Shown in pieces: positions 1 to 33,731 of a DNA stretch of 33,731 nt; position 1 is the first letter of the stretch; every line of letters starts with the position of its first letter. The notes beneath the pieces are model-generated. The model was given only the letters and a program-made list of their open reading frames with translations, did no database searches and was not told the origin of the DNA. Both the position numbers and the translations under genes were made by a program. The stretch lies in the NCBI GenBank assembly GCA_026387055.1, contig JAPLML010000066.1, positions 1 to 33,731 on the forward strand. Direction: 5' to 3'. The DNA comes from Planctomycetota bacterium (GTDB lineage: Bacteria > Planctomycetota > Phycisphaerae > FEN-1346).

Positions 1-1131
1 GTTCGCGCCCGTCACGATGCCGTCTTCATCATACTCGTAGTGATGCACGAGCGTGCCGCGCGGCACTTCGGTGAGGCCGACGCCGTCGCCCTGGCGGCCC
101 TTGGGCCACTTCATCGGGGGCTTTTCGTCCTGGATGCCGTCGGCGATGAGCTCATCGAGCAGCCGCAGGACTTCGTAGAAGCAGTGGACGCTCTCGATGA
201 CCTGAGCGGTGTTGTTGTGGAAGGTGTTCGAGTTCGGGGCCGCCAGGCCGACCTTCCGGGCCGCCTCCTTGGCCTTCGGGTGAAGCAGCTTGGAGTTGTT
301 GTTGAAGCGCGCCAGTGCCCCGACCATCAAGCTGCTGCGCTTGTTCTTGACGTGCTTGGCGCTCGAGTGCTGGACGATGGACTCATGGATGATCTTCTTG
401 TAGTCGTGGATATCGGCGCAGTCGCCGTCGCTGGTCATGAGGTCGCCGCCGTAGAAGGCGTACTCCGTGGCATCGGTCAGCGACTCGTACTCGGTCTCGC
501 GCTTGAACTCGGGGACCTTCAGCGAGGCGTACAGGTCCACGGTGGCCCAGACGTCGGCCTCGTGCGAGGCGATGTGCTGGCGAAGCTCCTTGAGGGTCCG
601 GACGTTCGGCAGCTTCATGTAGCCGCCGGGGACCATGCTGATGGGATGGACGTGGCGGCCGACGAGCACCTCGCAGATGTAGTTGGCGAGCCTCTTGAGG
701 CGCATCGCCCGCAGGACCACGTCGGTGTGAGTCTTCGCGAGCGGGATGACGCTCGGCGCGCCGAAGAAGTCCGGCGCCACGAGGAAGTAGATGTGGAGCC
801 AGTGGCTCTGGAGCTGCTCGGCGTGAAGGACGACTTTGCGCAGCTTGAGCGTCTGCTCGGTGAGCGTGATGCCCATCGCGTCCTCGGTGGCCTTGAGGCT
901 GGCGGTGCCGTGGCCACAGGCGCAGATGCCGCAGATCCGCGTCGTGAGGAACATGGCGTCCTGCCACGAGCGCCCGCGGAGCATCGCCTCGAAAAACCGC
1001 GGCGACTCGGTGACCTCCATCTTGCACTCGACGAGTTCGCCGTCCTCGACCTTGGCGACGATGTTGCCGTGCCCTTCGACGCGCGTCACGTAGTCGACCC
1101 GAACGTCCAGCGTTTTGGATGCCTTCGCCAT
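1..1131 (-). CDS. [NiFe] hydrogenase large (alpha) subunit, group 3b / sulfhydrogenase-like; C-terminal part lies beyond the window start
   Basis: Absent from the ORF track because it has no in-window stop. Hand translation from ATG (complement of 1129-1131) gives MAKASKTLDVRVDYVTRVEGHGNIV...TTRICGICACGHGTASLKA..., open for 377 codons to position 1. RVEGHG and RxCGxCxxxH N-terminal Ni-binding motifs are present. It lies next to the small, gamma and beta subunit genes on the same strand. Confidence 0.9.
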   Translation of the reverse strand, partial: MAKASKTLDVRVDYVTRVEGHGNIVAKVEDGELVECKMEVTESPRFFEAMLRGRSWQDAMFLTTRICGICACGHGTASLKATEDAMGITLTEQTLKLRKVVLHAEQLQSHWLHIYFLVAPDFFGAPSVIPLAKTHTDVVLRAMRLKRLANYICEVLVGRHVHPISMVPGGYMKLPNVRTLKELRQHIASHEADVWATVDLYASLKVPEFKRETEYESLTDATEYAFYGGDLMTSDGDCADIHDYKKIIHESIVQHSSAKHVKNKRSSLMVGALARFNNNSKLLHPKAKEAARKVGLAAPNSNTFHNNTAQVIESVHCFYEVLRLLDELIADGIQDEKPPMKWPKGRQGDGVGLTEVPRGTLVHHYEYDEDGIVTGAN

Positions 1132-1174
1132 GCGATTGGTGCTCCCTCTTATCGATCGCCGCTCTTGCGTTTCA

Positions 1175-1232
1175 CACGCGCCCAGCAAGCTGGGCGGCTA
1201 AATGGCCGCCGCGGCGGGCTCGAATGCCGCCC
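1175..1232. repeat. Family-3 hairpin repeat (CGCGCCCAGCAAGCTGGGCGGCTAA...), copy 1, in the hydrogenase alpha/delta intercistronic spacer
   Basis: The 25-nt core at 1177-1201 recurs at 28373-28397 and, as a variant, at 2965-2989. It contains the palindrome GCCCAGC-AA-GCTGGGC and an outer GGGCGGC...GCCGCCC pairing. Confidence 0.8.
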
Positions 1233-1985
1233 TTACGCTTCCTTCGACACTTCGTCGTAAATGCCTTGGAACAACCGAAACTCCCGCAGCACGTCCTGCA
1301 CCGTCAGGCCAAACTCGGCCATCACATCCTTGGCCGCCTGCGTGTTGGGCTTGTCCACCAAGCCCCGGCAGCCGATGCACTTGTGGCCGGCGCTCGGGCA
1401 CAGGTACGGCTTGCAGCCGGCCCGCGTCACGATGCCCAGGCACGGCACGCCCTTGTGCCAGAGGCAGACGTTGTCGGCCAGCTTGCAGTCGACGCAGACG
1501 GGGTAGTTCGGCAGGCGGAAGGGCTTGCCCATCAGCAGGCACGTGGCCGCCTCCAGGAACTCCGCCGGGTTGAGCGGGCACCCGGGGATCTCGGCGTCGA
1601 CCTTGACCTCGGCCTTCTGCGGCCGCGCGGGGATGTGCGGGACCCACGCCCGCCGCTCGCCGTAGACGTAGCGGGCCACGTCGTCCGGGTCCTGGAAGTT
1701 CTTGAGCATGTTGACGCCGCCGTGGGTCGCGCACGCCCCGAGCGCCACCAGGATGTCGGTCTTGGCCCGGATCTCCTGGATCTTCTCAATGTCGTGCGAC
1801 GTGACGATCGAGCCCTCGACGAAGGCGACGTTGTAGTGCGGCACGTCGCCGTCGGAGGCCTCGCGGAATCGCCCGATGTCGGCCGCCGCCAGGATCGGCA
1901 GCAGGTCCGTCTCGCAGTTGATGACTTGGAGCCCGCACCCCTCGCAGCACGAGAGGCTGTCGAACATCAGAACCGGTCTTGCCAT
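1233..1985 (-). CDS. [NiFe] hydrogenase small (delta) subunit, group 3b-like (NuoB/20 kDa fold)
   Basis: Translation MARPVLMFDSLSCCEGCGLQV... carries the CxxC cluster typical of hydrogenase small subunits. ATG at 1985 is preferred because GAAGGAAA lies 6-7 nt upstream. The ORF track start at 2009 would add MKKKKETR. Confidence 0.85.
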   Translation of the reverse strand: MARPVLMFDSLSCCEGCGLQVINCETDLLPILAAADIGRFREASDGDVPHYNVAFVEGSIVTSHDIEKIQEIRAKTDILVALGACATHGGVNMLKNFQDPDDVARYVYGERRAWVPHIPARPQKAEVKVDAEIPGCPLNPAEFLEAATCLLMGKPFRLPNYPVCVDCKLADNVCLWHKGVPCLGIVTRAGCKPYLCPSAGHKCIGCRGLVDKPNTQAAKDVMAEFGLTVQDVLREFRLFQGIYDEVSKEA

Positions 1986-2048
1986 TCGCGTTTCCTTCTT
2001 CTTTTTCAAATCTCAGATTTCAGACTTGAGATTCGCAGTCCGCAATTG
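1986..2048. repeat. Degenerate heptamer-periodic tract with small hairpin (AATCTCA...TGAGATT) in the gamma/delta intercistronic spacer
   Basis: The mRNA-sense strand reads GCGGACT GCGAATC TCAAGTC TGAAATC TGAGATT. The first units match the GCGGAnT arm units of the heptamer-array elements at 10374, 11661, 13077 and 14027. Confidence 0.55.
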
Positions 2049-2903
2049 TCAGATGCCTTCCCTCAGCTTCTTCACCTGCTCGTACGTGAAAACGGGCCCC
2101 TCGCGGCAGACGTAGATGCCGCGGATCTGGCAGTGGCCGCACTTGCCCACGCCGCACTTCATGTGGCGCTCGAGCGAACAGATGATCCGGTGCTCCGGAA
2201 TGCCCTCGGCCAGCGCCTCCAGGACCGTGAACTTGAACATGATGGGCGGACCGACGATGACCGCGTACGTCCGCGTCGGGTCCACCTCGATCTGCCGGAA
2301 CAGGCGCGTGATGACGCCCACGTTGCCCTTCCACGACGCGTCGCCGCGGTCGACCGTGACGCGCGTGTCGATGTCCTTGCGCTTCGTCCACTCCTCGACC
2401 TCCTGGCGGAAGAGGAGCCACTTCGGCTCGCGCGCGCCGAACAGGATCGTCACCTTGCCGTAGTCCTGGCGGTTGTCGAGGACGTAGCGGATCAGGCTCC
2501 GCGTCGGCGCCAGGCCCAGGCCGCCCGCGACGAACAGGACGTCCTGGCCCTTCATGGCGCTGTAGTCGAAATGGTTGCCGAACGGGCCGCGGATGCCCAG
2601 CCGGTCGCCCTTCCCGAACTTCTTCAGGGCATTGGTGACCATGCCGACGCTGCGCACCGTCAGCTCGAAGGCATCGCCCTGGGTCGGGCTGGAGCAGATG
2701 CTGATGGGCGACTCGCCGATGCCGAAGACCATGCAGCTGACGAACTGGCCCGGCTCGTAGCGCAGCGGTTCGCCTTCGAGGGCGACGCGGAAGAACCGCT
2801 CCGTCTCCGTCATCTGCTCGGCCTCGAGGAGGCGGGCCATCTTCGGGACATACGGGCTCGGCGCGGCCGCGCCCTTCTCGAAATCGACGGCGACTTGGCT
2901 CAC
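2049..2903 (-). CDS. Hydrogenase gamma subunit (FAD/NAD(P)-binding, PyrK/AsrB-like, C-terminal 2Fe-2S)
   Basis: 284-aa ORF with GTG start. It has a ferredoxin-reductase-like core (GQFVSCMVFGIGESPISICSSP, LFVAGGLGLAPTRS) and a C-terminal MKCGVGKCGHCQ cluster motif, as I recall for sulfhydrogenase gamma subunits. Confidence 0.85.
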   Translation of the reverse strand: MSQVAVDFEKGAAAPSPYVPKMARLLEAEQMTETERFFRVALEGEPLRYEPGQFVSCMVFGIGESPISICSSPTQGDAFELTVRSVGMVTNALKKFGKGDRLGIRGPFGNHFDYSAMKGQDVLFVAGGLGLAPTRSLIRYVLDNRQDYGKVTILFGAREPKWLLFRQEVEEWTKRKDIDTRVTVDRGDASWKGNVGVITRLFRQIEVDPTRTYAVIVGPPIMFKFTVLEALAEGIPEHRIICSLERHMKCGVGKCGHCQIRGIYVCREGPVFTYEQVKKLREGI

Positions 2904-2940
2904 AGGTTTCAGCTCCCGCCCCCGTTCGCGGGGGGCTCAT

Positions 2941-2989
2941 CATCTTGATGCTCGATCCATCGACCGCGCCCATCAAGATGGGCGGCTAA
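2941..2989. repeat. Family-3 hairpin repeat, copy 2 (variant CGCGCCCATCAAGATGGGCGGCTAA) in the beta/gamma intercistronic spacer
   Basis: Same core as 1177-1201 but with paired substitutions G->T and C->A that preserve the palindrome (GCCCATC-AA-GATGGGC). Upstream CATCTTGATG (2941-2950) is also complementary to CATCAAGATG. Confidence 0.8.
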
Positions 2990-3007
2990 CCAAGCGGCCA
3001 ACTACCA

Positions 3008-3076
3008 CGCGGTCGCCTTCGGCTCCCCGCTAAAAGCGGCTGGTGTTGCTGTTCAATCCGCAATCCGAAATCCGCC
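3008..3076 (-). repeat. Half-element repeat: heptamer array + GAACAGC + TTTAGCGGGnAGCCGAAGGCGACCGCG, same family as 27103-27186
   Basis: The minus strand reads GGCGGATTTCGGATTGCGGATTGAACAGC...CTTTTAGCGGGGAGCCGAAGGCGACCGCG. The plus strand at 27103-27186 reads ...GCGGAGTGCGGAGTGAACAGC...GTTTAGCGGGCAGCCGAAGGCGACCGCG. Confidence 0.75.
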
Positions 3077-3083
3077 ATGCCTC

Positions 3084-4133
3084 TTATCGGCTGCCTGCGA
3101 TCTGAATGAACGTCTCCTTGATGCTGATGTCGGCGACGCACGCCCGTTCGCACCGGCCGCAGCCGACGCAGCCGCTCCGCCCCGTCTGATCGAGGATGTA
3201 CTTACCCTTGCGGAACATCCGGTGCCTCAGGCGGCTCGAGCGATCCTTGCGGAAGTTCTCGCCGCCCGCCACCTCGGCGAACGGGTCGAGCTGGCACGAA
3301 TCGTAGCGCCGCACGCGGCAGCCCTTCGTCAGGTCCACCGCCACGTCGTCGTCCACGTCCCAGCAGTAACAGGTCGGGCAGGTCGTGTTGCACGAGCCGC
3401 AGGCGAAGCACCGCCGCGCGATCGCCTCCCACACGAGGCTGTCGTACGAGGCGTCGAGAATCTCGGGCAGGTACTTGACCTCGAACGGCAACTGGAAGTG
3501 GAAGTTGCCGCGCTTCTCCTCCGCGAACTTCTGCCGCGCCTGCATGTCCTGTTTCGTGGCCGGCCGGACCTTGGCCTTCTCCACGAGGGCCTCGCCCAGC
3601 GGCGTCTTCACCTCGACGAAGAACCGGTTGCCCTCGGGCGTCAGCATCACGTCGTAGCCGGCCTCCGGGTACAGCGACCCCATGTCGAGGCAGAAGCAGG
3701 TCTCGTCGCACGGGGCCGCGCAGTCGATGCTGACGATGGCCGTGTCGGCCCGCCGCGCCAGGTAGTGCGGGTCCGCGATGTCCTTGGAGAACGCCGCGTC
3801 GAGCGTCTGGATCGCGGTCACGTCGCACGGGTGGACGCCGAACAGGACGTGCGGCTCGTGATCGAGGACCGCGGTCGGCCTGGGATCCGCGCCGATCTGG
3901 TAGGACATCACGGTCTGCCGGGCGGGCCAGAGGAACTTCTTCGGCCCCAGGACCGTGACCGTGTAGTCCAGGCGGACCTCGGCCGGATCCGCGATATACT
4001 CCCAGCCGAACTTCAGGTCGGTCCGGTCCGCCGGCGACGTCTCCTTGAGAACCGGGGCCGCCACCCGACGCTGCGCCGCCAGCGCCTCGATCCATGCCCC
4101 CAGGTCGCTCTTGTTCAGGACTAATGGCAACAT
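3084..4133 (-). CDS. Hydrogenase beta subunit (4Fe-4S, AsrA-like)
   Basis: 349-aa ORF with Cys clusters CFACGSCNTTCPTCYC and CVGCGRCERAC. It is the first gene of the four-gene beta-gamma-delta-alpha arrangement typical of group 3b hydrogenases. Confidence 0.85.
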   Translation of the reverse strand: MLPLVLNKSDLGAWIEALAAQRRVAAPVLKETSPADRTDLKFGWEYIADPAEVRLDYTVTVLGPKKFLWPARQTVMSYQIGADPRPTAVLDHEPHVLFGVHPCDVTAIQTLDAAFSKDIADPHYLARRADTAIVSIDCAAPCDETCFCLDMGSLYPEAGYDVMLTPEGNRFFVEVKTPLGEALVEKAKVRPATKQDMQARQKFAEEKRGNFHFQLPFEVKYLPEILDASYDSLVWEAIARRCFACGSCNTTCPTCYCWDVDDDVAVDLTKGCRVRRYDSCQLDPFAEVAGGENFRKDRSSRLRHRMFRKGKYILDQTGRSGCVGCGRCERACVADISIKETFIQIAGSR

Positions 4134-4201
4134 GCGTGAGTTTCCTTCCCTCTCGTCCCTCGCTCGTGCGGCGGCCGCCTGCCCCGACGCCGGCGCGCCG
4201 C

Positions 4202-4594
4202 TTACTTTCTCATCACGTCGCCGATCGCCTTCAGAAGCCGCTGCGGGTCCACGGGCTTTTCGAGAAAGACCTCGACCGGCATGAACTCCTTGTCCGTCTC
4301 GGGCGAGAACTCAAAGCCCGTCTTCTGCGAGATGCTCGTGAGCATGATGATCGGGATCTTGGCGGTCTTGGGGTCCGCCTTCAGGTCCTGGGCGATGTAG
4401 AACCCCTCGGTATCCTTGGCCATCATCACATCAAGAAGAATACAATCGATGCCGCCCTGGCGGATCCGGGCGACGCCTTCCTTGCCGGTGAAGGCCGACG
4501 CCACGCCGTACCCCGCCCCTTCCAGGATGACCTTCGTGGCTTCGACGACGTCCGGATCGTCGTCGATGATGATGACGGTCTTCTGCTTCGCCAT
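4202..4594 (-). CDS. Single-domain response regulator (CheY-like receiver)
   Basis: MAKQKTVIIIDDDPDVVEATKVILEGAGYGV...ILLDVMMAKD...KIPIIMLTS...EKP is a receiver-domain pattern (DD, D, T/S, K). The internal ATG at 4594 is preferred over the track start at 4690. Only 68 nt separate it from the hydrogenase beta gene. Confidence 0.85.
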   Translation of the reverse strand: MAKQKTVIIIDDDPDVVEATKVILEGAGYGVASAFTGKEGVARIRQGGIDCILLDVMMAKDTEGFYIAQDLKADPKTAKIPIIMLTSISQKTGFEFSPETDKEFMPVEVFLEKPVDPQRLLKAIGDVMRK

Positions 4595-4780
4595 AGCCGT
4601 GCTCTCCCGTAGGTTCGGCTCATCCGAGCCCGCGTCCGGTTCACCCCCGGCCGCGGTCCGCCATACTACCGCGCGGCCGCCCAGCGTCAACCATTCTGCC
4701 GGTCCGCCAACGATACCCCGCGCGGCCCGTGAAATCTTTCACAATCTTCGGCAAAACAAATCGCCCCGAAGGGCCGGCGT

Positions 4781-4808
4781 ATATTAGCAGCATCCCAGAG
4801 CCTGTCAA
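4781..4808 (-). promoter_or_regulatory. Candidate sigma70-type promoter (TTGACA-N16-TAATAT) facing the response regulator/hydrogenase operon
   Basis: The minus strand reads TTGACAggctctgggatgctgcTAATAT in an AT-richer pocket, about 180 nt upstream of the 4594 start. Confidence 0.3.
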
Positions 4809-4848
4809 ACACGAAAAAGGGCAAAACCTCCGCCTCTCGCCACCGCCG

Positions 4849-5376
4849 TTAGAGGGGGAACCCGATCCGCTTCCGCCTCGACGCGGGCGGTGGGACCATC
4901 AGCTCCCGGATGGCCGCCACCAGGGACGCAATCTGCTCGTCGTGGCCTTCCAGCCGCCTCTCCAACTCCGCCAGCTTCCGGGCCAGTTGCTTGTGGGCGG
5001 CCAGCATCTCCCGCAATTTCACGAAGGCCCTCACGACGTAGACGCTCACCTTCACCGCCCGCTCCGAGTTCAGGACGCTCGCCGCCATGATGGCCCCGTG
5101 CTCGGTGAAGGCATAGGGGCGGTACCGCCTGCCACCCCGTCCCTTCTTTGAGGTTCCAATTTGGAACCTCAAACAGGCGAACTCCTCTTTGCTGAGCTGA
5201 AACAGGAAGTCGGGGGGGAACCGACTCAGGTTGCGCTTGACAGCCTTGACCAGAATCTTGGTCTCGACGCCATAGAGTGCAGCCAAGTCCGCATCGAGCA
5301 TCACCCTCTCGCCGCGGATCAGGAGAATCCGCTCCTCGATCTGCCCCACCGGCACAATCGCGCCTTCGCCCATCAT
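4849..5376 (-). CDS. ORF6N (KilA-N-related) DNA-binding domain protein
   Basis: IEERILLIRGERVMLDADLAALYGVETKILVKAVKRNLSRFPPDFLFQL...YRPYAFTEHGAIMAASVLNSERAV is the characteristic ORF6N pattern, followed by a C-terminal coiled-coil-like tail. Confidence 0.8.
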   Translation of the reverse strand: MMGEGAIVPVGQIEERILLIRGERVMLDADLAALYGVETKILVKAVKRNLSRFPPDFLFQLSKEEFACLRFQIGTSKKGRGGRRYRPYAFTEHGAIMAASVLNSERAVKVSVYVVRAFVKLREMLAAHKQLARKLAELERRLEGHDEQIASLVAAIRELMVPPPASRRKRIGFPL

Positions 5377-5481
5377 GGCTGTTCCCCCTGAGCAAGTCGG
5401 ACGAGCGAAGATACCCGGGCGCGGCGAGACTGTCCAGCGTTCAAGCCGACAGCATTCAAGCCCGCAATCTGCGAGATCAAG

Positions 5482-5506
5482 AAAAGGCCGGACGCGCCCC
5501 GGCCTA
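5482..5506 (-). terminator. Rho-independent terminator candidate downstream of hypE remnant
   Basis: The minus strand reads AGGCCGG-GGCGCGT-CCGGCCTTTTCTT: a 6-bp GC stem, 7-nt loop and T-run, about 40 nt after the 5542 stop. Confidence 0.55.
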
Positions 5507-5541
5507 CCTCTTTGTCACTCAGTCACTTCGTGACTGGCCGT

Positions 5542-6374
5542 TCAGCAGATGCGCGGCAGGTCTTCGCCGTAGGGCATCTCGAGGACGCGTTCGCCGCCGA
5601 TCGGTGTACGGAGCGTGACTCGCGGACCGACCTCGGCTGGCGGCAGCACCTCGCCGATCACCGCCGCCTCGCGCCCGAGCGGGTGGTGGCGCATGGCCGC
5701 CAGCGCGGCAGCGCACTCCTGGGGCCGCGCCACAACGACGAACTTCCCCTCGTTCGCCACGTTCAGAACGTCCAGGCCCAGGGCATCGCACGCCCCCGCC
5801 ACGGCCGGCCGCACGGGCACCGACGCCTCGTCGATGCGGATGCGAACGTTGGCCGCCTCGGCCAGCTCGTTCACCGCCGCCGCCAAGCCGCCCCGAGACG
5901 CCGTCCCTTCGGAATGAGGCCGATGCCCGACGTATTGAGGAACATTTGGTCGGCGCTGCCGCGCTCCACAACCTTCGTGTCGCCACAGACCACCGGGACG
6001 CCGACCGACCTCGCCGTCGCAGCCGCCGAATCGAGCACCCGGGCCAGCACCGCCAGCGACAGCCCCTCCTCCAGAATGAGCGCGAGCGAAATGGCCAGCG
6101 GACGGGCCCCGAGGCACGAGAGGTCATTGACGGTGCCCGAGACGGCCAGGCGCCCGATGTCCCCGCCGGGAAACTCCAGCGGCCGCACGACGTAGGAGTC
6201 TGTCGTGAACGCCAGAGCCACCCCGTCCGCCTCGACCCGTGCGGCATCCGCAAGGCGCACGAGTTCGCCACTGGAGTCGCCCGGGGCGAACCGGGAGAGG
6301 ATCTCGCGCCGCACGAGGCTCATCGTCCGCTCTCCCCCGCCACCGTCGGCCAGGAGAATCACGTCGTCCGCCAT
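5542..6374 (-). pseudogene. hypE: hypE (hydrogenase maturation carbamoyl dehydratase) with internal deletion and frameshift
   Basis: The N-terminal part is in ORF 5871..6374 (MADDVILLADGGGGERT...CGDTKVVERGSADQMFLNTSGIGLIP). The C-terminal part is in another frame, ORF 5542..6117 (...RGGLAAAVNELAEAANVRIRIDEASVPVRPAV...NEGKFVVV...HPLGREAAVIGEV...EDLPRIC, ending in the HypE PRIC motif). About 60-65 codons are missing between them, judged against my recollection of E. coli HypE. Confidence 0.7.
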
Positions 6375-6438
6375 GGGCCTCTCCGCTCGGTCCCTGGTGC
6401 CCCCACTTCATCGTACCCGGCGCCCGCCGCCGGCGAGG

Positions 6439-7278
6439 TCAGGACTTCTCGGAACCCTCGAGCTCCTTGCCGCAGTGGGGGCACCGCCGGCCGCGGCGCT
6501 TCTCGTGGTATTTCTCGACGAAGCCGGAACCCAGGATGCCCGCCGGCAGGGCAAACAGGCCGATCCCCAGTATGGCGACGAAGCCCGCCAGGACTTTGCC
6601 GATGGGCGTGATGGGGTACATGTCTCCGTAGCCGACCGTCGTGACGGTCGCGACGGCCCACCACATGGTCGCCGGCATGCTTGAGAATGCCTGCGGCTGG
6701 GCATCCCGCTCCACCAGGTACATCAGCCCGGAGGCCAGCACGACCAAGATCGCGACGATCACGAACGTGGCCACAAGCTCCCCGCGGCGATCCCGCACCA
6801 CGGCCACCAGGAGCCGCACCGACTCGGAGTAGCGGCCGATCTTCAGCAGACGCATCAGCCTCATCAACCGCAGCACCCGGATGAACAAGAGGTCCGTCGG
6901 GACCAGCATCGGTAGGTAGAAGGGCAGGACGGCCACCAAGTCCACCAGGGCCAGCGGCGTCAGAATGTACCGAATCCGACCGAGAACCGGCCTCTGAAAG
7001 CGCGCGTGGCCCGGCACCACCCAGAGCCGCAGCAGGTACTCCACCGTGAACACGGCGACCGAGAAAACCTCGAACCCCCAAAGCTGCCGGCCCCAGGCGA
7101 CCGACAGGTCCTCGACGGAGTCCACCATGACCGCGGTCACGTTCAGGATGATAAGGGCAATGAGGCCCACTTGGACCGCGTGGCCGAGCCGGTCGTCGGG
7201 CCCCGGTGCTTCAAGGATCTGAAAGAGGCGATGACGAAGCTGCCCGATCATGCCCTCCCCTTCTCGCCCCGCCCACAC
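6439..7278 (-). CDS. Voltage-gated-type potassium channel (6TM, TVGYGD filter)
   Basis: Has an S4-like segment RVLRLMRLMRLLKIGR and a selectivity filter ATVTTVGYGDM. The start is ambiguous: GTG at 7278 or ATG at 7251. Confidence 0.85.
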   Translation of the reverse strand: MWAGREGEGMIGQLRHRLFQILEAPGPDDRLGHAVQVGLIALIILNVTAVMVDSVEDLSVAWGRQLWGFEVFSVAVFTVEYLLRLWVVPGHARFQRPVLGRIRYILTPLALVDLVAVLPFYLPMLVPTDLLFIRVLRLMRLMRLLKIGRYSESVRLLVAVVRDRRGELVATFVIVAILVVLASGLMYLVERDAQPQAFSSMPATMWWAVATVTTVGYGDMYPITPIGKVLAGFVAILGIGLFALPAGILGSGFVEKYHEKRRGRRCPHCGKELEGSEKS

Positions 7279-7301
7279 CGGTCTAGCCGACGGGTCACGA
7301 T

Positions 7302-8267
7302 CTACAGCGTCTCGTAGCGGGCCACGGCGCGGAAGATGCCCGCGATCTCGTTGGGCCTGACAAATGTGGGCGCGTGCCGCTCGTTGAGCGGCTGAAGGCG
7401 GACCCGGTCCTCGGCGTCAAAGAAGACGCGTTTGAAGGTCGTCTCGCCGTCGGTCGGACCGCCGGTCATGGCGAACCGCACGAAGCAGTCGTCTCCGGAC
7501 CTGACCGAGGCGGCCGGGCTCAAGATGACCACGTCCCCCTCGTGGTACTTCGGCGCCATCGAGTCGCCGACCACGCGCACGGCAAAGGCGTTCGGGTCCG
7601 AGAGCTCCGTGGGCGCCGCCACGTATTCGTCGGCGATGCCCACCGGGTAGCCGAGGTCCGTGAAGTCCTGCGGATACCCGGCAGCCACCTTGTTGATGAT
7701 CGGGATCGCCCGGACCGCCGCCTGGGGCGTCTCGGCCCGCGCATCGCCCCACTCGGCCAGATGGTGCAGCAGCCCGCTGCGGTAGAGGGCATCGAGGTCC
7801 GCGACGAGCGCCGTCCCGTCCGGCTTCCCCTGCCCCGCACCGGGGGCCGCCTCCGCAGGCAGCGGTGCCGTATCCGGACTGCCGGGCCTCGCGCCCTCCC
7901 TTGCAGCCAAGAGCGCCCGAATCACCTCTTCCGTCGAGTCGAAGACCTCGCGGAGACGGGCGATCCGGGCCTTCACCGCCTCGGGAAGCGCCGAGAAGTG
8001 CGCCCGGGCCACAAGGGCGTCGCCCTCCAGCCCCAGGGCCTCGGCAATCTTCCGGACTTTGTCGTCTCGGGGCGGCGGCGCGTAACCTGTCTCAATCTGC
8101 GACAAGTACGACTTTGCCATCCCCGTCGCCGCCGACAGCATCTCCAGCGTCATGCCGCGCTTCGTCCTTGCCAGACGGACCTCTTGGCCGAAAGCAGCGC
8201 TCTCCGGGCTTATGCCAAGCAACTGGCGAAGGGCACCCAATTCCCTCAAGTTCTCTTTCAGTCCCAC
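7302..8267 (-). CDS. CI/LexA-like repressor (XRE-family HTH + S24 peptidase domain)
   Basis: The N-terminus has the HTH RTKRGMTLEMLSAATGMAKSYLSQIETG. The C-terminus has AVRVVGDSMAPKYHEGDVVI (Ser nucleophile) and ...TTFKRV (Lys). GTG start with GGAGA 7 nt upstream. Confidence 0.85.
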   Translation of the reverse strand: MGLKENLRELGALRQLLGISPESAAFGQEVRLARTKRGMTLEMLSAATGMAKSYLSQIETGYAPPPRDDKVRKIAEALGLEGDALVARAHFSALPEAVKARIARLREVFDSTEEVIRALLAAREGARPGSPDTAPLPAEAAPGAGQGKPDGTALVADLDALYRSGLLHHLAEWGDARAETPQAAVRAIPIINKVAAGYPQDFTDLGYPVGIADEYVAAPTELSDPNAFAVRVVGDSMAPKYHEGDVVILSPAASVRSGDDCFVRFAMTGGPTDGETTFKRVFFDAEDRVRLQPLNERHAPTFVRPNEIAGIFRAVARYETL

Positions 8268-8405
8268 GGCCTGTCTCCGCGACTTGGTTCCTGGATTTCG
8301 GTCGTCACCGGACCTTCTGTCGGCTCCCGGACATGGGTAGAGCTCAGCAATTCCAGGTTTTTTTCACTCCCCATCAACCATCTTGTCCGCAACCCAACCC
8401 GATCA

Positions 8406-8430
8406 TAAGTTTAGCACATTCCGAAACTTA
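8406..8430. promoter_or_regulatory. Inverted repeat TAAGTTT-N11-AAACTTA, candidate operator in the divergent switch region
   Basis: 7-bp perfect arms at 8406-8412 and 8424-8430. The arms overlap the -10 and abut the -35 of the candidate leftward promoter. CGAAACT also recurs at 8422-8428 and 8455-8461, 33 nt apart. Confidence 0.4.
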
Positions 8431-8435
8431 GTCAA
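8408..8435 (-). promoter_or_regulatory. Candidate leftward promoter (TTGACT-N16-TAAACT) for the repressor gene
   Basis: The minus strand reads TTGACTaagtttcggaatgtgcTAAACT. It lies in the AT-richer intergenic region upstream of the 8267 start. Confidence 0.35.
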
Positions 8436-8497
8436 GCGAGAAGCTCCTCGAAATCGAAACTAGACCACGCCTGCCAAAATAAGGCATCAGATTGTGT

Positions 8498-8525
8498 TTG
8501 ACGCAGAGTAAAAGTGTGGTATAAT
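8498..8525 (+). promoter_or_regulatory. Near-consensus sigma70 promoter (TTGACG-N16-TATAAT with TGn extended -10) for the rightward operon
   Basis: Reads TTGACGcagagtaaaagtgTGgTATAAT, with -35 at 8498-8503 and -10 at 8520-8525, about 29 nt upstream of ATG 8554. Confidence 0.65.
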
Positions 8526-8553
8526 AAGTAGCAAAGGTTGGCGGCTGGCACAC

Positions 8554-9102
8554 ATGGCCTACGGCATGCAGAACGGCGATGGCCTTACAAAGAGTGGCGG
8601 TTTGCTGGGCAGCAAACCGGCCACGCTGAGTTACGCACTACGGGAACACGATCTCCGATTGCTGCCCTTGAAGGAGAGGTGTCTCTTGCGCCTCCTCTAC
8701 TACCGCGGTGCAACGCAGCGCGAACTGGCAGGGGCCCTCGGAGTCAGCCGTGGGCGCCTGCGTCGCATGCTTCGCAGGGCACATCGGCGGGCCACGGACC
8801 CCCAGAACCTGGCTATCGTGCGGTGCTGGCGCCGCCTGACCGAACAGGAGCAGCGCGTGGTCCGCCTGAACTGCTTCTGGGGGCTGTCGCTCAGAGAGGT
8901 CGCGCGCGACGCACTCATCGCGATGCCACCTGTGGGCGGCAGGCCCGGCAGCACTGCCACGCTGACACAACTGCGGAGCATGATACGGGCAGTTCGGCGC
9001 AAGGCCCGGCGCCACGAGCGGCGGCGCGAGGGTAGCCGCCCCCGCACCGAGGGCATCGGGCAACCAATCACTTCGCCTGGTCAGGAGTCACAGGAAACGT
9101 GA
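8554..9102 (+). CDS. Sigma-70 region-4-like HTH regulator (two tandem r4-like HTH units), possible late-gene activator
   Basis: LPLKERCLLRLLYYRGATQRELAGALGVSRGRLRRML and LTEQEQRVVRLNCFWGLSLREVARD both resemble sigma region 4 / LuxR-type HTH. Its position ahead of the packaging genes resembles RinA/ArpU-type activators (analogy only). Confidence 0.55.
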   Translation: MAYGMQNGDGLTKSGGLLGSKPATLSYALREHDLRLLPLKERCLLRLLYYRGATQRELAGALGVSRGRLRRMLRRAHRRATDPQNLAIVRCWRRLTEQEQRVVRLNCFWGLSLREVARDALIAMPPVGGRPGSTATLTQLRSMIRAVRRKARRHERRREGSRPRTEGIGQPITSPGQESQET

Positions 9103-9382
9103 ACCGTATGCGAAAGCACGGGAGCGTCTCAAGCCGGTCCCCGTACAGCGCCCGAAGCTCCGCCAGGAGTGCTTCGCGCGAGGCGAAACCATCGAGCCGC
9201 GCGTCCTCCTCGGTCAGGGCCTCCGGGCGGACGTCCTCGAACGCCGTCACCAGGACCTTGCCCAACCCCGGTACGAACTCCACCTGGCCGGCGCGCAGCC
9301 GCCGCTTCGGCCAGATTCTCACCGTCTGCCGCTTGGCCCCCGACGCAATCGGTTCCAGAAACTTCTTCTTGAACAGGAGCAT
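9068..9382 (-). CDS. ASCH domain protein
   Basis: MLLFKKKFLEPIASGAKRQTVRIWP...LTEEDARLDGFASREALLAELRALY matches the ASCH (PUA-like) pattern. The internal ATG at 9382 is preferred over the track start at 9433. It overlaps the previous gene convergently by 35 nt. Confidence 0.75.
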   Translation of the reverse strand: MLLFKKKFLEPIASGAKRQTVRIWPKRRLRAGQVEFVPGLGKVLVTAFEDVRPEALTEEDARLDGFASREALLAELRALYGDRLETLPCFRIRFTFPVTPDQAK

Positions 9383-9431
9383 CCCTCGCCTCGGTTGCCG
9401 CGGCGACCCCCTCGGACGGAGGAGCATACGC

Positions 9432-10217
9432 ATGACCCTCTACACGATCAATCAAAAGTTCCAGGCCGCGCCCACCGGCCGCGCGGCCGAACCGTGCGGC
9501 GCGCGCAGACTCAAGGTGGCCGAGATGTTCGGCATCGGCCTCGACGAGTCCTATGAGGTCACGCTCTACCACGACCTCCGCCTCGACGTCCGCCCTGGCG
9601 ACGTGGTGTTCATCACCGGCCCGTCGGGCAGCGGCAAGAGCGTCCTCCTGCGCAATCTGGCCCGCGCCATCCAGGGGGAGCCGCCAACGGGGGCTCGCCT
9701 TGTGGACCTGGGGACCATCCACGAGGCGGGGCGCCGCGGCGACCGGCCTGTCATCGACCTTATGACAGGGCCTCTGGAACAGGCCCTGCGGCTGCTGAGC
9801 GCCGCAGGGCTGGCCGACGCGTTTCTGCTCCTGAGGACGCCGCAGGAGCTTTCCGACGGGCAGCGGTACCGCCTGCGGTTGGCCCTGGCGCTCGATGCGC
9901 TGCTGGGTGGCGCGGCTGAGGACGTGGCGCCGCACGGTTGCCCGCCCGCCGCGGCGGGCGGGCTGAGTGGAGAGGACGGCGGCCTGAATGTGCTGGTCGC
10001 CGATGAGTTCTGTTCCACGCTCGACCTGCTCTGCGCGCGGGCGGTCGCGTACCGCGTCCGCCGTCTGGCGACAACGCACGGCGTCACGGTCCTCGCCGCG
10101 AGCGCCCACGATGATGTCGTGGAGGACCTCGCGCCGGACGTCCTGGTCGCCAAGCACGAGGGGATCGGCATCGAGGTCATCTACGCCGATCCCGGCCGCG
10201 CCGAGGTGCAGCCATGA
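9432..10217 (+). CDS. ABC-type ATPase (stand-alone nucleotide-binding domain)
   Basis: Has Walker A GPSGSGKS, signature-like LSDGQRYR, Walker B VLVADEF and an H-loop-like SAHD. ATG at 9432 is preferred; the upstream part of ORF 9099..10217 is antisense to the ASCH gene. Confidence 0.8.
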   Translation: MTLYTINQKFQAAPTGRAAEPCGARRLKVAEMFGIGLDESYEVTLYHDLRLDVRPGDVVFITGPSGSGKSVLLRNLARAIQGEPPTGARLVDLGTIHEAGRRGDRPVIDLMTGPLEQALRLLSAAGLADAFLLLRTPQELSDGQRYRLRLALALDALLGGAAEDVAPHGCPPAAAGGLSGEDGGLNVLVADEFCSTLDLLCARAVAYRVRRLATTHGVTVLAASAHDDVVEDLAPDVLVAKHEGIGIEVIYADPGRAEVQP

Positions 10218-11065
10218 TCGCCGAGGCGAGGCCCGCCAAGCTGTGCACGCTCCTGGCGAACATCCGCATCGAACGCGGCACCCGCGACGACTGGCTGGCC
10301 CTGGCCCGCTTCCACTACCGCAGCCACGAAGCCGGGGCGGTGACGGGCATCTTTCGCATGGTGTATGACACGGGCGGAGTGCGGACTGCGGAGTGCGGAC
10401 TGCGAAATGAAAAGTCAAAGAGTAAGACGGCAACGATGCCTGACTTTTCACTCCGCACTCCGCATTCCACACTCCGCACTGTCCTTGTCGGCGCGCTCGT
10501 GTACAGCCGCTCGCCCCTGTCGCTGGCGGCCCGCGACCGCGCGACGGGCGGGAGGTACCGGACGGCCGGCATGGGCCGCACGGCCGCGGGGTACCTCATC
10601 AACCGCGAGCTTCGCATTATCAGCCGCGTCGTCCTCGCGCCGAACTGGCGCGGGCTGGGTCTCGCCAGCCGCCTGGTGGCCGAGACGCTCCCCCACGCGG
10701 GGACGCCCTATGTCGAGGCGATGGCCGCGATGGGCGAGATGCACCCGCTGTTTGAACGGGCCGGCATGACGGCCTATCCGCAGCGGCCCGCGCCACAGGG
10801 CGAGCGGCTCCGGGCGGCCCTGGAGGCCGCCGGCATCGACCGGGCGGCCCGCCGACGCGGCGCCGACCTCTTGCGGGCCATCGACGCCTTGCCCCCCGGC
10901 CCGCGCCGCCTCCTGGACCGTGAAGTCGAGCGGTGGGCCCGCTCCTACCTCGGCGCCAAGAACCACCGGACGTGCCGGCTCGGCCGCGAGCGGATGCTCG
11001 ACCTGGCGGCCCGGCATCTCGACAGCGTGCCGGTGTACTACCTATGGAGGAATCCACGCCCATGA
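10214..11065 (+). CDS. GNAT-like acyltransferase-fold protein carrying an in-frame repeat-element insertion
   Basis: RVVLAPNWRGLGLASRLVAE resembles GNAT motif A (R/Q-x-x-G-x-G/A). ATGA start/stop overlap with the ABC ATPase gene (10214-10217). Residues ~GVRTAECGLRNEKSKSKTATMPDFSLRTPHSTLRT are encoded by repeat copy A. Confidence 0.5.
   Translation: MIAEARPAKLCTLLANIRIERGTRDDWLALARFHYRSHEAGAVTGIFRMVYDTGGVRTAECGLRNEKSKSKTATMPDFSLRTPHSTLRTVLVGALVYSRSPLSLAARDRATGGRYRTAGMGRTAAGYLINRELRIISRVVLAPNWRGLGLASRLVAETLPHAGTPYVEAMAAMGEMHPLFERAGMTAYPQRPAPQGERLRAALEAAGIDRAARRRGADLLRAIDALPPGPRRLLDREVERWARSYLGAKNHRTCRLGRERMLDLAARHLDSVPVYYLWRNPRP
10374..10481. repeat. Heptamer-array palindromic element, copy A (inside the GNAT-like CDS, in-frame)
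   Basis: Left array GCGGAGT GCGGACT GCGGAGT GCGGACT GCGAAAT (10374-10408). Extended stem GAAAAGTCA...TGACTTTTC. Loop AAGAGTAAGACGGCAACGATGCC. Right array ACTCCGC ACTCCGC ATTCCAC ACTCCGC (10450-10477). Confidence 0.9.
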
Positions 11066-11523
11066 AAACCACGCCACGCCATCGCAAGATCGCCCGCACG
11101 ATCTGGGAATGCGGGGGCCGGCTCGAAGAGGCCGCCCAGCGAGAAGACGTCCGCCCGGACACGCTGCGCCGGTGGCTCGCCGACGGGGACTTCCGGGCCC
11201 TGCTGGCCGAGGACGCCCTGGAGCCGATCCTCCAGGCCACCAGCGCCATGCTCCGGTGGGCGCCGGTGGCCGTGGCGCGGCTCATCCAGGACCTGGAGGG
11301 CGAGTCGGCCGCCGACGCGCGCCAGGCGGCACGCGAAATCTTCAAGCTTGCCCTCGACACGCAGCGCGAACTCGCCCGCTCCGCCGAGGCGCCGCCCGGC
11401 GATGCCAAGCAGGCCGACGGACCCTCGGACGACCCCCTCACGCAGCGCGTGGCCGGCCTGACCGACGAACAACTGGCCCGAGTGCTCGCCATCCTGAACG
11501 AGACGAAAGGAGACCGCCGATGA
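11062..11523 (+). CDS. Terminase small subunit-like HTH protein
   Basis: 153 aa. The N-terminal HTH GGRLEEAAQREDVRPDTLRRWL is followed by a helical, acidic C-terminus. GGAGG lies 11 nt upstream. ATGA overlaps occur at both ends (11062-11065 and 11520-11523), and it lies two genes before TerL. Confidence 0.5.
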   Translation: MKTTPRHRKIARTIWECGGRLEEAAQREDVRPDTLRRWLADGDFRALLAEDALEPILQATSAMLRWAPVAVARLIQDLEGESAADARQAAREIFKLALDTQRELARSAEAPPGDAKQADGPSDDPLTQRVAGLTDEQLARVLAILNETKGDRR

Positions 11524-12245
11524 CCCTCCAGTGGATCCCCCTGGGCTGCCTGGAGCCGCACCCCGAGAACTCGAACCGCATGCCGCCGCGGCTCCTGGAG
11601 AAACTCAAGGCCCACATCCAGCGCACGGGCCTTTACGAGCCGCTGGTGGTTCGACCCCTTGAGTGCGGAGTGCGGAGTGCGGAATGCGAAGTGCAAGACA
11701 ACAGCAAGAACAGCGCGGCGGAGCCGAGTGCGGCGGAGTCTGCCTCTTTCACTCCGCATTCCGCACTCCTCACTCCGCACGTGCAGTACCAGATTCTCAA
11801 CGGCCACCACCGGGCCGAGGTGCTGCGCCTGCTCGGCCACACGCACGCAAGGTGCGACGTGTGGGAGGTAGACGATGCCGAGGCGCGGCTGCTCCTGGCG
11901 ACCCTCAACCGGCTGGAGGGCCGCGACGATTCGGCGGCGCGGGCGCGGCTCGTGGCGCGGCTGGCCGAGGGACGGTCGGCCGAGGAACTCTCGCGGCTGC
12001 TGCCGGAGCCGGCCGATGCCGTCGAGCGGCTGCTGGCCCTGGCGAAGCCGCCGCCGGCGCCACTCGCGCCCGACGAGGTGGAGGTGCCCGCGCGGCCGAT
12101 GACGTTCTTCCTCACCGACGAGCAGCACGAGGCGGTGAGCGAGGCGCTGCGCGAGGCGGCGGCGCCCGCCGCGCCGAAATGCTCGCGGGCCGAGGCGCTC
12201 GAGCGGCTCGCCCTCTGGTATCTCGAGGCCCGGAACCGCCGCTAG
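11520..12245 (+). CDS. ParB-like nuclease (ParB/Srx N-terminal) domain protein carrying an in-frame repeat-element insertion
   Basis: IPLGCLEPHPENSNRMPPRLLEKLKAHIQRTGLYEPLVVRPL ... YQILNGHHRAEVLRLLG carries the GxxR-type ParB motif. A 40-codon segment encoded by repeat copy B separates VVRPL from YQILNGHHR. Confidence 0.8.
   Translation: MTLQWIPLGCLEPHPENSNRMPPRLLEKLKAHIQRTGLYEPLVVRPLECGVRSAECEVQDNSKNSAAEPSAAESASFTPHSALLTPHVQYQILNGHHRAEVLRLLGHTHARCDVWEVDDAEARLLLATLNRLEGRDDSAARARLVARLAEGRSAEELSRLLPEPADAVERLLALAKPPPAPLAPDEVEVPARPMTFFLTDEQHEAVSEALREAAAPAAPKCSRAEALERLALWYLEARNRR
11661..11780. repeat. Heptamer-array palindromic element, copy B (inside the ParB-like CDS, in-frame, 120 nt)
   Basis: Left array GCGGAGT GCGGAGT GCGGAAT GCGAAGT (11665-11692). 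Right array ACTCCGC ATTCCGC ACTCCTC ACTCCGC (11751-11778). The loop differs from copies A and D. Confidence 0.9.
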
Positions 12246-12267
12246 CGCTCCGTCTCATGTGAAATGA

Positions 12268-12347
12268 GGGGTGCCACGGCCGGCTTGTCCGGCAGCGGCC
12301 GGGCGCACCCCCGGAGTCCCCACGGCGGGACAAGCCCGCCGTGTCAC
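12268..12347. repeat. Family-2 GC-rich palindromic repeat (GTGCCACGGCCGGCTTGTCCGGC ... CCACGGCGGGACAAGCCCGCCGTG), diverged copy
   Basis: Shares the CACGGCCGGCTTGTCCGGC / GGACAAGCC core with the perfect 33-bp inverted repeat at 19470-19555. It lies between the ParB-like gene and TerL. Confidence 0.7.
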
Positions 12348-12417
12348 AAAGACGTGCCGAAGCACGCAGGGTGGGTGCTGTGCATCCACCTTCAACTACA
12401 TCCGGAGAGATCTACTC

Positions 12418-14025
12418 ATGAGCGTTCGCCCTGTGCCGCCGGAGGAGCTTCGGTCGCGCCTCGCGCCGGCGCTCGCCTCGGCCCGCCCGAAGTCGCCCGA
12501 ATCGCTCTGGGAGTTCGTCCGGAGCGTCTACGGCCTGGCCGTCCCGCGGCGGGCGGTGTGCCCCGGCCACGCGGCGCCGATGGAGTACCTGGCGCGGGCG
12601 ATCCTGGCGCCGGGGCGGGACCTGGTGGTCTGGGCCTCCCGCGGCGGCGCGAAGACGGAGCTCGGCAGCGTGGCCGCCCATCTCGATTCCATCCTGCGGC
12701 CGGGGTGCCAGACGCGCATCCTCGGCGGGAGCCTGGACCAGTCTGAAAAAATGTATGAATATCTCATGCGCAAGTGGGGCGGGCCGTTCGCGGCCCTGCT
12801 CGCGCGCGAGCCGACGGCCCGGCGGACTGCGCTCGCCAACGGCTCGGCGATCGAGGTCCTGACCCAGTCGCCGAGGTCGGTCCGCGGCCAGCGCGTGCAC
12901 CGGCTGAAGTGCGACGAGGTCGACGAGTTCTCACCCGACGTCTGGCGGGCCGCGCAGTTCGTCACCCAGTCGAGCCCCGGCCGCGACGGCCGGTGGATCC
13001 CCGCCCAGATGGAGGTCTTCTCGACGCTCCACCGGCCGTTCGGACCGATGGCGGCGCTGGTCGACCGTCTCCTCCAGTGCGGAGTGCGGAATGCGGAGTG
13101 CGGAGTAAACGGCGAACCACGACAAGAGGGTGCGGCACGTTGCCAGTCCATTCCCCCCTCCGAACTCCGCACTCCACACTTGCTCAAGTGGTGTTTGTGG
13201 GAAGTCATCGAGCCCTGCCCCGCCGAGCGGTCGTGCAGCCGGTGCCCCCTGTGGACCGATTGCGAGGGCAAGGCCCGGCGGGCCGACGGCTACTTTCCGA
13301 TCGCCGACGCCATCGCCCAGAAGGCCCGGGCCAGCCGCGAGGCGTGGGAGGCCGAGATGCTGTGCCTGCGGCCCCGCGCGGACCGGCTGGTCTTTGCGGA
13401 GTTCGACCCCGCGCGGCACGTGGCGCCGCTGGCGTATGATCCGGGATTGCCGCTCTATCGCGCCATCGATTTCGGGTACGCGAACCCGTTCGTGTGCCTG
13501 TGGGTGCAGGTCAATGACGGCGGCGCGCGGCAAGGCGCCGGCAACGGGGGCGACCCGGATCTTTCGCGCCTGGAGCTTCGCGTCATCCGCGAGTACGTGG
13601 CCCGCGAGCGGCCCGTGGCCGAGCACGCCCGCGAGATGGGGGCCCGCGATCCGGGGCCGGTGCTCGCGACGTTCGCCGACCCCGCCGGCTGGCAGCGGTC
13701 GGACGTGACGGGCACCGGGCCGTGCCAGGAACTCGCGCGGCTGGGCATCCGCACCCGCACGCCGCGGGCGGGAATCCTGGAAGGGGTGGAGCTCCTGCGG
13801 CGGCTCCTCAAGCCGCGCGACGGCGGACGGTCAGGACTCGTGGTCGACCCGTCGAGCACGTGGCTCGTGCGGGCGTTCCAGGAGTATCACTGGGACGAGT
13901 CCGACGACGGCCGCCGCAACGAGCGCCCGGCCAAGGACGGGGCGGACCATCCGATTGACGCACTGCGATATCTCGTCACCGGACTCTTCCTCAAACGTGA
14001 AGCGGTGAGGGAGAGGAGGTGGTGA
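12418..14025 (+). CDS. Terminase large subunit (ATPase + RNaseH-like nuclease) carrying an in-frame repeat-element insertion
   Basis: Has Walker A-like WASRGGAKTE, Walker B RLKCDEVDEF and an FST coupling motif. The nuclease acidic residues fall in YRAIDFGYANPF, FADPAGW and DGADHPIDALRYLV. ATG at 12418 has GGAGAG 10 nt upstream. Repeat copy C is inserted after the ATPase domain. Confidence 0.9.
   Translation: MSVRPVPPEELRSRLAPALASARPKSPESLWEFVRSVYGLAVPRRAVCPGHAAPMEYLARAILAPGRDLVVWASRGGAKTELGSVAAHLDSILRPGCQTRILGGSLDQSEKMYEYLMRKWGGPFAALLAREPTARRTALANGSAIEVLTQSPRSVRGQRVHRLKCDEVDEFSPDVWRAAQFVTQSSPGRDGRWIPAQMEVFSTLHRPFGPMAALVDRLLQCGVRNAECGVNGEPRQEGAARCQSIPPSELRTPHLLKWCLWEVIEPCPAERSCSRCPLWTDCEGKARRADGYFPIADAIAQKARASREAWEAEMLCLRPRADRLVFAEFDPARHVAPLAYDPGLPLYRAIDFGYANPFVCLWVQVNDGGARQGAGNGGDPDLSRLELRVIREYVARERPVAEHAREMGARDPGPVLATFADPAGWQRSDVTGTGPCQELARLGIRTRTPRAGILEGVELLRRLLKPRDGGRSGLVVDPSSTWLVRAFQEYHWDESDDGRRNERPAKDGADHPIDALRYLVTGLFLKREAVRERRW
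13077..13180. repeat. Heptamer-array palindromic element, copy C (inside TerL CDS, in-frame)
   Basis: Left array GCGGAGT GCGGAAT GCGGAGT GCGGAGT (13079-13106). The right array is degenerate: (CCTCCGA) ACTCCGC ACTCCAC (13157-13177). It encodes CGVRNAECGVNGEPRQEGAARCQSIPPSELRTPH. Confidence 0.85.
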
Positions 14026-14026
14026 G

Positions 14027-14126
14027 GCAAGTGCGGAGTGCGGAATGCGAGATGAAAAGTCATAGAGTAAGACGGCAACGATGCCTCACTTTTCACTCTG
14101 CACTCCGCATTCCGCACTCCGCACTG
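14027..14126. repeat. Heptamer-array palindromic element, copy D (fills the whole TerL/PLD intergenic spacer)
   Basis: Same loop and stem as copy A (GATGAAAAGTCATAGAGTAAGACGGCAACGATGCCTCACTTTTC). I count about 5 mismatches in ~82 hand-aligned nt. It starts 2 nt after the TerL stop and ends at the PLD stop codon. Confidence 0.9.
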
Positions 14127-14654
14127 TCACCAAGGCGATTCGAGGGGGACGGGGCAATGGGGCCTCTGGTGGCAGGTCTGGCACATCGAGCCGGACCAGA
14201 CGGCCTCGAACAGGTCGGCCACGGTGTCCACGAGGACGGGGTCGTCGGTCACGAGGCCGATCTCGAAGTTGCGTCGGCCGGCGCTCTTGGCGCCGAGGCC
14301 CGCGCCGGTGAGGTTGGCGCTGCCGAGGTAGAGCCGCTGACCGTCGGCGATGGCCGCCTTGAAGTGCGTCCGCGGGCAGCGGCGCATGTGAAACACACCG
14401 GGGCGGACCGCCTTGAGTTCCTCGAGGAACGGCCCCGAAGGCACGCCGCTGTGCAGGATCCGCACCTCCACGCCGCCATCGCCCAGGCGCTCGAAGAGCC
14501 GGACGACGCTCTCCGCATGACCGCCGGGCTTGGGAATCCGCGTGGCCTTGAGTGTGGCGGTGGCCACCAGGAGGCTGTCCTTCGCCGACGGAATGAGGTC
14601 CGCCAGGACGCGGGCGTAGATGCGCTCGCCGGTGAGGTACTCGAACTGGGGCAT
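14127..14654 (-). CDS. Phospholipase D-family (single HKD, Nuc-like) protein
   Basis: HKD motif HFKAAIADGQRLYLGSANLT (HxK-x4-D-x6-GSxN). ATG at 14654 has GGGAGG 5 nt upstream and is preferred over the track start at 14747. Confidence 0.8.
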   Translation of the reverse strand: MPQFEYLTGERIYARVLADLIPSAKDSLLVATATLKATRIPKPGGHAESVVRLFERLGDGGVEVRILHSGVPSGPFLEELKAVRPGVFHMRRCPRTHFKAAIADGQRLYLGSANLTGAGLGAKSAGRRNFEIGLVTDDPVLVDTVADLFEAVWSGSMCQTCHQRPHCPVPLESPW

Positions 14655-14759
14655 GAGGGCCTCCCGCTTCCTCCCTGACAACACGTAGGCCGCGGCAACG
14701 CCGCGGCTTCCCGCCATGGGTATGATGGCAGGCCGTAACGTTGCCACGGCCTACGCACT

Positions 14760-16039
14760 TCAGATCACCCATCGCAGGATGTGCAGCAGGATGGCGACGG
14801 TCAGGAGGACGATCAGAATGATGGTTAACTGGTTGACGGCAAAGGGGTTGAGCGGAGGGGGCGTAGGCGACTCCTCTTCCTGCTCGCGGACGCCCTTGCC
14901 CTCGGCCAGACTCTCCATCCACTTGTCCTCTCGGTCAACACGTTCGCGGGCGATGCGCGGCGGCTGGCCGCCGGCGACGGTCCGCAGGTCCACCAGCAGG
15001 TCCTCGGTAGACTTGTAGCGGTCGGCGGGACGCTTGGCCATCATCACCTCGACGACCTCGCTGACGCCGGCCGAGAGCGCCTTGTTGACGTGGTCCGGGG
15101 GAATGAGCGGGCTCGTCACGTGCTTCTGCATCACCTGCTGAGGCGTTGGGGCCGTGAAGGGCGGCCGGCCGGTCAGCATCTCGTAGAACGTGGCGCCGAG
15201 GGAGTAGATATCGGCGCGGAAATCGATCTTCGCGCTCCCGACCACCTGTTCCGGGGCGATGTAGTACGGCGTGCCGAAGGCCTTGCCGAGCTCCTCAACG
15301 TCCACGTCGGCCACCTGGCGCGCCAAGCCCATGTCGGCCAGCTTCGCGAGGCCCTCCTTGGTAAGCATGATGTTCTTGGGCTTGACGTCGCGATGGATGA
15401 AGCCGCGAGAGTGCGCGTGGGCGAGGGCCTCGGCCATGTGGATGATGATCTCGAGGGCCCGCTCCTCAGGCAGCGGCCCGCCGCGCTCCTTCAGAAGGTC
15501 GTAGACGGTCGTTCCATCGACGAACTCCTGGATGAAGTAGGGGTAGCCCTCGGGGGTCTCGCCCGCGTCGATGGCCTGGACGATGTTGTTGTGGGAGAGC
15601 TTGGCCGCCGCCCGGGCCTCCTGGACAAACCGCTGCCGCGCCTGCGGGTCGCGGGCCGTCTTCGTCAGCATCACCTTGACGGCCACGATGCGGTCGACCG
15701 AGACCTGGCGGCCCCTGAAAACGATCGCCTGGCTGCCGCGGCCGACCTTCTCGAGAATCTGGATGCCGGGGATCGTGAGTTTCGGTGCGGCGGCCTCTTC
15801 CCCAGCGGAGGGGGGGCCGGGGCGGAAGGCTCTTTCGCCAGGAGCGCCAGGATCCGCCGGGCCTGGCTCTCCGTCAGGCCGCCGGCCTTGACGAGGGCCT
15901 CGGTCAGCGACATGCCCCGGCCTTCCTTCTCGGCCTGATTGAGGAGGCGGCGGGCTTCCTTGAGCTCGTCTTCGGTCGTCAGCCCCCGGCCGACCACGTA
16001 CTGTTCGAGCCGCTGTTCGTGTTCGGGTGATGCAGCCAT
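14760..16039 (-). CDS. Ser/Thr protein kinase with GspE-N/MshEN-like N-terminal domain and C-terminal TM anchor; reading frame interrupted at a C7 tract
   Basis: The N-terminal domain is in the ORF 15671..16039 frame (MAASPEHEQRLEQYVVGRGLTTEDELKEARRLLNQAEKEGRGMSLTEALVKAGGL...). The kinase is in the ORF 14760..16388 frame (ILEKVGRGSQAIVFRG...VAVKV...HRDVKPKN...DMGLA...APE). The frames meet at GCC CCC CCT (G-run 15810-15816 on the plus strand). Confidence 0.75.
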
Positions 16040-16082
16040 CGGTGCGCCGTGATTGGATTTCTCGAAAAGTTTCGTTTAGGCA

Positions 16083-16111
16083 ACTATCGCCGCCGCGGTA
16101 AAAAGAGTCAA
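16083..16111 (-). promoter_or_regulatory. Candidate promoter (TTGACT-N17-GATAGT) for the downstream kinase gene
   Basis: The minus strand reads TTGACTctttttaccgcggcggcGATAGT in the AT-richer spacer between the two kinase genes, about 45 nt upstream of ATG 16039. Confidence 0.35.
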
Positions 16112-16171
16112 CCAAAAACCGCGAATGTCGGCGATGCCTCGCCCACGCGGGCCGGCACGGCCACCCGTCGA

Positions 16172-18241
16172 TCAGTCCTTGACGCGCTTGAGGGTGACGG
16201 CCTTGAGGTTCATCAGGGCTTCCCGGGGCTTCCCCTTGGGCTTGACGGACACGGCGAGCTTGCCCGCCCGGGCGATTCTCACCTGGCCGATGGTCTCCGT
16301 CTTGAAGCTGCCCCATCCGCCGGTACTGCGGACCTTGCCGGCAAGTGCCTGATCGCCCACCGCCACGGTGTACTCGTTCCCGTCGCACTGATTGATGGCG
16401 GCGTAGGCAACCTCGACCGTGAACGTGCCCGGCTTCTCAACCGCCATCTCCCAACTGACCCAGTCGTCTTCATTGTACCAGAGGCCGATGTTATCTCTGT
16501 CGGCGGCTTGCTCATACCGGATCTTGCCATTGCTCCCGGGATGGACGGTGGCATGAGAGGCATTGAGGGTGATCGTGTCGCCGGCCTGAATCACCGTCTG
16601 GGCGGGTTGCTCGAGCTTGGGAGGCTCGGCGTCGTGCGGCTTGGGCTTCTCCGGCGGAGGGGGAGCATTCTTCAGGCGCTCCAGCGCCGCCCGGGCGTCC
16701 TTGGCCGCCTTGGTCGTCGGGAACCACTTGATGACGTTCTCGTAGGCTTCCACTTTCTGGCTGGGCAGGACATCGGCGGCCTCGGTGTCCTTCGCGTCCT
16801 TGAGCATGCCGGCGGCGTTCGCCTCATCCTCGCGGACGTAGTCGGGCACGTCCGCGCCCTGTTGTGTGGACGGGGCAGGAATCGGCGGCTTGGGCGCCGG
16901 CTGGGGGACGCCAGGCGGAGGCACCGCGGACACAGGAGGCGGCGGCGCCACGGATGGAGGCGGCGTCGGAGTGGCCGGTTGGCTCCCCCCCTTACTCATG
17001 TAGAGAACCAGCCCGACCGCCCCGGCGACAATCCCGACCACGGCACCGGCGCCCACGAGGAGAAAGAACTTCTTCCGGGACTTCGCGCCCTTCTCGCCGC
17101 CCGGTGTGCCTGCACGGGAGGGAACTCCCAGCGGCCCGGCCCGGCGCGAGCGGCGGCGCTCCGCTTTGGTGATCGGCCCGATCTCGCGGGCCACTTCCAG
17201 AACCGAGACGGTGGTCTCGACGCCCGAGAAATCCAGGGCGTCCAGGGCGGCGATGAACTCGGCCGCGCTCTGGTACCGGTCCTCCGGCTCCTTCGCCATG
17301 GCCTTGGCCAGCAGCGAGCAGAGCGAGGCCGGCAGGTCCGGCACGAACTGCCCCGCGTCCGGCAGCGGCTCGATCACGTGCTTGCGCATGATCTCCTGGG
17401 GCGTCGGGGCGGTGAAAGGCGGCCGGCCGGTCACCATCTCGTAGAGGGTGGCGCCCAGGGAGTAGATGTCGGTCCGGAAATCGGGAGGCGGGTCGCCCGT
17501 CACCTGCTCCGGCGAGATGTAGTACGGCGTGCCGGAGGCCTTCCACTCCTTGCCGTCCTCGGCGGCGGCGACGTGGCGCACCAGGCCCATGTCGGCAATC
17601 TTGACGACGCCCTCGCCCGTCAAGAGGAGGTTCCTGGGCTTGATGTCGCGGTGGATGAAGCCGCGCGAGTGGGCGTAGCGCAGGCCCTCGGCCGCCTGGC
17701 GGATGATGGCCGCCGCCTCGGCCGGGTCGAAGCGTTTGCGGACCGTCAGCATCTCCGCCAGCGACCCGCCGTCCACGTACTCCATGACGATGTACAAAGT
17801 GTTCTTCAGGAAGCCGATCTGGTGGATGGTGACGATGTTGGGGTGGGCCAGTTGAGCGGCGCTCCGGGCCTCATGGATGAACCGCTGCTGGCTCTCGGCA
17901 TCGCCGGGAGCGCTGGCGTGGAGGATCTTGACGGCCACCGTCCGGTCTGTGGCCTCTTCGTGACACTTGTAGACGACGGCCTGGCTGCCGCGGCCGATCT
18001 TCTCCAGGAGTTTCAGGCCGGAGGTCTGGACGTCTTTGGCCTCCGCATCGTCGCCGAGCGCCCCGACGACGTGATGGGCCTTGGCCGCGAGCACGCCGGC
18101 GCGGATGAGGGCGTCGGTGAGCGGGAGCTCGCGTCCCTCCTTCTCGGCCGCCGCGAGCAGGCGGCGGGCCCCCTCGATTTCGTCCGTGGTCAGAAGGCCC
18201 TTCTCGAGAAGGTGCTGCATCAACTCATCCGGTGACGGCAT
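16172..18241 (-). CDS. Ser/Thr protein kinase: GspE-N/MshEN-like N-domain, kinase, TM helix, Pro-rich linker, C-terminal carbohydrate-binding-module-like beta domain
   Basis: Kinase motifs are LLEKIGRGSQAVVYKC, VAVKIL, HRDIKPRN, DMGL and SPE. The TM helix is FFLLVGAGAVVGIVAGAVGLVLYM. The C-terminus ...VRSTGGWGSFKTETIGQVRI... resembles CBM6/35-type modules (recollection, not searched). Confidence 0.85.
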   Translation of the reverse strand: MPSPDELMQHLLEKGLLTTDEIEGARRLLAAAEKEGRELPLTDALIRAGVLAAKAHHVVGALGDDAEAKDVQTSGLKLLEKIGRGSQAVVYKCHEEATDRTVAVKILHASAPGDAESQQRFIHEARSAAQLAHPNIVTIHQIGFLKNTLYIVMEYVDGGSLAEMLTVRKRFDPAEAAAIIRQAAEGLRYAHSRGFIHRDIKPRNLLLTGEGVVKIADMGLVRHVAAAEDGKEWKASGTPYYISPEQVTGDPPPDFRTDIYSLGATLYEMVTGRPPFTAPTPQEIMRKHVIEPLPDAGQFVPDLPASLCSLLAKAMAKEPEDRYQSAAEFIAALDALDFSGVETTVSVLEVAREIGPITKAERRRSRRAGPLGVPSRAGTPGGEKGAKSRKKFFLLVGAGAVVGIVAGAVGLVLYMSKGGSQPATPTPPPSVAPPPPVSAVPPPGVPQPAPKPPIPAPSTQQGADVPDYVREDEANAAGMLKDAKDTEAADVLPSQKVEAYENVIKWFPTTKAAKDARAALERLKNAPPPPEKPKPHDAEPPKLEQPAQTVIQAGDTITLNASHATVHPGSNGKIRYEQAADRDNIGLWYNEDDWVSWEMAVEKPGTFTVEVAYAAINQCDGNEYTVAVGDQALAGKVRSTGGWGSFKTETIGQVRIARAGKLAVSVKPKGKPREALMNLKAVTLKRVKD

Positions 18242-18459
18242 CGAGATCCTCGGCTCGTATCGCGTACTTATGCGACCAAGGTTGCTGTTTCAGTTTATCC
18301 ACGGCCCTTGGGGGGATGTCAACCAGCAAATCGCGGCGGGCGCACCCCAACCAATCGAAACTTGACTTGCGCGGGGCTGGGGGTTACGGTGGCGTGGCCG
18401 GCGGCGTGAGAGACCCGCCGAGCGATCCACTCAAGGACTCCGCGAGAAAGGGCGACAAC

Positions 18460-19410
18460 ATGCAAAGGCGCGATTTCATTTCCATGACGGTGGGAGGCTT
18501 GGCGGCCTCGGCGTTTCCGACTACGGCCGTGTGCGCCGCCGAAACACGCAAAGACACGGCCAACCAGGCCACGCGAGAGAAACCTATGGGCAAGATCGGC
18601 ATCGGCATCAACCTGGAGTTCGTGCGGCACGAGGACAAGTCCTTCGAGTGGGGCATCGAGAGGGCCGCCCAGTTGGGCTACGAATACGTCGAACCCATGG
18701 TCCACTGGGGCCGCGAACTCCTGTCGGAGGCCGGCTACTTTCACAGCGTCTCGATGCTCGACGACCCGTACCGCATCAAGCGGGCCTGCGAGAAGGCGGG
18801 CGTGAAGCTGTCGAGCCTGTCGTCGCACACGACCTTGTGCAAGCCCGAGATCGGCACGGAGTACCTGAAGCAGGGGATCCGCTTCGCCGCCGAATGCGGC
18901 GCCCCCGTGGTCAACACCGATGAAGGCCCCAAGCCGACGTGGACCACCGAGGAGGAGGATTTCCTTCTGATGAAGTACACGCTGACCGAGGCCGCCGCCG
19001 TCGCCGCGCCGCGCGGCATCCTGATCGGCATCGAACCGCACCAGCAGTACTCCAAGACGCCCAAGGGCCTGGACCGCATCACCGGCCTCGTCAAGAGCAA
19101 GGCCATCGGCATCAACTTCGACACCGGCAACAGTTACCTGGCGGGTGAGGATCCCATCAAGTGGCTTTCGCACGTAGCCGACCGCCTCGTGCACCTGCAT
19201 GCGAAGGACATCTCGGTCAAGCAGTCCGAGAGCGAGCGCGGCAAGGTGACGGGAACGCCGGTCGGCTGTGCCTGCGGCGAAGGGGTCATCGACTGGAAGA
19301 AGGTTATCGAAGTCTGCCGCCAGTGCCCGCGACCGATCGTCTTGTCGGTCGAGTGCGGCACCGTGGACCAGGCGGAGCGGAGCCTCAAACACCTGAAACC
19401 GCTCGTGTGA
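18460..19410 (+). CDS. Xylose-isomerase-like TIM-barrel protein (sugar phosphate isomerase/epimerase family) with Tat signal
   Basis: MQRRDFISMTVGGLAASAF is a twin-arginine signal. Family-typical segments are IGINLEF..., EPH, NFDTGN and HLHAKD. ATG at 18460 is preferred over the track start at 18232. Confidence 0.8.
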   Translation: MQRRDFISMTVGGLAASAFPTTAVCAAETRKDTANQATREKPMGKIGIGINLEFVRHEDKSFEWGIERAAQLGYEYVEPMVHWGRELLSEAGYFHSVSMLDDPYRIKRACEKAGVKLSSLSSHTTLCKPEIGTEYLKQGIRFAAECGAPVVNTDEGPKPTWTTEEEDFLLMKYTLTEAAAVAAPRGILIGIEPHQQYSKTPKGLDRITGLVKSKAIGINFDTGNSYLAGEDPIKWLSHVADRLVHLHAKDISVKQSESERGKVTGTPVGCACGEGVIDWKKVIEVCRQCPRPIVLSVECGTVDQAERSLKHLKPLV

Positions 19411-19415
19411 CGTGT

Positions 19416-19589
19416 GGGGGCACGGCCTGCCGTGGTATGTGTTTAGCGAGTGTGCCATTGTCCCGATAGCAGGTGTGGCACGGCCGGCTTGTCCGGCCGT
19501 GGCAGAGCGCCGGCCACATTCCCCACGGCCGGACAAGCCGGCCGTGCCACACCTGCCGGGGTACGCTAAACACGTACATGCCGTGCCCC
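19416..19589. repeat. Nested GC-rich palindrome (family 2): perfect 33-bp inverted repeat 19470-19502 / 19523-19555 inside an imperfect outer inverted repeat
   Basis: The inner arms CAGGTGTGGCACGGCCGGCTTGTCCGGCCGTGG and CCACGGCCGGACAAGCCGGCCGTGCCACACCTG are exact reverse complements with a 20-nt loop. The outer arms are GGGGCACGGC...GTGTTTAGCG and CGCTAAACAC...GCCGTGCCCC. Confidence 0.9.
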
Positions 19590-19719
19590 TATAGCGCGAC
19601 GAACTCGCGCCAACCAGCAAATTGACGCCGACCCCGCGCGTCCGCTATAATACCGGTCTTGTTGCCCGACGGGCAGGAGGAGTTTCTGCGCCTGGCGCGG
19701 CGCGTGAAGGAGGTAACGG

Positions 19720-22700
19720 GTGTATCTCGGCATCGACATCGGCTCGGTCAGCCTGAACCTCGTCCTTCTGGACGAGTCCTTCCAGGTGGTCAAGGAACGA
19801 TACATCCGGACGCGGGGCAAGCCCCTGGAGACGGCCTTCGAGGCGCTCGAGCAGCTCTTCAGCGAAGTCCTCCCCACCGACATCGAAGGCGTCGCCCTCA
19901 CGGGCGCCGGCACCGGCGTCCTGGCGGACCTCTACGGCATCAAGCCGGTCAACGAGGTCGTGGCCCAGGCCAAGGCCACCATGACGCTGCACCCCGACGT
20001 GCGGACGATCATCGAGATCGGCGGCGAGGACTCCAAGCTCATCCTCCTGGAGAAGAACCCCAAGACGGGCCAGCTCCGCATCCGCGACTTCGCGATGAAC
20101 ACGCTGTGCGCGGCGGGCACGGGCTCGTTCCTGGACCAGCAGGCGTCGCGCCTGGGCGTGAGCATCGAGAACGAGTGGGGTGAGATGGCCCTCCGGAGCG
20201 TCCACGTGCCCCGCATCGCCGGCCGGTGCTCCGTCTTTGCCAAGAGCGACATGATCCACCTCCAGCAGGAGGGGACGCCCGACTACGACATCGTGGCCGG
20301 CCTGTGCTTCGCGATGGCCCGCAACTTCAAGGCCGTCATCGGCAGGAGCAAGGAACTCCTGCCGCGCATCGCCTTCCAGGGCGGCATGGCGGCCAACGCC
20401 GGGATGGTCCGGGCGTTCACGGAGACGCTGGAGCTGAAGCCCGGCGATCTGCTCATTCCCAAGCATTTCGCGTCGATGGGGGCGATCGGGGCGATCCTGG
20501 TGGCCAAGGAACTCGGCGGATTCGGCCGCATCGATTCCCTGCAGCCGATGCGCGAGTACCTCGACACGCGGCGCTATGGCGGCGGCGAGCTTCACCCGCC
20601 CCTGCGGGACGATAACTATCCGCTCGTCATCGAGCCCGACGCCTTCCCGCCGGGCACGGACATCGTGGACGTCTTCGTCGGCGTCGACGTCGGCAGCATC
20701 TCGACGAACGTCGTGGCCATCGACAAGGACGGGCGGGTCCTGGCCCGCGAGTACCTGATGACCGCCGGCCGGCCGCTGGCGGCGGTCACCGACGGCCTGT
20801 ACAAGGTCGGCCAGGCCCTGGAGGAGCGCGGCGGCAAGGGCCGCGTGCGCATCCGCGGCAGCGGAACGACCGGCTCCGGCCGGTACCTGACGGGCGACTT
20901 CATCGGCGCCGACGTCGTGAAGAACGAGATCACCGCCCACGCCACCGGCGCCGCGTTCATCCGGTCCGACGTCGACACGATCTTCGAGATCGGCGGCCAG
21001 GACTCCAAGTACATCAGCCTCGAGAACGGCGCGGTCGTCGATTTTACGATGAACAAGGTGTGCGCGGCGGGCACCGGCTCGTTCATCGAGGAGCAGTCGG
21101 AGCGGCTGGGCGTGGGCCTGAAGACCGGCGAGTTCAACCGCCTGGCCCTCTCGGCCGACGAGCCCCCCGCCATGGGCGAGCGGTGCACCGTCTTCATCGA
21201 GACCGACATCAACCGCAACCAGCAGCGCGGCGTGGAGGTCGACGACCTCTGCGGCGGCCTCTGTTACTCGATCGTCCAGAACTACCTCAACCGCGTCGTC
21301 GAGGACCACAAGGTCGGCAACGTCATCTTCTTCCAGGGCGGCACGGCCTATAACCGCGGCGTCAAGATGGCGTTCGAGAAAGTGACGGGCAAGCCCATCA
21401 TCGTCCCGCCGCACCACGACGTGCTGGGCGCGATCGGCATGGCCCTGATTTCGCGCGACTGGTACCTGACCCATTCGAAGGGCAACGGGGAGCATCCGCC
21501 CGAGACGACGTGCAGGGGCTTCGACCTGAGGAACGTCGCCTACTCGTTCGACACCTTCGAGTGCGAGGACTGCGCGAACCGCTGCGAAATCCACGTCGTC
21601 GAGATCAAGGGCGAACGGACGCTCCACTACGGCAGCCGCTGCGGCAAGTACGACGAAGCCCAGCGAGAGAGCCTCGGCAAGCACCTGCCGCGCCTGTTCG
21701 TCGAACGCCAGAAACTGATGGATGCGGCCTACGCCAGGAAGGCCGAGAAGCCGAACGGCAAGCGCGTGGGCCTCCCGCAGATGACGAACTTCTGGGAGCT
21801 CATGCCCCTGTTCCGCGCCCTCTTTACGGAACTCGGGTTCGAGGTCGTCCTCTCGTCGCGGACCAACCGCAACCTGATCGCCGAGGGCATCGACCAGACG
21901 GCCGCCGAGCCGTGTTTCCCCATCAAGGTGGCCCACGGCCACGTGCGGGACCTCGTGAAGAAGGGCGTGGACTACATCTTCATGCCCGCCGTCATCGACA
22001 TGCCGCGCGCCTCCGGCGACATCGTCAACTCCTACGTCTGCCCCTACGTCCAGGCGTTGCCCTACATGGTCCCGGCGGCGATGGACGACGTGGACTGGGG
22101 CAAGCGCCTCATCCGGCCGGTTCTCCACTTCTCGCGCGGGCAGGAGAGGGTGCAGAAAGACCTGGAGAAGATGGCGGCCGGCCTGGGCATCGGCCGCGGG
22201 CGGGCCCGCCGCGCGATCGCCGAGGCCTTCGCCGCCCAGGACCGCTTCCAGCAGAGCCTCAAGGACCGCGGCCGCGAGGTCTTGGAGTCCCTCGGCCCGA
22301 ACGACACCGCCCTGGTCATCGTCAGCCGGCCGTACAACGGCTGCGACCCGGGCCTGAACATGAACATCCCCGAGAAGCTGCGGGACCTCGGGTGCCTGGC
22401 CATCCCGCTCGACATGCTGCCGCTGGACGACGAGGACATCTCGGCCGACCACCCGCACATGTACTGGAAGTACGGCCAGAAGATCCTGGCGGGCGCCCGG
22501 ATCATCGCCCGCGACCGGCGGCTGTACCCCGTCTACATCACCAACTTCGGGTGCGGGCCCGACTCCTTCATCATGAAGTTCGTCGCGCGGGAGCTCCAGG
22601 GCAAGCCGTGCCTCATCCTGGAGGTCGACGAGCACTCGGCCGACGTGGGCGCCATCACGCGGTGCGAGGCGTTCCTCGACAGCCTCAAGGCCGTCCGCCA

Positions 22701-24021
22701 GCGGGACCTGCGCCTCGAGCGGCGCATCCGCGCGGGCAAGTGGGACTACACGGCCAAGAACCTCGGCCGCCGGACCATCTACATCCCTTACATGGACGAC
22801 CATGGGTACGCGATGGCCGCGGCCATGCGGGCCAACGGCGTCGATGCCCGCCAGCTTCCCGTGAGCGACGATGACTCCGTGGCCTGGGGCCGCAAGTTCA
22901 CCTCCGGCAAGGAGTGCTACCCCTGCATCATCACCACGGGCGACTTCCTGCGGCAGATCCACTCGCCGGGGTTCGACCCGGACCGCTCGGCCTTCTTCAT
23001 GCCGACCGCGTTCGGCCCGTGCCGGTTCGGCCAGTACAACAAGTTCCAGCGGATGATGCTCGACGACCTCGGCCTGGAGGACGTGCCCCTGGTGCTGCTG
23101 GACCAGGACAAGGACTTCCAGGGCGACGTGAAGAACCTGGGGGCCGACTTCCGCAAGCTGGCCTGGTCGGGCATCGTCTTCGTCGACACGCTCCAGAAGA
23201 TGCTCCGCGAGACGCGGCCGTACGAGGTCAACAAGGGCGAGTGCGACCAGATTTACGAGAAGCACCTGCGGCGGTGCGAAGAGGTGATCGAGTCGCGCGG
23301 CGACCTGCGGGCCCTGGCCCGCGAGGCCCGCCGCGAGCTGGAGGCCGTCAAGACCGACCGCTCGCGGGTGCGGCCCAAGATCGGCATCGTCGGCGAGGTC
23401 TTCGTCCGCTGCAACCCGTTCACCAACCACTTCATCGCCCGCAAGATCGAGGAGATGGGCGGCGAGGCCGTCCTCCCGCCCTTCGAGGAGTGGGTCAACT
23501 ACATCGCCTGGAGCCGCATCACCGACGCCAAGATCGAGCGCAACTGGAAGCGGCTCCTCGTGGAGAAGATCACCGACTTCATCCAGCGTCGCGAGAAGTA
23601 CCGCATCCTGAACGAGTTCCGCGGGGCCGTCCGCCTCTTCTTCGACGAGCAGCCCTCCGACCACGTCATCGCGCTCGGCCAGCGGTACCTCGACCCGGCC
23701 ATCCGCGGCGAGCCGATCCTCTCGATGGGCCGGTGCATGGAGTACGTCGAGGCGGGGTGCGACGGCGTGGTCAACCTCCACCCGTTCAACTGCATGCCGG
23801 GCACCATCGTCAACGCCCTGCTCACGCGGTTCCAGAAGGATTGGGACATGCCAGTCCTGAAGGTGGCCTACGACGGCCTCCAGCAGTCAACCGAGACCGT
23901 CCGCGTCGAGGCGTACATGCACCAGTGCCGCGAGCGCCTCGAAGCGCGCCTGAAGAAGTCCGGCGATGGGGCCTCCCTTGGTGCCGGCGGCCCCTTGGCC
24001 GCAACAAAGTCGGGGCACTGA
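19720..24021 (+). CDS. Large BadF/BadG/BcrA/BcrD-type ATPase fusion (two activase modules + 2-hydroxyacyl-CoA dehydratase-like/DUF2229-like C-terminal region)
   Basis: 1433 aa, GTG start with GAAGGAGG 6 nt upstream. Two actin-fold ATPase repeats are present (YLGIDIGSVSLNLV...CAAGTGSFLDQQ and FVGVDVGSISTNVV...CAAGTGSFIEEQ). The Cys-containing C-terminal half is typical of CoA-substrate-specific enzyme activase fusion proteins. Confidence 0.85.
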   Translation: MYLGIDIGSVSLNLVLLDESFQVVKERYIRTRGKPLETAFEALEQLFSEVLPTDIEGVALTGAGTGVLADLYGIKPVNEVVAQAKATMTLHPDVRTIIEIGGEDSKLILLEKNPKTGQLRIRDFAMNTLCAAGTGSFLDQQASRLGVSIENEWGEMALRSVHVPRIAGRCSVFAKSDMIHLQQEGTPDYDIVAGLCFAMARNFKAVIGRSKELLPRIAFQGGMAANAGMVRAFTETLELKPGDLLIPKHFASMGAIGAILVAKELGGFGRIDSLQPMREYLDTRRYGGGELHPPLRDDNYPLVIEPDAFPPGTDIVDVFVGVDVGSISTNVVAIDKDGRVLAREYLMTAGRPLAAVTDGLYKVGQALEERGGKGRVRIRGSGTTGSGRYLTGDFIGADVVKNEITAHATGAAFIRSDVDTIFEIGGQDSKYISLENGAVVDFTMNKVCAAGTGSFIEEQSERLGVGLKTGEFNRLALSADEPPAMGERCTVFIETDINRNQQRGVEVDDLCGGLCYSIVQNYLNRVVEDHKVGNVIFFQGGTAYNRGVKMAFEKVTGKPIIVPPHHDVLGAIGMALISRDWYLTHSKGNGEHPPETTCRGFDLRNVAYSFDTFECEDCANRCEIHVVEIKGERTLHYGSRCGKYDEAQRESLGKHLPRLFVERQKLMDAAYARKAEKPNGKRVGLPQMTNFWELMPLFRALFTELGFEVVLSSRTNRNLIAEGIDQTAAEPCFPIKVAHGHVRDLVKKGVDYIFMPAVIDMPRASGDIVNSYVCPYVQALPYMVPAAMDDVDWGKRLIRPVLHFSRGQERVQKDLEKMAAGLGIGRGRARRAIAEAFAAQDRFQQSLKDRGREVLESLGPNDTALVIVSRPYNGCDPGLNMNIPEKLRDLGCLAIPLDMLPLDDEDISADHPHMYWKYGQKILAGARIIARDRRLYPVYITNFGCGPDSFIMKFVARELQGKPCLILEVDEHSADVGAITRCEAFLDSLKAVRQRDLRLERRIRAGKWDYTAKNLGRRTIYIPYMDDHGYAMAAAMRANGVDARQLPVSDDDSVAWGRKFTSGKECYPCIITTGDFLRQIHSPGFDPDRSAFFMPTAFGPCRFGQYNKFQRMMLDDLGLEDVPLVLLDQDKDFQGDVKNLGADFRKLAWSGIVFVDTLQKMLRETRPYEVNKGECDQIYEKHLRRCEEVIESRGDLRALAREARRELEAVKTDRSRVRPKIGIVGEVFVRCNPFTNHFIARKIEEMGGEAVLPPFEEWVNYIAWSRITDAKIERNWKRLLVEKITDFIQRREKYRILNEFRGAVRLFFDEQPSDHVIALGQRYLDPAIRGEPILSMGRCMEYVEAGCDGVVNLHPFNCMPGTIVNALLTRFQKDWDMPVLKVAYDGLQQSTETVRVEAYMHQCRERLEARLKKSGDGASLGAGGPLAATKSGH

Positions 24022-25663
24022 GCGATATCGAAGAGTATTGCGCGGCATCGCTCATCAGTAGAAGAGCCCTGACGGCGTAGTAACGGAAGTCGCGATCCTT
24101 ACCGCGCAGTTCCGCCGCGAGGGCCGCCACGCTGGAAGTCTCGAGCGCCCGGGCGGCGAAGCGCCGGATGCCGGGTTTCCTGCCCTCCTCGGCCGCCCGC
24201 CGCAGAACCTTGGCGGCCTCCGGCGTATTGAGATGGGCGAGGCCCGCAACCGCCGCGAACGCCTCCCAATCGGACTTGCCCCGCAGCCTCTCCGCCAAGA
24301 CCGGCACCGCTTCCGACCTGTTAAGCAAGGCCAGCGCAAAGGCCGCCACGATGCGCACCCCCTCGTCTTTGTCCCCGAGGGCCTTCACCAGCGTGGACAC
24401 GGCCTGCGGGTCGCCGATCGCGCCGAGGGAAAGCACCGCCCAGAAGCGCACGGTATACTCCTTGTCCTTGAGCGCGGCCGTCAGTCCGGCTACCGCCCGC
24501 GGATCACCCAGGTCGCCAAGCGCCTGTGCCGCGCTCGTCCGAACGTCATCCTTGGCGTCTTCGAGGGCCACCAGCAAGCCTGGGAGAGCCCGTAGGTCGC
24601 CGATCTCGCCGAGGGCCTGCGCAGCCGCGCCGCGCACCCCTTCATCTGCGTCAGCCAGCGCGGCCAAGAGCAGGGGCACCGCCTCGGAGGCGCCGATGTC
24701 TCCTGACGCCCTTGCCGCGGCGGAGCGCACATGGCTTTCCTCGTCCTTGAGCGCCGCCACAATCGCAGTTGCCGCCCGCGGATCGCCGATGTTGCCGAGG
24801 GCCTGTGCGGCCGAGGAGCGAAGCATGGGGTCCGCGTCGGCAAGGCCTGTCAGGAGGGCAGGCACTGCCGCCGGGTCGCCGATATTGCCGAGGGCCTGGG
24901 CCGCCGAGGAGCGAAGCTTGGGGTCCGCGTCGGCAAGGGCTGTCATGAGGGCGGGCACTGCCGCCGGGTCGCCGATATGGCCGAGGGCCCGGGCGGCTTC
25001 GACGCGAGGACCCTTGGTGGCGTCGGCAAGCGCCGCCAAGAGGGCTGGCACGGCCGCAGGGTCGCCGATCGAACCCAGCGCCTCCGCCGCCGCCTCGCGC
25101 ACCATCTTGTCCAGATCGCCGACCAGAGGCAGGAGCTCGGGCACCGCTGTCGGATCACCTATCTTACCAAGCGCCTTGGCGGCGGCGACGCGAGGACTCT
25201 GCTTTTCATCCTCAAGTAAACTCATGAGAGGTGCAATCGCCGCCGGGTCGCCGATCTGGCCCAGGGCCTCCGCCGCCGTCTCGCGGACAACCTCCGCCCT
25301 GTCCTTGAGCGCCGCGATCAGCGGCGGGACCGCCTCGGGACCTATCGCCGCCAGATCCTGGACGATCTGCCATTGCCGTGGCCCCTCCTCACGAGGCCCC
25401 AGGCCGAGCAGGCGCCGCACCCAATCGCTGAACCCGTTCCGCTGCTCGCCGGCCCGAAGTTGGCGGAGAAGCACTGCCACCTGGTCTTCCGGCGGGGCAT
25501 AGACCACGGATCTCAGGAGGACCAAGCCGCCCACCACCAGGAGGAGCGCCGCCGCACCCACCAGGAGCCACAGGTGCCAGCGGCGCGCCGGGGTCAGGGA
25601 GGCCGTCTCGGCTGGAAGGTCGGGCTGTGACATGCCGGCATTGTACTGGCTCCGATCCGGCAA
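23822..25663 (-). CDS. HEAT-repeat (PBS-lyase-type) protein with N-terminal TM helix
   Basis: Has about 12 units of the type AAxALGxIGDPxAVPALLxALxDxxxxVR, after an N-terminal RRWHLWLLVGAAALLLVVGGLVLL. The start is at 25663 or 25633. The last ~65 codons overlap the 3' end of 19720..24021 and look like low-complexity read-through. Confidence 0.8.
   Translation of the reverse strand: MPDRSQYNAGMSQPDLPAETASLTPARRWHLWLLVGAAALLLVVGGLVLLRSVVYAPPEDQVAVLLRQLRAGEQRNGFSDWVRRLLGLGPREEGPRQWQIVQDLAAIGPEAVPPLIAALKDRAEVVRETAAEALGQIGDPAAIAPLMSLLEDEKQSPRVAAAKALGKIGDPTAVPELLPLVGDLDKMVREAAAEALGSIGDPAAVPALLAALADATKGPRVEAARALGHIGDPAAVPALMTALADADPKLRSSAAQALGNIGDPAAVPALLTGLADADPMLRSSAAQALGNIGDPRAATAIVAALKDEESHVRSAAARASGDIGASEAVPLLLAALADADEGVRGAAAQALGEIGDLRALPGLLVALEDAKDDVRTSAAQALGDLGDPRAVAGLTAALKDKEYTVRFWAVLSLGAIGDPQAVSTLVKALGDKDEGVRIVAAFALALLNRSEAVPVLAERLRGKSDWEAFAAVAGLAHLNTPEAAKVLRRAAEEGRKPGIRRFAARALETSSVAALAAELRGKDRDFRYYAVRALLLMSDAAQYSSISLSAPTLLRPRGRRHQGRPHRRTSSGALRGARGTGACTPRRGRSRLTAGGRRRPPSGLACPNPSGTA
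24783..25000. repeat. Near-identical 93-bp tandem units within the HEAT-repeat CDS
   Basis: TCGCCGAT(G/A)TTGCCGAGGGCCTG...GGGTCCGCGTCGGCAAGG... recurs with period 93 nt, with unit starts at 24783, 24876 and 24969. Confidence 0.85.
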
Positions 25664-25779
25664 TGCAAAGTACTACAACGCCGCTTCTCGCGCCAACATT
25701 TCGCCGGACAAGCCCTGCCGAGCGGATATACTGGGGCTTGCTCGATTGCCGGGCGCCGAACCCATTGGAGCCATCCACC

Positions 25780-26241
25780 GTGACGCCGATCCTCGTGTTG
25801 GGCATCGGGAACATCCTCCTGAAGGACGAAGGCGTGGGCGTGCATGTCGTCAAGGCGATGGCGGAGCTGGCAGAGTCGCCCACGCAGGACGTCGAGTTCG
25901 TGGACGGCGGGACGTTCGGCCCGGACCTCATCGACATCATCGCCAACCGACGCAAGGTAATCGTGGTGGATGCCGTGCAGGCCGAGGGCAAGCCCGGCAC
26001 GGTCCTGCGGTTCGGCGACAAGGACCTGGCCTCAAAGACCGACGTCAGCGTGTCGCTCCACGAGGTGGGCCTCCTGGAGACGCTCCTGATGGCGAAGCAC
26101 CTCGGCTGCGCCCCGCAAGAGGTCGTGATCCTCGGCGTCATTCCCCAAGACATCAGCCCCGGCCTGGAGATGACCGAGGAAGTGGCCGCCGTGGTGCCGA
26201 AGGTCATCGCACTGGTGAGGGAGGAACTGCGGCAATCGTAG
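25780..26241 (+). CDS. Hydrogenase maturation endopeptidase (HyaD/HycI/FrhD family)
   Basis: ILVLGIGNILLKDEGVGVHVV...FVDGGTFG...VIVVDAV...SLHEVGLLE is the family pattern. GTG at 25780 has GGAG 9 nt upstream and is preferred over the track start at 25627. Confidence 0.85.
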   Translation: MTPILVLGIGNILLKDEGVGVHVVKAMAELAESPTQDVEFVDGGTFGPDLIDIIANRRKVIVVDAVQAEGKPGTVLRFGDKDLASKTDVSVSLHEVGLLETLLMAKHLGCAPQEVVILGVIPQDISPGLEMTEEVAAVVPKVIALVREELRQS

Positions 26242-26345
26242 GGCACGTGCCAAGTCCCCGTCCCGCCGTTATCCGTTCTTGCGTTTCCGGCCCCGGCGCG
26301 ATACGGTGTACCCAGGCATTTCCTGGGGCCAACCGGAGACCTGCC

Positions 26346-27098
26346 ATGTCGGATCTGATCGGCCAGACGGCGCTCATCACAGGGGCTTCCACGGGAATCG
26401 GGGCCGCCAGCGCGCTCGCGCTGGCCCGGGCGGGGGCGGACGTCGGCATCAACTACTGCCGATCCCGGAAGGCCGCCGAGGAGGTGCTGAAAAGCGTCGA
26501 AGCCCTCGGCCGCCGGGCCGCCCTCTTTGAATGCGACGTGTGCGACCCTGACCAGGTGAGCGCCATGGTGGCGGCGTTCGTGAAACAGTTCCGCCAGATC
26601 GACATCCTTTTCGCCAACGCCGGCGGCCTCATCAAGCGATGCCCCATCACCCGGATGCCCGACGCCCTCTGGCACCGGGTCATCGCCCTCAACTTCGACA
26701 GCGTCTTCTACACGGTTCGGGCGGCCCTGCGGCCGATGCTGAAGGCCAAGCGCGGCAACATCATTGTCAACGCCAGCGTGGCGGCCCGATCGGGCGGCGG
26801 AGGCGGGGCCGTCCATTACGCCGCCGCCAAGGGCGCCCTCGTGACGTTCGTCAAGGGCCTCTCGAAGGAGGTGGCGGCCAACGGCATCCGCGTCAACGCC
26901 GTCGCCCCCGGCGTTACGCTCACGCCGTTCCACGACAAGGCCACCGAGCCGGAGCGGATGGCCAAGTTCCGCGACTCCAGCCCCATCGGCAAGCTGGGCG
27001 CCCCTGACGACATCGCCCGTGCGGTCGTCTGGCTGGCCGGGGAGACCGAGGGCTTCATCACCGGGGAAACCCTCTACATCGCCGGCGGCGGAATGTGA
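26346..27098 (+). CDS. Short-chain dehydrogenase/reductase (FabG-like)
   Basis: Has TGASTGIG cofactor motif, NAG, and YAAAK catalytic Tyr/Lys. The internal ATG at 26346 is preferred; the upstream part of ORF 25632..27098 overlaps the protease gene in another frame. Confidence 0.85.
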   Translation: MSDLIGQTALITGASTGIGAASALALARAGADVGINYCRSRKAAEEVLKSVEALGRRAALFECDVCDPDQVSAMVAAFVKQFRQIDILFANAGGLIKRCPITRMPDALWHRVIALNFDSVFYTVRAALRPMLKAKRGNIIVNASVAARSGGGGGAVHYAAAKGALVTFVKGLSKEVAANGIRVNAVAPGVTLTPFHDKATEPERMAKFRDSSPIGKLGAPDDIARAVVWLAGETEGFITGETLYIAGGGM

Positions 27099-27102
27099 AC
27101 GG

Positions 27103-27186
27103 CAGTGCGGAACCCGGAATGCGGAGTGCGGAGTGAACAGCGAAGGCAACGACATACTGTTTAGCGGGCAGCCGAAGGCGACCGCG
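27103..27186 (+). repeat. Half-element repeat (heptamer array + GAACAGC + GTTTAGCGGGCAGCCGAAGGCGACCGCG), same family as 3008-3076
   Basis: GTGCGGAACCCGGAATGCGGAGTGCGGAGTGAACAGC... has only the GCGGAnT-type arm. The 3' 27 nt are nearly identical to the minus strand of 3008-3034. It lies between the SDR stop and the bioF-like start. Confidence 0.8.
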
Positions 27187-27200
27187 TTTTCCCGATCTTC

Positions 27201-28397
27201 ATGACCGATCCCGACTTCATCCGCCAAACCCTCAAGGACCTGCAAGCGCAAGGTCTTCGCCGCCGACTTCTCGAAGTCGGCTCGGCGGCCGGGCCGCGCG
27301 TCCGGATTGGGCGACGGACGGTCCTCGCTTTCGCATCGAACAACTACCTCGGCTTGGCCAACGATCCCCGGGTGCGCGAGGCCGCGCGACACGGGATCGC
27401 CCGCTGGGGATGGGGCGCCGGGGCCAGCCGGCTCCTCGCCGGGCACACCGAGGCCCACGCCGCCCTTGAGGCCGCCCTGGCGGACTTCAAACACGCCGCG
27501 GCCGCGATCGTCTTCCCGACCGGCTACATGACCAACCTCGGCCTCGTCTCGGCGCTGGTGGGCCGGGGCGACCTGGTGCTCTCGGACCGCGAGAACCACG
27601 CCAGCCTCTACGACGCCATCCGCCTCTCGGGCGCGGGGCTCGTGCGATACCCTCACGGCAGCGCCGCTACGGCGCGGGACCTGCTCGCGAAACATCGCGA
27701 CGCGCCCGGCCGAAGACTCCTGGTGACCGACACGGTCTTCTCGATGACCGGCGACCTCGCGCCGCTGGCAGCGTTGGCCGAGACGTGTCGCGACTTCGGT
27801 TGCATGCTTGTCCTCGACGAGGCCCACGCCACGGGCGTCCTCGGTCCGACAGGGGCGGGGCTGGCCGAGGCGCTGGGCATCCGCGAGGGCATCACCGCCG
27901 GCATGGGCACTCTCTCGAAGGCGCTCGGCGGCATCGGCGGGTTCGCGGCGGCGTCGCGCGACGTGTGCGACCTCCTGGTGAACCGTGCCCGGTCGTTCAT
28001 CTACACGACCGCCCTGCCCGCCGCCGCGTGCGAGGCCGCGCGCGAGGCCCTGCGGATCGCCCGGGCCGAGCCCGATCGCCGCGAGCGGCTCCTCGCCATG
28101 GCGAAGAGTGCCCGCGAGGCGCTGCAAGCGAAGGGGTTCGACATGGGCGGGAGCGCCTCGCAGATCATCCCGATCATCGTGGGCACGCCCGAGCGCGCGC
28201 TGGCAATGGCGGCCGCGCTCATGGACAAGGGGATCTTCTGCCCGGCGATCCGCCCGCCGACCGTGCCACCCCGCACGAGCCGCCTGCGAATCAGCCTGAC
28301 CTGCGAGCACACCGAGGATGATATCGCGCGGCTCGTTGAGGCCCTTATCGAAGCGCGAGACCAAGCGAAACACGCGCCCAGCAAGCTGGGCGGCTAA
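27201..28397 (+). CDS. bioF: 8-amino-7-oxononanoate synthase-like alpha-oxoamine synthase (PLP-dependent)
   Basis: FASNNYLGLANDPRV, GAGASRLLAGHTEAHAALE, VLDEAHATGVLG and GTLSKALG (PLP lysine) fit the BioF/Kbl/Spt family, with the SRLxxG pattern closest to BioF. No other bio genes are nearby, so the biotin assignment is tentative. Confidence 0.7.
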   Translation: MTDPDFIRQTLKDLQAQGLRRRLLEVGSAAGPRVRIGRRTVLAFASNNYLGLANDPRVREAARHGIARWGWGAGASRLLAGHTEAHAALEAALADFKHAAAAIVFPTGYMTNLGLVSALVGRGDLVLSDRENHASLYDAIRLSGAGLVRYPHGSAATARDLLAKHRDAPGRRLLVTDTVFSMTGDLAPLAALAETCRDFGCMLVLDEAHATGVLGPTGAGLAEALGIREGITAGMGTLSKALGGIGGFAAASRDVCDLLVNRARSFIYTTALPAAACEAAREALRIARAEPDRRERLLAMAKSAREALQAKGFDMGGSASQIIPIIVGTPERALAMAAALMDKGIFCPAIRPPTVPPRTSRLRISLTCEHTEDDIARLVEALIEARDQAKHAPSKLGG

Positions 28398-28442
28398 ATG
28401 GCGGCCTCGCACGCCCTCGCGCCATTCAGCCGCCCAGCTTGT
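28373..28442. repeat. Family-3 hairpin repeat, copy 3; long hairpin between convergent bioF-like and binding-protein genes
   Basis: The core CGCGCCCAGCAAGCTGGGCGGCTAA is identical to 1177-1201. GCTGGGCGGCTAAATGGCG (28385-28403) pairs with CGCCATTCAGCCGCCCAGC (28420-28438): 19 bp with one mismatch and a 16-nt loop. The bioF-like stop TAA (28395-28397) lies inside it. Confidence 0.85.
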
Positions 28443-28492
28443 CGAAGACTCGCCGTGGCGACCTGGGCGCGTGTTATTGGATTTTGCGGCGC

Positions 28493-29467
28493 CTACCTGC
28501 CCGCCTTCACGTCCTCGGCCGTGATGAGCTGCGTGGGCACGGGCGTAACCTCGGGCAGCGCCTCGCCCTTGAGGGCCTTCAGGGCGCACTCGACGCCCAG
28601 CGACCCCATCATGGCGGGATTCTGCTCGACGGTCGCCTGCATCTCGCCGCGCTTCATCGCGTCGCGCGCCAGGTCGATGTTGTCGTAGCCGACGACGATG
28701 ACCTTGCCGATGTCCCCGCGTGCCCGCACGGCCGCGATGGCGCCGAGCGCCATCTTGTCGTTGGCGCACAGGATGCCGGCGGTGTCGGGGTTGGCCGAGA
28801 GCATAGCACTGGCAGCCGTCTGGGCCTTGGCGGTGTCCCACTCGGCGGACTGGCTGGCGGCGATCTCGAGGCCCGCCTCCTGGACGGCCGCCTCGAACCC
28901 GCGCCGCCGCGCCTCGGCGTTCTCGACGCCGTCGATGCCGCGCAGGACGATCACCTTCCCCTTCTTCCCCTCGCCCAGCTTCTTCTTGATGAGGTCGCAG
29001 CCATAGGCGCCCACCTTCCTGGCGCCCTCGAAATTGTCCGGACCGATGAAGGTGGCGACCTTCAGGCCCTGCTTCGCGGCCTCCTCCTTGTTGATACGGT
29101 TATCGATATTAATGATCGGCACCTTCGCCTCCTGGGCCCTCGCGAGCGGCGTCACGATGCCAACACTCGAGGCCGGGGCGATGATGATGGCCTGGACCTG
29201 GCGGTTCAACATGATCCGCACGAGGTCGGCCTGCTTGTCGGCGTCGCTCTCGGACTCGATGCCCGAGACCTCGATGCCGGCGCCCAGCTCCTTGGCCTTC
29301 TCGCGGGCGCCCTTCTCCATGGCCTGGAAGAAGGGGTTGGTCGTCGCCTTGTAGATGAGGCCGACGCGGACCTTCTGCTTGCCGCCTGGCTGAGGTTCGC
29401 TCTTGCAGCCGGCCGCGAGGGCCGTGCCGATCATCGCCGCCAAGACGATCCATGCCGTACGTTTCAT
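28493..29467 (-). CDS. Sugar ABC transporter periplasmic binding lipoprotein (ribose/RbsB-like, PBP type I)
   Basis: Lipobox LAAGC signal. VGLIYKATTNPFFQAMEKGAREKAKELG...IIIAP...GIDGVENAEARRRGF is typical of the RbsB/LacI-type family. Confidence 0.85.
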   Translation of the reverse strand: MKRTAWIVLAAMIGTALAAGCKSEPQPGGKQKVRVGLIYKATTNPFFQAMEKGAREKAKELGAGIEVSGIESESDADKQADLVRIMLNRQVQAIIIAPASSVGIVTPLARAQEAKVPIINIDNRINKEEAAKQGLKVATFIGPDNFEGARKVGAYGCDLIKKKLGEGKKGKVIVLRGIDGVENAEARRRGFEAAVQEAGLEIAASQSAEWDTAKAQTAASAMLSANPDTAGILCANDKMALGAIAAVRARGDIGKVIVVGYDNIDLARDAMKRGEMQATVEQNPAMMGSLGVECALKALKGEALPEVTPVPTQLITAEDVKAGR

Positions 29468-29519
29468 GGCTGACTCCTTACGTGTCGTTCGGTTCGCGCG
29501 CGCCGCGCCGGCGCGGCGG

Positions 29520-30503
29520 CTAAGTATCCGTTTTCTTCAGCCGATCCAAGAGCACCGTCGCGATGACCACCGACCCGATGATCACCCACTGCCACGGCGT
29601 CGGCACGCCCAGGAATAAGAGGCCGTACGCCAAGACGCCCATGATGAGCGCCCCGAGGAACGTGCCGAGGATGCTCCCCCGCCCACCCGACAGGCTCGTC
29701 CCGCCGACGATGACGGCCGCAATGGCGTAAAGCTCCAGCCCGTCGCCCGCCAGTGGGTCGCCCGTGCCCTGGCGCACCCAGAATACCAGTCCGGCCAGGG
29801 CGGTGCAAAGCCCGCTCAGGAGGAACGTCAGGACCACGATCCGCCCGACGTTGATGCCGCACAGCCGCGCCGTCTCGGCGCTGCCGCCCACGGCAAAGAC
29901 GTGCCGGCCGAAGACGCTTCGCGTCAGCATCACGTGGCCGACGAGCATCACCAGGAGGCTGACGCCGATGGGCAGGTACCGCTGAAGCTCGACCGGGGCG
30001 CGGAAGTCGCACCCGATGGTGTGCCCGCCCGCCGCCACCATCGCCAAGCCCCGGGCCATCATCATCGAGCCGAGCGTCACGATGAACGACGGGATGCGGA
30101 ACCGGACGGTCACGGCCCCGTTAAAGAGGCCCGCCGCCAGGCCCGCCGCCAGGCAGCCGACGATGCCCAGCATGAGCGACCCCGTGGCGCCCGCCACGAC
30201 GACCATCAGGACGTGCGTCAGGGCGATCAGCCGGCCGACCGAGAGGTCGATCCCGCCCGCGATGATGACGAACGTCGAGCCGACCGCCAGGATGAGGTTG
30301 ATCGCGCACGAGCCGGCCACGTCGATCGCGTTATTCCACGAGAGGAACGTCGGGTCGTGCAGCGCGAGCGACTCGAAATCCACGGCCGACAGGGCCGTGA
30401 AGAAAAGCAGCAGCGCCACCAGGGCGAGCGCCAGCACCAGCACCCGGCTGGCCGTGATGCGGCTCCGGAGGTCCGGCGCGGCACTATCGGCAGAGGCGGA
30501 CAT
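29520..30503 (-). CDS. Sugar ABC transporter permease (RbsC/AraH-like)
   Basis: 327-aa multi-TM protein with GGIDLSVG and GGTSLSGGRGS motifs characteristic of ribose-type permeases. Confidence 0.85.
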   Translation of the reverse strand: MSASADSAAPDLRSRITASRVLVLALALVALLLFFTALSAVDFESLALHDPTFLSWNNAIDVAGSCAINLILAVGSTFVIIAGGIDLSVGRLIALTHVLMVVVAGATGSLMLGIVGCLAAGLAAGLFNGAVTVRFRIPSFIVTLGSMMMARGLAMVAAGGHTIGCDFRAPVELQRYLPIGVSLLVMLVGHVMLTRSVFGRHVFAVGGSAETARLCGINVGRIVVLTFLLSGLCTALAGLVFWVRQGTGDPLAGDGLELYAIAAVIVGGTSLSGGRGSILGTFLGALIMGVLAYGLLFLGVPTPWQWVIIGSVVIATVLLDRLKKTDT

Positions 30504-30575
30504 TGCGGCGGCACTATAGCACCGCCGCCGGGAAGCCTCAATTCAAAACGAGAGCGGCGGGCGGCATGCTACCCG

Positions 30576-32876
30576 CTAGGGTGTGAGGGCGTAGAGGATG
30601 ATGTTGGCGGCGAGGCGCTTGGCGTCGTCGGGGGCGTAGGCGCGGGCGCCCCACGTCTTCAGGCCGTCGAGGCCGCACGAGAGGCCGTAGGGGCTGTAGA
30701 TCATCACGACGTGGCCGCCGCGCTCCAGGCCGTAGAGCACCGGCCGCTTGAGGTCGGGCGTCTCGGCCTTGACGGCGGGCGTGTAGGCGACGCTGTCGAT
30801 CCGCGTCCCGACCTTGCCGCTGAAGACGGCGTGATCGGGCGGAAGCTCCTTGAGCGCCGCGTCCGGGAACATCTCCTTCACGAGGTCCCGCAGGGCCTTG
30901 TCGAACGCGGGCCGCCCGCAGCACGCCTCGGCCCACACGAAGCCGCCGCGTTCCAGGTAGGCCTTCAGCGCCGCCCGCTCCGCGTCGCTCAGATGGAACG
31001 CGTAGTGCCCGGTGATATAGAGGATATTGAATGTGCCGATATCGGCGCCGGTCAGGCGGACAGGCACGGGGCGGCTGTAGACCGACACGCCGAATCGCTC
31101 CGCCATGTCCCTGAGGAGCGCGGGCAGGGCGTACGGCCGCGGCTGCCAGTCGCCGTCGTGCTGGATCTGGCCGAGGCGGGTCGCGCCGCGCGGCGGCGGC
31201 TCGTCGCGCGGCAACTCCTTGACAGGGGCCGTCGCCAAGCGGTCCGGCAGGGCGCTCAAGCCGGTGGCGTAGGCCGCCAGGTTCTCACCGAGCCGCAGGG
31301 CGTCACTGGCGCGGTCCGGATCGGAGGCGGCCCAGGCGTCGCCGAGGCCCTTCGGCGCGAGAATGACGGCCGCGCGGCAGCCGAGGTTCATCACCTCCAG
31401 GTCCGCCGGCGGAACGCGGTAAACCGCGCGGTAGATCGGGTGCTCGGCATCCATCGGCTCGAACTTCGAGTCGGGCAGCGGCGTGGCGAACAGCCGCCGG
31501 ATGCTGTCGGTGAAGGCCGCGTCGCCGCCTTGGGCGTCCGCGAGGACGAGGCCTCCCTGCTCCACGTACTCCCTCAGCCGCGGGAGCGAGGCCGCGAGCA
31601 TCCGCAGCGCCCCCCGGCCCGTCACGTGCAGGATCGGCGCCGCCAGGTAGGCCGGCAGCGGGGCGTCGCAGTCCAGCGTCCGCCAGTCGACGAAATCGCC
31701 GCCCACGCGCTTGCCCAGGAACCGCACGAGGTGGTCCAAGTCGCGCGGGTCGCGCCGCCACGGGCCGTCCCACTCCAGCCGCTGCACGAGCAGCGGCTTG
31801 TACGCCTTGGCCAGGAACAGGAGGCACAGGGCATCGTGGTACAGCCGATCGGTCCACGTGCCGTCGGCCTTCTGACCGCTCACAAGGAGGTCCATGCCTT
31901 CGCGGAACCAGTCATGCGAGCCGAAGGTCCGCCGGCCGGACGTCACCCCGGCGCGTTCGAGGGCGTAGAGCCAGAAGTAGTACCACGCGATCTGGCGGTT
32001 CGGGTTCTCCTGGAGCGAGTAGCGCTGGTTGATCCACTCGATGCCGCGCTCGATGACCGCCGTCCGCTCGGCGGCGGCCTCGGAGGACTCGCCCTTCGCC
32101 AGCCGGTCGTTGCACAGGTACAGGCTCGCGATGACGGCAGCCGTCATGCTGCCGTAGGCCTCCTCGGGCTCGGGATCGTGGTAGACGTACCCCCATCCGC
32201 CGCCGGGAAGCTGGGTGACGCGGAAGTGCCGGTCGGCCTTCCGCCACACGTCCAGGGGCACCTTAGCGCCGGCCCGCTCGGCCTCCGAGAGGGCGAGGAT
32301 GGCAAACTGCGTGTTGGACGCATCCGGGCGCTCATACTGGCGGCGAAGCTCCGCCTCGTTCTTGGCCGCCGCCAGCGGACCGCCCGCCTTGCCGCCGCCC
32401 GGGGCGATGGTTGGAACGCCATATCCCCACGCCCCCGTCGGGTGCTGCATCTCGATCAGCCAATCGACGCACGCCTGGGTCTCTGCCTTGAACCGGGCGG
32501 GATCGGCCGCCGAGAAGGCGAGCGCCTTGAGGGCCACGACGTAGGTGTGCTGGTTCTTCACGCCGCGAAGATGCTCAAGGGCGGCGGCCACGCCCTTGTC
32601 TTCGGGCGAAACGCCGGCCTGAAGCAGCGCGTAGGTGCAGAGGGCCGTGACGCCGCCTTCCTGCGCGTAATCCGGCCAGGTGCCGTCGGGATGCTGGGCC
32701 TTCTTGAGGGCGTCCACCGACCGGAGGATGGCTGCCCGGACCTGGGGGCCCGTGACGCCTTCCTGGCCGGCCGCGCCACACGGAAAACCACTAACCGCTG
32801 CCGCAACAATCGCCGATAAAAGAAGAGCGCGGGCCGCCGGCTGTGACCGCGCCGAATTGGGTTGACCGGCAGGCAT
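30576..32876 (-). CDS. Secreted prenyltransferase/terpenoid-cyclase-like repeat + DUF4159-like (glutamine-amidotransferase-like) multidomain protein
   Basis: Has a signal-like N-terminus. Repeated Q-x-x-DG-x-W motifs ([37 protein letters not shown]) are present. The C-terminal halves carry GGLVLADA and [11 protein letters not shown] segments, as I recall for DUF4159. It is divergent from a MoxR gene, as in Bat-type loci. Confidence 0.65.
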
Positions 32877-33006
32877 CGTACCCTCGCGAGCGGTTTCCGA
32901 ATCGCCCTCCGGGGAGTTATCGACTAGGGGAACCGGCGGGCTTCATGGCATTCGCCTCGCCTCGTGGACCGATGGGAGCATGGGCCAGCGCTCAAGAGCG
33001 TCCGAC

Positions 33007-33731
33007 ATGGCCGACACGGATTTTGACCAGAAACTCGAACAGTTCAAACGCGTCCGCGACCGCCTCGTCGCCGAGGTCGGCCACCGGATTATAGGCCAGC
33101 GCGAGGTGGTTGACCAGATGCTGGCCACCGTCTTCGTCGGCGGCCACTGCCTGCTGGTGGGCGTGCCGGGCCTGGCGAAGACGATGATGGTCCGCAGCCT
33201 GGCGGGGGCGCTCGACCTGGCGTTCAAGCGCATCCAGTTCACGCCCGACCTGATGCCCTCGGACATCACGGGGACGGACCTCGTGGACCAGGCGCCGGAC
33301 GGCCGGCGCGAGTTCCGCTTCGTGCCGGGGCCGCTCTTCGCCAACATCGTCCTGGCCGACGAGATCAACCGGGCCCCGCCGAAGACCCAGTCGGCCCTTC
33401 TGGAGGCGATGCAGGAACACCAGGTCACGGTCGGGCAGAAGACCCACGACCTGCCCCAGCCTTTCTTCGTCATCGCCACGCAGAACCCCATTGAGCAGGA
33501 GGGCACGTACCCCCTGCCCGAGGCCCAACTGGACCGGTTTCTTTTCTGCATCCACGTGCCGTACCCGACCGCGGCCGAAGAGGAGCACATCCTGATGGTC
33601 CCGACGGGCATCTCGACCGAGCCGGCTGCGCCGGTGGTGGGCATCGAGCACATCCGGGCCCTGCAGGAGGCCGTGCTGGCCGTGCCGGTGTCGAAGTACG
33701 TTGTGGCCTATACGGCCAAGCTGGTGCGTGC
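33007..33731 (+). CDS. MoxR-family AAA+ ATPase (partial; continues beyond window end)
   Basis: Absent from the ORF track (no stop in-window). Hand translation: [66 protein letters not shown]...[28 protein letters not shown]...[22 protein letters not shown]. Walker A and B and the sensor region are typical of MoxR. Confidence 0.9.

Follow-up and report, generated by a model that had tools for sequence, protein, structure and literature searches.

A phage-derived regulatory and DNA-packaging island of Phycisphaerae, likely one half of a two-locus element resembling gene transfer agents or PBSX

The stretch of DNA analyzed here, called the window, comprises 33,731 nucleotides, and its list of open reading frames contains an island which had originally been predicted, from the letters alone, to be a head-less packaging island under a CI-like switch. 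This description was confirmed, with all named cassette genes present at the following positions:

7302 to 8267, minus strand: CI/LexA-type repressor with XRE helix-turn-helix and S24 autopeptidase (Pfam HTH_3/HTH_31, Peptidase_S24 3e-18; phrog_4 5.7e-30).
8408 to 8435, minus strand: promoter-like site of the repressor gene, TTGACT-16-TAAACT (TTGAC..TAAACT arrangement kept in five orthologous intergenic regions).
8498 to 8525, plus strand: near-consensus promoter P_sig, TTGACG-16-TGgTATAAT (11 of 12 positions match; extended -10).
8554 to 9102, plus strand: late-gene regulator with sigma region-4-like/Q-antiterminator-like helix-turn-helices (Pfam Sigma70_r4 3.4e-10; weak Q-like match, phrog_79 2.8e-4).
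9068 to 9382, minus strand: ASCH-domain protein, antisense to the operon (Pfam ASCH 2.2e-8).
9432 to 10217, plus strand: soluble single-domain ABC-type ATPase (phrog_293 1.6e-27; Pfam ABC_tran).
10214 to 11065, plus strand: GNAT-like protein with an in-frame hairpin-repeat insert (phrog_886 5e-11; ATGA overlap with the ABC gene).
10365 to 10490: hairpin repeat built from heptamers, within the GNAT-like gene (DNA fold -41.7 kcal/mol, z -9.5).
11062 to 11523, plus strand: putative small terminase subunit TerS (N-terminal helix-turn-helix; relatives match TerS PHROGs).
11520 to 12245, plus strand: protein with ParB/Srx fold, of nuclease or CTP-switch type, carrying a hairpin insert in frame (phrog_723 5e-15).
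11655 to 11785: hairpin repeat inside the ParB gene (z -7.0).
12418 to 14025, plus strand: large terminase subunit TerL, intact (phrog_2 4.6e-17; the ORF opens at 12271).
13068 to 13185: degenerate hairpin repeat in a hypervariable loop of TerL (z -1.5).
14127 to 14654, minus strand: single-HKD PLD/Nuc-like protein (PLDc_2 2e-12; HxK..D..GSxN motif).

The island thus runs from the XRE+S24 repressor over the divergent promoter to the r4/Q-like regulator, the antisense ASCH gene and the genes for the ABC ATPase, the GNAT-like protein, TerS, the ParB-like protein and TerL. Direct reading of the sequence bore out the three ATGA start/stop overlaps (10214, 11062 and 11520) by which genes had been said to be joined, and no portal, capsid, tail, integrase or tRNA genes were found within the window, as had been claimed for the first four of these. 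The presence of an ASCH gene was likewise correct, but its placement on the operon strand was not, as it lies on the opposite strand, head to head with the ABC gene. The HypE gene adjoining the cassette is disrupted in the window. At least six other Phycisphaerae contigs carry the eight-gene cassette next to HypE at the same chromosomal position, namely L001 (464-kb contig), the P0076 contig (311 kb), L003, L007, L008 and L011.

The repressor retains a LexA-like Ala-Gly cleavage site ('KVAAGYP') as well as the Ser ('GDSM') and Lys ('FKRV') of the catalytic dyad, and an orthologue was found in every locus of group A, in which the cassette lies apart from the structural genes described below. 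Its divergent orientation to a near-consensus promoter, as originally stated, holds: the repressor/regulator region contains two promoter-like sites, compared to 0.3 expected from shuffles, and a strong TTGACx-16/17-TATAAT/TATACT promoter is kept in L007, L008, L001, L003 and L011. The regulator had been called sigma-like, which is supported for region 4; however, a domain search detected no sigma region 2, and Pfam Phage_antitermQ is matched above the cut-off by the orthologue in L063 (6.6e-8). Judged by these domains, the regulator is an r4/Q-like protein and not a full sigma factor. A promoter motif common to the cassette and the portal operon of the structural locus could not be established by motif comparison.

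In the ASCH protein, the YqfB-type K-x-x-T-x-R motif (PMC6972931) is present as 'GAKRQTVR', and in relatives its start codon lies 12–20 nt from that of the ABC gene. Walker A, signature, Walker B and H-loop of the ABC ATPase are all intact, and the protein is 35–39% identical to the products of 'ABC transporter' genes located upstream of the terminases in phages SSU5, nickie and RHEph10. For the GNAT-like protein the direct Pfam match is below the cut-off (E 0.005); the top five PDB matches of its family profile are all GNATs (E 0.004–0.04), aligned on the R-G-L-G-L-A acetyl-CoA motif, and the protein is homologous to SSU5 gp129 and nickie gp155. The ABC, GNAT-like and ASCH proteins form an accessory module which the element has in common with SSU5/nickie-type phages; no ASCH gene was detected in SSU5/nickie/RHEph10-type phages. 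One possible role of this module would be that of an ATP-dependent acetyl 'writer' paired with an ASCH 'eraser'.

TerS of the window itself gave no direct match in profile searches; its relatives match phrog_2538 (6.7e-14) and phrog_7344 (3.7e-6), and the family is kept beside TerL in groups A, B and C. In the ParB-like protein the 'NGHHR' motif is intact, and its orthologues match Pfam ParB_N. TerL, previously described as apparently intact, proved to be so: 17 homologues share its Walker A (RGGAKT), Walker B (KCDEVDE) and two nuclease Asp motifs without change, the nuclease motifs align with those of a Thermus phage terminase (5oe8), and the alignment contains more than 200 invariant columns, Walker A and B included. 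Among the best 120 of 1178 TerL homologues, which are 49–93% identical, all named ones belong to Planctomycetota.

TerL of the window is 66–93% identical to that of the six Phycisphaerae contigs, and the cassette proteins share 34–98% identity with their orthologues, with most values between 58 and 79% in distant pairs. This matches the flanking host proteins (ORF6N, ion channel and HypE; 65–74%). The dN/dS values of the cassette range from 0.2 to 0.8 (median about 0.3), with dS near saturation for distant pairs and few substitutions in the closest pair. The cassette is under purifying selection, in accordance with the original view that its genes are still selected. The lack of structural genes in the window, the repeat insertions within three genes and the disrupted neighboring HypE might suggest an inert prophage remnant that became fixed by chance and is slowly decaying. 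The repeat insertions are real, as had been noted, but they are in frame and limited to variable loops; moreover, all eight ORFs are intact in seven loci at the dN/dS values given above, the invariant TerL columns include the catalytic motifs, and translational coupling is kept. On these conservation data the remnant, which had been among the explanations initially proposed, is largely refuted and must be considered very unlikely.

The PLD gene, originally placed at the end of the cassette, is real, yet it is not a conserved cassette member. Only the window, L007 and L008 carry it, whereas four of the seven cassette loci (L001, L003, L011 and the P0076 contig) lack it, and it is a lineage-specific neighbor outside the core system. 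This bears on the idea that the packaging enzymes were exapted for a capsid-free role, such as nuclease/translocase defence or DNA processing, perhaps together with the PLD protein, and that the capsid locus is unrelated. The resemblance of the PLD protein to DISARM DrmC (1e-12), weak matches of the ABC P-loop to MADS components and the separation of cassette and structural locus in group A would be in line with such a role. However, the DrmC match reaches only 48 bits, far under the cut-off of 133, no DrmA, DrmB or MTase genes are present around the PLD gene, and PADLOC models match the cassette genes only through generic P-loop or HTH domains. A defence module with the PLD protein, as one of the early options had it, is contradicted because the gene is absent from those four loci, and a capsid-free role in general seems quite improbable given that in groups B and C the capsid locus lies next to the cassette, and that the two complement each other in gene content.

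Portal, capsid and tail genes, which had been proposed to be sought elsewhere, were found in relatives. On contig CAZGKW010000017.1 of GCA_964526295.1, the cassette (approximately 44.0–50.9 kb, minus strand) is separated by 21.6 kb of ordinary host genes from a divergent 15-gene cluster (approximately 72.5–85.6 kb, plus strand) encoding portal (Pfam SPP1_portal), scaffold, an SU10-type capsid (phrog_1328 at 2.4e-74), tail/fibre-like, spanin-like and holin-like proteins. The cluster ends with the holin-like protein, which has two TM segments, and a TM protein/lipoprotein pair resembling spanins. Both loci are also present on a 310,831-bp contig, matched by sample and contig key, probably on a 211,878-bp contig, and in MAG FJ288. 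The structural locus is flanked by AA_kinase in seven genomes and shows omega values of 0.08–0.48 over all 15 genes. Neither an endolysin nor an unambiguous tail tube or tape-measure gene was identified in it, several of its proteins have no detectable homologues, and the structure model of protein s337 is of moderate confidence only, with weak fold matches. A tail-gene block has been exchanged between near-identical loci. In group B, tail and lysis genes abut ASCH-ABC-TerS-TerL, while in group C (L029, L032, L035, L056, L063, L066, L072 and L088) the packaging operon lies divergent from and directly upstream of the portal gene; here arrangements vary among members and host genes are interspersed, in L063 inside the element, and some members could be ordinary prophages. 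From these relatives and the shared synteny of the left flank, a structural locus would also be expected in the window's own genome. A structural module on the same contig in related strains had been named as a finding that would point to a simple assembly break or remnant. Such a module does exist, but it does not reflect an assembly break: the two loci are kept apart by ordinary host genes, and each retains its position across species.

The capsid gene occurs at no fewer than 586 loci in species-representative Planctomycetota genomes; the best 80 of these at least 586 loci are all from MAGs, most labelled Planctomycetota and the rest under other automatic names. Island and structural cluster might be pieces of still-mobile prophages of an active temperate phage family of Planctomycetes, as phage homologues exist for all genes, the layout differs between lineages, a tail-gene block has been swapped, and the capsid gene is found at 61% identity on two IMG/VR contigs. 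On the other hand, the TerL clade is absent from IMG/VR (nothing above 36% identity to invariant TerL peptides) and the closest cultured phages are at most 32–35% identical. No integrase or replication Pfam families were found within 10 kb of either locus, nor any excisionase or tRNA/att sites near them. The same chromosomal position and flanks across species differing by 25–35% in host proteins, the 21.6 kb of host genes between the halves and the host genes inside the element in L063 also make an active phage unlikely. A PICI-like satellite taking over helper-phage capsids, another of the early options, shares with some PICIs the superficial layout of a repressor and TerS without capsid genes. 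It is contradicted by the absence of mobility genes (integrase, primase/replication genes and att sites), by the island's own TerL and by cognate capsid genes that are chromosomal and conserved, and vertical synteny at a fixed position argues so strongly against it that a satellite appears extremely improbable.

The originally listed option of a dispersed gene-transfer-agent-like system is favored by the structural cluster on the same contig, the further two contigs and one MAG with both loci, and their adjacency in other lineages. Because relatives carry the matching capsid, portal, tail and lysis cluster approximately 20 kb away, the island can be read as the control-and-packaging half. It is therefore likely the locus for regulation and DNA packaging in a GTA- or PBSX-like element under CI/LexA-type control, which derives from a tailed phage, is split over two loci and is inherited vertically. 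In such an element, P_sig would be kept shut by the repressor with its intact self-cleavage site, and DNA damage or another trigger of S24 self-cleavage would derepress it, leading to transcription of the r4/Q-like late regulator. Transcription would probably run on through the antisense ASCH gene into the ABC, GNAT-like, TerS, ParB and TerL genes as one operon, since the gene layout leaves no space for a further promoter and ATGA overlaps join three pairs of genes. The regulator may then switch on the structural locus, which in relatives lies approximately 20 kb to the left, beyond the window; capsids would be filled with DNA by TerS, ParB and TerL, and particles freed by lysis. As the element lacks integrase and replication genes and its halves are separated by host genes, the packaged DNA would be expected to be largely host DNA.

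Among known systems, the RcGTA-type GTAs of Alphaproteobacteria, which are viriforms, similarly consist of head, tail, packaging and lysis genes of phage origin that reside in the chromosome at more than one locus; they are passed on vertically throughout a large clade, are subject to purifying selection and lack integration and replication genes. The RcGTA activator GafA reportedly has a sigma-region-4-like domain, comparable to that of the regulator described here. In contrast, there is no detectable sequence relationship, the capsid here is of the SU10/DUF5309 type and TerL belongs to a different clade; an element-encoded S24 repressor and Q/r4-like regulator stand in place of CtrA, quorum sensing and GafA, and ABC, GNAT-like, ASCH and ParB accessory genes are present. 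PBSX, the SOS-inducible defective prophage of Bacillus subtilis, encodes an XRE-type repressor and Xpf, a positive factor resembling sigma; its late operon opens with the terminase genes, and its particles carry host DNA. Compared by domain types alone, the element shares this repressor, positive factor and terminase-led late operon, whereas PBSX forms a single contiguous cluster, has a contractile tail and is restricted to Bacillus, and the element has two loci, an S24 domain on its repressor and no recognizable tail sheath or tape measure. SSU5/nickie/RHEph10-type siphophages likewise have ABC ATPase (35–39% identity), phrog_886 GNAT-like, ParB-like and DNA-binding/TerS genes directly upstream of TerL; in these complete viruses, however, the portal follows TerL and a helicase is adjacent, and TerL and capsid of the element are only distantly related to their cultured-phage counterparts. 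In the lambdoid CI/Q switch, too, a strong promoter is divergent from the gene of a self-cleaving S24 repressor, and a Q-family/r4-like regulator is encoded directly upstream of late (packaging) genes, but Cro, CII, N and replication genes are missing here, the regulator is the first gene behind the repressed promoter, and antitermination is putative. Taken as a whole, the element would represent a candidate new gene-transfer-agent-like system in Planctomycetota, ancient and conserved in Phycisphaerae.

The original prediction had described a packaging island without head genes, and this description holds at the level of the window, as every gene that it named is present as an open reading frame and the motifs and ATGA overlaps (10214, 11062 and 11520) can be read straight from the sequence. 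The G+C content of the window is about 68%, with 0.695 for the island and 0.66 and 0.68 for its flanks. An Rfam search of the window gave no match, and terminator scans of it found none.

Features of the cassette in the window (coordinates, strand, description)
7302-8267, minus: repressor, XRE helix-turn-helix plus Peptidase_S24 (3e-18), main phage-repressor PHROG at 5.7e-30
8435-8408, minus: promoter-like site of the repressor itself, TTGACT-16-TAAACT (sequence match)
8498-8525, plus, divergent from the repressor: P_sig, near-consensus promoter TTGACG-16-TG-TATAAT, 11 of 12 consensus positions
8554-9102, plus: Q/r4-like regulator, sigma region-4-type helix-turn-helices, weak Q-antiterminator-like PHROG match
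9068-9382, minus (opposite strand): ASCH domain protein, K-x-x-T-x-R catalytic motif kept
9432-10217, plus: ABC ATPase
10214-11065, plus: GNAT-like protein, phrog_886 family
11062-11523, plus: TerS, relatives match TerS PHROGs
11520-12245, plus: ParB-like protein
12418-14025, plus: TerL, phrog_2 at 4.6e-17, homologues carry PF17289

The repressor keeps a LexA-like Ala-Gly site (KVAAGYP) as well as the Ser (GDSM) and Lys (FKRV) of the dyad, and by these residues it is predicted to be of the self-cleaving LexA/CI S24 type. For the regulator, Pfam and NCBIfam detected region-4-type helix-turn-helices alone and no sigma region 2; its TIGR02937 score lies slightly below the cut-off and covers the C-terminal end of that model only, and an orthologue in a distant relative exceeds the Pfam threshold for Phage_antitermQ. 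The assignment as a sigma-70 family sigma factor was rejected, as region 4 stands without region 2. ASCH proteins have been characterized as N4-acetylcytidine amidohydrolases (PMC6972931; bioRxiv 10.64898/2026.02.27.708502). The GNAT-like protein matched Pfam GNAT with an E-value of 0.005, under the cut-off, and the five top matches of its family profile in the PDB were all GNATs (E 0.004-0.04), aligned on an invariant acetyl-CoA motif R-G-L-G-L-A. A homologous pair of ABC and GNAT-like genes is found in the phages SSU5, nickie and RHEph10, where ParB genes accompany it immediately ahead of the terminase. That the ABC protein with its GNAT partner and the ASCH protein form a writer and eraser of acetyl marks is a testable guess, nothing more.

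TerS had no direct match of its own, and a set of 1.84 billion representatives contained only 25 relatives of it; these relatives match TerS PHROGs at 6.7e-14 and, for a relative of 49% identity, at 3.7e-6, and an hhalign comparison of TerS with nickie gp153 was not significant. In TerL, the motifs RGGAKT, KCDEVDE, LDFGYANP and DHPIDALRY are invariant, and the motifs of the ATPase (Walker A and B) and of the nuclease are intact; with a Walker-type ATPase and the catalytic Asp residues of an RNase-H-like nuclease, it is a large terminase. Between the two domains (residues ~258-282) lies a Cys cluster, WCLWE..C....C..C.....C, which is invariant in 17 of 17 aligned homologues, is bordered on either side by a hypervariable loop and resembles a zinc-ribbon-type insert.

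TerL has 1178 homologues, and the 120 of them that were listed share 49-93% identity with it; those with a name are all from Planctomycetota/Phycisphaerae MAGs, with many of the contigs between 50 and 460 kb long. The eight cassette genes occur in one shared order at seven loci (the window, the P0076 contig, L001, L003, L007, L008 and L011), with HypE flanking the cassette in six and the seventh, L007, beginning at the repressor; the right flank varies. In distant pairs, most cassette proteins are 58-79% identical to their orthologues, compared with 65-74% for flanking host proteins, the regulator and TerS being less conserved (34-72%). The original prediction had taken the intact reading frames as a sign of continued selection. 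This was borne out across the seven loci, where dN/dS (NG86) is 0.2-0.8 for every cassette gene, with a median of about 0.3 and dS near saturation in distant pairs, and where the cassette genes are thus under purifying selection. In the closest pair, the window and L007, nearly all differences fall in in-frame repeat inserts. A decaying remnant, one of the four explanations offered originally, is rejected by the kept gene order, the dN/dS values and the confinement of differences to inserts in this pair. The fixed chromosomal position and a divergence like that of host genes point instead to vertical inheritance of the element.

Another of these explanations joined the terminase to the adjacent phospholipase-D-like (PLD) gene (14127-14654, minus) in a defence function. 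Among the seven loci, only those of the window, L007 and L008 have the PLD gene after TerL, which makes it a neighbour in one sub-lineage rather than a component. Its identity as DISARM DrmC was likewise rejected: the NCBIfam DrmC score is 48 bits against a cut-off of 133, no DrmA, DrmB or methylase partner genes were found, and the gene is missing from four cassette loci. PADLOC gave no defence-system assignment.

The portal, capsid and tail genes, which the original prediction had noted as absent beside the terminase and proposed to seek in the rest of the genome, were found at a partner locus in relatives. In two distant TerL relatives (L002 and L004, 51-55% identity), an unannotated run of genes lies directly upstream of ASCH-ABC-TerS-TerL. 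A gene of this type used as query led to a homologue on a 310,831-bp contig that also bears a cassette-type TerL (same sample and contig key), where it sits at a separate locus in a cluster headed by genes for a portal (SPP1-type) and a major capsid protein (SU10-type). On contig CAZGKW010000017.1 of GCA_964526295.1, the cassette (minus strand) spans ~44.0-50.9 kb and a cluster of 15 genes (plus strand) ~72.5-85.6 kb. They are divergent, across a gap of 21.6 kb that contains HypE, hydrogenase-type, kinase and glycosidase genes.

Products assigned in the 15-gene cluster of CAZGKW010000017.1 (all plus strand)
Portal, SPP1-type
Probable scaffold
Capsid protein, phrog_1328 at 2.4e-74
LamG-domain protein
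337-aa protein, carbohydrate-binding/tail-fibre-like beta-sandwich in the predicted model
TM-plus-coiled-coil protein and lipoprotein, resembling a spanin pair
Holin-like protein with two TM segments, conserved

Further evidence for co-occurrence comes from a 211,878-bp contig that appears in both the TerL and the capsid match lists, and from the locus-tag prefix FJ288, which is common to matches of both. An AA_kinase gene flanks the structural locus in seven genomes, and all 15 structural genes show an omega of 0.08-0.48 (NG86, with dS near saturation in distant pairs), so that they too are under purifying selection. TerS and TerL in the window and the portal, capsid, scaffold and tail/fibre-like genes at the partner locus of relatives are phage-like genes carried on the chromosome. 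For the 337-aa protein, an AlphaFold model (pLDDT 73) gave a carbohydrate-binding-module/tail-fibre-like beta-sandwich as sole signal, with low TM-scores, so that a role as endolysin is unsupported. PDB profile searches with the structural proteins of 603, 246 and 216 aa and with TerS yielded nothing useful, except for a weak Ig-like signal in the 246-aa protein.

Two near-identical relatives, L024 and L026, differ in an uneven manner along this locus (proteins named by their size in aa). The head genes, s337 and the lysis genes, comprising portal, scaffold, capsid, s216, s337, s142, s172, s90 and s74, are 92-99% identical (dS 0.05-0.13), and a middle block of s282, s246, s81, the LamG protein, s603 and s213 is only 72-89% identical (dS 0.4-0.8). 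This tail/receptor-binding block appears to have been exchanged by recombination.

In a scan of one genome per species, the capsid gene was present at at least 586 loci. The best 80 of these are all from MAGs, closed MAG chromosomes included, most of them labelled Planctomycetota and chiefly Phycisphaerae and Sedimentisphaerales. Mapping all element proteins onto the capsid loci revealed three layouts: a split one with host genes between the two loci, to which the window's lineage belongs (group A), a fused one in which tail and lysis genes adjoin ASCH-ABC-TerS-TerL (group B), and a back-to-back one in which the packaging operon is divergent from and directly upstream of the portal gene (group C). 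Groups A and C share one orientation, and the most economical history therefore starts from two divergent operons that host DNA later drove apart. In L063, a low-GC group C locus, the element encloses two host genes: one resembling pseudouridine synthase (1734-2618), between TerS and TerL, and one for a PfkB sugar kinase (6625-7581), between regulator and portal.

A functional temperate prophage was rejected, as the halves are separated by 21.6 kb of host genes and no integrase, replication gene or tRNA was found; searches for integrase and replication Pfam families within 10 kb of either locus gave none. The same fate befell the phage satellite (PICI) of the original prediction, as integrase, replication initiator and att sites are missing and the island keeps a fixed position that is inherited vertically. 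Searching IMG/VR (2.9 million contigs) with the invariant TerL peptides retrieved nothing closer than 36% identity, the capsid gene occurred in only two IMG/VR contigs, and identity to cultured phages was at most 32-35%. Of the four explanations, it is the dispersed GTA-like system that fits, given the structural locus 21.6 kb from the cassette in a relative; satellite, remnant and PLD-linked defence do not.

With regard to control, the promoters are conserved in relatives. The start codons of ASCH and ABC are just 12-20 nt apart there, which leaves no room for a promoter there, and in group C the regulator gene stands directly before ABC on the same strand. Therefore, the plus-strand genes from regulator to TerL most simply form one transcript from P_sig. 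Self-cleavage of the repressor would open P_sig, whereupon the Q/r4-like protein might activate or antiterminate late transcription, including that of the distant structural operon; TerS, ParB and TerL would then load capsids with DNA, and the holin-like and spanin-like proteins would free the particles. About 70 nt upstream of the portal ribosome binding site, a block A[T/A]CC[A/G]G-N16-17-TAAG[T/A]C followed by a CTTAYCGC-like element is conserved in several group A loci (~7320-7385 in the relative L012, with equivalents in L022 and L024-L027) and represents a candidate late promoter or regulator site. This block was not convincingly found in the cassette loci, so that the regulatory link between both loci is a putative one. 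The palindrome AAGACACTAAGTGTCTT upstream of the portal in L012 was discarded as an operator candidate, since it recurs throughout that MAG as a REP-like repeat and the window has no copy of it.

The window also contains several repeat families. Hairpin elements ~100-130 nt long, with arms built of tandem (GGAGTGC)n and (GCACTCC)n heptamers, lie at 10365-10490, 11655-11785, 13068-13185 and 14025-14130, with a half copy at 27098-27143. Since 7 is coprime to 3, each frame of the arms reads GVRSAEC or ALRTPHS, without a stop on either strand. Three of the hairpins are in frame within the GNAT-like, ParB and TerL genes, with diverged inserts at the same sites in relatives (L007 and the TerL of P0070), resembling the Rickettsia palindromic elements, which lie inside ORFs. 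A second palindromic family is represented at 19469-19556 by a perfect inverted repeat of 34 nt and at 12267-12298 by a related arm in the ParB-TerL spacer, where relatives have other variable hairpins. A 25-nt palindrome-containing motif ending in TAA, CGCGCCCAGCAAGCTGGGCGGCTAA, is present in four copies (1177-1201, 2965-2989, 28373-28397 and 29499-29523). Among the neighbouring genes, HypE (5545-6374, minus), with AIRS domains and a PRIC domain at its C-terminal end, is interrupted. Compared with the L008 orthologue, the parts for residues 1-162 and 225-342 lie in two different frames and some 62 residues are lost, which points either to a pseudogene or to an error of assembly. Tandem Ser/Thr kinase paralogues at 14760-16388 and 16172-18241 (minus) are 70-85% identical in blocks of DNA in a 2.26-kb register, and the pair is conserved downstream of PLD in L007. 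At 24366-25338, a tandem array of 93-nt (31-codon) repeats with copies 61-76% identical lies within a long ORF and probably encodes a HEAT/PBS-type repeat protein.

Taken as a whole, the element is probably a bipartite domesticated phage and a candidate addition to the domesticated phages and GTAs. Closest in logic are GTAs and PBSX, with phage-derived chromosomal genes at more than one locus that are vertically inherited and under selection, with no self-transmission genes found within 10 kb of either locus, and with a repressor and an activator (sigma-like or Q-like) in control. The defining trait of a GTA is that it packages and delivers host DNA; true gene transfer of this kind by the element seems rather unlikely. 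PHROGs, Pfam and phage-genome searches gave links to phage families only and no sign of kinship with any known GTA, and in the literature searched no GTA has been reported from Planctomycetota or Phycisphaerae. The independent GTA lineages recognised so far number, to our knowledge, only about five (RcGTA, BaGTA, VSH-1, Dd1 and VTA). We tentatively propose, while holding it doubtful, an unrecognised and independently domesticated GTA lineage across hundreds of Phycisphaerae species, with two divergent operons, an SOS-type S24 repressor plus Q/r4-like switch, and an ABC+GNAT acetyl 'writer' and ASCH 'eraser' marking or licensing nucleic acid for packaging.

For annotation, the finding cautions that a terminase island which looks 'head-less' may belong to an element split in two, of which it is one half. 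TerL peptides ([KR]CDEVDE and WCLWE[VT]I) and capsid peptides (FTGKATY and YESDFGV[QC]) can serve as survey markers, and a simple inducible switch is predicted. The enigmatic 'ABC transporter' gene pair of SSU5/nickie-type phages, made up of ABC and phrog_886, becomes tied to DNA packaging, which makes the function of this module testable. Phycisphaerae are abundant in sediments and soils, and, if true, a particle system conserved in hundreds of their uncultured species would give DNA exchange or kin-directed lysis a major route that has so far gone unnoticed.

What the first reader, a model, noticed from the sequence alone, without database searches (positions are those of the whole stretch)
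10374..13180. Palindromic heptamer-array elements inserted in-frame in three consecutive protein-coding genes (RPE-like selfish DNA)
Three ~105-120-nt elements interrupt the GNAT-like, ParB-like and TerL ORFs without breaking the reading frame. Each has an array of GCGGAnT heptamers, a loop, and an array of the complementary AnTCCGC heptamers.

They encode ECGVRSAECG... / ...LRTPHSALRTPH peptides. These lie between conserved blocks: FRMVYDT|...|LVGALVYSR in the GNAT-like protein, LVVRPL|40 aa|YQILNGHHR in the ParB motif region, and after the ATPase domain of TerL. These positions look like loops or linkers.

A 7-nt unit cycles through all three phases every 21 nt, and neither arm contains TAA, TAG or TGA. 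The arms are therefore stop-free in all six frames, so an insertion can leave an ORF open in any phase or orientation.

The only well-known precedent I recall is the Rickettsia palindromic elements. I know of no description of this in a GC-rich, PVC-like genome or in terminase genes.
Basis: partly seen in the sequence, partly recalled or inferred. Interest (0 to 1): 0.8.

Follow-up and report, generated by a model that had tools for sequence, protein, structure and literature searches.

The report
Heptamer-armed hairpin repeats inside live genes
Small hairpin-forming repeat elements, built from runs of a 7-base unit, sit in frame inside three neighbouring working genes; they belong to a widespread and apparently undescribed repeat family that normally lies between genes.

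Summary
Three 105-121-nt hairpins with arms of (GCGGANT)3-5 lie in frame in the GNAT-like, ParB-like and TerL genes. E1 and E4 are 92% identical including the loop, so whole elements are copied.

Distant orthologues have short loops at these sites. Close relatives carry variable inserts there: other heptamer flavours, decayed arms or unrelated hairpins, while the flanks stay 86-99% identical. The host genes are under purifying selection (dN/dS 0.14-0.43). The TerL insert is modelled as a disordered linker.

A metagenome sample yielded 163 such hairpins. About 50% are intergenic, starting within a few bases of a stop codon, and about 19% are in frame in genes, including DnaE2, DnaX, Mfd and DinB. 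There is no target-site duplication, the ends are sharp, and no transposase was found.

Verdict: a REP/RPE-like palindromic repeat family with heptamer-array arms, a new variant of a known kind. The six-frame stop-freeness holds for the arms but is only mildly special at 68% GC. The unexplained part is that orthologous sites are occupied by different heptamer flavours in different genomes.

The parts
10373..10483 (.). Element E1: left arm (GCGGAGT/GCGGACT) x4-5 at 10374-10404, loop, right arm (ACTCCGC/ATTCCAC) at 10449-10480. It lies in frame in the GNAT-like gene and encodes GGVRTAECGLRNEKSKSKTATMPDFSLRTPHSTLRT.
   Evidence: I1; -65.6 kcal/mol, z -9.4. It is 92% identical to E4. It is absent from L201 and L203 at the same site.
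11661..11781 (.). Element E2: arms at 11661-11694 and 11750-11780 with a 55-nt loop. It lies in frame in the ParB-like gene and encodes ECGVRSAECEVQDNSKNSAAEPSAAESASFTPHSALLTPH.
   Evidence: I2, 92% complementary; -75.1 kcal/mol, z -8.1. The loop is homologous in L201-L203, but the arms are shortened or decayed there.
13076..13180 (.). Element E3: arms at 13076-13106 and 13158-13180. It lies in frame in TerL, in the linker after the ATPase domain, and encodes QCGVRNAECGVNGEPRQEGAARCQSIPPSELRTPHL.
   Evidence: I5; -50.6 kcal/mol, z -4.6. L201 carries an ATTTCGG-flavour element at the same site.
14028..14127 (.). Its loop is the same as that of E1.
   Evidence: (-53.5 kcal/mol, z -8.6). This site is occupied in L201, L202, L203 and L126 by elements of different flavours.
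27104..27135 (+). Solo left arm, about 4 heptamers of the AGTGCGG/AATGCGG type, 6 nt after the stop of the SDR gene. It has no partner arm and forms no hairpin.
   Evidence: (z 0.3)
3054..3075 (-). Short array of 3 CGGATTG-type heptamers (AATCCGC on the + strand), about 9 nt downstream of the stop of the Fe-S gene 3084-4133(-).
10214..11065 (+). GNAT-like gene (283 aa), host of E1.
   Evidence: (phrog_886, 5e-11)
11520..12245 (+). ParB-like gene (241 aa), host of E2.
   Evidence: ParB_N 6.4e-5 once the insert is removed; phrog_723, 5e-15
12418..14025 (+). Large-terminase-like gene (535 aa), host of E3.
   Evidence: phrog_2, 3.5e-17; Foldseek match to phage D6E TerL, 7e-12

Best explanation
**What it is.** These are copies of a family of about 100-120-bp non-autonomous palindromic repeat elements. 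Each has two inverted arrays of 3-5 GCGGANT heptamers around a 25-55-nt loop, sharp ends (A-R-TGCGG ... CCGCA-Y-T) and no target-site duplication.

**Shown.**
- Whole elements are copied to new places (E1 is a copy of E4).
- The family is abundant in GC-rich contigs. The named relatives of the window's genes are mostly Phycisphaerae/Planctomycetota, and the one soil contig whose host I identified is Gemmatimonadota.
- Most copies fill short spacers directly behind stop codons.
- About one in five lies in frame inside a gene, at a variable loop or an inter-domain linker.
- In this window, three neighbouring genes of a conserved chromosomal cassette each carry one copy and remain under purifying selection.

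**Inferred: why in-gene copies survive.**
- The arms have no stop codon in any of the six frames.
- They encode the same cyclic peptides (AECGVRS and TPHSALR) in every phase and orientation.
- Gain or loss of one heptamer changes the length by 1 modulo 3, so a broken frame can be restored. Arm-length differences seen inside genes are multiples of 21 nt.
- The insert is translated as a disordered surface loop.

**Inferred by analogy with REPs.** Intergenic copies may act as 3' hairpins on the mRNA.

**Inferred: how they spread.** The enzyme is unknown. Sharp ends, hairpin form and no duplication fit a single-strand or hairpin-recognising mechanism (RAYT/IS200-like), or conversion between copies, better than a DDE cut-and-paste transposase. 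Occupied sites are turned over repeatedly, which produces different flavours at the same site in close relatives.
For: - **Repeat anatomy and significance:**
- **Copying of a whole element:** E1 and E4 are 92% identical over 100 nt, loop included. The same loop is found in L202 at the E4 site.
- **A canonical form:** about 104 nt with a conserved 40-nt loop, at dozens of unrelated metagenome loci.
- **Presence, absence and replacement with 86-99% identical flanks:**
- **Orthologue loops:** the ParB loop is 6-8 aa and the GNAT loop about 10-17 aa in distant orthologues, against 0-70 aa in the close clade. The TerL linker is 6-108 aa, and 58 of 117 relatives show heptamer-type peptides there.
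- **Live genes:** dN/dS 0.14-0.43. TerL relatives occur in 298 GTDB species and the gene order is conserved.
- **Disordered insert:**
- **Census:** 163 hairpins in 794 kb, with 81 intergenic, 51 overlapping a gene end and 31 inside a CDS, against a coding density of 0.878.
- **Position of intergenic copies:** most start -8 to +12 nt from the upstream stop and end 2-26 nt before the next start.
- **Real hosts:** 9 of 10 tested have Pfam domains flanking the insert: DnaE2, DnaX, Mfd, DinB, an AMP-binding enzyme, a CCG/Fe-S protein, a DUF6094 methyltransferase and TPR proteins.
- **No TSD, sharp ends:**
- **Arms open in 6/6 frames:**
- **In-frame arm-length change:** W and L201 ParB differ by exactly 21 nt in the left arm and by 14 aa in all.
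Against: - No transposase or RAYT was found in the window, and no autonomous partner was found in 124 loci.
- The source genome is not available, so the census rests on a metagenome sample chosen for intact arms and on my own codon-model gene caller.
- The class of 51 elements that overlap a gene end is unresolved.
- Repeated occupancy of the same sites across lineages (TerL, post-TerL, DnaE2) is not what random insertion of selfish DNA predicts. It may mean targeting or function.
- The variable base of paired heptamers is complementary in only 57% of pairs against 47% expected, so a perfect hairpin is not strongly maintained.
- Translation of the inserts has not been shown.
Confidence: 0.8

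Rival explanations
1. Microsatellites grown in place. Heptamer arrays arise and expand by replication slippage at fragile sites, and a fold-back or template switch creates the inverted partner. Nothing moves.
For: - Unit numbers differ between orthologous copies.
- Other Phycisphaerae carry hairpins with unrelated heptamer units.
- Heptamer SSRs in inverted pairs with no link to mobile elements are described in Xanthomonas (PMC4692102).
- No TSD and no transposase were found.
Against: - E1 and E4 share arms and a 45-nt loop at 92% identity, at sites 3.6 kb apart.
- A conserved 40-nt loop recurs at dozens of unrelated loci.
- The ends are sharp, with A at position -1 in about 90% of copies.
- L201 lacks any heptamers at the E1 site although its flanks are 92-99% identical.
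- Slippage probably explains changes in arm length, but not the origin of copies.
Confidence: 0.08
2. Selected functional modules. The hairpins or their peptides are kept because they do something: they pause ribosomes at domain boundaries, stabilise or partition operon mRNA, or supply flexible linkers or binding sites for a host protein.
For: - The same sites are occupied across many lineages: 58 of 117 TerL linkers, the post-TerL site in all five genomes examined (W, L126, L201, L202, L203) and the DnaE2 C-terminus in most orthologues.
- Inserts sit at domain boundaries.
- The hairpins are very stable.
- Intergenic copies are placed tightly between a stop codon and the next ribosome-binding region.
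Against: - Sequence, length and flavour at a site are not conserved.
- Arms decay or are deleted in close relatives (L201 and L203 at E2; P0003 at E3) without loss of the gene.
- Many orthologues have short loops.
- The peptide is modelled as disordered.
- Pairing at the variable base is barely above chance.
Confidence: 0.1
3. The three genes are dead: a decaying prophage remnant that tolerates junk insertions.
For: TerL has no portal or capsid neighbours. Three of four local copies are in genes.
Against: - All three frames are intact.
- dN/dS is 0.14-0.43 against three relatives.
- TerL relatives occur in 298 species, with ABC/GNAT/ParB/TerL gene order conserved.
- About 120 invariant TerL residues are conserved, including in the region aligned to the ATPase and nuclease domains of solved terminases.
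- The same family inserts into DnaE2, DnaX and Mfd.
Confidence: 0.01
4. Contingency (phase-variation) switches. Slippage of a unit whose length is not a multiple of 3 turns the three genes on and off.
For: One heptamer shifts the frame by 1. The arrays are stop-free, so shifted reading continues into the gene.
Against: - The arrays are short (3-5 units) and imperfect.
- All observed orthologous length differences inside genes keep the frame.
- Hosts are housekeeping and DNA-metabolism genes, not surface genes.
- No out-of-frame alleles appear among 120 TerL relatives.
Confidence: 0.01

Closest known systems
Rickettsia palindromic elements (RPE; Ogata et al. 2000/2002, as cited in PMC3733652)
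   Same: Repeated hairpin elements of about 100-150 bp found in frame inside genes whose products stay functional. Inserts lie at permissive surface positions. Intergenic copies also exist.
   Different: - The sequence is unrelated and the arms are tandem heptamer arrays rather than unique sequence.
- The hosts are free-living GC-rich bacteria (Planctomycetota-like, Gemmatimonadota) rather than an obligate intracellular alphaproteobacterium.
- Only about 19% of sampled copies are in genes.
- The peptide is identical in every phase and orientation.
- Orthologous sites carry different flavours.
REP / REPIN elements with RAYT transposases, including intragenic REPs (Di Nocera et al. 2013, PMC3733652; PMC8266576)
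   Same: - Inverted pairs that form hairpins of about 100 nt.
- Mainly downstream of genes, between same-direction or convergent genes.
- No TSD.
- Lineage-specific families.
- Some copies lie inside genes, notably replication and repair genes. Here DnaE2, DnaX, Mfd and DinB are hosts.
   Different: - No GTAG or CGTC tag at the ends.
- Each arm is a tandem array of a 7-nt unit instead of one 20-40-nt palindrome.
- No RAYT gene was seen (window only).
Heptamer SSRs in inverted pairs in Xanthomonas (GGGAATC) and Nostoc (GGGGAYT), Rehm et al. 2015, PMC4692102; cyanobacterial STRR heptamers (from my own memory of Mazel et al. 1990)
   Same: - Tandem heptamers, typically about 4 units.
- 70-75 convergent inverted pairs per Xanthomonas genome.
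- Mostly intergenic and within 50 bp of a stop codon, with a minority intragenic.
- A variable base at one position of the unit.
- Rotated, both units read GGANT plus 2 nt.
   Different: - The units here have only GG, so the G-quadruplex reading proposed for Xanthomonas does not apply.
- Conserved loops and copied whole elements show a defined mobile unit.
- In-frame residence in conserved genes is documented here.
Bacterial MITEs, e.g. Correia/NEMIS, Coxiella QMITEs (PMC10969869, PMC5896051)
   Same: Short non-coding elements with terminal inverted repeats and a stable RNA hairpin. They occasionally fuse in frame with genes.
   Different: No target-site duplication. No related insertion sequence with the same ends was found.

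Membership tests
Rickettsia palindromic elements (RPE) | Repeated palindromic element of about 100-150 bp able to form a long hairpin | tested here: met
   Elements of 100-121 nt, arms 74-92% complementary, -50 to -75 kcal/mol
Rickettsia palindromic elements (RPE) | In-frame insertion in genes that stay functional, at permissive loops | tested here: met
   Open frames. dN/dS 0.14-0.43. Orthologue loops. Disordered linker in the model.
Rickettsia palindromic elements (RPE) | Sequence relationship to the RPE families, and occurrence in Rickettsiales | not tested
   No RPE consensus was available for comparison. Named relatives of the host genes are Planctomycetota/Phycisphaerae, so I treat this as an analogue, not a member.
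REP/REPIN-RAYT | Units tagged by a terminal GTAG or CGTC tetranucleotide | tested here: not met
   The ends are A-R-TGCGG ... CCGCA-Y-T at 124 unique sites.
REP/REPIN-RAYT | Mainly extragenic, downstream of genes, as inverted doublets | tested here: met
   81 intergenic plus 51 at gene ends out of 163. Most start within -8 to +12 nt of a stop codon.
REP/REPIN-RAYT | A cognate Y1 (RAYT) transposase gene in the genome, flanked by the repeats | tested here: inconclusive
   None among about 30 window proteins scanned with Pfam. The rest of the genome is not available.
MITE | Target-site duplication flanking the terminal inverted repeats | tested here: not met
   The distribution of direct-repeat lengths equals that of shuffled flank pairings.
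MITE | A parent insertion sequence with the same ends | tested here: inconclusive
   No gene bracketed by inverted arms in 124 loci. Whole genomes were not searched.
Xanthomonas/Nostoc heptamer SSRs (Rehm 2015) | Tandem heptamers, modal about 4 units, often as convergent inverted pairs near stop codons | tested here: met
   description in PMC4692102
Xanthomonas/Nostoc heptamer SSRs (Rehm 2015) | G3-4 tracts able to form G-quadruplexes | tested here: not met
   The units GCGGANT and TCGGAWT contain only GG.
Phase-variable simple sequence repeats | Long, near-perfect arrays whose unit number varies out of frame between close strains | tested here: not met
   3-5 imperfect units. Differences between W and L201-L203 keep the frame. 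All 120 TerL relatives are in frame.
Phage large terminase (host gene of E3) | ATPase plus RNase-H-like nuclease fold and a TerL profile match | tested here: met
   phrog_2 at 3.5e-17. Foldseek matches to phage D6E, T4 gp17, P22 and G20c terminases, down to E 7e-12.

The most novel reading that the evidence does not exclude
The heptamer flavour is a property of the genome rather than of the site.

- Relatives with 96-99% identical flanks carry GCGGAGT-type arms in one genome and TCGGATT- or GCGGATT-type arms in the other, at the same two sites, with both arms changed together.
- Gemmatimonadota DnaE2 shows the same pattern at its C-terminus.

This would fit a genome-encoded machinery that repeatedly homes to, rewrites or re-seeds hairpin sites. 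Candidates are a hairpin-targeting recombinase with co-evolving specificity, or templated addition of heptamers to both ends of a break followed by joining. The second would directly produce two outward-in identical arrays around filler DNA, with no duplication.

The shared GGANT core with the Xanthomonas heptamers would then point to one cross-phylum system.
Probability: 0.15. Interest if true: 0.85.

Novelty: new variant of a known kind. Interest (0 to 1): 0.6.

Why it matters
- **Scope.** In-frame colonisation of genes by palindromic repeats is not a Rickettsia oddity. It occurs in large, GC-rich, free-living bacteria of at least two phyla. Hosts include core replication and repair genes (DnaE2, DnaX, Mfd, DinB) and a conserved terminase-like cassette.
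- **Annotation.** The heptamer design gives a simple rule for which repeats can live inside genes. It also explains two annotation problems. First, many short ORFan "proteins" of the ECGVRSAECG / LRTPHSALRTPH type are read-through of intergenic copies. Second, Pfam gave no ParB_N match for the ParB-like protein until the insert was removed.
- **Open question.** Flavour switching at orthologous sites offers a tractable handle on how REP-like families turn over, and on what enzyme moves them.

Tried and rejected
- **Look-ups by exact sequence.** The window's TerL and GNAT proteins are not on record, so the source genome could not be recovered.
- **Viral contig scan.** The strict hairpin pattern gave 0 hits in viral contigs. 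The looser 3-unit pattern gave at least 120 stretches, mostly GCGGATT/GCGGAAT types in contigs of 47-70% GC.
- **Protein search with an idealised arm peptide.** It returned mostly 50-130-aa ORFans, so it does not serve as a census of in-gene copies.
- **First repeat scanner.** It was too strict and missed the window's own elements. I replaced it.
- **GC3-based context classifiers.** Two versions mis-called E1 and E2, and scored only 40-60% of random points as coding. I dropped them for a codon-model gene caller that reproduces the window's genes.
- **Search for an autonomous element.** Distant arm pairs turned out to be separate elements.
- **Target-site duplication test.** Negative.
- **Rfam.** Nothing at gathering score; only sub-threshold miRNA-hairpin look-alikes.
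- **PADLOC and NCBIfam.** No known defence system for the cassette, only DrmC-like PLD similarity.
- **Literature.** String searches for the heptamer arrays and the peptides found nothing relevant.
- **G-quadruplex reading.** Rejected because the units contain only GG.
- **Intein, intron or CRISPR readings.** Rejected on size and anatomy.


Full report
**1. Observation**

- GCGGANTGCGGA with up to 1 mismatch occurs 27 times in the 33.7-kb window against 2.4 expected. None of 100 shuffles reaches 27.
- TRF reports period-7 arrays at each arm.
- The repeat finder pairs the arms as inverted repeats that are 74-92% complementary.
- As single strands the three elements fold into long hairpins: E1 -65.6, E2 -75.1 and E3 -50.6 kcal/mol, with z -9.4, -8.1 and -4.6.
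- Each lies inside an ORF that reads straight through it.

The hosts are:
- a GNAT-like protein (phrog_886, weak Acetyltransf_1);
- a ParB-like protein (phrog_723; Pfam ParB_N is reported, at E 6.4e-5, only after the insert is removed);
- a large-terminase-like protein (phrog_2).

An AlphaFold2 model of the terminase-like protein matches solved phage terminases, with D6E at E 7e-12.

**2.

- A fourth full element lies at 14028-14127. It starts 3-4 nt after the TerL stop, in the spacer before a convergent PLD-like gene.
- A single arm lies at 27104-27135, 6 nt after a stop codon. It does not fold.
- A 3-unit CGGATTG array lies at 3054-3075, just downstream of another gene.
- E1 and E4 are 92% identical over 100 nt, including the roughly 45-nt loop. 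E2 and E3 have different loops.

**3. Setting**

The window is ordinary chromosome. It carries hydrogenase and Fe-S genes, a response regulator, an ion channel, two Ser/Thr kinases, an SDR, an aminotransferase and an ABC sugar transporter. No transposase was found.

The three host genes belong to a cassette: LexA/CI-like repressor, sigma-70 region 4 protein, ASCH, ABC-type ATPase, GNAT-like, HTH, ParB-like, TerL and PLD.
- TerL relatives occur in 298 GTDB species.
- Gene order is conserved in 47-60 of the 80 loci fetched.
- Most records are named Phycisphaerae or Planctomycetota. Several of the closest are titled "uncultured Anaerolineales", so the phylum call is likely but not airtight.

**4. 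Are the genes alive, and are the sites loops?**

*Selection.* dN/dS against three relatives is 0.14-0.43, even with the inserts left in the alignment.

*ParB and GNAT sites.* In distant orthologues the ParB site is a 6-8-aa loop and the GNAT site about 10-17 aa. In the close clade (50-77% identity) the same two sites hold 0-70 extra residues of unrelated sequence.

*TerL site.* The insert lies between the conserved blocks PFGPMAxLVDRL and LLKWCLWEVIEPCP.
- The linker is 6-108 aa across 117 relatives.
- 58 of them show heptamer-type peptides on at least one side.
- The model gives residues 226-248 pLDDT below 50, with no secondary structure, between helix 210-220 and strand 254-258.

**5. Close relatives at the DNA level**

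Three contigs encode TerL proteins that are 85-94% identical (L201-L203). They have 86-99% identical flanks at all four sites, but their inserts differ.

- **E1 site.** L201 and L203 have a short G/C hairpin and no heptamers.
- **E2 site.** The loop is homologous in all four. The arms are full in W and L202, and shortened or decayed in L201 and L203. W and L201 differ by exactly three heptamers in the left arm and by 14 aa overall.
- **E3 site.** L201 has an intact hairpin whose two arms are both of the TCGGAWT flavour.
- **E4 site.** All four are occupied. W and L202 share the loop. L201 is GCGGATT-type and L203 is TCGGAAT-type. A more distant genome, L126, has an ATTTCGG hairpin right after its TerL stop.

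These sites are therefore turned over faster than their flanks diverge, and flavour tends to go with the genome.

**6. The wider family**

My period-7 scanner found 163 paired elements in 794 kb.

*Form.* A canonical form of about 104 nt dominates: (GCGGART)4, a conserved roughly 40-nt loop (GTCAGGGTGAGCGTCGnnnnGCGAACGACCTCCCACTGCA), then (AYTCCGC)4.

*Location.* I used a codon-model gene caller that reproduces the window's genes and gives a coding density of 0.878.
- 81 elements are intergenic, 51 overlap a gene end and 31 lie inside a CDS.
- Intergenic copies are mostly between same-direction genes.
- Most start -8 to +12 nt from the upstream stop codon and end 2-26 nt before the next start.
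- This asymmetry fits selection to keep the ribosome-binding region, so it does not require targeting of stop codons.

*In-gene hosts.* Nine of ten in-gene hosts tested have Pfam domains, with the insert at or near domain boundaries:
- the DnaE2 C-terminus;
- DnaX, after domain III;
- Mfd, inside the RID domain;
- a Y-family polymerase;
- the hinge of an AMP-binding enzyme;
- a CCG/Fe-S protein;
- a DUF6094 methyltransferase;
- two TPR paralogues.

*A second phylum.* The DnaE2 host's named relatives are Gemmatimonadota. Most DnaE2 orthologues carry a mini hairpin at that site, again with lineage-specific flavours.

*Other units.* Other Phycisphaerae loci carry hairpins built from quite different heptamers. 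Units that contain stop codons were seen mostly outside any long open frame (small sample, one ambiguous case, L182 13539).

**7. Anatomy relevant to mechanism**

- **Ends.** They are sharp: A at position -1 in about 90% of copies on both sides.
- **Target-site duplication.** None. Direct repeats across the element are no longer than in shuffled pairings.
- **Arm symmetry.** Read outward-in, the two arms have the same composition at the variable base (G 52%, A 45%). That base is complementary in only 57% of unit pairs against 47% expected.
- **Autonomous partner.** No gene bracketed by arms was found.
- **RNA families.** There is no Rfam match.
- **Reading frames.** Arms are open in 6 of 6 frames. 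Whole elements are open in 4.1-4.5 of 6, against 3.9 for random DNA from the same loci.

**8. Interpretation**

Best supported is a REP/RPE-like family of non-autonomous palindromic repeats with heptamer-array arms.
- It is spread by copying whole elements.
- It is mostly tolerated in short spacers behind genes.
- It is occasionally tolerated in frame in protein loops.
- Slippage by heptamers probably adjusts arm length. Inside genes, only changes that preserve the frame survive.

The mobilising enzyme and any function of the hairpins remain inferences.

Rivals:
- Microsatellites grown in place. The shared loops contradict this.
- Selected modules. This is weakened by decay, replacement and frequent absence.
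- Dead genes. This is contradicted by purifying selection and conservation.
- Phase variation. No out-of-frame alleles were seen.

**9. Relation to the literature**

- In-frame RPEs and intragenic REPs, the latter notably in replication and repair genes, are published (PMC3733652).
- Inverted pairs of heptamer SSRs near stop codons are described in Xanthomonas (PMC4692102).
- Neither the heptamer strings nor the encoded peptides appear in the searchable library.
- I therefore rate this a new variant of a known kind.
- The really puzzling feature is that orthologous sites carry genome-specific flavours.

Noticed in passing
window 7302-14747: A conserved chromosomal cassette: LexA/CI-like repressor, sigma-70 region 4 protein, ASCH, ABC-type ATPase, GNAT-like, HTH, ParB-like, TerL and a DrmC-like PLD nuclease. 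There is no portal or capsid gene beside TerL. TerL relatives occur in 298 GTDB species with conserved gene order. The cassette matches no PADLOC system.
   Followed up: partly
L126 4547-6743; TerL relatives P0008, P0012, P0040, P0096: A second family of in-frame repeated inserts (..SRDPSRVRKHAGTPEAPGSPGAGEA..TRDLTVAAR, ..RSLTVAAS..). It occupies the same GNAT, ParB and TerL loops in other genomes. At the DNA level it looks like short GC-rich palindromes.
   Followed up: no
L202, about 1290-1325 and 2640-2690: The same 23-24-nt palindrome-containing insert (GGAGTTTACCCGCCGCGGCGGGC) is nested inside the right arm of two different heptamer elements, in frame (..ARSLPAAAG..). A related peptide appears in P0003 and P0104. 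This suggests a smaller element that targets the heptamer arrays.
   Followed up: no
L271 5728-5795 and relatives P0241-P0360: Gemmatimonadota error-prone polymerase DnaE2 carries a mini heptamer hairpin just after its OB fold in most orthologues. The flavour differs by lineage (CGMRNAECG.., CGLRIADCG.., VGTRNAERGT..).
   Followed up: partly
L171 5542-5618, L182 13539-13641, L175 5397-5515, L155 2307-2412: Other Phycisphaerae carry hairpins built from unrelated heptamers. These include TTGGTCA, and close variants of CAACAGT and CCCCAGT, which I recall as the cyanobacterial STRR units. L182 also has an AGATGGC-type hairpin in frame in its TerL (10599-10677).
   Followed up: no
window 24779-25069: A 93-nt tandem repeat, 3.1 copies at 84% identity, in a stretch (24168-25502) whose coding status is unclear. 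It has no Pfam match and competing ORFs on both strands.
   Followed up: no
window 12271-12347: A separate inverted repeat with 28-nt arms (82% complementary, 21-nt loop) in the 170-nt spacer between ParB and TerL. It is not of the heptamer type.
   Followed up: no
TerL relatives P0019, P0033, P0042, P0066, residues about 370-420 (window TerL about 366-385): A second variable site in TerL carries heptamer-type peptides in some relatives. The window has only a short Gly-rich stretch there.
   Followed up: no
L009, L040, L069 (IMG/VR contigs, 47-50% GC): A very high density of GCGGATT/TCGGATT hairpins, up to about one per 2 kb, mostly outside long ORFs, on contigs classed as viral.
   Followed up: partly
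proteins P0121-P0240: Many database 'hypothetical proteins' of 50-130 aa consist almost wholly of ECGVRSA/LRTPHSA repeats. They are probably gene-caller read-through of intergenic copies.
   Followed up: partly
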